Shown here piece after piece: positions 1 through 64,000 of a stretch of DNA of 64,000 nucleotides (position 1 is its first letter; every line of letters starts with the position of its first letter). The notes under the pieces are model-generated. The model was not told the origin of the DNA and searched no databases. It worked only from the letters and a program-made list of their open reading frames with translations. This DNA is from Deltaproteobacteria bacterium (GTDB taxonomy: Bacteria > Myxococcota_A > UBA796 > SXON01): positions 29,208 to 93,207 of the forward strand of contig CANLGL010000014.1 in the NCBI GenBank assembly GCA_947490345.1, written 5' to 3'. A program made the position numbers and the translations under genes.

Positions 1-1208
1 TCCTGGCACAGGGTGAAGAGCGGCGTGCCAGGGTAGGGCATCACCACCGTGGCTTGCAGGTGGTGCGCGTACCCCTCGTTCATCAGGTAGCGGGCCAGCC
101 TCAGCGACTCATAGGCGTCCTGTTTGGTCTCCCAGGGGTAGCCGACCATCAGGGTCAAGTGCGTCTGCAGGCCCGCGGCGGCCGCCATCTTGCAGCCCTC
201 GACGATCTGTTCGCGGGTCAGCGACTTGTCGAGGATGTCGATGGTGCGCTCCGACGCGCTCTCGATGCCGAGGATGAGCTTGCGGAAGCCCGCCTTCTTC
301 ATGAGGTGGACATTCTTCTCGGTGAAGTAGTCAAAGCGGAAGTTGCAGTCGAAGACGATCTTCTCGTTGATCTTCCGGTCGATCATCTCGTGACACAGAC
401 GATTGAGCCAGTTTCCGGTCGGGAGCGCGCCAGTGTCGTCGAAGATGTTCTTGGCGCCATGCCGCGCGATGAGCATCTCCATCTCGTCCGCGAGCCGCTC
501 GGGAGGCACCACGCTGAACTTTGGGTAGGTGACCGTCCACGAGCAGAAGGTGCAGCGGCCATACGGACAATCGCGGCCCGCCATCGTCCACATGAACGGG
601 AGGCGATACTTCCATTTTTCAAAGTACAGGTGCGCGTTGGTGAGGTCCCGGTCCCAGAACGGAAGCGACTCCAGTGAGTGCTGCGCCTTGTAGGTGCCGC
701 CGTCCTGGATCGAGCCGTCGTCGGCCTTCCACCAGATGCCGCTCTCCAGTGCTTTGCCCTCGGTCAGATACCAGACGATGCTGCGAAGCGAGAAGTCGTA
801 GTCCCCGCCCGTGATACAAAAGTCTGTATCAGAACACTCAAGGGTCTCGGCTGGGTTCCCGGCGATGTGGTCGCCGAACATCACCACTTTTGCGTTCGGA
901 ACCATCGTCTTGAGGCGCTGGATGATCTTCCAGTGCATGCGCACCACGGGCGACTTGGTCTCCATGGCGATGAGCTCGGGCTGGAAGTCCCGCACCATAC
1001 GGTCAAACGCCGCCCAGCCCTTCCGCTCGGCGATGCAGTCTACCCACAGCACCTCGTGCCCCATGCTCTGCAACAAGGTCGCGGCTGAGGCGGGAATGCA
1101 CGGGTAAAGGTAGCTTGGCTCGGTGAACCACTGAAATTGGCGGTTCTGCGTGAGCATGGGGCTGCCCTTCGCCGATTCGATGGGCGGGTAGGCCACCATC
1201 ACGCGCAT
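1..1208 (-). CDS. B12-binding-domain radical SAM protein (3' end runs off the window)
   Basis: Absent from the ORF track because there is no stop inside the window. My translation of the minus strand from ATG (complement of 1206-1208) gives MRVMVAYPPIESAKGSPMLTQNRQFQWF...AGRDCPYGRCTFCSW...GIESASERTIDILDKS...MVGYPWET. That is a B12-binding-like N-terminal part followed by a Cys-triad radical SAM core. The + strand ORFs 54..677 and 678..1088 are its antisense shadows. Confidence 0.8.
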   Translation of the reverse strand, partial: MRVMVAYPPIESAKGSPMLTQNRQFQWFTEPSYLYPCIPASAATLLQSMGHEVLWVDCIAERKGWAAFDRMVRDFQPELIAMETKSPVVRMHWKIIQRLKTMVPNAKVVMFGDHIAGNPAETLECSDTDFCITGGDYDFSLRSIVWYLTEGKALESGIWWKADDGSIQDGGTYKAQHSLESLPFWDRDLTNAHLYFEKWKYRLPFMWTMAGRDCPYGRCTFCSWTVTYPKFSVVPPERLADEMEMLIARHGAKNIFDDTGALPTGNWLNRLCHEMIDRKINEKIVFDCNFRFDYFTEKNVHLMKKAGFRKLILGIESASERTIDILDKSLTREQIVEGCKMAAAAGLQTHLTLMVGYPWETKQDAYESLRLARYLMNEGYAHHLQATVVMPYPGTPLFTLCQ

Positions 1209-1315
1209 CGAAAGCTCCCAGTCTGGCAAAGGTGCCCCGAACTGCGGGCGGCGTCAACGCGGAGAGGCGTCGTCGGCGGCGCACGCTACCAATCCAGCGC
1301 GGGTTAGGCCGCCGC

Positions 1316-1684
1316 ATGCTTGACCGCGTTCATGGCACCGGCTTCTCGTACGACGTTCGCATCGGCTTCCACGAGTACGAACGACACATCCGCCAACGTA
1401 TCGTCATCGATTGGGAGGCCGAAACCAACTGGCGCCCGGCCGCACAGGCGGATCGGGCTCGCGACATCGTCGATTACTACGAGGCGAACCTGAAGATCGG
1501 GCAGCTCGTCCAAGGCAAGGAGTACCGCTTGATCGAGGCGGTGGCCGAGGAGGTTGCCGGGCTCCTGGTGCGGGAGTTCCGCATCGAGCGGGTTCGGGTC
1601 CGCGTCACCAAGGCGCCGTTCGACATGCCGAACGTAGGCAGCGTCGCGGTAGAGTGCTGGCGTGCGAAGGAGGACTTCGCCTAG
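1316..1684 (+). CDS. folB: dihydroneopterin aldolase family protein
   Basis: Internal ATG at 1316 of ORF 1232..1684. MLDRVHGTGFSYDVRIGFHEYERHIRQRIVIDWEAE...DIVDYYEA...RIERVRVRVTKAPFDMP matches the FolB fold pattern. The Arg-rich upstream 28 codons look non-coding. Confidence 0.7.
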   Translation: MLDRVHGTGFSYDVRIGFHEYERHIRQRIVIDWEAETNWRPAAQADRARDIVDYYEANLKIGQLVQGKEYRLIEAVAEEVAGLLVREFRIERVRVRVTKAPFDMPNVGSVAVECWRAKEDFA

Positions 1685-2319
1685 TGCTCCGCGTCCTGAG
1701 CAATACGGCCCTGTCGTTGGACGGCCGCATCGCGACGGCTCAATACGACCACTTCGCCCTCGGAACCAAGCTCGATCGGGCGTACATGAGCGTGTTGCGC
1801 GCCCGCGCGGAAGCCGTGCTTGTCGGCGGTCGAACCTTCCGCAACTGGCCGCTGCCGCTCGTGCCGGACGCTGCTGCGCTCGAGGAGCTGCGCGATACCG
1901 CGTTCTTCGATGCCGAGGCTCCGGCGATCGAGGGGCGGCGCTGGATCAACGCGGTCGTCACGCGGAGCGGTGAACTTCCCGAGAGCCCGCGGTTCTGGAC
2001 CGACCCTCGTGTGGAACCGGTGGTGTACGCCAGCGGGTCCGGGCCCACCGACCCGGCGTCCATCGCCGCGGACCTCGAGCGGCGCGGGGTGCGTACGCTG
2101 CTGTTGGAGTGCGGCGGTGACCTGCTCTCCCAGTGGCTCGCCGCGGGGCTCGTGGACGAGGTCTACCTCACCATCTGCCCGCTCCTGCTGGGTGGCCGTG
2201 GCGCACCTTCGCTCGTAGACGGGTCAGGCTTCTCCTACCAACTCGCGCCACGCCTTGAGTTGGTGCATGCCCGCGCGGTCGGAGACGAGCTGTTCTGTCG
2301 GTATCGGGTACGGAGCTAA
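1684..2319 (+). CDS. RibD C-terminal domain / dihydrofolate-reductase-like reductase
   Basis: GTG at 1684 overlaps the folB stop (TAGTG). VLRVLSNTALSLDGRIA...VLVGGRTF...LLLECGGDLLSQWLAAGLVDEVYLTICPLLLGG is the RibD_C/DHFR-like pattern. The first 91 codons of ORF 1411..2319 overlap folB and were rejected. Confidence 0.75.
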   Translation: MLRVLSNTALSLDGRIATAQYDHFALGTKLDRAYMSVLRARAEAVLVGGRTFRNWPLPLVPDAAALEELRDTAFFDAEAPAIEGRRWINAVVTRSGELPESPRFWTDPRVEPVVYASGSGPTDPASIAADLERRGVRTLLLECGGDLLSQWLAAGLVDEVYLTICPLLLGGRGAPSLVDGSGFSYQLAPRLELVHARAVGDELFCRYRVRS

Positions 2320-2335
2320 GCGCGAGCCCACGGAC

Positions 2336-3244
2336 CTACTCGGGCCACCACGCCCCCGCCGCCGCGACCGGCTGGCCAACCGAGGTCAACGCCGCGGCCA
2401 GCGCTTCGAAGCGGGCGCCCTCAACCTTCCCGACGGTGCCGCTCCCCACAACAAAGGAGCGTTGCCGAGTAAACACACAATCGATGCGACCGTCGCCCAT
2501 CTCCGGGTTTTGCTTCACGATCTCCGCGTTGGCAACGGCCGGATCGGCCAGGTAGTGTTCCCACCCCTTGGCGCTGGCGGAAACGAAGGCGCTCACCCAG
2601 GGAGCCGTTTTATCGGCGCCCCGCACCACTGCCAACGACGCGTAGGGGTTCCACCCCGCGTCCCGAGCCGCGAGGAAGCCGACCGACAGACCCTGCGCCT
2701 CGGCGAGGCAGGGCTCGCTGGTGACGTAGGCCTGCTGGGCCATCTGGGGGTTGGCCGCGAACGGCGCGATCGTCCCGGTCGTGGGCACAAGCTCCACCTT
2801 CCCCTCCCACCCGTACTTTGCCCAGATGAACTGCTGATAGGGCGAGCCGGCCTCCGCCGCGACTGGGCCGGTGACGTCCTCGTAGCGCGTCGGTCCAGGC
2901 ACGTGCACCAGGAGCCCGACCGGCGAGTCCTGGAAGCCGGCGAAGACCGCGACCGCGTCCAGCCCCTTGGCGCGGCGAACCAGCAGATCGTCGGCGCCCG
3001 TCAGGACGACGTCGCTCCGGCCGGCCGCCAGCAACTCCAGGACGGGAGCACCCGGGCCGCCGGGGACGATGGTGATGTCCAGGCCGGCGTCTCGGTACAG
3101 GCCACGCAGCGCGGCGTCGTAGAAGCCGCCGAACTCGGGCTCGGGGTACCAGTTCAGCGCGAGCGCGAGCTTCTGCAACGCAGGCGCGGCCGCGTTTTCA
3201 GCGGGGTCGGGCGGGTCGGAGCACGCCGCCAGGAGGGCCAACAT
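2336..3244 (-). CDS. NMT1/THI5-like ABC-type substrate-binding lipoprotein
   Basis: MLALLAAC lipobox. LALALNWYPEPEFGGFYDAALRGLYRDAGLDITIVPGGPG... is typical of the nitrate/sulfonate/bicarbonate (NMT1) periplasmic binding family. Confidence 0.75.
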   Translation of the reverse strand: MLALLAACSDPPDPAENAAAPALQKLALALNWYPEPEFGGFYDAALRGLYRDAGLDITIVPGGPGAPVLELLAAGRSDVVLTGADDLLVRRAKGLDAVAVFAGFQDSPVGLLVHVPGPTRYEDVTGPVAAEAGSPYQQFIWAKYGWEGKVELVPTTGTIAPFAANPQMAQQAYVTSEPCLAEAQGLSVGFLAARDAGWNPYASLAVVRGADKTAPWVSAFVSASAKGWEHYLADPAVANAEIVKQNPEMGDGRIDCVFTRQRSFVVGSGTVGKVEGARFEALAAALTSVGQPVAAAGAWWPE

Positions 3245-3246
3245 CG

Positions 3247-4677
3247 TCAGTCGAACTTCCAGCCGACACCGCCCCAGGCGGCGTAGAGGGGCAGAGGTTC
3301 ATAGGCAGGCTGACCGGCCTCTCGCGCCACGTCGATTCCAGCGCCGACCACCATGTTGGCGACCACTTCCAGGTCAGACGCGACCGCAACGCGGCCTTTG
3401 AGGCCGACACCGAGGTACCACGGCAACATCGGACCGACGGTCACCTGCACCCAGGGCAGCCCGACGCCGACGTGTGGGTACACGAAGCTGCGGAGCGCCT
3501 CGTCACCGGACGGGAGCTCGTGAAACTCCCCGACCGCAAACTGCGCGGAGACGCCAGCGCTGGTGGCGAAGAGGCCCTTTCGATACGCCACATCGACCGA
3601 GACCGCTGGCGCGACGGCATTGACGGTCGCCGCGTCGTAGGGCGCCCCGGCGTCGACATTCTGCAAGAAGAAGTCGCCGGTCGACACCCAGCCCGCGCCC
3701 AGCGCGGCGTGGACGGAGATCGGCGGGATCTTCGCCTTTTCCGGCGCGACGAGCTTGGTCATCTCGGCGGTGCCACGATCGACGCGGGCCAGCTTCGGAC
3801 GACCGGCACCCGGAAGTGCCAGGTACACCGGCTCTTTGGCGCCCGAGATCGGCACCATTGCCGCCTCGGAAACGGCCCACCCCGCATCAGCACTCTTCAC
3901 CAGCGCCACCAGCGCGTCCCGCTCAACCGGCCCGAAGGGAGCTTCCGCGCGCATGGTCGCGCCTTCCGTCAGCTCGGCGTCTCCGCTGAGGAGCTCGGCG
4001 CCGCCCGCGCGGACACTGATGAAATGTCGGCCTGGAACCAGAAGCGTGCGTGACCCGGCCGCCGCGTTGACCCTCTTGCCGTCCAGCCATACCTCGGCAC
4101 CACTGGCCAGCTTTCCAATCTCCAGGGACGCCGCGGGCATCGCGTTCATCAGCGCCCGGACCCCGTCGTACGACAGCCGCTGGGGCTTCTCCGGCAGGTC
4201 GGTCTCATCGGGATTGGCCGTCCCGTCCAGCGCGACCGCGTCCACCCAGGCCGCCACCACCAGCGCGGGGCCCAGGGTCCGGGTGTACGGCAGTGACGCC
4301 GGGTCCAGGCCAAGGCGGTCGCCGAAGTACCGGTGCACCGCGTTGCCCTCGACGAGCAGGGCATGTCGCATCAGCTCCGCGTCTTCTGCGGAGCGCAGGC
4401 GGGTGACGTCGGTCGTGGCCTTGCGCAAGCGCGCCATGATCTTGAGCTCGCCATCGAACTCGCTGAGCAGCGGCCGCACCGAGGCCAGCTCCGCGCGGAG
4501 GGCGTCGATGGCGGCGGAGCCGTCCCCGGTGGACGTGCTCACCAGGTCGTCGAGCGGCATCGCTTTGACGCCCGGCACCGTCCGCGCCACGGCGTCGGTG
4601 TCGGCCGGTGCGGGCGGGGCAACCCAGTAGACGCGGTCGGCGTGCGCCGCGGTGATCAGCAGGAGGACTAACGACAT
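3247..4677 (-). CDS. hypothetical secreted protein (possible C-terminal beta-rich membrane domain)
   Basis: 476-aa ORF with signal-like start MSLVLLLITAAHA and coding-like composition. It overlaps the upstream kinase stop by 10 nt and ends 3 nt before the next gene. I recognise no family. Confidence 0.6.
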   Translation of the reverse strand: MSLVLLLITAAHADRVYWVAPPAPADTDAVARTVPGVKAMPLDDLVSTSTGDGSAAIDALRAELASVRPLLSEFDGELKIMARLRKATTDVTRLRSAEDAELMRHALLVEGNAVHRYFGDRLGLDPASLPYTRTLGPALVVAAWVDAVALDGTANPDETDLPEKPQRLSYDGVRALMNAMPAASLEIGKLASGAEVWLDGKRVNAAAGSRTLLVPGRHFISVRAGGAELLSGDAELTEGATMRAEAPFGPVERDALVALVKSADAGWAVSEAAMVPISGAKEPVYLALPGAGRPKLARVDRGTAEMTKLVAPEKAKIPPISVHAALGAGWVSTGDFFLQNVDAGAPYDAATVNAVAPAVSVDVAYRKGLFATSAGVSAQFAVGEFHELPSGDEALRSFVYPHVGVGLPWVQVTVGPMLPWYLGVGLKGRVAVASDLEVVANMVVGAGIDVAREAGQPAYEPLPLYAAWGGVGWKFD

Positions 4678-6353
4678 GCGAGTTTGCCCTCGGAGAGCGT
4701 GCAGTCGACCTTACGGGGTTCGACGACGCTGACGGTGGTGGAGTCGCCCCCGGCGCTGACGGTGCAGGTGCCGGGGGAAAAGGTTTGCATCAGCACGTTG
4801 CCGGCCCCCGACGCGCTCTTGTCGCCGCAGACCACGGACATCGGCTCGACGCTGTTGGCAAGCGCGAACTTCGCGGAGCGGAGCCGCTCGACCACCGCCG
4901 GCTCGGCAGGCGGCGCTGGCGGGACCAAGGTCGGGAGCTTGGGATCGTTCCGGGTGAGTTCGGGTCGGTTGCCGACGGACGCTGGTTTTTGGGGCGCCAC
5001 GACCGCCACCGGCACGACGGCCACTGGCGACTCCGGCACGGCCACCACCTCGATCGGCGCGACGGGTGCGGTGACGACAGGTGCACCGACGGCCGGCCGT
5101 GTCGGGGTCGACGTTGGCCCCGACGGTCGCATCGCGATCCAGGCCACAGCGCCGACGATGCCGAGGGCCACCAGCGCGCCTGCGATCCAGGCCATGCGCA
5201 GCGGGCCGCCGACTTTGGCCGGCTCATCGGGCGACTCCAACGTCAACGTCGCCGACGAGCGGGTGACCGCCGCTCGTTCGGGCTCCGGGCCGTCGACCGG
5301 GAGCACCATCGTGGCGGAGTTCACGATCGCCTGGCCCGAGCCATCGGACTCGGCGAGGATGCGGCCACGCACGCTGGTATCGTCGGGAACGAGGGACGTG
5401 AGCAGGGGGACGGCGACGGCACACCACCCGGTCAGGTCGAGCTCGTTGCGGGCGTTGAACAGGCCCCGGGCGCGCTCCTCGACGGAGTGCGCGCTGGGTC
5501 GGTCCTCGGGCTCGTAGGCCAGCATGTCGCGGAAGAGGTCGGCGGTTCCGACGTCGGCGATCGACTCGAGGAGCACCGAGCCCCGCCGCACCTGGTCCGC
5601 CTGGGGTTCGGGCGCCAGCTCGGAGCGACCATGCGTCGTACGTGTGAGCAGCTCGTAGAGCACGACGCCGAGCGCGTAGACATCGCCGGCGCTGGTTTCA
5701 TCACCGCCGAGCAGGCGTTCTGGGGACATGTACCCCAAAGAGCCATACCGCAAGCGTTCGGTTTTTGCCTCGCGGCCGGCGAAATCGGCGCGAGCAACAC
5801 CGAAGTCGAGCACCTTGAGGTCCCCTCCGGCCGTGACCCGGATGTTGGTGGGCTTGATGTCGCGGTGCACCACGGCGAGCGGCCGGTCGTCGGTGCCGGG
5901 CGTCTCGCTGGCGGCGCGGAGCGCACTGGCCACCGCGACAACCACTTCGAGGGCGGCGCGCACGGTCAGCGTGGGGATGTTGGCGTCGGGCGGCGCCGCG
6001 ACGGCGGCTTCCAGATCGACGCCGGCCACGTACTCCATGACCAGCGCCCAGCGCCCGTCCAGCCGCACCAGGTCGTCCACGCGGACGATGTGCCGGTGCT
6101 GCAATCGGCCGAGGAGCCGAGCCTCGTCGCGAAGGCGCGTACTCGCGTCGCTTGCCTGATCCCAGGTGGGGTTGAGCAACTTCAGCGCGACCCGACGGCG
6201 GAAGCCGCCGGCGCCCTCCATCTCCGCCAGGTAGACGGTACCGAAGCTGCCGACCCCGAGCGTGCGCAGCAGCTCGAAGCGGCGGCCGGGAGTCGTTGCG
6301 CTAGTAGTTGCCGGCAAGCGGGGTGCCCAGGTCACATTCGCCGGGGGTGACAT
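4668..6353 (-). CDS. serine/threonine protein kinase with TM segment and Cys-containing extracytoplasmic C-terminal domain
   Basis: LGVGSFGTVY...ALK (ATP site), HRDIKPTNIRV, DFGVA and SPE motifs. TM LRMAWIAGALVALGIVGAVAWIAM followed by a Pro-rich linker. The start is uncertain: ATG 6353, GTG 6335 or TTG 6317. All overlap the 3' end of the upstream gene. Confidence 0.85.
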   Translation of the reverse strand: MSPPANVTWAPRLPATTSATTPGRRFELLRTLGVGSFGTVYLAEMEGAGGFRRRVALKLLNPTWDQASDASTRLRDEARLLGRLQHRHIVRVDDLVRLDGRWALVMEYVAGVDLEAAVAAPPDANIPTLTVRAALEVVVAVASALRAASETPGTDDRPLAVVHRDIKPTNIRVTAGGDLKVLDFGVARADFAGREAKTERLRYGSLGYMSPERLLGGDETSAGDVYALGVVLYELLTRTTHGRSELAPEPQADQVRRGSVLLESIADVGTADLFRDMLAYEPEDRPSAHSVEERARGLFNARNELDLTGWCAVAVPLLTSLVPDDTSVRGRILAESDGSGQAIVNSATMVLPVDGPEPERAAVTRSSATLTLESPDEPAKVGGPLRMAWIAGALVALGIVGAVAWIAMRPSGPTSTPTRPAVGAPVVTAPVAPIEVVAVPESPVAVVPVAVVAPQKPASVGNRPELTRNDPKLPTLVPPAPPAEPAVVERLRSAKFALANSVEPMSVVCGDKSASGAGNVLMQTFSPGTCTVSAGGDSTTVSVVEPRKVDCTLSEGKLACR

Positions 6354-6744
6354 TGACGACCAGCGTGTCCGTGATGGGCCCGCCTTCGTCATCGAGCAGC
6401 TCGACATGATCGTTGCCAACCGCCACGGCTTCGACCTCATAGAGTCCAGCCGTCGTCAGCGCCACGAGGCAGTACGGGGTGACGCACGGGGTGTACATCC
6501 CGTCGTAGATGAGGTGGTAGTGTCCCTCACCCGGTTTGGGGTCCGGGAACAGCACGTGGTCGGTCAAACGCAGGTTCGGCGTGGAAACCACGAACATGGC
6601 GCAGCCCGTGGCCGGGGTCTCGGGTTTGGGCCAGTCGATGGAGAGGGAAACTCCGGTGTCGGCGGGCGCGTCACCAGTGTCCTCAGCAGCGGGGGTGTAC
6701 GGCGGCGGTGCGCAGGCACTAATCGCAACGAGTAGGGTCCACAT
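6301..6744 (-). CDS. small lipoprotein, DUF4399-like (GEGHYHLIYDG motif)
   Basis: Internal ATG at 6744 gives MWTLLVAISAC (lipobox). The upstream 75 codons of ORF 6301..6969 are Ser/Pro junk antisense to the FG-GAP gene start. The G-x-GH-x-HL-x-x-D motif recalls DUF4399, from memory only. Confidence 0.55.
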   Translation of the reverse strand: MWTLLVAISACAPPPYTPAAEDTGDAPADTGVSLSIDWPKPETPATGCAMFVVSTPNLRLTDHVLFPDPKPGEGHYHLIYDGMYTPCVTPYCLVALTTAGLYEVEAVAVGNDHVELLDDEGGPITDTLVVNVTPGECDLGTPLAGNY

Positions 6745-6799
6745 GGGCGGGAGTGTAACGCACCGGCCCGGCGGGTTATGGTGGTTGGGGGTGGCCGAC

Positions 6800-8278
6800 A
6801 TGCTGATCATGGTGCTTTCCGCCTGCCTGCCCCCGATTCTGTCGGACACCGGGGTGGCGCCGGACTCGGGAGACAGCGCGGATACGAGTGACTCGGGGGA
6901 TCCGATCGACGGGGACGGCGACGGGGACGGGTTCGTCGCCGACGACTGTGACAACGCCGACTCGGCCACTCATCCCGGCGCGTCGGAGAAGCTGGACTTC
7001 AAGGACCAGGACTGCGACGAAATCACAGTCGAGACGGTCACCGATCACGTGGGGGCAGTGTCCCACGCCGGCGTTGGCTTCGTCCTGTCGATCTCGACCT
7101 TCGCCGAGATGGGTGCGGGCGGGCCAGAAGTGGCGGCCGGGATCATTCGCGACGGCGTCAGCTCGGTGCAGGTGGCGCGGGTGGACGACCTCCGCAGCGA
7201 CCTGACCGGGGGCACCGCGCTCACCCACACCGGCGCGAAGAGCTTCGGCTTCGACCTCCTCGCCCAGGACCTCGACGGCGACGGCGTCACGGACCTCGCG
7301 ATTGGGGACCCGGTGATGGGGGCGTACATCTTTGCCGCTGGCAGCCTCCTGGGGCCGGCCGGATCGAGCCTGAACACGGACACGTTCCCGACGCTTCAGG
7401 ACCGCGTGGGTGGGGGTTCGGTGGGCTTCGCCTCCGCGGTGATCGGCCAGACCTTCGCGGTTACCCACTCCGGTGGCGCCGGCAACTCCGTGTACCTGCT
7501 CGACGCGGGTACCCTGTTGACCACTGCGAACTCCGGTCTGGTTGGGGGGGGCGTCATCGTGAGCACGGAGACTGCCTCCGGGTTCGGCGCCAATCTTGCC
7601 GGGCTGAAGGTCGATGGCGACCTCGTCGCCGATCTCATTGTGGGCGCGCCATTCGGTGCCGCGCTCAAGGGGCAGGTCTTCCTCTTTGACGGCACGGCGG
7701 TGTCCCAAGGCGCTCCGATTCTCACGGAGGAGGATGCGGACTGCACCCTCACCGGCGAGAAGGTCTCCCTGCGCCTCGGCGGCGGGGCGATTCCAGCACG
7801 CGATGCCACCGGTGACGGGACCGATGATCTGCTCCTGGCCACCTATGCGACGGGTGGGGATGCCGAGGAGCGCACCTGGTATCTGGTGCCGGGCGGCCCC
7901 TTTTGCGGCACGCAGACAATTGAGAATGCGGCATTCGCCGTCATCCGGGGGACCCGCCCGTACGTGCTCGATGCTGGTCTTGACGTCAGTCTTCTCTCCG
8001 CGACCAGCGCCGATCTCGATGAGGACGGCATCAACGAGCTCATCGCCGGCTCGCCGAGCGAAACCCGCGGCACGGTCTACATCTTCGCCGGTCATACCTT
8101 CGCCACCCGCGGAACCTATGAGTTGAGCGACGCTTCAGCCGGGCTGGTCGGTCAGGTGCCCGACGACATCTTCGGCGCGGTGGTGGGCGTCGGCGGGTCG
8201 GTGGGGGACGGCGCGCTGCTGATCAGCGCACCTGGCCAGGAACAGGGTACCTTCTGGTCTGTCGATCTCGCGTTCTGA
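6800..8278 (+). CDS. FG-GAP repeat lipoprotein with N-terminal cysteine 'putative metal-binding' motif
   Basis: ATG at 6800 gives MLIMVLSAC. DGDGDGFVADDCDNADSATHPGASEKLDFKDQDCDE, then repeated FG..L...DLDGDG..DL.IG/VDGD..ADLIVGAP/DEDGINELIAGSP blades. The first 88 codons of ORF 6536..8278 overlap the divergent lipoprotein gene. Confidence 0.8.
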   Translation: MLIMVLSACLPPILSDTGVAPDSGDSADTSDSGDPIDGDGDGDGFVADDCDNADSATHPGASEKLDFKDQDCDEITVETVTDHVGAVSHAGVGFVLSISTFAEMGAGGPEVAAGIIRDGVSSVQVARVDDLRSDLTGGTALTHTGAKSFGFDLLAQDLDGDGVTDLAIGDPVMGAYIFAAGSLLGPAGSSLNTDTFPTLQDRVGGGSVGFASAVIGQTFAVTHSGGAGNSVYLLDAGTLLTTANSGLVGGGVIVSTETASGFGANLAGLKVDGDLVADLIVGAPFGAALKGQVFLFDGTAVSQGAPILTEEDADCTLTGEKVSLRLGGGAIPARDATGDGTDDLLLATYATGGDAEERTWYLVPGGPFCGTQTIENAAFAVIRGTRPYVLDAGLDVSLLSATSADLDEDGINELIAGSPSETRGTVYIFAGHTFATRGTYELSDASAGLVGQVPDDIFGAVVGVGGSVGDGALLISAPGQEQGTFWSVDLAF

Positions 8279-8284
8279 GGGTCC

Positions 8285-8758
8285 ATGTCGATTTTGAAGT
8301 CTCTGCTCCACGGTCGGCCGAATGGTCTGCGCGCTCGACTCTTCGGGAAACCCGCGCCATCCTCCTCGGCTCCCCGGGCCCCGGAGGCCAGCTTCGAGAC
8401 CGGTGAAAAGGCGCTTGGGCTCCGAAAGGAGGCCCCCAAAGACGTCACGCCGCCGGATGGCTTCGAGGTTGTCTTGCACAAGGACGCGCTCCCCGACGGC
8501 CAGATCATCGAAGTGATCATGGGCGGGACTTCAGTCGCTGTCGCGCGTGTCGACGGCGTCCACTACGCGATCGCCAACACCTGCGCACACGCGGGTGGCC
8601 CGCTCGGCGATGGGAAGCTGGCCGGCTCGACCGTCACCTGTCCGTACCATGGCTGGAAGTACGACGTCACCACCGGTCGGTGCCTGACGGATACGTCGGC
8701 CTCGGTGAAGACCTTTCCGGTGCGAATCGTCGGCGACGCGGTGTGCGTCCAGCTCTAA
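8285..8758 (+). CDS. Rieske [2Fe-2S] domain protein
   Basis: CAHAGGPL...CPYHGWKY is the C-x-H ... C-x-x-H Rieske motif. An N-terminal region of about 65 aa is low-complexity. Confidence 0.85.
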   Translation: MSILKSLLHGRPNGLRARLFGKPAPSSSAPRAPEASFETGEKALGLRKEAPKDVTPPDGFEVVLHKDALPDGQIIEVIMGGTSVAVARVDGVHYAIANTCAHAGGPLGDGKLAGSTVTCPYHGWKYDVTTGRCLTDTSASVKTFPVRIVGDAVCVQL

Positions 8759-8767
8759 CGAGCAGCG

Positions 8768-8792
8768 GGGGAAGGGCCTGCGCCCCTTCCCC
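8768..8792. terminator. GC-rich hairpin between convergent Rieske and rpmB genes
   Basis: GGGGAAGGG (8768-8776) pairs with CCCTTCCCC (8784-8792) around a 7-nt loop, 10 nt after the Rieske stop. No U-tract, so its function as an intrinsic terminator is uncertain. Confidence 0.35.
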
Positions 8793-8989
8793 TACCGCGC
8801 CATTCCCTTCGGCCTCCAACCTGCGGTTTGCGGCCTGCGGCGCGCGGCGCGTTGGTAACGCGCCGCGACGTGTCGCTCTCCCCATCCCGCCCAGCCGCAG
8901 ACCGGCCCCTGACGCTCGGGCGTTTCATGGGCCTGGGAGTCGCTGCACGCGCCATGGGTGACCAAGCCGAGCCGGCCACGCGCCTGATG

Positions 8990-9220
8990 TCACCCCGCCG
9001 CGAGACCCTGGTCGCGCAAGAACTGGCCCAGCGTCATCTTCCGAAGCGTGCGCAGCACGCGGGTAGAGAGCTTCAGCGTGATGAAGCGGCTTTCTTCCGC
9101 GTACCACACCTTCTTCATCTGAAGATTCGGAAGCTGACGCTTCTTGGTCTTCACATTGGAATGCGACACGTTGTTCGCGACGTTGGGGCGCTTTCCGGTC
9201 AGGTCGCAGCGGCGTGCCAT
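8990..9220 (-). CDS. rpmB: 50S ribosomal protein L28
   Basis: MARRCDLTGKRPNVANNVSHSNVKTKKRQLPNLQ... is the canonical L28 N-terminus. ATG is the complement of 9218-9220 with AAGAGGA upstream. The rest of ORF 8990..10141 was rejected. Confidence 0.95.
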   Translation of the reverse strand: MARRCDLTGKRPNVANNVSHSNVKTKKRQLPNLQMKKVWYAEESRFITLKLSTRVLRTLRKMTLGQFLRDQGLAAG

Positions 9221-9317
9221 GAAATCCTCTTGCTTCGAAGCCCGGGCGTTTACCCGGCTGGGCCCTCGGGCGCAACCCCCTTGATTCTGAGCCCAGCGCG
9301 TGTGAAGGCGAAGAGGC

Positions 9318-10013
9318 GTGTCTATGGCTCCGACGATGCTCCGATGGACTGCCGCCGCCATCGGCCTCGGCCTCGTCGTCGGCGGCGCGTGGGCGTGTTG
9401 GGAAGTGGCCCTCAAGGGCGTCGAGGGGGCCAACGCGGCCCGGGTGACCATGGGCTTGTTTTTTTTGATCATCGGGATTCCCCTACTGGTCCTTCCCGCG
9501 CTCGTCGGTTCCGGGGTCATTGCCGATCCGGCCGGTCCTTGGATCAGCCCCCTCGCACGGTTGGCGGCGGAGCACGGGCAGCAGGTGCAGTCCGACCCCG
9601 CGTTGGGGGTGTGGTTCCAGATCATACACAGCGGACCCCGATTCACCGTGCTCATCGACGCGCGCGCCAACGTGTTGAGGCTGGACAGCCGAAGGGCGCT
9701 TCGGCACGGCGTCGTGGTCGTGCGCCGGGGCGAGCCCCTCGAAGGCGAGGCGGCGAGCTGGAACGAAGCGGCGCGTGGCGCTTCCTGGTCCATGTACGCC
9801 GAAGTCACGGCGGGCGCCGCGTCGCTGGCGCACAGCCGGGAGCTGGGCGGCGCCCTCGACAACTTCTTCGCCTTCCGCGGCGCTCGGCGGGTCGTGTTCG
9901 GAGCGGAAGGGCTCAGCCTCCAGTTTCGGCTTCCCTCCCCCGAGGCCACGCCGGCCGCGATTCGTTCCGCGCTCGAGGTCGCAAGGACGATCTGGCACGC
10001 CAGCGCGGGATAA
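9318..10013 (+). CDS. hypothetical membrane protein
   Basis: Two hydrophobic segments (AAAIGLGLVVGGAWACW and LFFLIIGIPLLVLPALVGSGVI) and coding-like composition. No recognised family. ATG 9324 is an alternative start. Confidence 0.55.
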   Translation: MSMAPTMLRWTAAAIGLGLVVGGAWACWEVALKGVEGANAARVTMGLFFLIIGIPLLVLPALVGSGVIADPAGPWISPLARLAAEHGQQVQSDPALGVWFQIIHSGPRFTVLIDARANVLRLDSRRALRHGVVVVRRGEPLEGEAASWNEAARGASWSMYAEVTAGAASLAHSRELGGALDNFFAFRGARRVVFGAEGLSLQFRLPSPEATPAAIRSALEVARTIWHASAG

Positions 10014-10024
10014 TCATCCAGGCC

Positions 10025-10957
10025 ATGGACCCGGTCTACCACCGCCTGCCCGTCGTCGATGCGGGCGGTATGGAGCTTCACCTCCCCATCGTGGACCTTG
10101 GATCGGGCCCGCCGCGGCTGTGCATTGTGGCCGGGATTCACGGCGACGAGCCCTCGCCGCTCTTGTTGGTCGACCGCATGGTGCTGGCGCTGCGGGAGCG
10201 AGAATTATCAGCCGGAATCCGGATCGTAGCGGCGGCAAATATTCCCGCATTACTTCAGCGCGCGCGATGGAGCAGTTGGGACGACGAGGACATGAACCGC
10301 ATCGGCGATGGCGACGGAGGTCCTGCGCTCACACGCCGCCTGGCGGCCGCGGTGGTCGCCGCGTGTGACGGCTGCGACGTCGTGGTGAACCTCCACAACT
10401 TTGTGATGCGCACCCCGCTTCTCGCCGTCTGGCCGCCGGGCCAGAGCGCGGGGCATGCGGAGCGACACGAGCTACTGCTTGCGGCCCTCGATCCGCACGT
10501 TGTCTGGGTTTTCGGGGACACGCCGGCGGATGAGCGCATCTTCGCGGGCAGCCTCGACGCGGCGCTGGAGCGGCGCGGCTGCCACGTCCTCGCCGTGGAA
10601 ATGTCTGATCTTCCCGAGATGGACGAACCGCTCCTGGCGCGTTCGGTGGCTGGGCTCCTGCGCGTCGCCGCCCAGGTGGGGTGCCTCGTCGATCAGGAGC
10701 GGGCGCCTCGCCGCAATCGGGTCTACGTGCATCGGCGATTGGTTCGTGCGCCAGGGGCAGGGATATTCGAGCCCATCGCCGCACTCGGCGGACAGGTCGT
10801 CGCCACGGACGTCGTGGGCGAGCTCATTCCGCTGGAGCGCCCGGGGCATCGGGTGCCGATCTTGGCGGGAGACTCAGGCTGGTTGATTCAGCGGCTCGCC
10901 CGCCGCTTCGTGCGTCCAGGGGACATGATCTTCACGGTGGGCCATCCCGCTAGATAG
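10025..10957 (+). CDS. succinylglutamate desuccinylase/aspartoacylase (AstE/AspA, M14-like) family protein, paralog 1 (metal motifs intact)
   Basis: ATG 10025 inside ORF 8828..10957. LCIVAGIHGDEPSP (H-x-x-E), DMNR, VVVNLHNF (second His), and the C-terminal beta domain GELIPLERPG...GDMIF. Confidence 0.8.
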   Translation: MDPVYHRLPVVDAGGMELHLPIVDLGSGPPRLCIVAGIHGDEPSPLLLVDRMVLALRERELSAGIRIVAAANIPALLQRARWSSWDDEDMNRIGDGDGGPALTRRLAAAVVAACDGCDVVVNLHNFVMRTPLLAVWPPGQSAGHAERHELLLAALDPHVVWVFGDTPADERIFAGSLDAALERRGCHVLAVEMSDLPEMDEPLLARSVAGLLRVAAQVGCLVDQERAPRRNRVYVHRRLVRAPGAGIFEPIAALGGQVVATDVVGELIPLERPGHRVPILAGDSGWLIQRLARRFVRPGDMIFTVGHPAR

Positions 10958-11123
10958 TGAAGTCGACTTCGACCACGCCGCGTTCCTCCCGGTCCTCGGT
11001 GACCTCGACGGCCTCCGGGCGCGGGGGCGGCGGGGCTGGAATATCGATGCGCAGCGGAACGCGGGCGTGGGCCGGCGCCTCGCGCTCGCGTTGGATTCGG
11101 TTGATGATGAACGCGTCAAGCAT
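10950..11123 (-). CDS. small hypothetical protein (57 aa), not in the ORF track
   Basis: My translation gives MLDAFIINRIQREREAPAHARVPLRIDIPAPPPPRPEAVEVTEDREERGVVEVDFTI*. ATG is the complement of 11121-11123 and is preceded by GAGG, which overlaps the DUF2520 TGA stop with a 7-nt spacer. Third codon positions are mostly G/C. It falls below the track's length cutoff. Confidence 0.5.
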   Translation of the reverse strand: MLDAFIINRIQREREAPAHARVPLRIDIPAPPPPRPEAVEVTEDREERGVVEVDFTI

Positions 11124-11131
11124 CTTGTGCC

Positions 11132-11920
11132 TCAGCTCGCATCGTCAGGCTCGGTCGACCCACTTCCAAACGGAGTATAGCCACCACTCTTGACACCGGC
11201 ATCGTCGAGTGCCTCGTGCGCACGCAGAAAAATGATTCGCGCGGTGCCCGCATCGTAGATGGGGAGCAAGGCCGGCGGCAGCGCCGAACGGTGGGCCCCG
11301 ATCGTGGCGGTGTCGCCGCGGGCGGCCGGCCCGGTCAGTCCCGCGGGTCCGGCACCCAAGACGCGTGCGAGGCTCGCCTGTGCCAGCGGCGCGATGGTTC
11401 GTCGAGCGTCCACAAGAGACATGCCGGTTGAACTGGAAAAAAGTCGCGCCGCATCCTCGACGAGCACCCCGAGGTGGCCCGACACGAGGCAGGCCGCCGC
11501 GTGGTAGCCGGCGCGGTCTGACACGCCGCCCACCGGGCTCCAACCGAGCGCGCCCGCCAGCTCGTTCGCCAGGGCCACCGCGACCGGAGCCCCGTCGATC
11601 GTACACGGGACGGTGGTTCCTTCCGGATGGGGAAAGGTCATCAGCGGGTGAAGCACGGCGCCCGGACGGCCGCCCAGCACCTCGGGGCCCAGGCTGCCGG
11701 CGCTGTGAAGGGCGATGGCCCCGGCTGGGAGCTTCGCCGCCGTCGATGCCACCGCGTCGTCAGGCACCGTCAGCCAGTAGGCATCGGCCTTGGGGAGGGC
11801 TTCGTCGTGATGTGAAAGTGTCACGCTCCGGCCAGCCGCACCGAGGCTCGCCGCCACCGCGTTGCCCAGGCGGCCGGCGCCGACGATGACCAGGCTGACG
11901 GGGCGATGCACGGCAATCAT
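11132..11920 (-). CDS. Rossmann-like / DUF2520 domain oxidoreductase-like protein
   Basis: ATG is the complement of 11918-11920. LVIVGAGRLGNAVAASL (Rossmann) and LTGPAARGDTATIGAHRSAL (DUF2520 signature as I remember it). The Arg-rich first 76 codons of ORF 11132..12148 were rejected. Confidence 0.75.
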   Translation of the reverse strand: MIAVHRPVSLVIVGAGRLGNAVAASLGAAGRSVTLSHHDEALPKADAYWLTVPDDAVASTAAKLPAGAIALHSAGSLGPEVLGGRPGAVLHPLMTFPHPEGTTVPCTIDGAPVAVALANELAGALGWSPVGGVSDRAGYHAAACLVSGHLGVLVEDAARLFSSSTGMSLVDARRTIAPLAQASLARVLGAGPAGLTGPAARGDTATIGAHRSALPPALLPIYDAGTARIIFLRAHEALDDAGVKSGGYTPFGSGSTEPDDAS

Positions 11921-11925
11921 GTAAC

Positions 11926-11953
11926 GGGAGAAGGGGCGTGTGCCCCTTCCCCC
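11926..11953. promoter_or_regulatory. GC-rich hairpin in the 56-nt divergent region between the DUF2520 and BC-like genes
   Basis: GGGAGAAGGGGC gtgt GCCCCTTCCCCC forms 11 pairs with one mismatch and a 4-nt loop. The right arm TG(T)GCCCCTTCCCC is nearly identical to the hairpin at 8768-8792. Confidence 0.35.
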
Positions 11954-11976
11954 CGTTTGTGGATAGACTTCGCGCC

Positions 11977-13272
11977 GTGAGCGATGTGCGGCCGATTCAG
12001 CGCGTCCTGGTCGCCGATCGCGGCGAGGTGGGCGTGCGCCTCTTGCGGGTGCTCGAAGCCAACGGACTGGAGGGGATCGCGGTCTTCTCCGACGCGGACG
12101 CCGACGCACCCTGGCTCGATTCTGCCGCGTATGCGGTGCGGATTCCACCCTCGCCCTCGGGCACCCTCGACCCCTACATGGACCCCGCGGGGATCGTCAG
12201 CGCCGCGCTCGACAGTGGGGCCGACGCCGTCCACCCCGGCCTGCACGGATTGGCGCGGAGCGCGGACTTCGCGCGCACGCTCCACAACGTGGGGCTCATG
12301 TGGCTCGGCCCCCGGCTGGACGACCTCACGTGGACGGTCGATCGGGTCCTGGCCCGCGCTCGCGCTCGCGAGGCCGGCCTGGAAATTTTGCCATCGAGTC
12401 CACTTCTATTCGATCCCGACGCGGTAGAAGCGTGGTGCGAGCGTTTCGGCTTTCCGATGGTCATTCGCCCCGGGCGGCGATTGGCGATGCGGAGTCGCGT
12501 GGTCCACGATCGCTCGTCGGCGCGTCGTGCCGTGGCGGAGGCTGCGGAGGTCGGGGTCTTTGCCGAGCGCGCGCTGCCGGAGGCCCGCCACGTCGCGGTC
12601 GTGGTCGTCGGGGATGGCTACGGCAACGCGGTGCACGTGGGCGAGCACGAACTCTCGCTGCTCGGTCCGGCGGGGGTACGACTGCGAGAGTGCCCGTCGG
12701 CCGGTGTGGACGGCGCGCTACGGGCGCGGATCGGCCAGGGGGCCGCAGACTTTTTGGCGGCGTCCCGGTACTTCGGGGTCGGCGCGGTCCACTTCCTGAT
12801 CGGGGGCGACGGCCTGGCCTGGTTCCTCGACGTGGAACCTGGACTCCCGGAGGGCTTCGCGTTGCACGACAAGGTGTACGGCGTCGATCTCGTGGGCGCG
12901 CAGGTGGCGCTCGCTTCTGGCGAGGAGCTGGGCTGGGATCAGGACGACATCGCCCCGGACGGCTGTGCCGCCGAAGTTGCGATCGCGCTGCGGCGTCGCG
13001 GCCGGGCGACGCGGCTCGAGTTCGCCGATCCGGCCTGCGTGGACACCGCCGTCAGCGTCGGTCAACGCGTGGATCCGGCGCGATACCCGATCCTTGCGCG
13101 GGTGAGGGTGTCGGCGCCCACCCGGAACGCGGCGTTGGTGCGTCTTCGGGCCAACTTGGAGGGGGCGGTGGTCGAGGGGGTGGAGACCGATCTGGCCGCT
13201 TGCGTCGAGCTCCTGGCGGACCTCGCGGTCTGGGAGGGACGGACGGCACGACGCATCACCGACCGGCGGTAG
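11977..13272 (+). CDS. biotin-carboxylase-like ATP-grasp protein, apparently catalytically degenerate
   Basis: VSDVRPIQRVLVADRGEVGVRLLR..HPGLHGLARS.. is collinear with biotin carboxylase N, ATP-grasp and C domains. It reads FPMVIRPGRRLAMRSRVV where the K-strand and glycine-rich loop are expected, and LDVEPGLPEGF where E-M-N-x-R-x-Q-V-E-H is expected. Start is GTG 11977 or 11986; 11938 lies inside the hairpin. Confidence 0.75.
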   Translation: MSDVRPIQRVLVADRGEVGVRLLRVLEANGLEGIAVFSDADADAPWLDSAAYAVRIPPSPSGTLDPYMDPAGIVSAALDSGADAVHPGLHGLARSADFARTLHNVGLMWLGPRLDDLTWTVDRVLARARAREAGLEILPSSPLLFDPDAVEAWCERFGFPMVIRPGRRLAMRSRVVHDRSSARRAVAEAAEVGVFAERALPEARHVAVVVVGDGYGNAVHVGEHELSLLGPAGVRLRECPSAGVDGALRARIGQGAADFLAASRYFGVGAVHFLIGGDGLAWFLDVEPGLPEGFALHDKVYGVDLVGAQVALASGEELGWDQDDIAPDGCAAEVAIALRRRGRATRLEFADPACVDTAVSVGQRVDPARYPILARVRVSAPTRNAALVRLRANLEGAVVEGVETDLAACVELLADLAVWEGRTARRITDRR

Positions 13273-13297
13273 CCGGTCGTGGTACCCTCGCGCGGTC

Positions 13298-14221
13298 GTG
13301 CCGCATTCGCTGGAAGTCCTGATCGAGATCGAGTTGCCGACAGGCGACGTGGTCGGGGTCCATCGCCGACGGTTTGCGGGCGGTGTCGGTCCGCATGTGG
13401 TGTTGGTTGCGGGCATTCGGGGGGACACGCCGGAGGGCACGCGGGTGCTGCACGCCGTCGGTCGGCACCTCGAGTCGGTGGCCGATCGGCTGACTGGGAC
13501 GGTCGACCTTTACCCCTGCCTCAATCCGCTCGCCGCACACCAAGGCGCGCGGAACTGGCCAGGCTTGGACGTCGACTTGAACCGACGTTTTCCCGGGCGC
13601 CACGACGGCCACGCCCCCGATCGTGTCGCCGCGCGGTTCATGGCTGAGGTCGAGGGTGCTGACCAGGTCATCGAGCTCCGTGGCGCCCACCCCGCCTTTC
13701 GGCTCGCGCCGCACGCGAGGGTGGGCAAGGACCAACTTGTCGCGGTGGAGCGCGCCAGCACCGCCAACGTCCGCGCCTTGTGGACCTCGTCCGCCTCGCC
13801 CGGTGCGGGCTCGCTGGAAGAGGCGATCCCGGGCCTCATCGGCCTGCTTGGTGGCGTCGGCAACCGGCTCACCGACGGTGTAGGACTTGAGCTGGCGGAC
13901 GGATTGCTCAACCTGCTGGCGGTCATGGGCGTGATTCCGGAAGAGGATCTGCCGTTTCATTGGGCGGCGGTGCAGCGCCCGGCGGTGGTGGACGATGAGC
14001 ACGTGGTCGATCTGCGTTCGATGCGAGGCGGTCTTTTCATCCCCGCGGTCGGCGCTTGGGCCGAGGTCGACGCCGGGGATGTGGTGGGTGAGGTCATCGA
14101 GCCCATCAGTGGCGAGGTGAGGGAGGAGCTCCGCGCGCCAGCCGCGGGGCGTGTCCTGGCTCTCCGCGAAGAGCCGGTGATCTACCCGGGCAACCTCGTC
14201 TGCCGCTTGGTGCTCGCATGA
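13298..14221 (+). CDS. AstE/AspA (M14-like) family protein, paralog 2 (both His ligands replaced)
   Basis: VLVAGIRGDTPEG (Arg in place of the first His), DLNRRFPG retained, VIELRGAHP (Arg in place of the second His), and the C-terminal beta domain GEVIEPISGE...GNLVCRLV. Confidence 0.75.
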   Translation: MPHSLEVLIEIELPTGDVVGVHRRRFAGGVGPHVVLVAGIRGDTPEGTRVLHAVGRHLESVADRLTGTVDLYPCLNPLAAHQGARNWPGLDVDLNRRFPGRHDGHAPDRVAARFMAEVEGADQVIELRGAHPAFRLAPHARVGKDQLVAVERASTANVRALWTSSASPGAGSLEEAIPGLIGLLGGVGNRLTDGVGLELADGLLNLLAVMGVIPEEDLPFHWAAVQRPAVVDDEHVVDLRSMRGGLFIPAVGAWAEVDAGDVVGEVIEPISGEVREELRAPAAGRVLALREEPVIYPGNLVCRLVLA

Positions 14222-15114
14222 CCGATCACCCGTTCTTTGAGCTCGAATCGCCTTACCGTGGGTGGTATCGCCTGCACCGACTCAGCTTCGGCAGCGGCGG
14301 GCCGGTCACGACGCTCGTTGCCGGCATCCACGGGAACGAGTGCAACGGCACCTACGCGTTGAACCTGCTGGCGGGCAGGCTGCGCTTGCAACCGCCGCGG
14401 GGAACGGTGCACCTCGTACCCTGTGTGAACCTGTTCGGCGCCGAGGAGGGTCGTAAGCGGTGGCCGTTCGACGATCGTGATATCAACGAGGTGTTTCCCG
14501 GCGATGCGGATGGCTCGCCGGTCGAGCGCGTCGCCGAGGCGGTGATGCGCGCTTCGGAGGGGCAGCTTTGTGTCGACCTGCAGACTGGTTCGGCGGTGGT
14601 GCACGAAGTTCCGCATGTTCGCGCGCCTTTGACGGGTCCGGTTCTGGCGTTGGGACAGGCGGCGGGTCTGCCGGTTTTGTGGCGGCGGCCGGCCGAGCAG
14701 TTCGACGACGGGCTCCTGGGCGCCTGGCGCGCAGCGGGGCGGACGGCACTGGTGCTCCGAGGCGGCCGCGGGGGCTCCCTGGACGTCGACGATGCCAAGA
14801 CGATGGCGCGGGCGTTGGTGCGGTTGCTGGCGCAGGCGGGTCACCTCCATGCTCCCGAGCCTGCGCCGCCGACCATCGTGACGGAAAAGATGCTTGATTA
14901 CCGCTGCGAGGTGGGCGGCTTCTTCGTTCCGGAGGTGCGACCAGGCGAGCCCGTCGTGGTGGGGCAGGTGCTCGGCACGTTGCGGGCTGCGATTGGCGGC
15001 GAGACCATCGAGAGTTTTCACGCCACGGCCGCGGGAGTCGTGCTGGCCGTTCGTGTGTACCCAGTGGTGCACGGGCGGGAGCTCGTGGTGCGGGTGGCGC
15101 AGTCAACGACCTGA
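14218..15114 (+). CDS. AstE/AspA (M14-like) family protein, paralog 3 (second His ligand replaced)
   Basis: ATGA overlap with paralog 2. LVAGIHGNECNG (H-x-x-E kept), DINEVFPGD (Arg to Glu), CVDLQTGS (Gln in place of His), and the C-terminal domain GQVLGTLRAAIGGE...HGRELVVRV. Confidence 0.75.
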   Translation: MTDHPFFELESPYRGWYRLHRLSFGSGGPVTTLVAGIHGNECNGTYALNLLAGRLRLQPPRGTVHLVPCVNLFGAEEGRKRWPFDDRDINEVFPGDADGSPVERVAEAVMRASEGQLCVDLQTGSAVVHEVPHVRAPLTGPVLALGQAAGLPVLWRRPAEQFDDGLLGAWRAAGRTALVLRGGRGGSLDVDDAKTMARALVRLLAQAGHLHAPEPAPPTIVTEKMLDYRCEVGGFFVPEVRPGEPVVVGQVLGTLRAAIGGETIESFHATAAGVVLAVRVYPVVHGRELVVRVAQSTT

Positions 15115-15174
15115 CAACTTGGGAACCGAGCTCGGCAACCGCGGGTCGGAGCTCTCAACGAGGAGTGCAGCACG

Positions 15175-17313
15175 ATGGCCGGCATATTGTGGTGGGTTTG
15201 GTCGGCGTGGGCGCTTGAGGCGACCGTCGAGGTCGGTGAGATCACGGTCGCGACCGACGCGGCCGACACGGTGGTCCAGGCGGAGGCGGCGCTCACGGGC
15301 GGGCGCTTCGTGGAGGCCGCGGGGCTGTACAAGGCGCTCGCGGAGGCGGGCGGCGGTGCGCAAGCGCGCCTGGCGGAGGCGGTCGCCTGCTACGAGCTTG
15401 GTGATCTGAACGCGGCGAAGCGGGCGATCGACGCCGCGGTTCGCCTGGCTCCGAAAGACGCGGCTGTGCTCAACGTCCAAGGTCTCCTTCTGGTGGACGG
15501 GGGGCAGGTGCTCGCCGGAATCGAAGCGCTCAAGGCATCGAAGGCGGTCGCGAAGAAGGCGGGACGCAAAGGCAGCGAGGCGAGGGCCGGCGTGAATCTC
15601 GCGCTCGCCTACGTCGACCTTGGCGATGCGGCCGCGGCGACGGCGGAGGGCAAGGCGGCGGCGAGTCTTGCGGAGGCGGACGGAGACGCCGCGCTGGTGG
15701 CAGCCGCGCGCGAAGTGGACGGGCTGGTCGCGGCGCTGGCTGGCACCGACTCTGGCGTGGGCACGCTCCTGGGCAAGGGGCAGACCAGCGCAGCTCGCGG
15801 GGCGGCGGAGGTCGCGGTGAGCGCGGCGCGGACGCCTCGCCAGGAGATCATGGCCGCTCTGGAGCTGGCCGCCGTCGAACGCGCCGAGGGTCGCTTGGAG
15901 GAGGCGGCCGCGCGCCTTGGCGGGGCCGCGAAACGTGCGCGGGAGCAGGGGCTCGTGCGGGAGCACGCAATTGGGCTCATCGACCTCGGCCTCGTCCAGT
16001 CCCTCGGCGGCCGCATCGCGGTGGCGGAGGACACGCTGCGCGCCGCCGCCCGCTCCGCGAACGCGGCTGGCTATCGGGTGGTCGAGGTGGACGCGCGTTG
16101 TGAGCTGGGGCTGGTGCTGGTCGCGGCCGAGGACCTCGCGGGAGCGCGTGCTGAGCAGGGCGCCGCGGGACTGCTCCTGGGTGGCATGCAATACGCGCAG
16201 GGGGTCGCGCGGCAGGCGGAGCTTGGCGGTGTGCTGGCCGGGCGTGGAGGTGATCTGGCCACGGCGAAGGCGGCACTCGGCAAGGCCGCGACCTACTACG
16301 CGGGGCGGGGGCGCAACCTGGATGCGGCGCGGGCGACAACCGCGCTGGCGGGCGCCTGGCAGCAGGCGGAGCCCGCCGGAGCGGGGACGCCCGCGTTGGC
16401 CGCAGAGGGGTACTTTCGTGCGGCGGGGGACAAGCTCGGCCCCGCACACGTGCTGTTGTCGCGGGCGCTCGGCGACGCGCGAGCGAAGCGCTTGCCGGAC
16501 GCGCTGGCTGGGTTTGCGAAGGCGGCGGCGGCCGCCGAAGCGGTCGGAGGCGGTCGGGCGACGGCCCTGGCTCGGGTGTCGCGACAGAATGCGGCCGCGG
16601 CCCTGGTCATGCTCGGCCATGACGCCGACCTTGCCAAGCTGGCCTCAGACGCAGGCCTGGGCGATCTCGTCAAGCGCGAGCAGCGGCTCAGCGGGGCGGC
16701 CGCCCGCTACGACGCTGGCCTGGGCGCGTACGGCGCCGGCCGCTTCGAAGAGGCCAAGGCAGCCTTCGCGGAGGCGCGTACGACTTTTGAGTCGCTGGGC
16801 GAAGTCGAGTACGCGCTCCGTGCGCGGCGCTCGGCCGCCTGGTCCGGCTACAACGTGCTCGTCACCGTTCCCGCCGCCAAGGCGCTGCCGAGCTGGCAGG
16901 CGCTTGTCGTGGAGACTGGCGCTGTGGAGGACCCGGAGTTGTACGCCCGGGCCTACGGCGCGTCGGTGATGGCGTCGGTGACTCAGAAGGTGCCCGACCT
17001 CGGCGCGCGGCTGACCGAATGCACCCGCGTGGCCGAGAAGGCCGGGCTTGGCGACGTCGGCGCGCGTTGCCAGGGGGCGCTTGCCGAGACCGCAGGGGCC
17101 GACTTGCGGGAGCGTGCGTCCCACGCGCGGGAGGCCCATCGCCTCGATCCCCGCGGCACCGCCGGGGTGTACGCGCTCTACGTCGTCGCGGTCGACGCCT
17201 ACAATGCCGACGAGGTGGCGCTCGCGACGGAGCTGGCCACCCTCGCGCGCCCGAACGCGGGCACGCTCGGGCCGGCGCTGGACGAGATGCTTCGGCTGAT
17301 GCGGAGCCAGTGA
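15175..17313 (+). CDS. Ala-rich tetratricopeptide (TPR-like) repeat protein with N-terminal signal/anchor
   Basis: MAGILWWVWSAWALEA start. Recurrent 34-aa-type helices (GRFVEAAGLYKALAE..., LGDLNAAKRAIDAAVRLAPKDAAVLNVQG...) run through 712 aa. Confidence 0.7.
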   Translation: MAGILWWVWSAWALEATVEVGEITVATDAADTVVQAEAALTGGRFVEAAGLYKALAEAGGGAQARLAEAVACYELGDLNAAKRAIDAAVRLAPKDAAVLNVQGLLLVDGGQVLAGIEALKASKAVAKKAGRKGSEARAGVNLALAYVDLGDAAAATAEGKAAASLAEADGDAALVAAAREVDGLVAALAGTDSGVGTLLGKGQTSAARGAAEVAVSAARTPRQEIMAALELAAVERAEGRLEEAAARLGGAAKRAREQGLVREHAIGLIDLGLVQSLGGRIAVAEDTLRAAARSANAAGYRVVEVDARCELGLVLVAAEDLAGARAEQGAAGLLLGGMQYAQGVARQAELGGVLAGRGGDLATAKAALGKAATYYAGRGRNLDAARATTALAGAWQQAEPAGAGTPALAAEGYFRAAGDKLGPAHVLLSRALGDARAKRLPDALAGFAKAAAAAEAVGGGRATALARVSRQNAAAALVMLGHDADLAKLASDAGLGDLVKREQRLSGAAARYDAGLGAYGAGRFEEAKAAFAEARTTFESLGEVEYALRARRSAAWSGYNVLVTVPAAKALPSWQALVVETGAVEDPELYARAYGASVMASVTQKVPDLGARLTECTRVAEKAGLGDVGARCQGALAETAGADLRERASHAREAHRLDPRGTAGVYALYVVAVDAYNADEVALATELATLARPNAGTLGPALDEMLRLMRSQ

Positions 17314-17330
17314 ACGAGGTAGGGAGAGCG

Positions 17331-18434
17331 ATGGCAAGCAAACAGACGGACATGGACGCGCTCGCGGACGCATTCGCGGGAGTTCAGCGCCTCGGACAGC
17401 CTGCTGCGCGTGGTACTCCGATGCGGGCCACGCCTGCGGGGGCAACCCCCAGTCGCAGCGCCGGCGCGGCACAGCCCGGGCCTCCCTCGCGTTCGGCGGA
17501 GGTCGAGCAACGCCCGGCGGCGGCGCCTGCCAGCCTCGACGACGACGCCGCGTTGCGTGAAGCGCTCCGCGGCGTGCGGCGGCTCGACCCGCAGTCGTCG
17601 GCGGCGGCTTCGCGTTCCCAGGCCGCGCCGGTCCCCGCCTCGCTGACCCCGCCGTCCAGCGAGTTGTTGCGCCATCTGGAGCGGCAGAACGAGGTCTTGA
17701 CGACGCGCGTCGTCGGGCTTGAACGTGAGCGGGACGAGGCTCGGCTGTCGGCGCTCTCGGCGACCGCTGACGCAGCGGCTGCCGCCGTGCGCCTCGAGGA
17801 GGTCTCCGCGCGGCTCCGCGAGCTCGAAGCCGAGGGTCGCACCCTCCGTGACCGCGCCAACGAGCGCGCCACCGGCGAGCTGCGCACCCTCCTGGTCGAG
17901 CGCGGCCTCCGCAGCGAAGCCGAGATGGCCGCGGCGCTCGGGGCGCTCCTCGACGGCGGGCGGTTCCTGCCGCTGCTTGGCGGGCTGGTCGTGGCGCGCC
18001 GTGCCGAGATGATCGCGTTCTTGGAGGAGCGGCTCATCCTGCTTGCGGAAGGGGAGGAGGCGCCCGCAGGGCGCGTGGCGGTGCGGGTGCCGAGCGAGCG
18101 GAGCGAAGCGCGCGAGGACGGTGCGCTCCGTACAGCGCTCGCCGCGTTTTCGACGGCTTGCCTGGTCGCCGGGAAGCGCCGGGTGGTCTTCGTGGGCGGC
18201 TCGCCAGCCTACCGGAAGCAACTGCGCGAGGGCCTGGACCGCCGCCTCGATCTGCGCTTCGTCGAAGGCGACCAGGTCCGCATCCCCCGCGTCGACGCCG
18301 ATCTGGTCATCGTCTGGGGGGCCACCGAGCTCGATCACCGCGTCAGCGCCCACTTCCCGGGAGCGCTGCTGGTCCCCCACCGCGGCATCGTTGGGATGCT
18401 CACGATGGCGGCGGAGCGGATGTCAGGGGGCTGA
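17331..18434 (+). CDS. hypothetical coiled-coil protein with DUF2325-like C-terminal domain
   Basis: ATG 17331 preceded by GAGGTAGGGAGAG. The central region is heptad-like (LERERDEARLSALSATADAAAAAVRLEEVSARLRELEAEGRTLRDRA). The C-terminus RRVVFVGGSPAYRKQLREGL..LRFVEGD...DADLVIVWGATELDHRVS resembles DUF2325 from memory. The upstream 104 codons of ORF 17019 overlap the TPR gene. Confidence 0.6.
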   Translation: MASKQTDMDALADAFAGVQRLGQPAARGTPMRATPAGATPSRSAGAAQPGPPSRSAEVEQRPAAAPASLDDDAALREALRGVRRLDPQSSAAASRSQAAPVPASLTPPSSELLRHLERQNEVLTTRVVGLERERDEARLSALSATADAAAAAVRLEEVSARLRELEAEGRTLRDRANERATGELRTLLVERGLRSEAEMAAALGALLDGGRFLPLLGGLVVARRAEMIAFLEERLILLAEGEEAPAGRVAVRVPSERSEAREDGALRTALAAFSTACLVAGKRRVVFVGGSPAYRKQLREGLDRRLDLRFVEGDQVRIPRVDADLVIVWGATELDHRVSAHFPGALLVPHRGIVGMLTMAAERMSGG

Positions 18435-18442
18435 CGACGGCG

Positions 18443-19063
18443 CTAGGCCCCCAAACACTCCACGACCGCGCCGGACTCTGCCAAGAGCACCCGCGTCTCC
18501 GTCGCGTAGGCCGGAGCGAATCGGAGCGCGTCGTCTGGAGGTAGACCCAGCCATGCACACAAGAGCGCGCGGATCGGGCCGATGTGGGTGGTGACGACGA
18601 CGCGGCCGGTCTCGACCCCTAGCGCCAACCACGCCATCCGCACGCGCTCAGCCGCTTCGGCCCACGCCTCGCCGCCCGTCGGTCGGGCATGCACGTAGTC
18701 GGCCCAGTAGGCGGTCACCGCCGCGCCATCGGCCTCGGTGAGCGATTCCCACGTGCGCCCCTCCCACGCGCCCATGTCTTGTTCGCGGAGGCCGGGCGCA
18801 AGCTCGACGGGGGCGCCGAAGCAGGAGGCGAAGTCGCGGCAGCGGCGCAGATCGGAGCTGATGACGCGATCGGGGCGGCCGTACCTGGCCAGGAATCGCG
18901 CGGCGGCGGCTTCGGACTGCTCGCGCCCCCGTGCGCTGAGCGCCACGTCGAGCTGCCCCCGACAAACCCGCGCGCTCCCAGTCTCGACCTCACCATGCCG
19001 GAACAGGTGCACCGTCGCGACAACGGAGGAGGGGATGATGCGCTGGGTGGCGTCGTCGAACAC
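18443..19063 (-). CDS. histidine phosphatase (phosphoglycerate mutase) family protein
   Basis: VHLFRHGEVE (RHG catalytic motif), SSDLRRC, VVVTTHIGPIRALL (second His). I chose GTG 19063 as start; GTG 19011 is possible. The Arg/Pro-rich upstream part of ORF 18443..19291 overlaps coaX. Confidence 0.8.
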   Translation of the reverse strand: MFDDATQRIIPSSVVATVHLFRHGEVETGSARVCRGQLDVALSARGREQSEAAAARFLARYGRPDRVISSDLRRCRDFASCFGAPVELAPGLREQDMGAWEGRTWESLTEADGAAVTAYWADYVHARPTGGEAWAEAAERVRMAWLALGVETGRVVVTTHIGPIRALLCAWLGLPPDDALRFAPAYATETRVLLAESGAVVECLGA

Positions 19064-19098
19064 CGGCGAGTCGTATCCCGGGCGATACACTGCGGACG

Positions 19099-19839
19099 AT
19101 GCTCCTGACCGTCGACGTCGGCAACACCAAGACCGAGCTGGGGCTCTGGCGAGGCGACGTCTTGTACAGGAGGGTTCGGGCGCCAACCCACGACGAGCGC
19201 GACTGGGCTGCCTGGGTGATCGGCGCGCTCGACGGTGAGGGTCCGGCGGACGCCTTGATGCTGGGCGCGGTAGTCCCGGCGGCCATCCCACGTTGGGCGC
19301 AGGTCGCCACCGCCCTCGGCGTACCCTTCCGCAACATCGACGGGAACAACGTTCCAGGGCTCCCCGTTCGCCTCCGGGACCGCGGGGCGATCGGCGCGGA
19401 TCGGGTGCTCAACGCCCTGGGTGCGCTGTGCCTGGGCCCGGCGCCCTGCATCGTGGTGGACCTCGGGACGGCGACGACGTTCGACGTGGTCGATGCCAGC
19501 GGGGCCTTCTGTGGCGGCGCCATCGCGCCGGGGGCGGGGACGGCCCTGGACGCGTTGGTCGCGATGACGGCGCGGCTCCCGAAGGTACCGCTCAAGGCGC
19601 CGCTCGCCGCGATCGGCACGGACACCATCTCGGCGATGCAGTCCGGCGCGGTGTTCGGGTACGCCGGCCTCATCGGGGGCCTCTTGGCTCGCATCAGGGC
19701 CGAGCTGGACGCGCCCGCATGGGTGGTGGCCACGGGCGGTCTCGCGCCGCTTTTGGCCCCGCTCTGCTCCGGGGTCGATAGAGTGGAGCCTGCGTTGACG
19801 CTGCGTGGCCTCCGCCGCGCCTGGGAGCTAGGGGAATGA
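19099..19839 (+). CDS. coaX: type III pantothenate kinase
   Basis: MLLTVDVGNTKTELGLW, IGADRVLNALGA, VVDLGTATTFDVV and GTDTISAMQSGAVFGYAGLIGG are CoaX signature blocks. Confidence 0.9.
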   Translation: MLLTVDVGNTKTELGLWRGDVLYRRVRAPTHDERDWAAWVIGALDGEGPADALMLGAVVPAAIPRWAQVATALGVPFRNIDGNNVPGLPVRLRDRGAIGADRVLNALGALCLGPAPCIVVDLGTATTFDVVDASGAFCGGAIAPGAGTALDALVAMTARLPKVPLKAPLAAIGTDTISAMQSGAVFGYAGLIGGLLARIRAELDAPAWVVATGGLAPLLAPLCSGVDRVEPALTLRGLRRAWELGE

Positions 19840-21065
19840 GCGATATTCCGTGGGACAAGTTGGGTATTCCTCCGAACCTCCGCGAGCAGGTGGCCGTGGG
19901 TGCGTCGATGGTCACGCGGATGGCGGGTGCGCGCGGCATGTTGCCCGCCGGCTGGGACGTGCAGTTGGCGATTCTGTATGTGAGCGCGGCGACGGGCGAC
20001 ACGTCGATCCGTGACACGGCGGTGGCCACGCTCCGGTCGTTGCCGGATGTGCCTGCAGGTATCAACTTCCGCACCCACACCAAGGTCTTGGAGTTCATCG
20101 CCGAGTTCCGCCCCGACGCTGAGCTGGACGGTTTGCTCGCCCACCACCGGAATCTCAACGACCGCACCGCGGTGATGTTGGCCGGGCGCGCGGGCCGCAT
20201 CCTCGCCGAGGCGATGTGCGACGACCATGAGCGCCTGCTCATCACCCCGACCGTCCTCGTTGCGCTCCACGGGAATCCAAACACAGGTATTGCGCCGCTG
20301 GAACGGGCGATATCGTTCTTGCGCATGGAGCGTGCGCTGCCCGAGCTGCCGGCGGTCCGGGGTCAGGGCATGCCCGCGGAGGCCGCCGCGGCCCCCGAAC
20401 CGCCGCCGCCCCCGGCCGCGTTCGACCTGGACGCGGAGATCGAGGCGGCTCTGGCCGGGAAGGCCTCGCCGGTGCTCAGCGCCCGGCAAACGCTCCGAGC
20501 GTTCAGTTCCGCGCCCGCGCCGGCCCGTCGCACTGGACAGGTCTTCCAATTCAACTTCGCCACTGACGATGACTTCGGCATGGATCTACTCGATGAGGGC
20601 TCATCGGATGCGCCACCGGAGATGCGCGTCAGCATCGAGAAGAAGATCTCGTTGATGCCGCCAGGCAAGAAGATCAAGTTGGCCTACCTCGGCAACAAGG
20701 AGACCCGTGGCATTCTCATCCGGGACCGTAACAAACAGGTGGCGCTCGCGGTGGTCAAGTCGGGCCGGCTCACCGAGAACGAAGCCCTGAACGCCGCTGG
20801 CAATCGAAACCTGGCCATGGACGTACTCCGCGAGATCGCCGGCAATCGTGAGTTCATGCGTAAGTACCCGGTGAAGGTGGCGCTGGTGAACAACCCACGC
20901 ACGCCGCCGAGCATTGCGGTGCCCCTGGTGTCCCAGCTCCAGAAACGTGACCTCGAAAATCTGGCCCGGAATCGAAACGTCTCCAGCGTGCTGTTCACGA
21001 TGGCCGAGAAGCTGATGCGCCAGAAAGCACAGAACAAGGGTGGGGAGGGGGGGCCGGAGAAGTAG
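19836..21065 (+). CDS. hypothetical helical-repeat protein (LRV/HEAT-like, NP-x-TP turns)
   Basis: ATGA overlap with coaX. Coding-like composition, with repeats containing HGNPNTG and VNNPRTPPSIAVPLV and a central Pro/Ala linker. No function recognised. Confidence 0.6.
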   Translation: MSDIPWDKLGIPPNLREQVAVGASMVTRMAGARGMLPAGWDVQLAILYVSAATGDTSIRDTAVATLRSLPDVPAGINFRTHTKVLEFIAEFRPDAELDGLLAHHRNLNDRTAVMLAGRAGRILAEAMCDDHERLLITPTVLVALHGNPNTGIAPLERAISFLRMERALPELPAVRGQGMPAEAAAAPEPPPPPAAFDLDAEIEAALAGKASPVLSARQTLRAFSSAPAPARRTGQVFQFNFATDDDFGMDLLDEGSSDAPPEMRVSIEKKISLMPPGKKIKLAYLGNKETRGILIRDRNKQVALAVVKSGRLTENEALNAAGNRNLAMDVLREIAGNREFMRKYPVKVALVNNPRTPPSIAVPLVSQLQKRDLENLARNRNVSSVLFTMAEKLMRQKAQNKGGEGGPEK

Positions 21066-21067
21066 GG

Positions 21068-22006
21068 CTACCCCGCCGCCGCCAGCACAAAGGGGAGCGC
21101 CGCCTGCGACAACGCCAGGCTGGCCGTGCGTGGCACCCCCCCCGCGAAGTTCGGCACCCCGATGTGGACGATGCCGTCCACCACGACGGCCGGGGCAGCC
21201 AGCGTCGTCACCGGCGTGCTCTCGAAGGCGCCGCCGTCGGTGATGGAAAGGTCGACGACCACGGCGCCGGGCTGCATCAGGCAGAGGTGGGCGCGGGTGG
21301 CGAGCCGGGGCGCCTGACCGGCTTCGTCGCGGACCGCCGCGATGACGACGTCGGCGTGAACCAGCGCGCGCTCGATGTGGTGGGCGGTCGCCCAGAGCGT
21401 GCGCACGCCGAGGCCACGGAGTCGCTCCACGTCGGTGTCGAGCACCTCCACGTCGGCGCCGACCGCCGCCGCGAGCCGCGCCGCGGCCCGCCCAGCGACC
21501 CCCGCGCCGAGCACCACCACCCGTGCCGGGGCCACGCCCGCGACGCCGCCGAGGAGGATGCCGCGCCCGCCGCTTGGCGCTGCGAGCGCGACGGTAGCGG
21601 CGTCGACAGCGAGCCGCCCCGCGATTTCGGACATCGCCGCGAGGACCGGCACGTGCCCCGTGGCGCTCTGCGCACGCTCCAAGGCCAGAACTGAGTAGCC
21701 CTCGGGCACCGGACCCGCGTGGAACGAAGCGGCCACCCGCTGTTCCTGCCGCAGGAGCCTCGCTTCGTGTGCCGAAGGGCGCAGGACCTTCCAGATGAGC
21801 TGTGCGTGGTCGAAGCACTCCTCCGCGGTCGGCGCGATCTGCCCCCCGGCGCGGATGTACTCGTCGTCTGAGAACCCGCTGGCGGCGCCCGCACCCTGCT
21901 CGATCCAGGCTTCGTGCCCCGCCTGGACCAGGGCGCGGACGGCGGACGGCGACGCGGCTACGCGGCCTTCGCCGGCAAAGGTCTCGCGCGGGATGGCGAT
22001 GCGCAT
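21068..22006 (-). CDS. alanine dehydrogenase / PNT family protein (short form)
   Basis: MRIAIPRETFAGEGRVAASPSAVRALVQAGHEAWIEQGAG.. and VVVLGAGVAGRAAARLAAAVGADVEVLD (NAD fold) match the AlaDH/transhydrogenase-alpha family. Confidence 0.8.
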   Translation of the reverse strand: MRIAIPRETFAGEGRVAASPSAVRALVQAGHEAWIEQGAGAASGFSDDEYIRAGGQIAPTAEECFDHAQLIWKVLRPSAHEARLLRQEQRVAASFHAGPVPEGYSVLALERAQSATGHVPVLAAMSEIAGRLAVDAATVALAAPSGGRGILLGGVAGVAPARVVVLGAGVAGRAAARLAAAVGADVEVLDTDVERLRGLGVRTLWATAHHIERALVHADVVIAAVRDEAGQAPRLATRAHLCLMQPGAVVVDLSITDGGAFESTPVTTLAAPAVVVDGIVHIGVPNFAGGVPRTASLALSQAALPFVLAAAG

Positions 22007-22048
22007 GCGCGGGTCTATCCCGGCGCGACGATCGCTCGGGCTGCCGCA

Positions 22049-22077
22049 TTGCTACGCGCGTCCCGCAGCAGTATGTT
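22049..22077 (+). promoter_or_regulatory. candidate sigma-70-type promoter for the TetR gene
   Basis: TTGCTA (22049-22054), a 17-nt spacer, then TATGTT (22072-22077). The ATG lies 13 nt downstream, which implies a very short leader. Pattern match only. Confidence 0.3.
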
Positions 22078-22089
22078 AGCGATGACAAC

Positions 22090-22689
22090 ATGATTCTCCC
22101 GAAGCCCACCGCCCTCCTCCCCAAGCCCGCCCCCGACGCCGCCCCCGCGGACCGGTGGACCCGAAAGCGTCGTTACCACCACGGCAACCTCGAGCCATCG
22201 GCGCTGGCGCGCGGGCGGCAGATCGTCACCCTCGACGGGCCCTGCGCGCTCTCCCTCCGGGGGCTCGCCCGGGACCTCGGCGTCACCGCCGCCGCCCTGG
22301 TCCGACTGTTCGGCAACCTCGCCGGCCTTCGCGCCGCGGTAGCGGGGTCCGTCCTTGAAAAGCTGCGGGACGAAACGCAGGTGGCGCGCCGGCACAAACT
22401 CCCCTTGGCCGACTCCGCCGGCCGATGGGTCGCGTTCGCTGCCGCAAACGCCAACCTCTACCGGCTGCTCTCAGGCGAGGGCTGGCACGCCCCCCGCACC
22501 GGACTCCGGGGCTTCCACGGGATGCTCGCCGTGGCTTCCCCGCGCCGCACCCTGGAGGGGGCCATCGGGATGCGCACCGCGCGGGCCAGCTACCTGGCCT
22601 CCACAATCCACGGCCTGGCCCTCGCCCGAATTGACGGCGCCGAGGCCGCCGCCGTCAATCAGGCGCTCGCTCGCGCGTTCCGCACATAG
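22090..22689 (+). CDS. TetR/AcrR family transcriptional regulator
   Basis: ATG 22090 inside ORF 21802..22689. RYHHGNLEPSALARGRQIVTLDGPCALSLRGLARDLGVTAAALVRLF is a TetR N-terminal HTH. Confidence 0.8.
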   Translation: MILPKPTALLPKPAPDAAPADRWTRKRRYHHGNLEPSALARGRQIVTLDGPCALSLRGLARDLGVTAAALVRLFGNLAGLRAAVAGSVLEKLRDETQVARRHKLPLADSAGRWVAFAAANANLYRLLSGEGWHAPRTGLRGFHGMLAVASPRRTLEGAIGMRTARASYLASTIHGLALARIDGAEAAAVNQALARAFRT

Positions 22690-22706
22690 GCTCGCAAGGT
22701 ACGGGT

Positions 22707-23747
22707 GTGATATCGGCCGGGGTCGGAGACGGTTTGGAACCCGAAGGTGTGGACCCCGAACGTGGGCCGGAGATCAGCCGGCAGATCGAGCTCGCGGACG
22801 CCGAGGCGGCGCGAGAGCTGGTTGGCGAGCTCGGCCGGCACCTCGCCATCATCGCGCGTGGCACGGGCGCCAGGCTCTCTCAGCGCGGCAGCACCGTACG
22901 AATCGTCGGTACACAAAGGTCAGTGGGTCACGCTGAGGCGGTCCTGACGCAGCTGTACGCAGTGGCGGGGACAGGAGCGCGCTTGGGGCCCGTGGATGTG
23001 GAGCAGGCCTGTCGGCTGCTGCTCGCCGATCCCGAGGGTCGGCTCCTCGAGTACCACGCCGAGGTCGTGCTCACCGGAACGAAAAAAAAGGCGATCTTCC
23101 CGCGTACTCCCACCCAGCGGGCCTACCTGCATGCCTTCGCCCAACACGACATTGTCTTCGGGCTCGGTCCCGCTGGCACCGGCAAGACCTACCTGGCGAT
23201 GGCGGTGGGCGTCTCGTTGTTGTTGAAGGAGCGCGTCAAGCGCATCGTGCTTTGCCGCCCGGCGGTGGAAGCGGGCGAAAAGCTTGGCTTTCTCCCTGGT
23301 GATCTGGCCGAGAAGGTAAACCCTTATCTGCGCCCGCTCTACGACGCGCTTCACGACATGGTGGACGAGGAGCGCGTGCAGCGGCTCATCGAGCGCGGGG
23401 TGGTGGAGGTGGCGCCGTTGGCGTTCATGCGCGGCCGCACGCTCAACGACGCGTTCATCATCCTTGATGAAGCCCAGAATACGACCGAAGAGCAGATGAA
23501 GATGTTCCTGACGCGGATGGGCAACGAGTCGCGGGTCGCGGTGACGGGTGATCTCTCCCAGGTCGACCTGCCGCGTGGGACTCGTTCGGGTCTTGCCCAG
23601 GCGTCCCGGATTCTGGACGGGGTAGACGGCATCGCGATGGTGCGCTTCAACGACCAGGACATCGTGCGGCACCGACTCGTAGGCGAGATCGTGCGGGCGT
23701 ACGACCGGGATGGAGCTTCGCGCGGCGGGCGTGATGACCGTGCGTGA
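22707..23747 (+). CDS. phoH: PhoH-like ATPase
   Basis: PRTPTQRAYLHAFAQHDIVFGLGPAGTGKTYLAMAVG (Walker A), FIILDEAQN (Walker B), VTGDLSQVDLP. Confidence 0.92.
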   Translation: MISAGVGDGLEPEGVDPERGPEISRQIELADAEAARELVGELGRHLAIIARGTGARLSQRGSTVRIVGTQRSVGHAEAVLTQLYAVAGTGARLGPVDVEQACRLLLADPEGRLLEYHAEVVLTGTKKKAIFPRTPTQRAYLHAFAQHDIVFGLGPAGTGKTYLAMAVGVSLLLKERVKRIVLCRPAVEAGEKLGFLPGDLAEKVNPYLRPLYDALHDMVDEERVQRLIERGVVEVAPLAFMRGRTLNDAFIILDEAQNTTEEQMKMFLTRMGNESRVAVTGDLSQVDLPRGTRSGLAQASRILDGVDGIAMVRFNDQDIVRHRLVGEIVRAYDRDGASRGGRDDRA

Positions 23748-26160
23748 ATGGCTGGCGAGCCGCCTCGGGGTTGACTCCCGGGCCCGACGCGTCCTGGGCA
23801 TGGTCGCCTTCTGTCTGGTCGCCGCCGCGCTGTTGACCGAGCCCCGCGCCGACGTTGGCGCCTCGTACGCCGAGGGCTCCGTCGCTCCCGACGACCTCCT
23901 CGCTCCGTTCGCGTTCCCGTTCGTCGATGAGCCGGCCACCGAGGAGCGTCGTGTTGCGGCGGCGGCGGCCGTGCCTTTACTCTTTGACGCGGACGCCGAC
24001 ATGCTGCGGCGTCTGCAGAGCCGCGTCACCCAGGCCTTCGACATGGCGCGGCGCCGGGTGGAGGCCGGGCGCCACAGCGGACGTACGGAGCTGGCGGCCT
24101 CCGACCGCAAAGCACTCGTCGCCGATTTCGACGCCGCGCTGGATGTGTCCCTGCCCGACGACGCCATGGCCGCGCTGGTCGCGGACGGGTTCTCTCCGCG
24201 GGCCGAGGTCATCGTCACCGAGCTGGTGGCGGTGGGCATGCGCCGCTACGTCCTGCGCGACCTGTCGGAGCTGCCCCCCGCGGGCACGCCGATCACCGTC
24301 GTCGCCGGGGCCGAGGGTCGTCGCGACGAAAGCCTGCTGCGGGACGTGACCACCGTTCAGTCCCAGGATGACGCGCGGCAGCGGATCTCCCTCCATGTCC
24401 TCGAGCAGTACGGCTCGAGCGACAATCCGGGGCTGGTGCAGGCGTGCGCAACACTGGCGCGGGGCTTGGTGCGCCCGAACATCTCGCTCAACACCATCGT
24501 CACCGAAGAGCGGCGGCACGCGGCCGTTGGTGCGGTGGACCCGGTTCGGGTCGAGGTCCGCCGCGGCGCCCGTGTGGTGCGGCAGGGCGACGTCATCGAT
24601 CGTCGGCAGGCGAGCATGTTGGAGACCCTCGGCCAGGCCGACCACCAGACCAGCGCGGCGTGGCGGTACGTTTTGTGGTTGGGCTTTGTTGCCGTCGTGA
24701 CCGTTGCGACGTTCACCTTTGCCCGGGGCACGGTTCGCAAGTTTGCCCGCAAGCAGGTTGAGCTCGAGGTGATGGGGCTGGTCGGCCTCTTTGTGCTGAC
24801 GATGGCTCGCCTGGCTGTGAGCTCGTCCCAGGCGGGGTGGTTGGCGGGACAGAGCGAGACCAGCGTGCTCGGACTTCTGGTGCCCGTGGCCGGTGGCGCG
24901 ATGTTGGTGAGGATTCTGGTCAACAGCGAAAGCGCGCTGGTCTTCGCGCTGGTGGCGTCGCTGCTGACCGGCGCGATGATGGACCAGTCGTCGCTTTTTT
25001 CGGCCTGGTACATGGTGACGGCGCTCGTGGGGGCGGGCGCGGTCGGTCAGGCGCGCGAGCGGCTCAACGTGCTGCGCGCGGGCCTGCTGTCGGGGCTCGT
25101 CGGGGCCGGGTTGGTGCTGATCGTGAACCTCGTCGGTCGGCAGGGGGGCGAAGCGGGCCTGGAGGCGCTCGGGTGGGAAAGCGCGCTCAGCCAGGTGGTG
25201 GCGGCGTTGGTGGCGGGGCTGCTCAGCGCGATCATCACGCTGGGCTTGGTCCCGGTCATGGAGCTCTTCGGCTTTCTCACCGACTACAAGCTGTCCGAGC
25301 TGGCCAACCTAAACCATCCCCTCTTACGACGGTTGATGTTGCAGGCGCCCGGCACCTACCATCACAGCGTCATCGTCGGGTCGCTGAGCGAGGCGGCGTG
25401 CGAAGCGGTCGGCGCCAACGCGCTTTTGGCGAGGGTGTCCTGCTACTTCCACGACATCGGCAAGGGCGTCAAGCCGCAGTACTTCGTCGAGAATCAGCGG
25501 GATGGCCAGAACCGGCATGACCGCCTGTCGCCTGAGCAGTCAGCGCAGCTCATCATCAATCACGTGCGTGACGGCGGCGTCCTGGCCCGCCAGCACAACC
25601 TGCCGCCGCCCATTTACGACAACATCTTCATGCATCACGGCACGGGCATCATCCCGTACTTCTACAACCGCGCCAAGGAGCAGGCCGGCGGCCAGCCGGT
25701 GGACGAGGCGCTGTTCCGTTATCCAGGGCCGAAGCCCAATACGCGCGAGGCCGGCATCATCATGCTCGCCGACAAGGTCGAGGCTGCCTGCCGCACGATC
25801 AAGGAGCCCTCGGAAGAGCGGATGCGCGCGATGATCCAGGCGATCATCAATCAGGTCATGGCCGACGGCCAACTGGAGGAATGCCCGCTGACCGTGCGTG
25901 AGCTCTACCAGATCGCCAACTCCTTCGTCGCGGTGCTCCTCGGCATCTACCACCACCGCATCGAATACCCCGACACCCGCGCCATCTCCTCCGGTGGCAA
26001 GTTCGCGCCTGTCCCTCGGCAGGGCGCGATCACCCTGGAGATCCAGAACCCCCTGCTGCCACCCCGCCTGGGCGGGCGCGATCCCGACCCGTCCGAGGAC
26101 TACGAGGCCGTCGAGTTGCCGCCGCCCCGGCGCGATCTCCCCGACACTGACGACGCGTAG
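23710..26160 (+). CDS. 7TM receptor with intracellular HD phosphohydrolase domain (PgpH/YqfF-like)
   Basis: An N-terminal extracytoplasmic region, about seven hydrophobic segments (aa ~330-560), then the HD domain HHSVIVGSL...CYFHDIGK...HHGTGIIPYFY. Classic position between phoH and ybeY. ATG 23734 is an alternative start. Confidence 0.88.
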   Translation: MELRAAGVMTVREWLASRLGVDSRARRVLGMVAFCLVAAALLTEPRADVGASYAEGSVAPDDLLAPFAFPFVDEPATEERRVAAAAAVPLLFDADADMLRRLQSRVTQAFDMARRRVEAGRHSGRTELAASDRKALVADFDAALDVSLPDDAMAALVADGFSPRAEVIVTELVAVGMRRYVLRDLSELPPAGTPITVVAGAEGRRDESLLRDVTTVQSQDDARQRISLHVLEQYGSSDNPGLVQACATLARGLVRPNISLNTIVTEERRHAAVGAVDPVRVEVRRGARVVRQGDVIDRRQASMLETLGQADHQTSAAWRYVLWLGFVAVVTVATFTFARGTVRKFARKQVELEVMGLVGLFVLTMARLAVSSSQAGWLAGQSETSVLGLLVPVAGGAMLVRILVNSESALVFALVASLLTGAMMDQSSLFSAWYMVTALVGAGAVGQARERLNVLRAGLLSGLVGAGLVLIVNLVGRQGGEAGLEALGWESALSQVVAALVAGLLSAIITLGLVPVMELFGFLTDYKLSELANLNHPLLRRLMLQAPGTYHHSVIVGSLSEAACEAVGANALLARVSCYFHDIGKGVKPQYFVENQRDGQNRHDRLSPEQSAQLIINHVRDGGVLARQHNLPPPIYDNIFMHHGTGIIPYFYNRAKEQAGGQPVDEALFRYPGPKPNTREAGIIMLADKVEAACRTIKEPSEERMRAMIQAIINQVMADGQLEECPLTVRELYQIANSFVAVLLGIYHHRIEYPDTRAISSGGKFAPVPRQGAITLEIQNPLLPPRLGGRDPDPSEDYEAVELPPPRRDLPDTDDA

Positions 26161-26601
26161 ATGCCGGTCGCCGTCCGCTGTCAGGGCGTTCGCTACGCCA
26201 GCCGCACCCTCCGGACCGACGCTGTGGTGCTGCTCGCAGCGATCGGCCGCCCACGCGCCGAGCTGAGCGTGCTCTTGTGTGACGACGAATTCATCCGCGA
26301 GCTCAACGCCCAATGGCGCCAGAAGGACATCCCCACCGATGTCCTGAGCTTCTCGATGGGTGGCGGGGACCTGCTCGGCGACGTGGTGATCAGCCTCGAC
26401 ACGGCGAAGCGTCAAGCCGGCGGGCGCGGCCACGACCTGCACACTGAACTGAGGGTGCTCCTGGTGCACGGGCTGCTCCACCTTTGCGATCACGATCACG
26501 AGAAAGAGGCGGACAACGCCCGGATGGCAGCGGAGGAGAATCGTCTGTTGACGGCGCTGGGGGTCTCCGGGGTGGGGCTGGTGACGAGGGTGAGCGGGTG
26601 A
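26161..26601 (+). CDS. ybeY: endoribonuclease YbeY
   Basis: TDVLSF...GDVVISLDTA...LLVHGLLHLCDHDHEKE is the H-x-x-x-H-x-x-x-x-x-H zinc motif. Confidence 0.92.
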   Translation: MPVAVRCQGVRYASRTLRTDAVVLLAAIGRPRAELSVLLCDDEFIRELNAQWRQKDIPTDVLSFSMGGGDLLGDVVISLDTAKRQAGGRGHDLHTELRVLLVHGLLHLCDHDHEKEADNARMAAEENRLLTALGVSGVGLVTRVSG

Positions 26602-26780
26602 GGGTGGTCCCCCCTCCCGGTGGCCGGGGGGCGTCGCGAGCCAGGGGCGGGCGGTGGGTGCCGCCGCGGTCGATGCTCCGTTCGGGGGTCTCGTTGGCGT
26701 CCCCGGTCCGCATCTCGTCCCCTGGCGGAGCGGGCGTGCCGGTGAAATGCTACGTCCCCGCCGCATCCCCTCGGTGATTC

Positions 26781-28874
26781 GTGCTCCCCATCCGTCTCCT
26801 GCTGACAGTGGTCGCCTGCGCCGCGGCGCCGCAAGGCCCCGCCGAGTTGGCCGCGGCTCCGCGGGCCGACCCTGCCAAGACCGCCCCTTCCTGGTCCACC
26901 GAAGTCACCGCCCGCCTCCGCGACGGCGCCCACGCCTTTGTCGTAGACGGGGCGGACTACACCGCGAGCTCCCCCGCCCACGGCCTGACCGGTCGCTTCG
27001 ACTTCGATGGCGCCTGGCTCGAGACCGAGGACGACGGCCTCCTGGTTCGGAGCGTGGCCGTGGGCCGCGCCGGGGCGATGACCCCGATCGGCCCCACGCC
27101 CCCGACCGTGGGCGCCTGCGGGGATGGCCGCGAGGACCCCACGGGCGCCTGCATCCAGCGCCTGGAGTACGCCGGCGACGCCCTCACGGCGTGGTGGGCC
27201 GCCGACGAGGCGGGTTTCGAGCAGGGCTGGACCGTGGAGAGGGCGCCGGCGGGCGCCGGCGCATTGACGATCATCGTGGCGGTGGAGGGAGCGAGGGCCA
27301 CCGTCGGCGACGGCGAGGTGTAGTTGGACACCGACGCGGGAGGCCAATGGATTGTCGCGGGACTGGTGGCGTGGGATGCGGAGGGCACTCCGGTGGCGGC
27401 GCGGTTCGCGCCGATCGACGACGGGTTCCGCGTGGTTGTCTCGGATGCCGACGCGGTGTACCCGATCGAGATCGACCCCGTCTACACCTCGGCGAGTACC
27501 ACCATGACCGGCACCGCCATCAAGGATAATTTTGGTTATTCGGTCTCCGGCGCTGGGGATGTCAACGCCGACGGCTACGACGACGTGATCATCGGGTCGG
27601 TCAATGAGGATTCGTACTCGGGCCACGCTTACGTGTACCTGGGGTCGAGCTCTGGGGTGGCGAGCACAGCCACGACCACCCTGGCCGGTGTGGCCACCGG
27701 CGACTACTTCGGCGTGTCGGTGTCAGGCGCGGGCGACGTCAACGCCGACGGTTACGACGACGTGATCGTCGGGGCGCACGGGTATAGAGGGTTCACCGGA
27801 GGCGCGAGTGTGTACCTGGGTTCGAGCGCCGGGGTGTCGAGCACGGCCACCACAGCGTTGACCGGGGGCGCCAATGACGACTACTTCGGGATGTCGGTTT
27901 CCGGCGCGGGGGATGTGGACGCCGACGGCTACGACGACGTGATCGTCGGGGCGGAGGGGTACCGCTCGCGCACCGGCCAGGCGTACGTCTACGCGGGTTC
28001 GAGCACGGGCGTGTCGAGCACTGCCTCCGTTACCCTGACCGGAGCGGACGTCGCCGACTCCTTCGGCTGGTCGGTCTCCGGCGCGGGCGACGTCAACGCC
28101 GACGGCTACGACGACGTCATCGTCGGAGCGCAGGGGTACCGCTCGCGCACCGGGCGGGCGTACGTCCACGCGGGTTCGAGCGCGGGAGTGTCCAGCACCG
28201 CCAGCACCACCCTGACCGGCGAGGCCACGGGCGACGCCTTCGGGCTTTCGGTCTCTGGCGCCGGGGACGTCGACGCCGACGGCTACGGCGACGTGATCGT
28301 GGGGGCCGCCCTCTACGACTCCTACACCGGGCGGGCCTACGTGTACGCCGGCTCGAGTGCCGGGGTGTCGAGCACCGGCGTCACGACCCTGACCGGCGGG
28401 GCTATCGGGAACTTCTTCGGCTCCTCGGTCTCGGGCGCGGGGGAGGTCAATGGTGACGGAACCGACGACGTGATCGTCGGTGCGTTCGCGTATAGCAACC
28501 AAATCGGCCAAGCCTTTGTGTACGAGGGGTACATCGACAAGGACGAGGACGGCGACGGCGTCGGTGGCTCCGTGGACTGCGACGACGCCGACGCCGCGTC
28601 GTACCCGGGCGCGCCCGAGGTCGAAGGCGACGGCGTCGACCAGGACTGCGATGGCAGCGATGCGGGAGGCGACAACGCCGCCGCCGACACCGCCGCCACA
28701 GCCCCCGCCAGCTGCGGCTGCGCCGCGACCGCCCCCCCCGCCGTAGCCGGCGGGCTCGGGCTCGCACTGTCGGCGCTGCTCACGCGGCGCCGAGCAGGGG
28801 CTCGCGGCACAGGCGCTGACGCTACGCCACGAGCACCGCGACTTCGTAGCGCGGGATCCGCTCGTCGCGCGTGA
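26781..28874 (+). pseudogene. FG-GAP repeat lipoprotein with MYXO-CTERM-like tail, interrupted by one in-frame TAG (27321-27323)
   Basis: Track ORFs 26781..27323 and 27324..28874 are in the same frame and separated only by TAG (..ATVGDGEV*LDTDAGGQWIVAGLVAWDAEG..). The second 'ORF' starts at a TTG immediately after the stop. The N-terminus is MLPIRLLLTVVAC. It has six FG-GAP blades and a D-x-D-C-D Cys motif, and the C-terminal part is SCGCAATAPP-AVAGGLGLALSALL-TRRR. Confidence 0.65.
27531..28532 (+). repeat. six tandem ~180-nt (59-60 codon) FG-GAP blade repeats
   Basis: The unit FG.SVSGAGDVNADGYDDVIVGA.GY...TG.AYVY.GSS.GVSST...TLTG occurs six times. It includes long near-identical nucleotide stretches such as gtctccggcgcgggcgacgtcaacgccgacggctacgacgacgt.atcgtcgg. 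Confidence 0.85.
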
Positions 28875-28980
28875 CCAGCGTGAGCCCTTCGAGCTGCGCC
28901 TGCGCGACCAGGAGTCGATCGAAGGGATCGTTGTGCAGGAGCGGTAAGGAGGCCACATGCGCGGCGTGCTCCACGGAAAC
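28822..28980 (-). pseudogene. C-terminal remnant of a PIN-domain (VapC-type) toxin gene
   Basis: My translation gives VSVEHAAHVASLPLLHNDPFDRLLVAQAQLEGLTLVTRDERIPRYEVAVLVA*. It aligns with the C-terminus of the intact VapC at 31796..32194 (LPEGFHRDPGDRLIVATARVLGLPLLTVDRRIRD). An in-frame TAA lies about 14 codons upstream and there is no N-terminal PIN half. It overlaps the last 53 nt of the FG-GAP ORF. Confidence 0.65.
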
Positions 28981-29035
28981 AGGAGCGCCGCGATTGGCCG
29001 GCGACCAGCCGGCCTGCCGCGGTTACGGTCCGCCC

Positions 29036-29872
29036 GTGCTCCCCCTCCTCCTGGCCTGTGCCGAGCCCCCTCTCGCCGACACCGCACCCGTGTACGACCC
29101 CGATCCCACCCTGTTGATCGGGGGTGAGCGCCCCGCAACCGTGCAGCTCCCCGAGGGCTACGCCGTCGATCGTGAGTGGCCGCTGGTGGTGCTCCTGCAC
29201 GGGTACGGTGCCACCTCCACCTTGCAGGAGGCGATCTTCGCGCTCAACCAGCGGGTGGACGCGTTGGGGTTCATCCTGGTGAAGCCGGAGGGAACGGTCG
29301 ACAGCGAAGGCTCGCAGTTCTGGAACGCGACCGAGGAGTGCTGCGACTTCGACGGGAGCGGGGTGGACGACGTGGCGTACCTTTCGGCGCTCCTGGACGA
29401 GGCGCGGTCGTTGTACCCGGTGTCGACGGTGGCGCTCGTCGGGCACAGCAACGGCGGGTACATGTCCTACCGGCTGGGGTGCGAGACCCCCGATCGCATC
29501 GACCGCATCGTGGTCCTGGCCGGGGCCACCTACAAGGACGAGGTCGATTGCCTCGGGACGGAGCCGGTCTCTGTCTGGCACGTCCACGGCACCATCGACG
29601 ACACGGTGGCGTACGCCTCTGACGAGGCCCACGCCGGCGCGGAAGAGAGCGTTGGCCGCTGGGTGGCCAAGGCCGGCTGCGACGCCACCGCGGCGGTCCA
29701 GGAGCCGCGGGACTACCTCCGGGGCGACGACGGTGCGGAATCCACCGGCCAGCAGTGGTCTGGTTGCGGGGACGTCGACCTCCAGTTGTGGACCGCGGTC
29801 GGTGGTGACCACTACTTTGTGGCGAATACGGACGCCTTCAAGGACGATGTCGCGCGCTGGGTGTCGGAATGA
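29036..29872 (+). CDS. alpha/beta hydrolase, PHB-depolymerase/LpqC-like esterase lipoprotein
   Basis: GTG 29036 gives (M)LPLLLAC. PLVVLLHGYG...GHSNGGYMS (G-x-S-x-G nucleophile)...WHVHGTIDDTV. The upstream 55 codons of ORF 28871 are antisense to the PIN remnant. Confidence 0.75.
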   Translation: MLPLLLACAEPPLADTAPVYDPDPTLLIGGERPATVQLPEGYAVDREWPLVVLLHGYGATSTLQEAIFALNQRVDALGFILVKPEGTVDSEGSQFWNATEECCDFDGSGVDDVAYLSALLDEARSLYPVSTVALVGHSNGGYMSYRLGCETPDRIDRIVVLAGATYKDEVDCLGTEPVSVWHVHGTIDDTVAYASDEAHAGAEESVGRWVAKAGCDATAAVQEPRDYLRGDDGAESTGQQWSGCGDVDLQLWTAVGGDHYFVANTDAFKDDVARWVSE

Positions 29873-29886
29873 GGTACGATCGGACC

Positions 29887-30351
29887 ATGCGTCGCTCCGC
29901 GTTCACCCTGGTCGAGCTCGTCGTTGTCGTCGCGATCATCGGCATCCTGTCCGCCATCGCGATTCCCGCTTGGACGATCGCGCAGCTGCGGGCAAAGCGG
30001 GCGGAGGTGCCGCCGAACGTCGAGGGCATGAAGATGGCTGAGTTGGCCTACTTCGCGGCCAACGACACCTTCTTGGCCGAGACCAGTTGGTACCCGGCTG
30101 CCCTCACCGGGTCGGCAGCAGACAAGGCGCCCCGCGCCTGGCCAGCGCTCAGCGCGGCCGGCGGATTCACCGAGATCGGCTGGGGCCCCAACGGGGAAGT
30201 GCGCGGAAGCTACGCAATCCCCTACGGTGATTCCACGGGCTTCGAGGTTCAAGGCACCTGCGACATGGACGGGGACGGCGACACCCCGCTGTACTGGTGC
30301 AGTGAGTCGGCGGCGTGCGGGTGGGATGCGGGGGACGAGACGGTTTACTAG
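29887..30351 (+). CDS. prepilin-type N-terminal cleavage/methylation domain protein (orphan type IV pilin/pseudopilin-like)
   Basis: MRRSAFTLVELVVVVAIIGILSAIAIP is the class III signal with F-T-L-V-E. Ala rather than Gly precedes the Phe. The C-terminal region is Cys-containing. Confidence 0.8.
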   Translation: MRRSAFTLVELVVVVAIIGILSAIAIPAWTIAQLRAKRAEVPPNVEGMKMAELAYFAANDTFLAETSWYPAALTGSAADKAPRAWPALSAAGGFTEIGWGPNGEVRGSYAIPYGDSTGFEVQGTCDMDGDGDTPLYWCSESAACGWDAGDETVY

Positions 30352-30366
30352 TGATAGCCGCGCCCC

Positions 30367-31498
30367 ATGGCCTCAGACCTCTCCGAACTGGTGCAATCTC
30401 TACGGGTGCGAGTCAACGCGCTCCGGGGGCATCTTTGACGTCGACTCCAAACAAAATCGCATAGACGACCTCGAACGGCAGGCGGGGATCCCCGAGTTCT
30501 GGAACGACGCCCCGCGCGCGCGCGGCATCCTCCGCGAAAAGACGACGCTGGAAAAGGTGGTCGGTCGTTTTGCGGCCCTCGATCGCCAGGTGTCCGACGC
30601 GCACACGCTCCTGGAGCTGGCGGAGGAGCTCGGCGACCGCGCCTCGGAGAAGGAAGCCGCGGCGATGATGGCGGAGATCGACGCGCCGGTTCGCGCGCTC
30701 GAAGTCCAGCGCTTGCTCGGCGACGAAGCCGACGACGCCAGCGCCGTGCTCGAAATCAACTCCGGCGCGGGTGGAACCGACGCCGCCGACTGGGCGGACA
30801 TGCTCAAGCGCATGTACCTCCGCTGGTGCGACCGCAAGGGCTTCAAAGCGACCATCGTCGACGAGCAGCCCAATGACGACGCGGGCATCAAGTCCTGCAC
30901 CATGGAGATCACCGGCGACTACGCCTACGGCTACCTCAAGAGCGAAATCGGCGTCCATCGCCTGGTCCGCATCAGCCCCTTCGACGCCAACGCCCGCCGG
31001 CAGACGGCCTTCGCCTCGGTGGGCGCGTACCCCGACATTGACGACACCATCGAGATCAAGATCGACGACAAGGACTTGGAGATCCAGACGATGCGCTCCG
31101 GTGGTGCCGGCGGTCAGCACGTCAACATGACCGATTCGGCGGTGCGGATCATCCATGCCCCCTCCGGAATCGTGGTCAAATGCCAGCAGGAGCGCAGCCA
31201 GCTCAAGAACAAGGCCACGGCGATGAAGATGCTGCGCGCCAAGCTGTACCAGCAGGAGATCGAACGGCGGCAGGCCATCACCGACGTGGCCAACTCCCAG
31301 AAGAAGAAGATCGAGTGGGGCAGCCAGATCAGGAGCTACGTCCTGAATCCCTACCGCATGGTCAAGGACGCCCGCACTCGCGTCGAGACCGGCGACACCG
31401 ACCGCGTCCTCGACGGCGACATCCAGGAGTTCATGGACGCCTACCTGGCCGCGAGGGCCAACGGTACCTTGGGTAGCGGGGACGCCGGGGGGGAGTAG
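30367..31498 (+). CDS. prfB: peptide chain release factor 2, requires +1 programmed frameshift at 30436
   Basis: Frame 0 reads ATG 30367 MASDLSELVQSLRVRVNALRGHL then TGA (30436-30438). The +1 frame from GAC 30437 continues DVDSKQNRIDDLE...ISPFDANARRQT (SPF)...RSGGAGGQHVN (GGQ) to 31498. The track shows only the long second frame, with a spurious upstream extension from 30227. Confidence 0.95.
30425..30439 (+). other. prfB: RF2 autoregulatory +1 frameshift site
   Basis: GGGGG CAT CTT TGA C has an internal SD-like G-run, a 3-nt spacer and the slippery CUU UGA C. It is almost identical to the E. coli AGGGGGUAUCUUUGAC site. Confidence 0.9.
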
Positions 31499-31523
31499 GC
31501 GACGGCGGCACCAGTCCCGCGCC

Positions 31524-31551
31524 TTGACGACCCGACGACTGGTCGTATACA
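31524..31551 (+). promoter_or_regulatory. candidate promoter with embedded inverted repeat upstream of the antitoxin gene
   Basis: TTGACG (31524-31529), a 16-nt spacer, then TATACA (31546-31551). The spacer contains ACGAC-tg-GTCGT. The ATG at 31560 is only 8 nt after the -10, so the transcript may be leaderless. Pattern match only. Confidence 0.3.
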
Positions 31552-31559
31552 CTGGTCAC

Positions 31560-31799
31560 ATGAAAACGATCGCGGCCACTGAGTTCAAGACCCACTGTCT
31601 GTCGCTGCTCGACGACGTGGCCGATGGCCGTGGCGAGCTCCTGATCCTCAAACGGGGAAAGCCGGTGGCGCGGTTGGTGGCCGTCGTCACCGCCGAAGCG
31701 TCGCCGCAAGCCAGCCTCCGCGGCACGATGCGCGCCAAAGATGACGTGATCGAGCCGCCGCTCTCGCCCGACGAGTGGGAGGCGGAGGGGGGGCCGTGA
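31560..31799 (+). CDS. Phd/YefM-family type II antitoxin
   Basis: MKTIAATEFKTHCLSLLDDVADGRGELLILKRGKPVARLV is the typical Phd/YefM N-terminus. It is 79 aa long and its stop overlaps the toxin start (GTGA). Confidence 0.8.
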   Translation: MKTIAATEFKTHCLSLLDDVADGRGELLILKRGKPVARLVAVVTAEASPQASLRGTMRAKDDVIEPPLSPDEWEAEGGP

Positions 31800-32194
31800 G
31801 GTTTGTCGTCGACACGCACGTTCTCGTCTGGTGGGTAAACGAGCCGGAGCGGCTCACAATCGCGCTCGCCGGCGCCCTGTCGACCGCCAGCGCCGAATCC
31901 CCGTTGGGCGTCCCCGACATTGTGTTGTGGGAGATCGCCACACTGGTCTCCCTGGGCAGACTCACGCCAACGCTGCCGCTGATGGATTGGCTGTCTCGGG
32001 CGACCGCAGCCCCGCTCGTGAGGGTGATTGCCATCAATCCCGCAATCGCCGCGGAGGTCGCTGCCCTGCCGGAAGGTTTCCATCGTGACCCCGGGGATCG
32101 CCTGATCGTCGCGACGGCGCGTGTCTTAGGCTTGCCGCTGCTCACGGTCGATCGCCGCATCCGAGACAGCGGCCTCGTGCACGTGGTCGGCTGA
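31796..32194 (+). CDS. vapC: PIN-domain ribonuclease toxin (VapC family)
   Basis: VRFVVDTHVLVWW (first acidic residue), IVLWEIATL, and HRDPGDRLIVATA with the conserved acidic residues. 132 aa from GTG 31796. Confidence 0.8.
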   Translation: MRFVVDTHVLVWWVNEPERLTIALAGALSTASAESPLGVPDIVLWEIATLVSLGRLTPTLPLMDWLSRATAAPLVRVIAINPAIAAEVAALPEGFHRDPGDRLIVATARVLGLPLLTVDRRIRDSGLVHVVG

Positions 32195-32202
32195 CCAGGA
32201 GT

Positions 32203-33771
<1,569 letters not shown>

Positions 33772-33807
33772 GGGAGTACTCGGGGAGGTGGGGGGAGAGG
33801 GAAAAAA

Positions 33808-37263
<3,456 letters not shown>

Positions 37264-37292
37264 GGGCGACACTCCGGGACGGACAGGGCCTG

Positions 37293-37308
37293 GACTGACA
37301 CGTCAGTC
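37293..37308. promoter_or_regulatory. perfect inverted repeat GACTGAC-ac-GTCAGTC upstream of the activase operon
   Basis: A 7-bp-arm palindrome 30 nt upstream of the ATG at 37263 (minus strand). Candidate operator, with no supporting data. Confidence 0.3.
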
Positions 37309-37390
37309 TAGTGCGTATCTGGGTAAGCCGAGCCACGAGGTGGGCAAGCGCGGCCAAGCGATTTGTGGAGATTTTGTGTGGGCGATGCTT

Positions 37391-37624
37391 GGGCGCTGGC
37401 CGCGTGGCCTCGTGCTGTCAAGGCGCGGACGCACCGTGGGCATCGAGGTCAATGCCAACAGCGCCCCGACCGTCACCCGCGGCTTCTGGACCGCCGTCGC
37501 CGACCTCGGCTTGCGAGAGGTGTACGTCGTCGCGCCGGTGCGCGAGTCCTTCCCGCTCGGTCAGGGCGTGGAGGCGATCTCGCTGGGCGGGCTGCTCGAG
37601 CGGCTGGACGGGGCGGCGGGGTAG
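37391..37624 (+). pseudogene. 3' remnant of a DUF4143-domain AAA ATPase gene (copy 1)
   Basis: ..GRWPRGLVLSRRGRTVGIEVNANSAPTVTRGFWTAVADLGLREVYVVAPVRESFPLGQGVEAISLGGLLERLDGAAG* matches the C-terminal end pattern of DUF4143 ATPases (..GIEIK.s......gl..f...l......V.y.g.....g.v..i.l..fl). No ATPase domain lies upstream. Confidence 0.55.
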
Positions 37625-37808
37625 CGTCGCGGGTGCCGGGGGCGGGCGCCCTGCTTGGTAAACGAGGCCTCCAGCGGGCGGCATCCGCCTATTCGCAGAG
37701 CGGGCGCTCCACCCGTACGACATCGTTCGTCAGGTCGCACCGCTGGTCCGGCGAGTCTACTGCCACGATACAGGCGCCGGGCCATCCGACCAGGGGGAGG
37801 TCGACCAC

Positions 37809-37987
37809 GGCTGTAGCCTCACCTCGGTTGCGCCGGCAAACCGAGCTCGACCTACAGGCGGCTGTAGACTCACCTCGGTTGCGCCGGCAAACCGAGCTCG
37901 ACCTACAGGCGGCTGTAGCGTCACCTCGGTTGCGCCGGCAAACCGAGCTCGACCTACAGGCGGCTGTAGCCTCACCTCGGTTGCGCC
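37809..37987. repeat. 51-bp tandem repeat, about 3.5 copies, each unit made of nested palindromes
   Basis: The unit is GGCTGTAGNNTCACCTCGGTTGCGCCGGCAAACCGAGCTCGACCTACAGGC, starting at 37809, 37860, 37911 and 37962 (the last truncated after 26 nt). Copies are identical except the NN dinucleotide (CC, AC, CG, CC). Confidence 0.9.
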
Positions 37988-38016
37988 CGCGATGCATATC
38001 GCTGGGTCCGCGGCGC

Positions 38017-38124
38017 TGGACGGCACCGGGAGTGGCCCCGCTGCGCGACGACTTCCCCCTCGGTCAGGTCGGGGATGCGATCTCGCTGGGCGGGCTGCTC
38101 GACCGGCTCGACAGCTCCGGGTAA
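38017..38124 (+). pseudogene. 3' remnant of a DUF4143-domain gene (copy 2, shorter and more diverged)
   Basis: WTAPGVAPLRDDFPLGQVGDAISLGGLLDRLDSSG* parallels copy 1 (WTAV...VAPVRESFPLGQGVEAISLGGLLERLDGAAG*). It lies antisense to the last ~20 codons of the GST gene. Confidence 0.5.
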
Positions 38125-38837
38125 TACCGCCGTCGTATCCCATCTACATACGATACCAACTTCTGACCCGATGCGGCCTGCTTGTGAGGGGTATCGACCG
38201 GGTAGTCCTGAAGCTGCCAGAGGAAGCTCGACACGGTCGCGTCGAAGGAGCTGGGCTCTTCCCCGAAGAGGTAGGGACCCGCGAGCAGGTCCCGCACCGC
38301 GGCGATGTCCCCGATGACCTGGGCGGAGGCGGTGGCGCGATCGTGGCGGCCGGCGCCCTGGAGCCAGTTGGCCTTGCGCAGCTGCGAACGGATCCGCCGC
38401 AGGATCAGCCCTCCCACCAGCGGTGGCAGGTGCGGGGAGAACGCCGCGACCTGGACCGGCCAGCCGTCCTCTTCCAACCAGCGGAAGCGCACCGCGTGGA
38501 AGTAGGTCGCCTCCTCCAGCATGCGGCGCATCGCGTGTCCGGCGGCGCGCTGGTCCGGGGTCAGGTGGTCGTCGAGGCGGATGTCGTGCCGGGTCGTGAG
38601 CGCCTCGATGATGAGCTGGGAGTCGCCCATCTTCCGGCCGTCAAGCTCGATGTAGGGGATCTTGCCCTTCGGCGCGAGGAAGGGATTTCCCCCCCGATAC
38701 TCGTAGGGAAGGCCCGCCATCCGGAGCCAGGTCAACAGCTTCAAAACGAAGGGGCTCACCGTCGGCATGCCCCAGGCGCCGAAGGTGCCGTAGACGACGA
38801 GGGGAGAGGAGGCAGCGACGGCGGTCGGGGCGGACAT
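38064..38837 (-). CDS. glutathione S-transferase family protein (metaxin/GST_N_4-like)
   Basis: VVYGTFGAWGMPTVSPFVLKLLTWLRMAGLPYEY...GKIPYIELDG is a thioredoxin-like GST N-domain, followed by a helical C-domain. The C-terminal tail ..YYPELSSRSSSPPSEIASPT is encoded antisense to DUF4143 remnant 2. Confidence 0.75.
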   Translation of the reverse strand: MSAPTAVAASSPLVVYGTFGAWGMPTVSPFVLKLLTWLRMAGLPYEYRGGNPFLAPKGKIPYIELDGRKMGDSQLIIEALTTRHDIRLDDHLTPDQRAAGHAMRRMLEEATYFHAVRFRWLEEDGWPVQVAAFSPHLPPLVGGLILRRIRSQLRKANWLQGAGRHDRATASAQVIGDIAAVRDLLAGPYLFGEEPSSFDATVSSFLWQLQDYPVDTPHKQAASGQKLVSYVDGIRRRYYPELSSRSSSPPSEIASPT

Positions 38838-38846
38838 CGACGAGGG

Positions 38847-39212
38847 CTATCCCAGCCGGCGAGTCGTCCACCACACCCAGGCGATCAGCACGAGTTGTAG
38901 CGGAAGACGTAGGTACAGGCCCCACAAAGGCACACTGGGGAAGCGCTCCGGGTGGAGCGCCATGTTCAGGTTCGCAGGGAAGACCGCCACCAGCAGGGCG
39001 ATGAGCCCAAGTCCAGCGTAGTACCTCGTGAAAGGGACGAGGATACCCACGCCGCCGAGCACCTCGAAGACTCCGCTCGCGTTGACCAGGAGCAGGTGCG
39101 CCGGCAGGTAGTCCGGCATCATCGAAAGGTAGAACTTCGGATTCACGAAGTGGTTCACGCCGCCGGCGATGAAGAAGAGTGCGAGGACGCCGAGGGAGAG
39201 GAGCAGGAGCAT
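38847..39212 (-). CDS. DoxX-like family membrane protein
   Basis: 121 aa with four hydrophobic segments. GGVNHFVNPKFYLSMMPDYLP...FEVLGGVGIL is the DoxX-like pattern. Confidence 0.7.
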   Translation of the reverse strand: MLLLLSLGVLALFFIAGGVNHFVNPKFYLSMMPDYLPAHLLLVNASGVFEVLGGVGILVPFTRYYAGLGLIALLVAVFPANLNMALHPERFPSVPLWGLYLRLPLQLVLIAWVWWTTRRLG

Positions 39213-39252
39213 GGGCGTGGGCTAACGTTACATTGCCGCCCTCGAACCCCCC

Positions 39253-40236
39253 GTGAAGCCCCGCATCCACATCCTCTCGACCGGCGGCACGCTGGGCATG
39301 CTCCGCGGGGATCCCGGTCCGCTGGCGCCCTCCGCGGTCGCGGGCGACGTCTTGCGCTACGTCGCGGGCCTCGAAGCCGAGGTCGAGCTGACCGCCGAGG
39401 CGGTATGGAACCTCGACAGCTCGGATATGGGCCCCGAGCATTGGTCGCGACTGGCGGAATCGGTAGCGGCCCGGCTCCGTGACGTCGACGGCGTCGTGGT
39501 ACTTCATGGTACGGATACCATGGCCTGGACGGCGGCGGCGCTTTCGTTTGCCCTGCGAGGCCTGCACAAGCCGGTGGTGCTCACCGGGGCCCAGCGTCCC
39601 ATCGCCTGGGTGCGCACCGACGCCCGCCAGAACGTCGTCCACAGCGCGCTGTGCGCGGCCATGCCCATCCCCGAGGTGTGCGTCTACTTCGGGCGCTGGC
39701 TTTTCCGCGGCAACCGGGTGAGCAAGACCAGCATCCAGAGCTACGAGGCCTTCGAATCGCCAGATTGTCCGCCGCTCATCGAGATGGGCGTGGAGGTGCA
39801 GCGCATCGAGCCGGTTCGTCCGGCCGTTGGCACGTTGCAGGTGGACGCCCGCTTCGACACCCGTGTGGCGGTCGTTCCCGTGATTCCGGGTTCGGACGGC
39901 AGCATGCTCGATGCGACGGTGGCGGCGGGCCTTCGCGGCGTGGTGGTCCAGGGCTTCGGGTCGGGGAACGTGCCGCAGGCGGGCTGGCCCGGCGCAATCC
40001 AGCGCGCGGTCGATGCCGGCGTGCATGTGGTGGTGCACAGCCAGTGCCTGCGCGGGCACGTGCAGTTGGGGGCCTACCAGGGCGGCCGCGCCGCCTTGGA
40101 TGCCGGCGCGTCTGGCTCAGGCGCCATGACGCTGGAGTGTGCCACGGTCAAGCTCATGCACGGCCTGGGAATTGGCCTCTGCGGCGCCGAGCTTCGCGCG
40201 TGGTACGCCACCGATCTTGCCGGGGAGGGGGCCTGA
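39253..40236 (+). CDS. ansA: L-asparaginase, type I
   Basis: IHILSTGGTLGM (TGGT) and VVLHGTDTMAWTAAALSF (HGTDTM) are asparaginase signatures. Confidence 0.9.
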   Translation: MKPRIHILSTGGTLGMLRGDPGPLAPSAVAGDVLRYVAGLEAEVELTAEAVWNLDSSDMGPEHWSRLAESVAARLRDVDGVVVLHGTDTMAWTAAALSFALRGLHKPVVLTGAQRPIAWVRTDARQNVVHSALCAAMPIPEVCVYFGRWLFRGNRVSKTSIQSYEAFESPDCPPLIEMGVEVQRIEPVRPAVGTLQVDARFDTRVAVVPVIPGSDGSMLDATVAAGLRGVVVQGFGSGNVPQAGWPGAIQRAVDAGVHVVVHSQCLRGHVQLGAYQGGRAALDAGASGSGAMTLECATVKLMHGLGIGLCGAELRAWYATDLAGEGA

Positions 40237-40838
40237 TGGCCAGGGCTCAGTCACTGTCACCGGTCGAGCGCCGCGCCAACCTGCTCGCGGCGGCCAGACA
40301 GGTTTTCGCGGCCCGGGGGTACCACGGCGCCAGCGTGGCGGACGTGATTGAGGCCGCAGGCGTCGCTCGCGGCACCTTCTACAACCACTTCGAGTCCAAG
40401 CGAGAGGTCTTCGCCGCCGTGCTCATCGAGCTGATGGTGGAGGTGACGGGGTCCGTCGCGCCGATCGACGTCGAGCGAGCCATCCCCCCCCAGGTGCTCT
40501 CGAACCTGCGCTCGATCACGCGCGGGCTCGCGCGGGACGGCGACGCGGCGCGCATCCTCTTCACGGATGCCCTCTCGGTGGACGCCGAAGGCGAAGAGGC
40601 GCTCGCCGCATTCTACGGCCATGCGGTCGATCGCATCGAGCGCGCCTTGCAGATGGGGCAGACCCTCGGCATCGTGCGGCACGGCGAAACCCGCCAGACC
40701 GCACGCTGCCTGCTCGGCCTGTTGAAGGAGCCGGTCGTCCAGGCGCGACTCGCCCGCGAGCCGCTCGACGCCGATGCCGTCGCTGACGCCATCTTCGGGC
40801 TGCTCGCATCGGGACTGCTGGTACGCGGGGCCGCCTGA
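40236..40838 (+). CDS. TetR/AcrR family transcriptional regulator
   Basis: The ATG at 40236 overlaps the ansA stop (TGATG). RRANLLAAARQVFAARGYHGASVADVIEAAGVARGTFYNHFESKREVF is a TetR HTH. The upstream part of ORF 39651 lies inside ansA. Confidence 0.85.
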   Translation: MARAQSLSPVERRANLLAAARQVFAARGYHGASVADVIEAAGVARGTFYNHFESKREVFAAVLIELMVEVTGSVAPIDVERAIPPQVLSNLRSITRGLARDGDAARILFTDALSVDAEGEEALAAFYGHAVDRIERALQMGQTLGIVRHGETRQTARCLLGLLKEPVVQARLAREPLDADAVADAIFGLLASGLLVRGAA

Positions 40839-41465
40839 GTGCGCCGGAAGGCGGGGCTGGTTGCCGGCGCGATGCTCATGAGCTGTCGCCCGCCGCCGTC
40901 GCCGCTTCCGCCCCAATCGATCGTCGTCGAGGGCGCCTCCCTTCACGGCGTGGACATCGAATGGTACGACGTGTCAGGTCGCGACGTCGTCTCCCTCCGC
41001 GAGAGCGTCCGCGCTGCCGCCCCCCGCAACGATGACGGTGAGCCGACCCTGGGCCGGACTCAGTGGAACGCGACCTGGACTTGGAAGGGGGAAGGGGAGC
41101 CCTGCCACGTCGAGCGCGTCGACGTCGATGTCTCCCTCCTCGTGTGGCTGCCCCGCTGGAGCCCCGGAGCCGGCACGGACGCCGGCATGATCGCGCGCTG
41201 GCGCGCCTACCTCGACGCGCTGGTGCTTCACGAACGCGGACACCTGGAGCTCTTGATGCCCCAGCTCGCCCAGCTCGACCACATCCTCCGCGCGGCTCCC
41301 TGTGAGGACGTCGATGCCGTCGGCGCCATCGCCCTGGACGCCATCCGCGCCCTGAACCGGGAGTACGACGCGTACACGGGCCACGGCCGGGCCCAGGGCG
41401 CCCGCTACTGGACCGCCCCCGAGTGGGGCGCCGACGCCGAGGAGGCGGCGGGTTGGGCGCCGTAG
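40839..41465 (+). CDS. DUF922-like predicted Zn-dependent protease lipoprotein
   Basis: MRRKAGLVAGAMLMSC lipobox. The H-E-x-x-H motif (LVLHERGHLEL) sits in a ~200-aa protein, and the layout matches DUF922 as I remember it. Confidence 0.65.
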   Translation: MRRKAGLVAGAMLMSCRPPPSPLPPQSIVVEGASLHGVDIEWYDVSGRDVVSLRESVRAAAPRNDDGEPTLGRTQWNATWTWKGEGEPCHVERVDVDVSLLVWLPRWSPGAGTDAGMIARWRAYLDALVLHERGHLELLMPQLAQLDHILRAAPCEDVDAVGAIALDAIRALNREYDAYTGHGRAQGARYWTAPEWGADAEEAAGWAP

Positions 41466-41481
41466 GTTAGCTCCGGCCGCC

Positions 41482-42942
41482 ATGTACACCTTCGACCCCG
41501 AACGTCTCGCCAAGCTGGAGGCCCTCCGCGCCGAGGGCATCAACCCTTACCCGACCGGCCGTCCGCCCAACCTCTCGGCCGCCGAGGCGCACAAGCTTGG
41601 CGAGGGTCGCGACACGACGGAAGAGCTGGTCGAGCTTGGCGCCGACTTCCGGGTGGCGGGGCGCCTGATGTTCAAGAATGACATGGGCAAGGCGGGTTTC
41701 GGGCGGGTGCTCGACCGCAGCGGCCGCCTCCAGGTCTACGTGAAGAAGGACCTGGTCGGGGAGGCTGACTTCGCGGTGTGGAAGAAGCTCGATCTCGGCG
41801 ATCACCTCGAGGTGGAAGGGTCCTTGATGCGCACGCGCACCGGGGAGCTGTCGCTTCAGGCGCGGTCCGTGCGTCTTGGCGCCAAGTGCATCCGCTCGTT
41901 GCCCGACAAGTGGCACGGCATCGAGGACCCGGAGATCCGCCGACGGCAGCGCTACTTGGACCTGTTCGTCAACGACGAGGCGCGGGACACCTTCGTGAAG
42001 CGCAGCCGTATCGTCAGGTATATCCGTGATTTCTTCGAAACGCGCCAATTCCTCGAGGTCGAGACCCCGATGATGCACGCCATCCCGGGCGGCGCCACCG
42101 CGCGACCATTTGTCACCCACCACAACGCCCTCGACATGGAGCTTTTTCTCCGCGTGGCCCCCGAGCTGTACCTCAAGCGGCTCATCGTCGGCGGCATGGA
42201 GCGGGTGTTCGAGATCAACCGCAACTTCCGCAACGAGGGCATCGACGCGACGCACAACCCCGAGTTCACCATGCTCGAGTTCTACCAAGCCTACGCCACC
42301 TGGGAGGACCTCGTCGAGCTGACGGAAGAGCTCATTGCCGGCCTCGTCCAGGAGCTGCACCACGGCGACTCCCTGACCTATCAGGGTCGTGAGATATCAT
42401 TCGCTCGCCCCTTCCGTCGCATCGGCTACGACGAGCTGGTAGCGGATGCGCTCGGCGTGTCGACCGACGCCGTCCACGACCTCGCGCAGCTTCGTGCCGC
42501 GATCGGGCCCACCGCCCCGGCAACGCTCGGCGCCTGTTGGGAGCGAGTCTTCGACGAAAAGGTGGAGGCGACCCTCGTCAATCCTACCTTTGTCACCCGC
42601 TTTCCGGTCGAAATCTCGCCGCTCGCCCGCCGCAACGAGCTGGAGCCGGAGATCGCCGACCGCTTCGAGCTGTTCATCGCCGGCCGCGAGATCGCCAACG
42701 CCTTCAACGAGCTGAACGACCCAGTGGACCAGGCCGAGCGCTTCCTCCACCAGGTACGGGCCAAGGACGCCGGTAATCACGAGGCGATGCACTTCGACGC
42801 CGATTACATCGATGCCCTCTGTTTCGGCATGCCGCCGACGGCCGGCGAGGGCCTCGGCATCGACCGGTTGGTGATGTTGTTGACCGATACCGCAAGCATC
42901 CGCGACGTCATTCTGTTTCCGACGCTTCGGGGGCGGGGGTAG
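41482..42942 (+). CDS. lysS: lysine--tRNA ligase (class II)
   Basis: OB-fold N-domain (FRVAGRLMFKNDMGKAGFGRVLDRSGRLQVY) and class II motifs (FLEVETPMMH, NFRNEGID.THNPEFTMLEFY, GLGIDRLVMLL). Confidence 0.95.
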   Translation: MYTFDPERLAKLEALRAEGINPYPTGRPPNLSAAEAHKLGEGRDTTEELVELGADFRVAGRLMFKNDMGKAGFGRVLDRSGRLQVYVKKDLVGEADFAVWKKLDLGDHLEVEGSLMRTRTGELSLQARSVRLGAKCIRSLPDKWHGIEDPEIRRRQRYLDLFVNDEARDTFVKRSRIVRYIRDFFETRQFLEVETPMMHAIPGGATARPFVTHHNALDMELFLRVAPELYLKRLIVGGMERVFEINRNFRNEGIDATHNPEFTMLEFYQAYATWEDLVELTEELIAGLVQELHHGDSLTYQGREISFARPFRRIGYDELVADALGVSTDAVHDLAQLRAAIGPTAPATLGACWERVFDEKVEATLVNPTFVTRFPVEISPLARRNELEPEIADRFELFIAGREIANAFNELNDPVDQAERFLHQVRAKDAGNHEAMHFDADYIDALCFGMPPTAGEGLGIDRLVMLLTDTASIRDVILFPTLRGRG

Positions 42943-43021
42943 GCCCGGCGGTAGCCCGCCCTGTCGCGGATCGTCAGGGTTCTGACGGGGCTGGACTCGA
43001 TCGGTTACGCGCCGCGCCCGG

Positions 43022-44326
43022 ATGGACTTCGAGCTTCTCATCGCCCTGAGCCATCTGCGCTCGCGCCGTCAGGACGCGGGGGTGTCGCTCATAGCTGTGC
43101 TCTCGGTTTTCGGCGTCACCCTCGGCGTGGGTGTGCTGATCGTCGTCCTCTCGGTGATGGAGGGCTTCGAGATCGACCTTCGGAAGAAGATCCTCGGCAA
43201 CCAGGCCCACATGTTGGTGCTGGCCTATGGCGGCCCCCTCGAAGATCCGTCCTCGATCGCCGACAAGGTGACCGCCCTCGAAGATGTGCAGGCGGTGACG
43301 CCGTTTTCCTACGCCGAAGTCATGCTGCGCAGCACCTATGGGGTCTCCGGAGCCATCCTCAAGGGCATCGACCCCGAACGTGCGTTGGCGGTCAATGACG
43401 TCGCGCACGACATCTCGGTGGGTCCGCGTGGGGAGCCCACCTCCGACGACGACCGCGCCGCCATCGTGCGCACCCTGCACACTCCCGTCCCCGCCCTCGC
43501 CCAGGACATCGGGGACGACGAGGTAATCCCTGGGATCATCCTTGGTTCTGGACTGGCCGAGGTGCTCCGGGTGTACCCGGGCGACAAGGTCCACGTCATC
43601 AACCCCATCGGTGCCCAGACGGGCCCCATGGGCGTACCGATTCCCACCACGCGCAGCTTCCGCGTGACCGCGCTGGTCCACTCCGGCATGTACGAGTACG
43701 ACACCAAGTGGAGCTACATCACGCTTGGCGACGCGCAGGAGTTCATGTCGCTGGGCACCTCGGCGACGGGACTTGAAGTTCGGGTGCATGAAGGTCGAAT
43801 CTGGGACGTGATGGAGAGCTCGGGTCTGGTGGAGATGACGCTGGGCCCGAAATACTACACCCGCAACTGGCTGACGATGAACGAGGCGCTTTTCCAGGCC
43901 CTCGCGCTCGAGAAGTGGGTCATGGGCATCATCCTCGCGCAGATTGTGTCGGTGGCGGCGCTGGGCATCGTCACCAACCTCATCGTCATGGTGGTCACCC
44001 GAGGGCGGGAGATCTCGATCCTTCGTGCTATGGGCGCGACGTCATCGATGTTGCGGAGGATCTTTGTCATCGAGGGACTCACCGTTGGTCTGGTCGGCAC
44101 CAGCCTGGGCGTGGCGCTCGGGTTAGCGAGCTGCGCCGTCCTGTCCCGCTACAAATACCCGCTCGATACCAACGTGTACTACATCGACTCACTCCCAGTC
44201 GTCGTCGTGCCGTCCACCGTGGCCTTCGTGGCCGTCGGGGCGGTGGTCGTGTGCTTTTTGGCGACGTTGTACCCATCGTCTCGGGCGGCGGCGCTGCACC
44301 CTGTCGATGGGCTGCGGTACGAGTGA
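43022..44326 (+). CDS. LolC/LolE-family lipoprotein-releasing ABC transporter permease (FtsX-like)
   Basis: MDFELLIALSHLRSRRQDAGVSLIAVLSVFGVTLGV..., a large periplasmic loop, and the C-terminal FtsX domain (ILRAMGATSSMLRRIFVIEGLTVGLVG). Confidence 0.88.
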   Translation: MDFELLIALSHLRSRRQDAGVSLIAVLSVFGVTLGVGVLIVVLSVMEGFEIDLRKKILGNQAHMLVLAYGGPLEDPSSIADKVTALEDVQAVTPFSYAEVMLRSTYGVSGAILKGIDPERALAVNDVAHDISVGPRGEPTSDDDRAAIVRTLHTPVPALAQDIGDDEVIPGIILGSGLAEVLRVYPGDKVHVINPIGAQTGPMGVPIPTTRSFRVTALVHSGMYEYDTKWSYITLGDAQEFMSLGTSATGLEVRVHEGRIWDVMESSGLVEMTLGPKYYTRNWLTMNEALFQALALEKWVMGIILAQIVSVAALGIVTNLIVMVVTRGREISILRAMGATSSMLRRIFVIEGLTVGLVGTSLGVALGLASCAVLSRYKYPLDTNVYYIDSLPVVVVPSTVAFVAVGAVVVCFLATLYPSSRAAALHPVDGLRYE

Positions 44327-45006
44327 TGGGCGTCGCCGTTGATGTCCTGGGGGTCTCGCGCCACTTCGTGAAGGGGGGGCAGCGCATCGACGTGCTGCGT
44401 GACCTTGACGTGACGCTCGCGGCCGGGGACTGCCTCGCGGTCGTGGGGCAGTCCGGCTCGGGCAAGTCGACCTTCCTCCATCTGCTCGGCGGGCTCGAGC
44501 CCCCTAGCTCTGGCGAGATCAAGGTCGATGGAAGCTCGCTATATCGACGCTCGGCGGTGGAGATCGATCGGTTCCGGAACCAGTTGGTGGGCTTCGTCTT
44601 CCAGTTCCATCACCTGCTCCCTGATCACGATGCGCTCGACAATGCGGCGATTCCCGCGTTCATCGCCCGGGTGCCCAAGGCCGAAGCGCGCGAGCGGGCG
44701 CGGGCGGCGCTTGCCAAGGTCGGGCTTTCGCATCGGATCGGCCACAAGCCGGGTGAACTCTCAGGTGGCGAACAACAGCGGGTCGCGATTGCGCGCGCCC
44801 TGCTCATGGGCCCGGGGTTGGTTCTCGCTGACGAGCCGACCGGCAACCTGGACCCCAACACCGCCAACGACGTCATGGCGCTTTTGTTGGAGCTCAACCG
44901 CGAGGGCGGTGCCACCTTGGTCGTAGTGACCCACTCCTTGGAGCTGGCGCGGCGTTTCCCGCGCACGCTGCGCGTGGTCGATGGCCGCTTCGATGTGGCG
45001 GCCTGA
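44326..45006 (+). CDS. lolD: lipoprotein-releasing ABC transporter ATP-binding protein
   Basis: The ATG overlaps the permease stop (TGATG). GQSGSGKST (Walker A), LSGGEQQRVAIARAL (signature), LVLADEPTGNLD (Walker B). Confidence 0.9.
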   Translation: MGVAVDVLGVSRHFVKGGQRIDVLRDLDVTLAAGDCLAVVGQSGSGKSTFLHLLGGLEPPSSGEIKVDGSSLYRRSAVEIDRFRNQLVGFVFQFHHLLPDHDALDNAAIPAFIARVPKAEARERARAALAKVGLSHRIGHKPGELSGGEQQRVAIARALLMGPGLVLADEPTGNLDPNTANDVMALLLELNREGGATLVVVTHSLELARRFPRTLRVVDGRFDVAA

Positions 45007-47600
45007 TGCGCTGGGGCTTGGCTTTCGGGTGGTTTGCGGCGGGCGCTGCGCTCGCGCAGGAGGCGCCCGAGCTCCCGGCACTGCCCGCGCTCACGACACC
45101 GACAGAGGCTGGCGTCGCGGCGCCGCCCGGCGAAGGCGCTCCCGTCTATGCGACAGGGGTGGTCGCGCAGGTGCAGGTCTTCGGCCTGCGCCGTGTGGAA
45201 GAGGCGGCGATCCTCGACGCGGTCAGCCTGCGGGCGGGCGACACCCTCGCGCCGTGGAAGCTGCAACGCGACATCCGCGGCATCTGGAAGACCGGCTACG
45301 TCCAGGATGTAGTCGTGCGCGTCACGCCGGGGCCGGCCGGGCAGATCGTCAGCTTCGTCGTCACGGAAAAGCCCTCCGTCCGCGAAGTGCGCTTTTCCGG
45401 CAACAAAAAGATCAAGGACGAAGACCTCAAAGAGGCGGTCGACATCGTTCCGCTCGGCCCCCCGCCTTCGGACCAGCGCCTCGCGCAGAATGCCAGGACC
45501 CTCCGGGATAAGTACCTGGAAAAGGGCTTCTACCTCGCCACGGTCGAGCCTGTGCTCACCCCGGTCGGCGACGACCTCGTGGACGTCGAGTACCGCATCG
45601 TCGAAAACCGGAAGGTGATCGTCCAGAGCATCGACATCACCGGCAACGAAGGCGTGCCCGACGCCAAGATCAAGCGCTTCATGCAGACCAAGGAGGGCGG
45701 CATCGTCCCCTGGTTGACGAGCTCGGGCAACTTCATCGAGAGCAACCTGGAGAACGACACCTACGTGGTGCGTTCGGTGCTCTTGGAAGAAGGCTACGTC
45801 GAGGCGCAGGTGGACTCGCCGAAGGTGTTCTTGTCCCCGGACAAACGGCACATCTTCATCACCATCCACGTCACCGAGGGCCCGCGGTACAAGATCGGGA
45901 AGCTCAGCTTTCAGGGTGACTTCGAAGCGGACGAGGGCCTCACGCAGGGTGCGGTTCGGGCGCTGGCCGAAGGCAAGAACCTCCGCGACGTCCAGGAGGC
46001 GTGGGAGCGCGACAAGGCGGCTGGCATCGTGGTCGGCGACGACTGGACCCCTCGCGTGGACCGGCGGATTCTCGATTTTACCGGGCAGAGCACCCCGCTG
46101 AAGATCGGCGACTGGTTCAAGCTGACGACGATGCAGACGGTCACCCAGCGCGTGTCCGACCTGTACGGCGATCGGGGCTACGCCTTCGCCAACATCGTAC
46201 CCCTCCCGTCTCCCGATCCGGACAGCGGCGTGGTCGACCTGGTGTTCGACATCCAGAAGGGCGAGAAGATGCGCATCGGCCGCATCAATATCACCGGGAA
46301 CAACCCTACCTTCGACAAGGTGGTGCGTCGCGAGATTCCGATCAACGAAGGCGAGCAGTACCAGGGCAGCCGCATTCGTGAGGCGCGCGAGCGGCTGGAA
46401 CGGCTCGGCTTCTTCGAGACGGTCGAGATCAGCACGCCGCGAGCGACGGAAGAACGCACCCTCGACATGAATGTCGACGTCACCGAGCGCCCCACCGGAA
46501 GCTTCACGGTCGGCGCCGGTTTCTCCTCGGTGGACAGCTTCTTGTTGACCGCCAACATCCAGAAGTCAAACTTTTTCGGGCTCGGCTGGGTGGTCAGCAT
46601 CGCCGGGAACATTTCGCGGCCCACCCAGACCGCCAACATCGACTTCTACGACCCCTACTTCCTCGATTCGCGGTGGACCCTGCGGGTCAGTGGCTTCTAC
46701 AACCAGCGCAACTACATCGAAAACGAATATCAGCGCGGCGGTATCTTGCAGATCGGGCGCTACCTCGACTCTCGCGACGACATCCGCCTGGCCCTCGACT
46801 ACACCATCGAAGACAACGGCCTGTTGAGCCTTGACGAGTACAAAGAACGGCTCTTCGGCGGCCAGCTCTACCGCAACGGCGTCACCTCCTCCGCGGGCAT
46901 CACCTTTGAGGTCGACAAGCGGAACAACCGGATCACCGCCACCCGAGGCGTGCGCTTCACCCTCTCGACCGAGCTGGCAGGCGGCTTCCGTCTCAACGAC
47001 AAGGAAGTAGTCTCCCTCTTCGGAGGAGACTTCAACTACTGGGAAAGCAAGGCCAATTTCCGTTTCTACCAGCCGCTCGTCAAAGACGACTGGCTCGTGT
47101 TCAAGTACAACTTGTCCGTCGGCCACATCATGAGCACCGACGGCAGCATCGTCCCCTACATCCATCGGTATCGGGCGGGCGGCATCCAGAGCATCCGCGG
47201 GTTCGAGCCCTACGCCCTCGGCCCGTCGCTCCGTGCCACTGGGTACCGCGACTACTCGCAGGAGCGCACCTCGTTTGTGGGCACGGATGATCCGCAAGCA
47301 GCCGACGATCGCCTGGTCATCGGCGGCACCGAGACCCTGATCAACCAGTTCGAGATCGAGTCGCCGATCATCAAGTCGGCCGGCATCTCGCTCGTCGCTT
47401 TCTTCGACGCCGGCAACACCTTCGGCGACGTCCAGGGTGCCGGCCTCATCGACTTCACCGACCTGCGCACTTCCGTCGGCTTCGGCGTGCGTTGGTTCAG
47501 CCCCATCGGCCCCCTCCGTTTCGAATGGGGCTTCCCGCTGGCACCGCTTCCCGATGAGCGTACCGCGGTCTTCGACTTCACCATCGGCAGTGCCTTCTAG
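45006..47600 (+). CDS. bamA: outer membrane protein assembly factor BamA
   Basis: Signal peptide, POTRA-type repeats (VQVFGLRRVEEAAILDAV.., VREVRFSGNKKIKDEDL.., IDITGNEGVPDAKI.., INITGNNPTFDKVVRREI..) and an Omp85 barrel ending FDFTIGSAF. The ATG overlaps the lolD stop. Confidence 0.92.
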   Translation: MRWGLAFGWFAAGAALAQEAPELPALPALTTPTEAGVAAPPGEGAPVYATGVVAQVQVFGLRRVEEAAILDAVSLRAGDTLAPWKLQRDIRGIWKTGYVQDVVVRVTPGPAGQIVSFVVTEKPSVREVRFSGNKKIKDEDLKEAVDIVPLGPPPSDQRLAQNARTLRDKYLEKGFYLATVEPVLTPVGDDLVDVEYRIVENRKVIVQSIDITGNEGVPDAKIKRFMQTKEGGIVPWLTSSGNFIESNLENDTYVVRSVLLEEGYVEAQVDSPKVFLSPDKRHIFITIHVTEGPRYKIGKLSFQGDFEADEGLTQGAVRALAEGKNLRDVQEAWERDKAAGIVVGDDWTPRVDRRILDFTGQSTPLKIGDWFKLTTMQTVTQRVSDLYGDRGYAFANIVPLPSPDPDSGVVDLVFDIQKGEKMRIGRINITGNNPTFDKVVRREIPINEGEQYQGSRIREARERLERLGFFETVEISTPRATEERTLDMNVDVTERPTGSFTVGAGFSSVDSFLLTANIQKSNFFGLGWVVSIAGNISRPTQTANIDFYDPYFLDSRWTLRVSGFYNQRNYIENEYQRGGILQIGRYLDSRDDIRLALDYTIEDNGLLSLDEYKERLFGGQLYRNGVTSSAGITFEVDKRNNRITATRGVRFTLSTELAGGFRLNDKEVVSLFGGDFNYWESKANFRFYQPLVKDDWLVFKYNLSVGHIMSTDGSIVPYIHRYRAGGIQSIRGFEPYALGPSLRATGYRDYSQERTSFVGTDDPQAADDRLVIGGTETLINQFEIESPIIKSAGISLVAFFDAGNTFGDVQGAGLIDFTDLRTSVGFGVRWFSPIGPLRFEWGFPLAPLPDERTAVFDFTIGSAF

Positions 47601-47615
47601 GCGCCCGGGAGCCCC

Positions 47616-48149
47616 ATGATCAAGAAACTCTTCCTCGTCCTCGCGGTCTCCTTCTGTTTGGTCGGCGACGCGCTCGCCGCTGAGATCAAGGTTGCGGTGG
47701 TCGACTTCCAACGCGCGCTCAACGACGTCAACGAAGCAGCCGGCGTTCGGAAGAAGCTGGAGGGGATGTACGGGGAGCGGAAGGTCACCATTGAGAAGCT
47801 GCAGAAGACGCTTGAGGCGAAGAAGGCAGACATCGATGCGCAGTCGGTGGTGCTCTCCGACTCCGCCCGCCGGGCGAAAGAAGAAGAGTTCATGAAGTCG
47901 CAGGTCGAGTTCCAGCAGACCTACTCCCGCTACGAAAGCGAGATGCAGCAGGCGTACTACGCGGCGATGCAGGACTTCATCGAGAAGATGAAGAAGATCG
48001 CGGTCGCGATTGGGCAGGAGCGCGGGTACACCGTGGTCCTGGAAGCGACCGAGGGCGGCGTGGTGTACTGGTCGGACAGCATCGACATCACTGAAGAGCT
48101 CATCAAGCGCTACAACGCCGCGAACCCGGCCACCGCGCCGAAGAAGTAG
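47616..48149 (+). CDS. skp: OmpH/Skp family periplasmic chaperone
   Basis: Signal peptide MIKKLFLVLAVSFCLVGDALA, then KVAVVDFQRALN and a long helical Lys/Glu-rich region. Conserved position between bamA and lpxD. Confidence 0.88.
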   Translation: MIKKLFLVLAVSFCLVGDALAAEIKVAVVDFQRALNDVNEAAGVRKKLEGMYGERKVTIEKLQKTLEAKKADIDAQSVVLSDSARRAKEEEFMKSQVEFQQTYSRYESEMQQAYYAAMQDFIEKMKKIAVAIGQERGYTVVLEATEGGVVYWSDSIDITEELIKRYNAANPATAPKK

Positions 48150-48152
48150 TCG

Positions 48153-49160
48153 GTGCGCCTCGACGAGCTCGCGGCGGCGGTCGGAGGCGTGGTCGAGGGC
48201 GACGGGTCGCTCCAGATCGTAGGCGTGGCCGGCTTGGAAGAGGCGGGGCCGAGCCAGCTGTCGTTTCTGGCCAACCGCCGCTACGTCGGGCTCTTCCGGA
48301 AGTGCGCCGCTGGCGCGGTTCTGGTGGGGACGAGTGAAAACACCTTCGGTCGAACGGTCGTGCGCTGTCGCGACCCCTATCTGGCCTTCGCCAAGGCGCT
48401 GGCGGTCTTCCACCCCGTCGCGAAGCCTCCGCCGGGCGTCCACGCCCTGGCCGTGGTCGAGGGCAATTGCGACGGCGCGACGATCCTGCCGCTGGCCTAT
48501 GTCGGTCCTGGCGCGGTGGTGGGGCGGGGGACGATCGTTCAACCTCATTGCTACGTCGGGGCCGGCGCGAGTGTTGGTCGCGACTGCGTGCTGATGGCCG
48601 GGAGCGTGGTCATGGACGGCTGCGTGGTTGGGGATCGGGTGGTCCTCAATCCCGGAGCAGTGGTCGGCGGCGAGGGCTTCGGATTCGTCCCCACCGCATC
48701 GGGGCTGGTGAAGATCCCCCAGACCGGTCGCGCGCTGATCGGTGACGATGTCGAGATCGGGGCCAACAGTTGCGTGGATCGCGCCGCGATGGGCGACACG
48801 ACCGTCGCAACGGGCAGCAAGCTCGACAACCTCGTCCAGATCGGCCATGGCGCGGAAATCGGGCCCCACAATGTGCTGGTGGCCTACAGCGCCGTCGCCG
48901 GGAGCACCCGGACTGGGACTGGCGTCACCCTGGCGGCGCGCACCCTGCTCCTCGGCCACTTGGAGGTAGGCGACGGGGCCTCCGTCGGGGCGATGAGCAT
49001 GGTCACCGACGACGTTCCCGCTGGCGCAAAGCGCACCGGTTCCCCGGCGATGGAGCATCGGGCGTGGCTGCGCCTGGTCACGGCCGCAAAGGAGCTACCG
49101 GCGCTTTTGAAGCGGGTGGCCGCCTTGGAGAAGAAGGGCGGCGGCGGGGGAGCGGGATAG
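48153..49160 (+). CDS. lpxD: UDP-3-O-acylglucosamine N-acyltransferase
   Basis: LSFLANRRY and left-handed beta-helix hexapeptide repeats (IGDDVEIGANSCVDR...VQIGHGAEIGPHNVL..). Canonical position. Confidence 0.92.
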   Translation: MRLDELAAAVGGVVEGDGSLQIVGVAGLEEAGPSQLSFLANRRYVGLFRKCAAGAVLVGTSENTFGRTVVRCRDPYLAFAKALAVFHPVAKPPPGVHALAVVEGNCDGATILPLAYVGPGAVVGRGTIVQPHCYVGAGASVGRDCVLMAGSVVMDGCVVGDRVVLNPGAVVGGEGFGFVPTASGLVKIPQTGRALIGDDVEIGANSCVDRAAMGDTTVATGSKLDNLVQIGHGAEIGPHNVLVAYSAVAGSTRTGTGVTLAARTLLLGHLEVGDGASVGAMSMVTDDVPAGAKRTGSPAMEHRAWLRLVTAAKELPALLKRVAALEKKGGGGGAG

Positions 49161-49173
49161 GCCCGGCCCGACC

Positions 49174-49620
49174 ATGGACATCTCCGAGATCATGGCGATG
49201 CTGCCGCATCGCTACCCCTTCCTGATGATTGACCGGGTAATCGAGCTCGACCCGGGCGCGCGCATCGTCGCCCTGAAGAACGTGACGATCAACGAGCCGC
49301 ACTTCGCCGGGCACTTCCCGAGCCAGCCGGTGATGCCGGGCGTGCTGATGGTCGAGGCCATCGCCCAGGCCTGCGGCATCATGGCGATGAGCGCGAACCC
49401 GACCTTCAAGGAGCGGCCGCTTTACCTCTTGGGGCTGGACGGAATCCGCTTTCGCAGCCCGGTGCGCCCCGGTGATCAGCTCCGCATCGAGGTCGTCAAG
49501 CGCGCCGAGAAGCGCGGGATCTGGTTTTTTACGGCCAAGGTGAGCGTGGCGGACAAGATTGTTGTCGAAGGAGAGGTGATGGCCACCGTGCTCGTCGACA
49601 AACCCGGAGCGTCCCCATGA
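49174..49620 (+). CDS. fabZ: 3-hydroxyacyl-ACP dehydratase FabZ
   Basis: LPHRYPFLMIDRV...NEPHFAGHFPSQPVMPGVLMVEAIAQ is the FabZ hot-dog active-site block. Confidence 0.95.
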   Translation: MDISEIMAMLPHRYPFLMIDRVIELDPGARIVALKNVTINEPHFAGHFPSQPVMPGVLMVEAIAQACGIMAMSANPTFKERPLYLLGLDGIRFRSPVRPGDQLRIEVVKRAEKRGIWFFTAKVSVADKIVVEGEVMATVLVDKPGASP

Positions 49621-50333
49621 TCACGCTTTTGACCCTACTCGCCTGCTCCACAGTTGAGGAAGAGGTGCCCTTCAGCAACTTCGCTGACATCTTCGAGCCG
49701 GCCCTGACCGTGAACGCTGGGGAGATCCCGCCGGGTGGGAAGCGCTTGCAGGTGCTGGTCAGCCCCGCGCGTGAAGGCGCCTGCCGGGCCCTCCCGAAAA
49801 TCCGCGCCGATGTCGATGGTGTCCCGTTGAGGCGCTTGCATGGCAAGGTGAACGACGGCTCCTTCAAGTACGATCGCGACTGCTTCGTCTACGAGTTCGA
49901 AGGCAATGCCGAGCTCATCGCCAAGGTGTCCGGCAAGCCCGAAAACGTCGTCACCGTCACGGACGGGGTCACGACGCTCTCACTCACGGCGAAGAACCTC
50001 TTCGTCGAGACCGCGATGGTCGTGGAGTCCGAGACGGTGGTCGGCGGCGCCGAGGTCGCACTCAAGCTCGTCCCCGGGGGCGACGTCTTCGACGCGACGG
50101 TGCCCGTCTCGATCGACATCCACACCGAAGGCCAGGAGCTCGCCTCCGTCACTGCGGTGGTTGCCGGCGATCGGCTCACCTTCGCCATGCCGGCCGATCG
50201 GAAGGGCGCCGCCACGCTCGACCTGATGGGCACCCGCGCCTTCGGGCCGGTGGTCACTTCCTGCGTCGGCACCAAGTCGTGCGCGGCGTCCCGTGCGTTC
50301 ATCGTCCCGACGCTCACGGTCGACGTGCGGTAG
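49617..50333 (+). CDS. hypothetical lipoprotein
   Basis: ATGA overlap with fabZ. MITLLTLLAC lipobox and a beta-rich 238-aa body. No family recognised. Confidence 0.6.
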   Translation: MITLLTLLACSTVEEEVPFSNFADIFEPALTVNAGEIPPGGKRLQVLVSPAREGACRALPKIRADVDGVPLRRLHGKVNDGSFKYDRDCFVYEFEGNAELIAKVSGKPENVVTVTDGVTTLSLTAKNLFVETAMVVESETVVGGAEVALKLVPGGDVFDATVPVSIDIHTEGQELASVTAVVAGDRLTFAMPADRKGAATLDLMGTRAFGPVVTSCVGTKSCAASRAFIVPTLTVDVR

Positions 50334-50335
50334 CG

Positions 50336-51787
50336 GTGGCCGCACGTCCGACAGCGGGTGTCATCGGCGCCATCGAGGCGCTGGGCAATCGTCTGCCGGA
50401 CCCGGTCGTCCTCTTCGGACTGGTCGCCGCCGCGATCGTAGGGGTGTCGATGCTCCTCGCTGGAACCACCGTCGAGCACCCGCTCACCCACGAACCGGTG
50501 GTGGTGCAGAGCTTGCTCGACGCGACACTGGCCCGGCGCATGTGGACCGACGCGGTGAAAAACTTCGCCGGTTTCCCGCCGCTCGGCTCGGTTCTGGTGG
50601 CCGTGATGGGGATTGGCGTGGCCGAGCGCAGCGGCTTGATCGCGGCGCTGCTCGGGCGCGCGGTGGATCGGGTGCCGCCGCGACTGTTGACCACGGCGAT
50701 GCTCTTCGTTGGCGCGAACGGGGCGTTGGCCTCTGACGCCAGCTTCGTGGTGCTGGTGCCGCTCGGTGCGGCGTTGTGGGCGCGCGTCGGCCGCCATCCG
50801 TTGGCGGGAATGACCATTGCCTACGCCGCTGTCAGCGGCGGCTACGGGGCCAACCTGCTGATAACTGCGTTGGACCCGCTGTTGGCGGGGCTCACTCAGG
50901 GCGCCGCGCAGCTCGTTCGGCCAGAGGCCACCGTCGCCGCCACCTGCAACTGGTTCTTCAACGTTGCTAGCGTGTTCCTGGTCACCGGGGTCGGGGCGCT
51001 GGTCGCGCCCTCGGTCGAGCGCCGCTTCGGCCCGTGGATTCGGCGCCCCGAGGATACCGAGGGCTCGACCTCCGAACGAGTCGCTCCCGCCTTGCTCGCA
51101 GGGGCGGTCACCGTCGTGATCCTGGCCGCGTTGGTGGTCGGCGTCTTGCGCGCCGACGACGGGGGGTGGGCGCCGGTGTACGACAGCATGGTGCCGCTCA
51201 TCGCGGTGGCGGCGCTGGTCCCGGGCCTGGTGCACGCGCGCGCGAACGGGCGCTTGAGGGACACCGGCGAGGCGGTCAAGCTCGCGGCGGACGCGGCGGG
51301 TGGGCTCGGCGGGTACATCGTCCTCGCCTTCGCCGCCGCGCAGTTCGTCGCGTGGTTCAACTGGTCGAACCTGGGGCTGGTCAGCGCGGTGCGCGGCGCC
51401 GACGCCCTACGCGGACTCGGTCTGGGCGGCACCGCGTTGTTGTTGGCCTTCGTGCTCCTCAGCGGCGGCCTCAATCTCCTCATCGCCAGCGCCTCGGCCA
51501 AATGGGCGCTGATGGCGCCGCTGTTTGTGCCGATGCTCATGCTCCTCGGCATCGAGCCGGCCATGTCGCAGGCCGCCTACCGGGTCGGCGACGCCGTGAC
51601 CAACGTGCTGACGCCGCTGATGCCCTACATGCCCATCGTGCTGGCTGCCGCGCGCCGCTACGTGCCCGAGACCGGCCTGGGCACGGTCCTCGCCGCCCAG
51701 GTCCCCTTCGCGCTGGCGTGGGGCGTATCCTGGACGGGAATGTTGCTTTTGTGGGACGCGATGGGGTGGCCGCTCGGGCTGGGGTGA
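50336..51787 (+). CDS. AbgT family transporter (aminobenzoyl-glutamate transporter-like)
   Basis: GTG 50336 lies just after the preceding stop. IEALGNRLPDPVVLFGLVAAAIV..., multiple TM segments, and GANGALASDASFVVLVPLGA is the AbgT pattern. Confidence 0.8.
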   Translation: MAARPTAGVIGAIEALGNRLPDPVVLFGLVAAAIVGVSMLLAGTTVEHPLTHEPVVVQSLLDATLARRMWTDAVKNFAGFPPLGSVLVAVMGIGVAERSGLIAALLGRAVDRVPPRLLTTAMLFVGANGALASDASFVVLVPLGAALWARVGRHPLAGMTIAYAAVSGGYGANLLITALDPLLAGLTQGAAQLVRPEATVAATCNWFFNVASVFLVTGVGALVAPSVERRFGPWIRRPEDTEGSTSERVAPALLAGAVTVVILAALVVGVLRADDGGWAPVYDSMVPLIAVAALVPGLVHARANGRLRDTGEAVKLAADAAGGLGGYIVLAFAAAQFVAWFNWSNLGLVSAVRGADALRGLGLGGTALLLAFVLLSGGLNLLIASASAKWALMAPLFVPMLMLLGIEPAMSQAAYRVGDAVTNVLTPLMPYMPIVLAAARRYVPETGLGTVLAAQVPFALAWGVSWTGMLLLWDAMGWPLGLG

Positions 51788-51793
51788 GGGGAC

Positions 51794-53446
51794 TTACACC
51801 GCGCGGGCGTTTCGGGCCCGAACCCACCGGTCGTAGCCGATCATCAGCACGGTGCTCGCCAATCCGGTGATGACGAACGGCCACCAGACCCGACCGGGCT
51901 GGTAGTGCTGGTAGAGGTGGTCTCGCAGCGTCGCCGGGGTGGTCGCGGTGCCGTCCGGCAGGGTCGGAACGTTGGCCACGGTCCAGGTGATCACGTCGCC
52001 GCGGGGCATGGCGTCCGCGACTCCCGTCACCAAGGCGCGATCATTCAGCGCCTCCAACTGCGCCACGGCCTGCGCCAGCTCCTTGGTCTTGGTGCGCTCG
52101 AGCAGCTCCTTGAGCTGCTTCTCGTCGAGCGAGCCGGCGCGGACGGTGTCTACCCAAGCTTCTGCGGACGCGACGCTCGCCGTTTCCGACACGTAGTCGC
52201 GCGTGAGGTTGACCTTGTCGCCCTGTACCTCGTACGCGCTGCCGGCGATGAGGCTTCCCAGCACCCACCCCACCCCGTCGGGCATATTGGCATAACCAAG
52301 ATACAACGCCCGCTTACCTGGAGGCGCCAGCGAGGACATGTACTCCTGCCGCTTGGGGGAAGCGAGCATCTCCCCCACGGTGAACGCGGCGACCCCGGCC
52401 AGGAGCACCCAGACGTTGGCGGTGTACACGAAACTGATCAGCGCAAAACTGGCGATGGCCATGCCGACGATGGTGCTGGCCAACGTGCTGATCTTCGACG
52501 ACAACCACGCGAAGATGAACATCGTGAACATGATCATGATGGCGTTGATGTTCAGCAGTCGCTCCTGAGGAATCATCACCCCAGCTGCACCATCTGCGCT
52601 CCAAGTGGCGTTCCCCGCGAGCTCGCCCATCTTGGACAACAGGACGCTGGAGTCGGTCCAGTCGTCGACGTAGTTGGGGAGCATGTCGAAGAGCTGGTGG
52701 AAGGCGAACCAGAACCCCGCGCTGATCACGATGAATGCCATCAACACTGGGTTGGTGAACAGCTCGCGCAGGCTGTCGAGCATGAGCCGGCCGACCGAGC
52801 GCGTGTCCCTCTCGGTTTGCCGTTCGTCCACCGGATCGGCATAGAAGAACAGCGGGATCAGGTTGGAGAAGACGATGAGCGAGCACGCCGCGAACACGCC
52901 GTGCCAACCAAGGCCCAGGTCCTCACGCACGAAGGCCGGAATGAACGCCGCGACGGCCGCGCCGATGTTGACGGACTGGTAGAACAGGCCCCAGCCCATC
53001 GACTCGGTGCCGGGGCTCTTGGCGATGGAGTGCGCCATCGTGCCCTGAATGCCGGGCTTGAAGAGGCCGGTGCCCGCGGCAAGGAGTTGGGTGCCCAGCA
53101 CCATGCTCCAGAAGTCGTCGGCCGTCGCCATGAGCGCGTAGCCGCCGGCCTTCAGGAACACCGAAACGGCGATGGTGCGCTTGTAGCCGAAGCGGTCAGA
53201 GAGGCCGCCGGCGAAGACCGGCAGCCAGCTCTGCATCGCCGCCCAGAGGGCGTAGATCGTGCCCTTCTCCGCATGGCTGAGCCCCGCGCCCCCTTCGTTG
53301 GTCGCCAGCACGATGTACACCGGCGCCACGAGGCGGACGCCGTAGTAGGCCATCCGCTCCATCAGCTCCATGAAGATGCAGAGCCAGAAGACGTAGTCGA
53401 AGGCGCGGATCTGCCCCCAGAGGGACCGGACGGGGGGAGGGGACAT
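51794..53446 (-). CDS. MFS transporter, POT/PTR2 (proton-dependent oligopeptide) family
   Basis: FMELMERMAYYGVR is the E-x-x-E-R-x-x-Y-Y PTR2 motif. 12-14 TM segments with a soluble insertion near the C-terminus. Confidence 0.85.
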   Translation of the reverse strand: MSPPPVRSLWGQIRAFDYVFWLCIFMELMERMAYYGVRLVAPVYIVLATNEGGAGLSHAEKGTIYALWAAMQSWLPVFAGGLSDRFGYKRTIAVSVFLKAGGYALMATADDFWSMVLGTQLLAAGTGLFKPGIQGTMAHSIAKSPGTESMGWGLFYQSVNIGAAVAAFIPAFVREDLGLGWHGVFAACSLIVFSNLIPLFFYADPVDERQTERDTRSVGRLMLDSLRELFTNPVLMAFIVISAGFWFAFHQLFDMLPNYVDDWTDSSVLLSKMGELAGNATWSADGAAGVMIPQERLLNINAIMIMFTMFIFAWLSSKISTLASTIVGMAIASFALISFVYTANVWVLLAGVAAFTVGEMLASPKRQEYMSSLAPPGKRALYLGYANMPDGVGWVLGSLIAGSAYEVQGDKVNLTRDYVSETASVASAEAWVDTVRAGSLDEKQLKELLERTKTKELAQAVAQLEALNDRALVTGVADAMPRGDVITWTVANVPTLPDGTATTPATLRDHLYQHYQPGRVWWPFVITGLASTVLMIGYDRWVRARNARAV

Positions 53447-53486
53447 CTGGCGCTCCTATCTCGCCACGACCGGAGGACGAGGCGAC

Positions 53487-53531
53487 GGACGTCCGTCACC
53501 GACCTCCGTCACCCCCCGGACGTCCGTCACC
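53487..53531. promoter_or_regulatory. repeated GGACGTCCGTCACC motif in the divergent POT/amylase intergenic region
   Basis: Identical 14-mers at 53487-53500 and 53518-53531 (31-bp spacing), each starting with the palindrome GGACGTCC. A third CCGTCACC lies at 53506-53513. An unusually AT-rich stretch follows (53532-53570). Confidence 0.35.
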
Positions 53532-53613
53532 CATTCTTCCATAACACTCTGAAATCATTAGGTCTCAGCGCTGGCACGCAACGTGAAGAGAGCCCCCGCA
53601 GCCCGAGCTGCCC

Positions 53614-55149
53614 GTGTTCTTCTTCGCCCTCGCCTGCACCGTCACCGAGACGCCCTCCGCTTTGACCCCCAGCGTGGCGGACCCCGCCGACGAGCGCGAG
53701 GCCGAGTGTGGAGACCTCGGCGTCGTCTACGAGGTCTATGTTCGTTCATTCCAGGACAGCGATGGCGACGGGGTTGGAGACCTCGATGGGCTTCGCTCCC
53801 GGCTGGACCACATCGTCTCGCTGGGCGTGGACACCTTGTGGCTGATGCCCATCTTCCCGGCGTTCGGGCCTGCAGGGTACGACGTCACCGACTTTTCGTC
53901 GATCACGGCCGAGTATGGTGATCTCGACGAGCTGGACGCGCTGGTTGAGGCGGCGCATGCCCGCGGGCTCGCGGTGCTGGTCGACCTCCCGTTCAACCAC
54001 GTCGACCGGGGGCACCCCTGGTTTGTCGCGGCGGAAGCAGGGGATGCCGAGGCACATCGGCGCTTCGTCTACGCCGACGTGCGCCAGAACACCGAGCGGT
54101 GGTTCCCCTCCGCCGCTGGGGGTTGGTACTACGGCTACTTCGGCAGCGACCTTCCCGACCTCGATTACACCGACGCCATCGTGCTCGCAGAGATGGGAGC
54201 CGTGTGGGACCAGTGGCTGGATCACGTCGACGGCTTCCGCTTGGACGCGGTGACCACCCTGGTCGAGGCCTACGGCGTCGTCGAGGGCGCTGCGGCCTCG
54301 CATGAGACCCTCGCGACGCTGCTGGACGGCGCCCGCGCCGAGCACCCCGGCGCTTGCTTTGTTGCCGAGGCCAGCGAGTGGGAGGCCGGGACCGCGGCAA
54401 GCTGGCTCGACCGAGAGGACCGTGCCGGCGCGGAGCGGGTGCTGGACTTCGTGCGCCTCGACGCGCTCGTCGCTGCCTCCCAGGAGGGGGGCGCCGCCGA
54501 GCTGATGGAGGTGGTCGCCGCCGAGTCCGACGCTGGCGGCGCCGCCGGGATGGCGACTTTCCTCGGCTCGCACGACCTCGCGCGCCTTCCTGCTCGGGTG
54601 CCGGACCCCGCGGCGCGGCGAGCGCTGCGGGTTGTCCAGTGGCTGCTGCCGGGCACGCCGGTGCTGTACTATGGTGAGGAGCTCGATCTCGCCGACGCCA
54701 CCAGCGGCACCGGGCAGGACCTCGCGATGCGCGCCCCGATGCCGTGGGACGGCGAGCACGCCGGGGGCTTCACCTCGGGCACCGCTTGGTTCACGCTCGA
54801 CGATGGCTACCAGGCGGGCAAAAATGTCCGCGACCAGGCCCTCGACCCGAAGAGCGCGCTCGCCTTCACCCGCGGGTTGGGATGCCTCCACCGCGAGTAC
54901 GCCCTCTCCGAGCCGGACGGTTGGCGGCCGGTGCTCGGGCTGGACCCGGCGCTGTTGATGTTCCGCCGCAGCTCCACTGCCGGCGAGCTCTTCGTTGCGG
55001 TCAACCTTTCGGCTCGGGAAGTGGACGGCGGTTCCGGCAGTCCCGATGGGCTCTTCGACCTGCGCGGGGGTGCTGAGGCCATCGGTGGCTTGGAGCCGTG
55101 GGGCTGGCGCGTGTACGGGTCGATGGAGACGGGGTGCGCGCTGGGGTAG
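53614..55149 (+). CDS. alpha-amylase family (GH13) glycoside hydrolase lipoprotein
   Basis: (M)FFFALAC lipobox. YEVYVRSFQDSDGDGVGDLDGL...LGVDTLWLMPIF, LVDLPFNHV, GFRLDAV and FLGSHD are the GH13 conserved regions I-IV. Confidence 0.88.
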   Translation: MFFFALACTVTETPSALTPSVADPADEREAECGDLGVVYEVYVRSFQDSDGDGVGDLDGLRSRLDHIVSLGVDTLWLMPIFPAFGPAGYDVTDFSSITAEYGDLDELDALVEAAHARGLAVLVDLPFNHVDRGHPWFVAAEAGDAEAHRRFVYADVRQNTERWFPSAAGGWYYGYFGSDLPDLDYTDAIVLAEMGAVWDQWLDHVDGFRLDAVTTLVEAYGVVEGAAASHETLATLLDGARAEHPGACFVAEASEWEAGTAASWLDREDRAGAERVLDFVRLDALVAASQEGGAAELMEVVAAESDAGGAAGMATFLGSHDLARLPARVPDPAARRALRVVQWLLPGTPVLYYGEELDLADATSGTGQDLAMRAPMPWDGEHAGGFTSGTAWFTLDDGYQAGKNVRDQALDPKSALAFTRGLGCLHREYALSEPDGWRPVLGLDPALLMFRRSSTAGELFVAVNLSAREVDGGSGSPDGLFDLRGGAEAIGGLEPWGWRVYGSMETGCALG

Positions 55150-55159
55150 GCGGGCTCGC

Positions 55160-56239
55160 TTACTTCGTCGTAACCATAAACTCACTCGATGGCGCTGCGA
55201 GCCAGTCCCCACCGGCCTCGACGCCGTTTAGCGTGAGATCGAAGAATGCAGCGGCGGTGGCACTGGTCAGCGTACGGCCGCGGGCGGCGTCGAGGTAGGT
55301 GAAGTCGGCGCCGTTGCTCTCGCGGGAGTCGGTCCCACAACCGGGCATGAAGTCCTCGGTCAAGCCGACGAGATCGCTGGGGGACCAGTGCCCCGCGTCG
55401 GCGAGGTCAAGTTCCCAGGCAGGCCCGGGAACGTCTTGAAAGTTGGCGTCCATCAACATGTTTCCCACGGCCCCGACGCTGTGATCCTCCAGGAGGCGAA
55501 GGAACAGCACCGGTGCGTCCAGCCTGGCGGCCTCGACCCCTGGGAGGATCGGATTCTCGGGGGGGGCGCCCACGAACATCGCTGCGATCGGCGCGCCTGC
55601 CGTGTCCAGGCGGTCTTGGAGGACAATGCCAGCGGTGACGGCGCCGAAGCTGTGGCCGAACACCCCGACCCGGTCTGGATCCACCGCCAGCCCAAGCTCA
55701 CCCGCCAGCGCCGTGTCGAGCGTCGTCTCCAGGTCGGCTTTGCGGAGGGCCAGGGTGGCCTCGTCCAGTGGCAATGTGCCGCCGTCGAGCGTGTCGAACA
55801 GGGTGTCGCCGACGTGATCGGGAGCCACGACCACGAAGCCCCGGGTGGCGAGGTGCGCCGCCACGGTGGCGGTGGAGAACCGCGTGCATCCATGGCAATG
55901 GGACATCATCACCAGCGGCCACGGCCCGCCGTCGGCGGGGTCGGCGTCCAGGCCGGCGGTGCTCGTGAGGCTGGGGCAGCGTTCGGGCGCGCTCGACAGA
56001 AGCAAGTTGTACGTCGCGAATTGGCCTGGATCGGTGAGCAGATTGGCGATCGGCTCGACCGCGGGAACCTCCGCGGCAGGCGCCCAGACCTCCGCGGAAA
56101 ACGTCCGGACCGTGGGCGCGTCCGTGAGCTCCCAGGTGTGACGGGAGGCGCCGAACGTGCCGGCCGCGGCGTAGTCGACGGGCTCCGGGGCGTCCGCGGA
56201 GTCGGGCGTCGGGGCACACCCGAGGAAGAGGAGAAGCAT
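55160..56239 (-). CDS. alpha/beta hydrolase lipoprotein (PAF-acetylhydrolase/dienelactone-hydrolase-like)
   Basis: ATG is the complement of 56237-56239 and gives MLLLFLGC. GVFGHSFGA (G-x-S-x-G) and PLVMMSHCHG. The upstream 32 codons of ORF 55160..56335 overlap asd. Confidence 0.7.
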   Translation of the reverse strand: MLLLFLGCAPTPDSADAPEPVDYAAAGTFGASRHTWELTDAPTVRTFSAEVWAPAAEVPAVEPIANLLTDPGQFATYNLLLSSAPERCPSLTSTAGLDADPADGGPWPLVMMSHCHGCTRFSTATVAAHLATRGFVVVAPDHVGDTLFDTLDGGTLPLDEATLALRKADLETTLDTALAGELGLAVDPDRVGVFGHSFGAVTAGIVLQDRLDTAGAPIAAMFVGAPPENPILPGVEAARLDAPVLFLRLLEDHSVGAVGNMLMDANFQDVPGPAWELDLADAGHWSPSDLVGLTEDFMPGCGTDSRESNGADFTYLDAARGRTLTSATAAAFFDLTLNGVEAGGDWLAAPSSEFMVTTK

Positions 56240-56260
56240 GGAGTCGGTTAGCTCAGTCCC

Positions 56261-57256
56261 ATGACGATCGACGTCGCCATTCTCGGCGCCACCGGCATGG
56301 TCGGGCAGCGTTTCGTGCAGCTGCTGAACGGGCACCCTGAGTTCCGCATCGCCGAGCTGGCCGCGTCGGAGCGCTCAGCGGGTCGCCGCTACGAGGACGC
56401 GGCGCCGTGGCGACTCGGCGGCGACAACCCGCTCCCCGATGTGGAGGTCTTGCCGTGCGAGCCGGGGAGGATTCGGTCCAAGGTCATCTTCTCCGCGCTC
56501 GACAGCGCGGCGGCGGCCACGGTGGAGCCTGCGTTCCGTGATGCAGGCCGCATCGTCCTCACCAACGCCTCGCCCTTCCGCATGGCCGATGGCGTCCCGC
56601 TCCTGGTGCCGGAGGTCAACCCCGAGCACGCGGAGTGGATTCGTGGGCGCGAGGGGGCGATCGTCGCCAATCCAAACTGTACGCACCAGGCGCTGACCAT
56701 CGCGTTGGCTCCGCTGCATCGCCGCTTTGGTGTCGAGGCGGTGTGTGTCAGCAGCTACCAGGCTGTCAGCGGCGCCGGCTACCCCGGGGAGAGCGCGTGG
56801 GACATGCTCGGAAACGTCCATCCCCACGGCGGTGACGAAGAGGAAAAAGTGGCATCGGAGCCCAAGAAGATTCTGTCCGCTCCCGACCTGCGCATCTCCG
56901 CCCGCTGCGTCCGCGTCCCGGTGCTCGATGGCCACTTGCTGGCGGTGCAGGCCAAGCTCCGCGCCGATCCTGGTCTTTCCCACATCACCGAGGCGCTCGT
57001 GACCTTCGTGGGGCCGTACGCCCTGCGGTCCTCGCCGCGCCCGCTCATCCACCTCGTGCAGGGCCGCGACCGTCCGCAACCGCGGCTGGACGCGGATCGT
57101 GGCGGCGGAATGGCGATCACGGTCGGTCGAATCGAGCGCTGCGAGGTCTTCACGGTGAAGTTCTTCGCGCTGGCCCACAACGCAATCCGCGGCGCGGCGG
57201 GTGGAGCCATCGCGAACGCTGAGCTACTCCTGGCCAAGGGCCTGCTCCGCAACTGA
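56261..57256 (+). CDS. asd: aspartate-semialdehyde dehydrogenase
   Basis: VAILGATGMVGQRFVQLL (NADP fold), NPNCTHQALTIALAPL (active-site Cys), SSYQAVSGAG. Confidence 0.9.
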   Translation: MTIDVAILGATGMVGQRFVQLLNGHPEFRIAELAASERSAGRRYEDAAPWRLGGDNPLPDVEVLPCEPGRIRSKVIFSALDSAAAATVEPAFRDAGRIVLTNASPFRMADGVPLLVPEVNPEHAEWIRGREGAIVANPNCTHQALTIALAPLHRRFGVEAVCVSSYQAVSGAGYPGESAWDMLGNVHPHGGDEEEKVASEPKKILSAPDLRISARCVRVPVLDGHLLAVQAKLRADPGLSHITEALVTFVGPYALRSSPRPLIHLVQGRDRPQPRLDADRGGGMAITVGRIERCEVFTVKFFALAHNAIRGAAGGAIANAELLLAKGLLRN

Positions 57257-57264
57257 TTCCGCCG

Positions 57265-59115
57265 TCAGCTCGTCGCGAGCCTCAACAGCTCTGCGACGAT
57301 TCCCGGCTCTGCGAGCGTGCTGGTATCGCCTAGATCGTCGGTGTCACCGGCGGCGATCTTCCGAAGCACGCGGCGCATGATCTTGCCTGAGCGGGTCTTG
57401 GGGAGGCCTGGGACCAGGGTGACCCGGTCGGGGGTCGCAATCGGGCCGATCTCCTTGCGGACCTGCTCAATCAGCGCCGCGACGCCCACCTCGTGGCCAT
57501 CCTTGAGGTGGACCCAGGCGTGGATGCCCTCGCCCTTGAGTTCGTGCGGGAAACCCACGACGGCCGCTTCGGCCACGGCGGGATGGGCCACCAGGGCGCT
57601 CTCGATCTCGGCGGTGCCGAGGCGATGGCCGGCCACGTTGAGCACGTCATCCACGCGTCCGGTGATCCACAGGTAGCCGTCGTCGTCACGACGACAGCCG
57701 TCCCCAGTGAAATAGTATCCGGCGAAGGTAGAGTAGTAGGTGTCGACGAAGCGTGCGTGGTCACCCTGGATGGTTCGCGCCTGTCCAGGCCAGCTCCCCG
57801 CAAGCGCGAGGCGTCCGTGCCCTGCCCCCTCGATGACCTTGCCCGCCTCGTCGAAGAGCACAGGAACTACGCCGTAGAGTGGGAGGCCCGCCGCGCCGGG
57901 TTTGGATGGGTGCGCGCCGGGCAGCGTCGTCACCATGATCCCGCCCGTCTCGGTCTGCCACCACGTGTCGACGACCCCGCACCGGCTGCCACCGACATGA
58001 TCGTGGTACCACCGCCACACCTCGGGGTTGATCGGCTCCCCCACCGAGCCGAGCAGGCGCACCGTTTCCAGCGGTCGCAACCACTGGTCGCCCTCCCGTA
58101 ACAGCGCCCGGAGCGCGGTGGGAGCGGTGTAGAGCGTCGCGGCGCTTACGTCGTTGGCCACTTGCCAGTAGCGCGAGGCGTCCGGGTAGTTCGGCACCGA
58201 CTCGAACATCACCGTCGTGACTCCGTTGCACAACGGTCCGTAGATGATGTAGCTGTGACCGGTGATCCAGCCGCAATCTGCCGCGCAGAAATGCACGTCG
58301 CCCGGGCTGAGCCCGAACACGGTCCGAAAGGTGGACGCGGCGTAGGTCAGGTAGCCGCCCGTGGTGTGCAGCAGCCCTTTTGGTTTCCCGGTTGAGCCAG
58401 AAGTATATAGGATGAACAAGGGATCTTCGGCGTCCATCCACTCGACTGGGCAAACCGGTCGCTCGGCGTTCTCGGCATCCGCCAACCATTCGTCGCGTCC
58501 GGCGCGCATCTCGACCTGGGCGCCCGTGCGCCGCACCACGAGCATGTGCTCGATCTGGTCGGCGGCGTCGTCGGCAATGGACTTCAACGGAATTCGCCGC
58601 GAGCCGCGAACGCCTTCGTCCGCGGTGACCAGCACGGTGGCGCCTGCATCACGGATGCGTTCTCGAAGCGCGTTCGCAGAGAAGCCGGCGAAGACCACGC
58701 TGTGTACGGCGCCGATCCGCGCGCACGCGAGCATGCACATCGCCAACTCGGGCACCATCGGCAGGTAAAGGCACACCCGGTCGCCTTTGCGGACACCGCG
58801 AGCCTTCAGGGCGTTGGCGATTCGGCAGACGCGCGCCTTGAGCTCGCCGAAGGTGATCCTCTGATATTCGCCCGGCTCGTTCTGCGCCCAGATGATCGCG
58901 GTGGCGTCGGGCGGGTGCCGATCCACGCAGTCGTGACACGCGTTGAGTTTGCCGCCTGAGAACCAGGCGGTGTCGGGGCCGGTGCCCTCGATGACGACTC
59001 GCCAGGGGGCGAACCACGTCAGCGTCGCCGCCTCCGTCGCCCAGAAGGAGGCCGGCGCGTCGATCGACGCGGCGTACCGGGCCTCGTAGAGCAGGCGGGG
59101 ATCGGAGGAGGGCAC
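57265..59115 (-). CDS. acs: acetyl-CoA synthetase (AMP-forming)
   Basis: FILYTSGSTGKPKG (AMP-binding signature), WWQTETGG, YYFTGDGCRRDDDGYLWITGRVDDV, PKTRSGKIMRR. Confidence 0.93.
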   Translation of the reverse strand: MPSSDPRLLYEARYAASIDAPASFWATEAATLTWFAPWRVVIEGTGPDTAWFSGGKLNACHDCVDRHPPDATAIIWAQNEPGEYQRITFGELKARVCRIANALKARGVRKGDRVCLYLPMVPELAMCMLACARIGAVHSVVFAGFSANALRERIRDAGATVLVTADEGVRGSRRIPLKSIADDAADQIEHMLVVRRTGAQVEMRAGRDEWLADAENAERPVCPVEWMDAEDPLFILYTSGSTGKPKGLLHTTGGYLTYAASTFRTVFGLSPGDVHFCAADCGWITGHSYIIYGPLCNGVTTVMFESVPNYPDASRYWQVANDVSAATLYTAPTALRALLREGDQWLRPLETVRLLGSVGEPINPEVWRWYHDHVGGSRCGVVDTWWQTETGGIMVTTLPGAHPSKPGAAGLPLYGVVPVLFDEAGKVIEGAGHGRLALAGSWPGQARTIQGDHARFVDTYYSTFAGYYFTGDGCRRDDDGYLWITGRVDDVLNVAGHRLGTAEIESALVAHPAVAEAAVVGFPHELKGEGIHAWVHLKDGHEVGVAALIEQVRKEIGPIATPDRVTLVPGLPKTRSGKIMRRVLRKIAAGDTDDLGDTSTLAEPGIVAELLRLATS

Positions 59116-59117
59116 GC

Positions 59118-59747
59118 TCAGCCCGTCGGGCGCGCGGCCACGAGATCGATCTTGAGGACGACCTTGTCCTGGATCAGATTGTCGGGCTTGCCCGGGTAGA
59201 CGATGCCGAAGTCGGCGCGGACGATGGCGAACTCGGCGTGCCCCTCGACGGCGTCGGGCTTCACGGTGAGCGTGGCCGGGAAGGTGATCTCCTTCGCGAC
59301 GCCGCGGATGCTCAGCGTACCGGTGATCGTGTGGGTAGCGCCGTTTTCACCCCCGGCGACGATGGCGGTGGAGGCGAAGCTTGCCGCTGGGAAGGCGTCC
59401 GCGTCGAAGAAGTCGGGGCTCTTGAGGTGACCGTCAAGCTTCACGCTGTCGGTCACGACCGAGGCGACCCGCACGTTGACCTCCAGCCCAGCCAGTGCGT
59501 CGCCGTCCAGCCGGATGTTCCCGTCAAAGTCGGAGAAGTTCAGCTCGTGGCTGTCGGTGATTTTTGCGCCGATGGCCTTGACCGACGAACGAGCGCGATC
59601 GAGCTGGAAGCCGGGTCCTGGCGAGGGTGCGGTCGGCGGGGGCGTCGGCGCGGGCGGCGCTTCAACCGCGGGGGCAACGACGGCGACCGGTTTGTCTTTG
59701 GCGACGTCGTCGGCGCAGGCGAGGAGAAACAGAGCGATCGAGAGCAT
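59118..59747 (-). CDS. YceI family lipoprotein
   Basis: ATG is the complement of 59745-59747 and gives MLSIALFLLAC. The body LDGHLKSPDFFDADAFPAASFAST...THTITGTLSIRGVAKEITFPATL is the YceI pattern. The remaining upstream 250 codons of ORF 59118..60509 were rejected. Confidence 0.8.
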   Translation of the reverse strand: MLSIALFLLACADDVAKDKPVAVVAPAVEAPPAPTPPPTAPSPGPGFQLDRARSSVKAIGAKITDSHELNFSDFDGNIRLDGDALAGLEVNVRVASVVTDSVKLDGHLKSPDFFDADAFPAASFASTAIVAGGENGATHTITGTLSIRGVAKEITFPATLTVKPDAVEGHAEFAIVRADFGIVYPGKPDNLIQDKVVLKIDLVAARPTG

Positions 59748-59798
59748 GGGAATCCAGGGGTGCGCTCGCCTATCGCGCCCGAGGGTTAGCTGGCGGAG

Positions 59799-60119
59799 GT
59801 GACCATTCCCGAGCTGCGCGCGCTGGCGATGGCGCTTCCCGGAAGCGAGGAGGCGCCTCACTTTCAGTACAGCTCCTTCCGTGTGGGCGGGAGGATCTAC
59901 GCGACGGTTCCGCCCGAAGGGGACCGGGTGCACCTCTTCGTCGATCCCACCTTGGGGGACGGCGTGGCTGGATGCACCCCGTTGTCGTGGGGTGCCAAAG
60001 TCGTTGGGCTCCGAGTGGAGCTGGCGGTGGCGGAGCGCGAGGTGCTGACGAGGCTCTTGGCGTTGGCGTGGCGCAAGCGAGCCCCGCGGCGGGTGCAGGC
60101 CCAGTTCGACGGGGGGTGA
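59799..60119 (+). CDS. MmcQ/YjbR family protein
   Basis: LRALAMALPGSEEAPHFQYSSFRVGGRIYATV resembles the YjbR/MmcQ-family core. 106 aa, GTG start. Confidence 0.65.
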   Translation: MTIPELRALAMALPGSEEAPHFQYSSFRVGGRIYATVPPEGDRVHLFVDPTLGDGVAGCTPLSWGAKVVGLRVELAVAEREVLTRLLALAWRKRAPRRVQAQFDGG

Positions 60120-60126
60120 GGGGGTA

Positions 60127-60184
60127 GCTAACGAATCCGCCCCTCCACGAAGGGGACCTCCAAGCACTTCTCGTGGCTGATCGG
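60127..60184. repeat. 58-bp direct repeat, copy A (orphan duplicate of the sulfatase-like gene 3' end)
   Basis: gctaacgaatccgcccctccacgaaggggacctccaagcacttctcgtggctgatcgg is identical to 60337-60394. It starts 7 nt after the MmcQ-like stop. Confidence 0.95.
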
Positions 60185-60336
60185 CCCCCTCACGCCGCGC
60201 TTGCCGCGCGGCTCCGGGGGCGGGCTGCGGGCGACTCGCGGGCTTGCCGCCCGCGTGCCTCGAATGACTCGGCACCGTCGCCCTCCGCGTCCGATCAACC
60301 ACGAGAAGCGGTTGCCGCGGCTTGGGCGCCCTCTCG

Positions 60337-60394
60337 GCTAACGAATCCGCCCCTCCACGAAGGGGACCTCCAAGCACTTCTCGTGGCTGATCGG
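60337..60394. repeat. 58-bp direct repeat, copy B (last 18 codons plus stop of the sulfatase-like gene)
   Basis: Identical to 60127-60184. On the minus strand it encodes ..PISHEKCLEVPFVEGRIR*. Confidence 0.95.
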
Positions 60395-61294
60395 ACCATG
60401 TCCGAAATAGCCTTTTTCTCCGAAGAGCTCCCCGTGATCGGCGGTGATCGTGATCCACGTGTTGTTGGGCACGAGGTCGAAGAGCTCCTCGCACGCGCGG
60501 TCCACCCACCGCACCGCGTCCACCTGGCGGGCGTGGAGCTCCTTCATCTTGTCAGCGTCGAAAAAGGCTGGAGCTTCCTCGTGATGGACGAGTCCGCCCG
60601 CCCGCACGTGGTCGTCCAGATGCTTGAACACGCCGTTGACCCCTGAGATCCTCGGCCAGGAGTTCTCGGGCTCGTCGGGCGTGGCGTAGGGGTAGTGGGT
60701 CTCGCCGGTATTCAGCACGAAAAAACTCGGACGATCCTCGTAAAAACGCATGCGGCGGAACATGGCGCCGACGTCGTTGTGCTTGGGCATCAGCGCGTAG
60801 TCGTCGAAGTCGCGATTGACTGGGGTCGACGGGTTGAGCACCGGCATCGACACGTACATGTTGGTCCGGTAGCCCAGGTGGTGGCGGAGGTAGCTGGGAA
60901 GCCACAGCCCCGGAACCATCTTGCCGAACTCGATCTCCTCGACGTTGAGCCGGTCGCGGAAGCGCAGGAAGTCTTCTTTGTAGTACTCACTCGCGTAGAC
61001 GTTCTTGGGCGAGTTGTGCGGCAAAAGCCCGATGAGCAAGTTGTAGTGGCTCGGCGCGGTCCAACTGGCGTAGCTCCACCGCCGCTCGACCGACCCGAGC
61101 TTCGTCATCAGCTTTGGCTTGGCCTTCACGAAGCTGTCGAACCGGCAACTGTCAAGGATGAGGATGACGTAGTTGCTGGCGCCTGGCGGCGGGTTGGGCC
61201 TCGCGAAAAGCGGAGACGGCGCCGGCGACGGGGCAGGGGACCCGACCGTGTGTGCCGGCCGCAGCCGCCGCAGGAGGCGGTCGACAAGGGACAT
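60338..61294 (-). CDS. sulfatase-like hydrolase/transferase (alkaline phosphatase superfamily)
   Basis: ATG is the complement of 61292-61294 (MSLVDRLLRRL...). NYVILILDSCRFDSF near the N-terminus and ITADHGELFGEKGYFGHG near the C-terminus are sulfatase-superfamily blocks. The upstream 456 codons of ORF 60338..62662 are antisense to lpxA and the Gfo gene. Confidence 0.7.
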   Translation of the reverse strand: MSLVDRLLRRLRPAHTVGSPAPSPAPSPLFARPNPPPGASNYVILILDSCRFDSFVKAKPKLMTKLGSVERRWSYASWTAPSHYNLLIGLLPHNSPKNVYASEYYKEDFLRFRDRLNVEEIEFGKMVPGLWLPSYLRHHLGYRTNMYVSMPVLNPSTPVNRDFDDYALMPKHNDVGAMFRRMRFYEDRPSFFVLNTGETHYPYATPDEPENSWPRISGVNGVFKHLDDHVRAGGLVHHEEAPAFFDADKMKELHARQVDAVRWVDRACEELFDLVPNNTWITITADHGELFGEKGYFGHGPISHEKCLEVPFVEGRIR

Positions 61295-61318
61295 CCCGCC
61301 CGATATCCCGGAGCGCGC

Positions 61319-62122
61319 ATGCCCATCCACGCCACCGCCGTCGTCGATTCTCGCGCCGAGCTCGGCGTCGACGTGGAGATCGGGCCCTACGCGGTCATCG
61401 AGGGCAAGGTGCAGTTGGGCGACCGCGTCCAGGTGCAGTCCCACGCCGTGGTGCGCGGCCAGACCACCATCGGCGCTGACAGTCGCATCTTCTCGTTTGC
61501 ATGCGTGGGCGGCGATCCGCAGGACATGAAGTATCGGGGTGAGGAAACAGCCCTCGTCGTGGGGCAACGCAACGTTTTCCGCGAGCATGTCACCGCCAAC
61601 CGCGGCACCAGCCACGGCGGCGGCGTCACCCGAATCGGCAACGACAACCTCTTCATGGCCAACGCGCACGTCGCCCACGATTGTGTCGTCGGCGATCACT
61701 GCGTCTTCGCGAACAGCGTCGCAATCGCGGGGCACGTCCTCGTGCAGGATCGCGCTGTTCTGGGCGGCCTCGCAGCGGTACACCAGCACGGTCGGATCGG
61801 GCGGTGTTCGATGGTGGGCGGCGGCGGCATGGCGGCGCAGGACGTGCCCCCGTTCACCATCGCCCAGGGTGACCGCGCGCGCCTCGTGGGGCTCAACGTC
61901 GTGGGCCTCCGCCGTGCTGGATTCACCCGCGAAGTGATGTCCGCGCTGAAGACCGCCTACCGTGAGCTCTTCCAGGCGGGAATGCCGCTGCGCATCGCCG
62001 CCGAGCAGGTGCGCGCCTTCTACAGCGACGTGCCCGAGGTGATCGAGTTGGTCGATTTCCTCGAGTCCAGCCAGCGCGGCATCTGCCGTTCGGTGGGCTC
62101 GCCGGACGCGGCGGACGAGTAG
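61319..62122 (+). CDS. lpxA: acyl-ACP--UDP-N-acetylglucosamine O-acyltransferase
   Basis: MPIHATAVVDSRAELGVDVEIGPYAVIEG..., hexapeptide repeats, ..GGDPQDMKYRGE.., ..GLNVVGLRRAGF.. are LpxA hallmarks. ATG 61319 lies inside ORF 60695..62122. Confidence 0.92.
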   Translation: MPIHATAVVDSRAELGVDVEIGPYAVIEGKVQLGDRVQVQSHAVVRGQTTIGADSRIFSFACVGGDPQDMKYRGEETALVVGQRNVFREHVTANRGTSHGGGVTRIGNDNLFMANAHVAHDCVVGDHCVFANSVAIAGHVLVQDRAVLGGLAAVHQHGRIGRCSMVGGGGMAAQDVPPFTIAQGDRARLVGLNVVGLRRAGFTREVMSALKTAYRELFQAGMPLRIAAEQVRAFYSDVPEVIELVDFLESSQRGICRSVGSPDAADE

Positions 62123-62128
62123 CCGCCG

Positions 62129-62950
62129 ATGCGGGTCGCGCTCTACGGGCTGGGCCGGATGGGCGCGCACCACCTCCGCCACCTGGGCGAGCTCGGCCAC
62201 GAGGTCTTGGTCGTCGACGCCGCGCGTGGCCATCAAGGCGATCCCGCCGGGGTCGATGCGGTTGTGGTCGCCACCCCCACCGAGTCGCATGTTGCTGTCG
62301 CGACACCCTGGCTTGAGCGAGGCGTCCCGGTGCTCGTGGAGAAGCCGCTCGCGGGCTCGTTGGCCGCCGGCCGGACCCTGGCCGCGTTCGGCCACTGCGC
62401 GGTCGGGCACGTCGAACGCTTCAACCCCGCGTTCCTGGCGCTTGGTCCGGTTGACGCTCGCTTCGTCCAGGCGGAGCGCCTCGCGCCTTGGGCCGAACGG
62501 GGCCTTGACGTGGATGTGGTGCTCGACCTGATGATCCACGATCTCGACCTTTTCTGGAGTCTCACGCGTTCGCCGGTGCGGGAGGTGCGCGCCGACGGAC
62601 TCGCGGTCCGGAGCGGACTCTTCGATATCGTGCACGCCCGTGTCGAGACGGAGGCGGGGCATGTGGGTGTCTTCACCGCCAGCCGCATCAGCCGGCGGCC
62701 GTCACGGACACTCCGGGTCTTTTCGCCGGGGGGCTACGCCAGCCTGGACCTCCGCGCGCGTACCGGCGTGCGGCTTGACGACACGCTCGCCGAGCACGCC
62801 CTTGAGGTGCCCCCCAAGGACGCCCTGCGCGCCGAGTTGTCGGCGTTCATCGACGCGGTCGGGGGTGGAGCGCCGTTCCCGGTCCCGGCCTCCGACGCAC
62901 TGCCGGCGCTGGCGATGGCGGAGGCCATCCGCGACGCCTGTCTCCGATGA
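62129..62950 (+). CDS. Gfo/Idh/MocA family oxidoreductase
   Basis: MRVALYGLGRMGAHHLRHL (Rossmann), VLVEKPLA, HVERFNPAF. Located between lpxA and lpxB. Confidence 0.8.
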   Translation: MRVALYGLGRMGAHHLRHLGELGHEVLVVDAARGHQGDPAGVDAVVVATPTESHVAVATPWLERGVPVLVEKPLAGSLAAGRTLAAFGHCAVGHVERFNPAFLALGPVDARFVQAERLAPWAERGLDVDVVLDLMIHDLDLFWSLTRSPVREVRADGLAVRSGLFDIVHARVETEAGHVGVFTASRISRRPSRTLRVFSPGGYASLDLRARTGVRLDDTLAEHALEVPPKDALRAELSAFIDAVGGGAPFPVPASDALPALAMAEAIRDACLR

Positions 62951-63975
62951 ACCTGCTGCTCAGCGCCATCGAGCCGAGCGCCGATCGGATGGGCGCCGAG
63001 CTGCTGGCCGAGCTGTCTCGACGCGGGGTGCCCCTTCGGGTGCGGGGGCTGGGTGGCCCGCTGCTGCGGGCGCAGGGGCTCGTTCCGGTGGCGCCGCTGG
63101 CCCCGGCCGCGATGGGGCTGGTCGAGGTGATCCGCCACTTGGGAGCCCTTCGTCGGCAGCGAGCGGCGTTGGTAAGTGCGGCCGAGAGTGAGCGCCCCGA
63201 CCTGTGTGTGTGCATCGACGCTCCCGACTTCCATCTTCCAGTCGCGACATTGCTGCGGCGACGTGGCATCCGCACGGTGGGCTGGGTCTCTCCGCAGCTT
63301 TGGGCGTGGCGGCCGGGGCGGAAACACACGGTTGCCCAGGCCTACGACGAGCTCCTGTGCCTTTTTCCCTTCGAGCCGGCGCTCTATGAGGGCACGAGCC
63401 TCACGGCGGCGTTCGTCGGCCATGGGGCCATCGACCGCGGTCGCCCTCGCCGGCCGGAGTCGGGCTCGGTGGCCATCTTTCCCGGATCCCGTCCGGCCGA
63501 GCTAACGCGACTTCTTTCTATATTTTTGGCCGCGACCCGCAGCTACACCACGGTCTTTGTCGCCGAGGCCCCGGGTACCGAGCTGCGCGGACTCTTGCCG
63601 AAGGACGAACGCTTGGTGGTCGTTTCGGCGGAAGAGGCGATCGTCCGCTGCGAGCGCGCCCTGTCCAAATCCGGAACGGTGACGTTGGAGCTCGCGTTGT
63701 CGGGAGTTCCCACCGTCGTCGCGCATCGGGTTCATCCGCTCACCTGGCTGGTGGGTCGAATCCTCGTGCGTGGGATCCGGTTCTTGTCGTTGCCGAACAT
63801 CCTCCTCGATCGTGAGGTGTTTCGAGAATTCGTACAGCGCTTCACCCACGACGATCTCTGGGCCGCCCTTCGCCTCGCTCAAGAACCTCCGGCCGATGAG
63901 CTCCGCGCGCTCGTGGGTCCGCCTGGCGTTGTCAGCCGCGTCGCGGACCGGATCACCCGAGGTGAACGGCCGTGA
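62947..63975 (+). CDS. lpxB: lipid-A-disaccharide synthase
   Basis: ATGA overlap with the preceding gene. LLSAIEPSADRMGAELL, CIDAPDFHLP, VSPQLWAWRPGR, ALSKSGTVTLELALSGVPTVV are LpxB blocks. Confidence 0.9.
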   Translation: MNLLLSAIEPSADRMGAELLAELSRRGVPLRVRGLGGPLLRAQGLVPVAPLAPAAMGLVEVIRHLGALRRQRAALVSAAESERPDLCVCIDAPDFHLPVATLLRRRGIRTVGWVSPQLWAWRPGRKHTVAQAYDELLCLFPFEPALYEGTSLTAAFVGHGAIDRGRPRRPESGSVAIFPGSRPAELTRLLSIFLAATRSYTTVFVAEAPGTELRGLLPKDERLVVVSAEEAIVRCERALSKSGTVTLELALSGVPTVVAHRVHPLTWLVGRILVRGIRFLSLPNILLDREVFREFVQRFTHDDLWAALRLAQEPPADELRALVGPPGVVSRVADRITRGERP

Positions 63976-64000
63976 GCTTCTCTTGCAGGTGCGCGGCGAA

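What the first reader, a model, noticed from the sequence alone, without database searches (positions are those of the whole stretch)
10025..15114. Cluster of apparent pseudoenzymes: degenerate biotin-carboxylase-like ATP-grasp protein plus three AstE/AspA (M14-like) paralogs with progressively eroded metal sites
Seen in the sequence:
- The ORF at 11977..13272 is collinear with biotin carboxylases. ADRGEVGVRLLR parallels ANRGEIA, HPGLHGLARS parallels HPGYGFLSEN, and a BC C-domain is present.
- Where BCs carry the Lys strand and glycine-rich ATP loop (..PVIIKA..GGGG[KR]GM..), this ORF reads FPMVIRPGRRLAMRSRVV.
- Where BCs carry the Mg/catalytic block (E-M-N-x-R-x-Q-V-E-H), it reads LDVEPGLPEGF.
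- Two AstE/AspA-family genes follow directly and are coupled by an ATGA overlap. Their first metal motif G-x-H-G-x-E reads GIRGDTPE (His to Arg) and GIHGNECN (kept). Their second His motif ([DN]-L-H) reads ELRGA (Arg) and DLQTG (Gln).
- Only the upstream same-strand paralog (10025..10957) keeps both motifs (GIHGDEP, NLHNF).
- A DUF2520 Rossmann gene and a 57-codon ORF lie divergently between them.

The reference motifs are from my memory of E. coli AccC and the aspartoacylase/AstE family.

Inference: the operon encodes proteins derived from a ligase and deacylases that probably no longer catalyse the ancestral reactions. They could form a binding or regulatory complex, or carry out new chemistry. 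ATP-grasp plus M14-like pairings are known for peptide-ligase systems, but I know of no described system with a BC-derived member.
Basis: partly seen in the sequence, partly recalled or inferred. Interest (0 to 1): 0.7.

Follow-up and report, generated by a model that had tools for sequence, protein, structure and literature searches.

The report
Conserved dead carboxylase and deacylase relatives
An uncultured freshwater Myxococcota lineage keeps, under strong selection, relatives of biotin carboxylase and of zinc deacylases that lack their catalytic residues, so they must now do something other than the ancestral reactions.

Summary
The ORF at 11977-13272 has a complete biotin carboxylase (BC) fold. 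It lacks the glycine-rich loop and K238, E276, E288, N290, R292, E296 and R338. Every true BC in the same alignments keeps all 21 positions I checked.

- AstE2 (13298-14221) has Arg/Thr/Arg where the Zn ligands His/Glu/His should be.
- AstE3 (14218-15114) has Gln for the third ligand and Arg for the general-base Glu.
- AstE1 (10025-10957) is intact.

These genes are not decaying. dN/dS against a 92%-identical orthologue is 0.04-0.10. The arrangement recurs in 16 of 17 distinct loci of this BC-like subfamily.

- The dead BC belongs to a broad, undescribed family of standalone BC-like proteins. I found them only in Myxococcota-type MAGs. Their oldest neighbours are DUF2520, the 57-aa ORF and rpmB, not the AstE genes.
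- AstE2 and AstE3 form an older, always-overlapping pair that also occurs without the BC-like gene. In those loci the pair sits with an intact pyroglutamyl peptidase.
- AstE2's Arg/Arg site is ancient and near-invariant, so the "progressive erosion" reading does not hold.

The function is unknown. My best guess is a non-hydrolytic hetero-oligomer that binds a ligand.

The parts
8990..9220 (-). rpmB (ribosomal protein L28). It is part of the syntenic block that accompanies pseudo-BC genes in most loci with enough upstream sequence.
   Evidence: tblastn orthologues are 52-100% identical in L005-L009, L011, L013, L017, L024, L028, L029, L033, L035, L036, L038, L039 and L045. Pfam Ribosomal_L28 is recorded on the neighbouring loci.
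9318..10013 (+). h231, a 231-aa protein with hydrophobic N-terminal segments and no family match. It lies 11 nt upstream of AstE1.
   Evidence: No Pfam or NCBIfam hit. It is conserved upstream of AstE1 in L005-L007, L009, L013, L017 and L024. In L045 it is present without AstE1.
10025..10957 (+). AstE1, an AstE/AspA-family (M14-like) protein with the complete catalytic set. It is probably an active Zn deacylase of unknown substrate.
   Evidence: Pfam AstE_AspA_cat 3.6e-14. GIHGDEPSP, NLHNF and LAVEMSD are invariant in 11 orthologues. dN/dS is 0.040. It scores 35 bits against the DoeB model, whose cut-off is 403, so it is not DoeB.
10950..11123 (-). s57, a conserved 57-aa protein of unknown function (MLDAFIIxRIRxxRE ... 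ERGVxxVDFxI).
   Evidence: Orthologues are present in 14 other loci across pseudo-BC subfamilies. It lies between rpmB and DUF2520 wherever both are on the contig. dN/dS is 0.155. No family match.
11132..11920 (-). Rossmann + DUF2520 protein with the GAGRLG motif, divergently transcribed from BCL. The intergenic gap is 17-56 nt, depending on the BCL start.
   Evidence: Pfam DUF2520 1.8e-22. It is adjacent and divergent to the pseudo-BC gene in every locus with upstream sequence except L023 and L026. No PDB sequence match.
11977..13272 (+). BCL, a standalone protein with the biotin carboxylase fold that lacks the catalytic machinery (pseudo-BC, subfamily A1). An alternative start is GTG 11938.
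   Evidence: Family matches. Residue mapping. The AF2 model has pLDDT 93 and pTM 0.92. Foldseek TM-scores to BC structures are 0.88-0.92. dN/dS is 0.049. The family is delimited.
13298..14221 (+). AstE2, an AstE/AspA-fold protein with Arg, Thr and Arg in place of the His, Glu and His zinc ligands. It keeps the substrate-side R..NR..FPG motifs.
   Evidence: alignment to 2QJ8 and 6TWM. The AF2 model has pLDDT 90.5. TM-scores to DoeB and 2QJ8 are about 0.8. The motifs are near-invariant in 120 cluster representatives. dN/dS is 0.074.
14218..15114 (+). AstE3, an AstE/AspA-fold protein whose start overlaps the AstE2 stop (ATGA). It keeps His and Glu, has Gln as third ligand (His in distant orthologues), has Arg for the general-base Glu, and has lost the Arg of the N-R motif.
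   Evidence: dN/dS is 0.103. AstE2 and AstE3 overlap by 4 or 8 nt in all 11 loci with gene calls.
15175..17313 (+). TPR712, an Ala-rich TPR protein with a signal-peptide-like N-terminus. It is a conserved downstream partner of the AstE2-AstE3 pair.
   Evidence: Weak TPR hits. Orthologues follow AstE3 (or the C15 peptidase) in L001, L006, L007, L010, L013, L020, L022, L023 and L024. dN/dS is 0.051.
17331..18434 (+). h17, a coiled-coil protein with a C-terminal DUF2325-like region. It recurs downstream in the AstE2/3 module.
   Evidence: tblastn relatives occur in L006, L007, L010, L013, L020-L022, L024 and L025. The L021 homologue has a weak DUF2325 hit (1.1e-4, below cut-off).

Best explanation
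**Shown**
- The window carries functional but catalytically degenerate descendants of two enzyme families.
- BCL keeps the whole BC fold. It cannot carry out ATP-dependent carboxylation of biotin, because the glycine-rich phosphate loop and the residues that hold bicarbonate, biotin and the reaction intermediate are missing.
- AstE2 cannot bind the catalytic zinc in the canonical way, because all three ligand positions are replaced. It keeps the substrate-side Arg/Asn-Arg motifs. In nearly all relatives, though not in this window, it also keeps the general-base Glu.
- AstE3 shows the reciprocal pattern. Its metal ligands are ancestrally kept, but the general base and the substrate-side Arg are lost.
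- AstE1 looks like a normal zinc deacylase.
- All of these genes are under strong purifying selection.

**Inferred**
- AstE2 and AstE3 are always translationally coupled. They probably assemble into a hetero-oligomer that binds a carboxylate-bearing small molecule or peptide rather than hydrolysing it.
- This pair belongs to an older Myxococcota module with the exported TPR protein and h17.
- In this lineage the resident pseudo-BC has probably been drawn into that module as a non-catalytic adaptor or regulatory subunit. Its ancestral home is beside DUF2520, s57 and rpmB.
- The intact AstE1 may be the catalytic partner.

**Confidence by step**
- That these are conserved, non-canonical proteins rather than decaying genes: about 0.9.
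- That BCL physically works with AstE2/3: about 0.45.
- That the assembly binds rather than turns over a ligand: about 0.35.
For: **Loss of catalytic residues**
- BCL. True BCs in the same alignments keep 21 of 21 checked positions.
- AstE2. AstE3. All paralogs across orthologues.
- In the AstE-family enzyme CphZ, changing the equivalent Glu (E251A) abolishes activity while zinc and substrate binding remain (PMC9974463). This fits an inactive but ligand-competent AstE3.

**Folds are retained**
- BCL model: pLDDT 93, TM 0.88-0.92 to BC structures.
- AstE2 model: pLDDT 90.5, TM about 0.8 to DoeB and 2QJ8.

**Selection**
- dN/dS is 0.049 for BCL, 0.074 for AstE2, 0.103 for AstE3, 0.040 for AstE1 and 0.051 for TPR712.
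- The neighbouring Rieske gene is at 0.116 and DUF2520 at 0.21.
- Family-specific motifs are invariant down to 34-45% identity.
- In AstE2, RGD[TA]PEG and E[LV]RG are near-universal in 120 representatives.

**Linkage of BCL to AstE2/3**
- 16 of 17 distinct subfamily-A loci have BCL upstream of AstE2-AstE3 on the same strand.
- The BCL stop overlaps the AstE2 start by 4 nt in the deep-branching L026 and L029.
- The trio stays together in two unrelated contexts that lack DUF2520: L023 (pseudouridine synthase side) and L026 (TetR/RND side).
- It also stays together after local rearrangement in L013.
- The general-base position of AstE3 is Arg in all 12 BCL-containing loci and Val in all 4 BCL-less loci.

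**AstE2-AstE3 coupling**
- The two genes overlap by 4 or 8 nt in all 11 loci with gene calls.
Against: - No protein-protein evidence exists.
- BCL and AstE2/3 can each exist without the other. BCL occurs alone in L003 and L028 and in subfamilies B, C and D. AstE2/3 occurs alone in L020-L022 and L025.
- In L010, L012, L013 and L015 an opposite-strand hydrolase gene sits between BCL and AstE2, so the two are not co-transcribed there.
- All BCL-positive loci may share one ancestral insertion. The adjacency counts and the Arg/Val correlation are therefore confounded by phylogeny.
- AstE2 has many invariant charged residues of its own, including H105, E126 and H221 in LPFHWA. This looks more like an active or ligand site than a passive scaffold.
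- Subfamily-A BCL keeps acidic residues at the two Mg positions (E/H276, D288), R116, R159 and E201. Some nucleotide or metal binding is therefore not excluded.
Confidence: 0.5

Rival explanations
1. **Neo-enzymes.** The remodelled sites are new active sites. AstE2, with or without AstE3, would catalyse a metal-independent or differently metallated reaction, using Arg41, Arg128, Glu184 and the family-specific His105 and His221. BCL would still bind a nucleotide or phosphorylated ligand through Arg116, Arg159, Glu201 and Asp288, and would perform non-carboxylase ATP-grasp-like chemistry.
For: - The replacement residues are themselves near-invariant rather than free to vary. This holds for AstE2's R/T/R, its kept Glu, H105 and LPFHWA.
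- It also holds for the BCL motifs GEHE, RLRECPS and D-x-[DE]-P-G-L-P-E-G-F.
- Acidic residues persist at the two Mg positions in subfamily A.
- AstE3 ancestrally keeps a full His-Glu-His triad.
- An intact pyroglutamyl peptidase sits in the BCL-less version of the module, so the context is enzymatic.
Against: - The BCL active-site positions differ completely between pseudo-BC subfamilies. Subfamily A is acidic, B is Arg-rich, and C and D are Gly/Ser. That is unexpected for one conserved chemistry.
- The phosphate-gripping glycine loop is deleted or scrambled in all of them.
- This window's own AstE2 has lost the Glu (Leu), and its AstE3 has lost the third ligand (Gln), without any relaxation of selection.
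- No ATP-grasp enzyme known to me works without the two conserved Lys and the Gly-rich loop (own knowledge).
Confidence: 0.25
2. **BCL is unrelated to the AstE genes.** The pseudo-BC would work with its ancient neighbours: DUF2520, s57, and an enoyl-CoA hydratase in some lineages. Alternatively it would be a dead subunit that modulates the genuine acyl-CoA carboxylase by heterodimerising with its BC domain. On this reading the AstE2/3 module landed next to it once, and the adjacency is inherited synteny.
For: - DUF2520 is divergently adjacent to the pseudo-BC in all five subfamilies, and s57 and rpmB accompany it wherever the contig reaches that far. This includes lineages with no AstE genes, where rbfA-truB-pnp follow instead.
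- ECH_1 genes overlap the pseudo-BC start in L035 and L045.
- The AstE2/3 module is complete without BCL elsewhere.
- The closest true relatives of BCL are BC-BCCP alpha subunits of acyl-CoA carboxylases.
- R16 and R19 of the BC dimer interface are mostly kept.
Against: - BCL-AstE2-AstE3 travel together into two contexts that lack DUF2520 (L023, L026).
- BCL and AstE2 overlap by 4 nt in L026 and L029.
- AstE1 is also inserted in the same block, so AstE-family genes flank the core on both sides.
- The other dimer-interface positions (E23, F363, R366) are not kept in subfamily A.
Confidence: 0.2
3. **Decay or chance.** The genes would be decaying paralogs, or mis-called ORFs that are adjacent by chance in a high-GC genome.
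For: - At about 70% GC, long spurious ORFs are common.
- The scores against curated enzyme models are far below the cut-offs.
Against: - dN/dS is 0.04-0.10 with dS of 0.7-0.97.
- Full-length orthologues exist down to 34% identity with no frameshifts, in more than 25 loci.
- The structure models are confident.
- Gene order is conserved.
Confidence: 0.02

Closest known systems
Biotin carboxylase (E. coli AccC; the BC domain of acyl-CoA carboxylase alpha subunits)
   Same: - The three-domain BC fold is shared, with TM 0.88-0.92 to 2V58, 3RV4 and 7ZZ4.
- All three Pfam BC domains are collinear.
- Structural motifs such as RGE, HPG and E201 are kept.
   Different: - It has no BCCP domain or partner gene.
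- The glycine-rich loop is deleted.
- K116R, K159R, H236A, K238V, E276H, E288D, N290E, R292G, Q294P, E296G, H297F and R338A.
- It scores 207 bits against a 597-bit cut-off.
- New invariant residues appear: E32, D79, W153, W320 and W419.
DoeB/EutE N-acetyl-L-2,4-diaminobutyrate deacetylase and its uncharacterised structural relatives 2QJ8, 3CDX and 3NA6 (AstE/AspA family, M14-like)
   Same: - These are the best sequence and fold matches for all three paralogs.
- The two-domain build is shared: a catalytic domain plus a C-terminal beta domain. AstE3 gives a weak hit to the RnfC barrel-sandwich hybrid domain.
- EutE works as a functional bi-module with another protein, EutD (PMC8739950).
   Different: - Scores are 35-45 bits against a 403-bit cut-off.
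- AstE2 has no zinc ligands.
- AstE3 has no general base.
- No ectoine-utilisation genes are nearby.
CphZ, the cyanophycin dipeptide hydrolase, which clusters with cyanophycin synthetase (an ATP-grasp enzyme, own knowledge)
   Same: - It is an AstE-family protein (fold hit 8EIN).
- It is genetically clustered with the cyanophycin synthetase-cyanophycinase genes (PMC9974463).
- It shows that loss of the general-base Glu leaves zinc and substrate binding intact.
   Different: - CphZ and CphA1 are active enzymes.
- The ATP-grasp partner is not BC-like.
- No cyanophycin genes are present here.
ATP-grasp ligase + M14-like hydrolase peptide-tagging systems (RimK-type; comparative-genomics literature, cited from my own knowledge)
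   Same: An ATP-grasp-fold gene is paired with AstE/M14-like genes.
   Different: - Here both partners lack catalytic residues.
- The ATP-grasp member derives from a carboxylase, not from an amidoligase.
- No target or carrier peptide was identified.
Non-catalytic paralogs that regulate biotin-dependent carboxylases, such as plant BADC proteins, which are BCCP-like but lack the biotinyl Lys (own knowledge)
   Same: The concept is shared: a dead relative of a carboxylase component is kept by selection.
   Different: - BADC is BCCP-derived and eukaryotic.
- I found no BC-derived example.
- A link between BCL and a real carboxylase is untested.

Membership tests
Biotin carboxylase (AccC / BC domain), as an enzyme | Three-domain BC fold (N, ATP-grasp central and B, C domains) | tested here: met
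   Pfam domains. The AF2 model has pLDDT 93. Foldseek TM-scores to BC structures are 0.88-0.92.
Biotin carboxylase (AccC / BC domain), as an enzyme | Glycine-rich ATP-phosphate loop (GGGG[KR]G, E. coli residues 163-168) and Lys116/Lys159 | tested here: not met
   The loop is deleted or replaced (RPGRRLAMR), with K116R and K159R. All true BCs in the same alignment keep these positions.
Biotin carboxylase (AccC / BC domain), as an enzyme | Mg ligands E276, E288 and N290, and catalytic K238, R292, E296 and R338 | tested here: not met
   They read H, D, E and V, G, G, A in the window protein. They are lost in all five pseudo-BC subfamilies.
Biotin carboxylase (AccC / BC domain), as an enzyme | Curated family score (NCBIfam AccC models) | tested here: not met
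   207 bits against cut-offs of 597-627.
Biotin carboxylase (AccC / BC domain), as an enzyme | A BCCP partner or domain and a carboxyltransferase in the same system | tested here: not met
   BCL has no Biotin_lipoyl domain. No BCCP or CT gene lies in the surrounding 12 kb. The rest of the genome could not be examined.
AstE/AspA (M14-like) zinc deacylase - AstE1 | His-x-x-Glu ... His zinc triad plus general-base Glu | tested here: met
   GIHGDE, NLH and LAVEMSD are invariant in 11 orthologues. Enzyme activity was not testable.
AstE/AspA (M14-like) zinc deacylase - AstE2 | His-x-x-Glu ... His zinc triad | tested here: not met
   The positions read Arg, Thr/Ala and Arg. The fold itself is retained.
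AstE/AspA (M14-like) zinc deacylase - AstE3 | Zinc triad plus general-base Glu | tested here: not met
   The triad reads His, Glu, Gln in the window (His in L001, L005, L017, L020-22, L024 and L025). The general base is Arg or Val in all 16 sequences.
DoeB/EutE, AstE, AspA and MpaA equivalogs (specific enzymes) | Score at or above the curated equivalog cut-off | tested here: not met
   The best score is 35-45 bits against 403 for DoeB. The others are lower.
ATP-grasp + M14-like peptide ligase/hydrolase system | A catalytically competent ATP-grasp amidoligase and a competent M14-like hydrolase in one operon | tested here: not met
   The ATP-grasp member is BC-derived and lacks its catalytic residues. 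Two of the three M14-like members are degenerate. A target peptide or carrier was not identified.
Rossmann + DUF2520 family | DUF2520 domain after an N-terminal GxGxxG Rossmann segment | tested here: met
   Pfam DUF2520 1.8e-22. GAGRLG is present at residues 14-19 of the translation. Its function is unknown, and only incidental mentions were found in the literature.

The most novel reading that the evidence does not exclude
A whole family of fossil biotin carboxylases has been repurposed as non-catalytic adaptors in uncultured Myxococcota. In this lineage the dead BC would use the surface that once received the biotinyl (barrel-sandwich hybrid) domain of BCCP. With it, it would dock the barrel-sandwich-like C-terminal domains of a reciprocally crippled AstE2/AstE3 hetero-oligomer. 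The result would be a three-pseudoenzyme sensor or regulator that controls the intact deacylase AstE1 or the exported TPR/h17 proteins. In sister lineages a pyroglutamyl peptidase occupies the BCL-less version of the module.
Probability: 0.12. Interest if true: 0.75.

Novelty: new variant of a known kind. Interest (0 to 1): 0.55.

Why it matters
- Biotin carboxylase is one of the best-studied ATP-grasp enzymes. A deeply conserved family that keeps the fold but has none of the catalytic residues appears not to have been described. I found at least five subfamilies, at 30-55% identity to one another.
- The AstE2/AstE3 pair is a clear bacterial case of reciprocal active-site loss in translationally coupled paralogs. 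One keeps the substrate and base residues, and the other keeps the metal ligands. It is conserved over roughly 120 sequence clusters.
- If the proteins assemble, they would show how enzyme scaffolds turn into binding or regulatory modules in bacteria.
- Current automatic annotation calls the BC-like protein "acetyl/propionyl-CoA carboxylase alpha subunit" and the AstE-like proteins "predicted deacylase". These labels would wrongly add carboxylase and deacylase capacity to metabolic reconstructions of these abundant freshwater MAGs.
- The value is limited because there is no functional hypothesis with direct support and no cultured host.

Tried and rejected
- **Fused-chain AlphaFold test.** I built BCL + (GGGGS)x8 + AstE2 with a 12-genome paired alignment to test docking through pTM.
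- **Promoter and terminator scan of 8700-18600.** It found no promoter-like sites. All terminator-like hits lie inside coding regions. The scan is uninformative at 70% GC.
- **Pfam scan of the three AstE C-terminal domains at E<=10.** I was looking for a biotinyl/lipoyl-type match. The only hit was a weak RnfC_N barrel-sandwich match for AstE3 (0.011).
- **Small ORF upstream of AstE2 in BCL-less loci.** I tested whether it is a BC remnant. It shows no similarity.
- **The 235-aa gene upstream of BCL in L026.** I tested whether it is a DUF2520 gene. It is not. It is an acidic lipoprotein-like ORF.
- **Literature searches.** I searched for pseudo-BC, AstE with ATP-grasp neighbourhoods, AstE in Myxococcus, and DUF2520. 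Nothing relevant turned up.
- **Metagenome scan with the subfamily-B profile.** Most of the 80 loci were true BCs. Only 11 were pseudo-BCs, but those were informative.
- **Search for a pyroglutamyl peptidase, the lipase-like gene or a genuine AccC elsewhere in the window.** None was found.
- **PDB sequence search with DUF2520.** No match.
- **Defence-system and mobile-element readings.** I considered and rejected these. The context is housekeeping (rpmB, rbfA, truB, pnp), and the composition is uniform.

Full report
**1. What is in the window**

The region is about 70% GC. The real genes, in order, are:
- an FG-GAP/MopE repeat protein (6536-8278, +)
- a Rieske ferredoxin (8285-8758, +)
- rpmB (8990-9220, -)
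- a 231-aa hydrophobic protein, h231 (9318-10013, +)
- AstE1 (10025-10957, +)
- a 57-aa ORF, s57 (10950-11123, -)
- a Rossmann/DUF2520 gene (11132-11920, -)
- the BC-like gene, BCL (11977-13272, +)
- AstE2 (13298-14221, +)
- AstE3 (14218-15114, +)
- a 712-aa TPR protein, TPR712 (15175-17313, +)
- a 367-aa coiled-coil protein, h17 (17331-18434, +)

NCBIfam shows how far these proteins lie from the real enzymes. BCL scores 207 bits against an AccC cut-off of 597. The AstE paralogs score 35-45 bits against the DoeB cut-off of 403.

**2. The active sites**

*BCL.* HMMER alignments to solved BCs and MAFFT alignments that include E. coli AccC agree.
- K116R and K159R.
- The GGGGRG loop is deleted (VIRPGRRLAMRSRVV).
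- H236A, K238V, E276H, E288D, N290E, R292G, Q294P, E296G, H297F and R338A.
- E201 and H209 are kept.
- In the same alignment about 35 genuine BCs keep all 21 inspected positions without exception. The alignment is therefore reliable and the losses are not noise.
- An AlphaFold model built on a 50-sequence alignment that includes true BCs is confident (pLDDT 93, pTM 0.92).
- It superposes on E. coli, S. aureus and L. lactis BC structures with TM 0.88-0.92. The fold is intact.

*AstE paralogs.* The table compares the key positions. The canonical motifs are taken from 2QJ8, 3CDX and 6TWM as aligned.

| Position | Canonical | AstE1 | AstE2 | AstE3 |
|---|---|---|---|---|
| Zn ligands 1 and 2 (H-G-x-E) | H, E | H, E | R, T | H, E |
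| Substrate-side N-R-x-F-P-G | NR..FPG | NRIGDG | NRRFPG | NEVFPG |
| Zn ligand 3 (D-x-H) | H | H | R | Q |
| General-base Glu (T-E-x-G-G) | E | E | L | R |

AstE2 also folds confidently (pLDDT 90.5). It matches DoeB, 2QJ8 and CphZ structures.

In CphZ, mutating the equivalent Glu abolishes activity while zinc and substrate stay bound (PMC9974463). This is a useful precedent for what AstE3 may still be able to do.

**3. Not decay**

I compared the window with an orthologous locus, L006, which is 92% identical in BCL.

| Gene | dN/dS |
|---|---|
| AstE1 | 0.040 |
| BCL | 0.049 |
| TPR712 | 0.051 |
| AstE2 | 0.074 |
| AstE3 | 0.103 |
| Rieske | 0.116 |
| s57 | 0.155 |
| DUF2520 | 0.210 |

dS is 0.7-0.97. 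Full-length orthologues without frameshifts exist down to 34% identity. The "chance adjacency of decaying paralogs" alternative is refuted.

**4. The BC-like family is much larger than this operon**

- The word-indexed search found about 21 clusters at 45-100% identity, then a sharp drop to true BCs.
- The exhaustive profile search of 1.84 billion representatives found more. A further roughly 25 standalone BC-like proteins of 400-456 aa score above all true BCs. Every one has degenerate catalytic positions.
- With metagenome loci added, they fall into at least five groups:
  - A1, the window clade.
  - A2.
  - B, where Arg fills the Mg site and Trp replaces E296.
  - C and D, where the Mg positions are mostly Gly/Ser/Thr/Arg and E296 is Gly.
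- The groups are 30-55% identical to one another.
- What they share is structural residues plus new family-specific invariants: E32, D79, W153, W320 and W419 in window numbering.
- All members come from MAGs or metagenomes. The labels read Deltaproteobacteria, Myxococcota or plain "proteobacterium", and a few are obviously wrong (Klebsiella).
- No member has a curated name. I found no paper on a catalytically dead BC.

**5. Gene neighbourhoods**

*(a) The oldest partner block.* In every pseudo-BC locus with upstream sequence except L023 and L026, DUF2520 lies divergently next to the pseudo-BC, and s57 and rpmB lie beyond it wherever the contig reaches that far. This holds in all five subfamilies. 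In the subfamily B, C and D loci with identifiable downstream genes (L028, L035, L045), rbfA and truB follow (pnp as well in L035 and L045). In L035 and L045 an enoyl-CoA hydratase gene abuts or overlaps the pseudo-BC start.

*(b) AstE2-AstE3 downstream is specific to subfamily A.*
- It is present in 16 of 17 distinct loci. The exception is L003.
- The BCL stop overlaps the AstE2 start by 4 nt in the deep-branching L026 and L029.
- The trio persists where DUF2520 is absent and the surroundings differ completely (L023, L026).
- It also persists after rearrangement in L013.
- Against strict operon status, a minus-strand alpha/beta hydrolase gene is inserted between BCL and AstE2 in L010, L012, L013 and L015. 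An FGE-sulfatase gene is inserted in L023.

*(c) AstE2 relatives are far more widespread than BCL.*
- There are at least 120 clusters at 52% identity or more.
- In BCL-less genomes the module reads: small ORF, AstE2, AstE3, an intact Peptidase_C15, then TPR of about 712 aa and/or an h17-like gene. A divergent Peptidase_S8 with DUF5818 lies upstream.
- AstE2 and AstE3 overlap by 4 or 8 nt in all 11 loci with gene calls.
- No C15 gene is present in any BCL-containing locus or in the window.

*(d) AstE1 occurs only in the subfamily-A block.* It sits between h231 and s57. AstE-family genes therefore flank the s57-DUF2520|BCL core on both sides.

**6. History of the metal sites**

- Across 120 AstE2-family representatives the first motif is G[VIL]RGD[TA]PEG in 96 of the 97 sequences my pattern matched.
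- The third-ligand motif is E[LVI]R[GAS] in nearly all of the 115 matched.
- The general-base Glu (LEGG) is kept in nearly all. Among those 120 representatives the window protein is the only one with Leu there. Its close orthologue L006 shares the Leu.
- AstE2 also has its own invariants that canonical enzymes lack: H105 in DGHAPD and LPFHWA at 218-223.
- AstE3 keeps His-Glu-His in the BCL-less lineages and in L001, L005, L017 and L024. Gln appears only in the window subclade and in L029.
- The general-base position of AstE3 is Arg in all 12 BCL-containing loci and Val in all 4 BCL-less loci. This co-variation is confounded by phylogeny.
- "Progressive erosion" is therefore the wrong description. 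The pair shows an old, reciprocal and stable division: AstE2 keeps the substrate-side residues and the base, and AstE3 keeps the metal ligands.

**7. Interpretation**

*Shown.*
- These are conserved, selected proteins that cannot perform the canonical BC or Zn-deacylase reactions.
- AstE1 probably can perform the deacylase reaction.
- AstE2 and AstE3 are an obligate, translationally coupled pair.
- BCL is genomically tied first to DUF2520/s57 and, in this lineage, also to AstE2/3.

*Inferred.*
- An AstE2/AstE3 hetero-oligomer binds a carboxylate ligand or peptide.
- In this lineage BCL joins that assembly as a non-catalytic subunit.
- One speculative rationale is that BC naturally docks a barrel-sandwich hybrid (biotinyl) domain. 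The AstE C-terminal domain is of that fold class, but the only support here is a weak RnfC_N hit and my own knowledge of the family.

*Rivals.*
- New chemistry at the remodelled sites (0.25).
- A BCL role with DUF2520, or with the true carboxylase, independent of the AstE genes (0.2).
- Decay or chance (0.02).

No tool here could test protein-protein contacts.

**8. Comparison with known systems and verdict**

- The closest known entities are AccC-type BCs (fold only), DoeB/EutE and CphZ-type AstE-family hydrolases (fold only for AstE2 and AstE3, probably also chemistry for AstE1), and ATP-grasp/M14 pairings such as cyanophycin clusters or RimK-type systems (analogy in gene content only).
- Membership in the enzyme families fails on the defining catalytic features for BCL, AstE2 and AstE3.
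- I rate this a new, non-catalytic variant of known folds. It is conserved enough to be biologically meaningful, but it has no supported function and no cultured host.
- Interest is 0.55. The finding is surprising to carboxylase and pseudoenzyme specialists and useful for correcting annotation. It does not yet open a long-standing question.

Noticed in passing
window 10950-11123 (-): s57 is a conserved small protein (MLDAFIIxRIRxxRE ... PLRIE[VI]P ... ERG[VI]xxIDFxI). It has no family match. In every pseudo-BC lineage where it was found it lies upstream of DUF2520, between rpmB and DUF2520 where both are on the contig, including lineages without AstE genes.
   Followed up: partly
L020:9828-10364, L021:9817-10386, L022:9831-10364, L025:8844-9407: In genomes that have AstE2-AstE3 but no BC-like gene, an apparently intact pyroglutamyl peptidase (Peptidase_C15, with Glu/Cys/His present) directly follows AstE3. 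No BCL-containing locus has one. The two may be mutually exclusive accessories of the same module.
   Followed up: partly
L035:5195-6001 and L045:5211-5996: In pseudo-BC subfamilies C and D an enoyl-CoA hydratase (ECH_1, crotonase fold) gene overlaps or abuts the pseudo-BC start. rbfA, truB and pnp follow. This is a different partner set from the window's.
   Followed up: partly
L010:2200-3000 (-), also L012, L013 and L015; L023:5777-6766 (+): Genes are inserted between BCL and AstE2 in some clades. One is an opposite-strand alpha/beta hydrolase (GHSKGG motif; PGAP1/palmitoyl-thioesterase-like). The other is a same-strand FGE-sulfatase-domain lipoprotein.
   Followed up: partly
window 15175-17313 and 17331-18434: The TPR712 protein has a signal-peptide-like N-terminus. 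h17 has a C-terminal segment (VVFVGGSPAYRKQLRE ... DLVIVWGATELDH) that resembles DUF2325. Both recur with the AstE2/3 pair across lineages.
   Followed up: partly
L008, L010, L016 (record titles): The GTDB genome records that hold this Myxococcota-type locus (the window is about 70% GC) are titled 'MAG: Klebsiella pneumoniae' or 'uncultured Klebsiella sp.'. These organism labels in the public records are evidently wrong.
   Followed up: no
window 11920-11977: DUF2520 (ATG at 11920, minus strand) and BCL are only 17-56 nt apart, depending on the BCL start. A purine run, GGGAGAAGGGG, precedes the GTG at 11938 that the public gene call uses. Orthologue N-termini fit GTG 11977.
   Followed up: partly
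window 13298-14221 (AstE2 residues 105 and 218-223): The AstE2 family has invariant residues of its own that canonical AstE/AspA enzymes lack: His105 in DGHAPD and the motif LPFHWA. They could mark a new ligand or catalytic site.
   Followed up: no
window 6536-8278 (+): A large FG-GAP / MopE-motif repeat protein lies upstream of the Rieske gene. It is syntenic in several related loci (L003, L006, L007, L010, L013).
   Followed up: no
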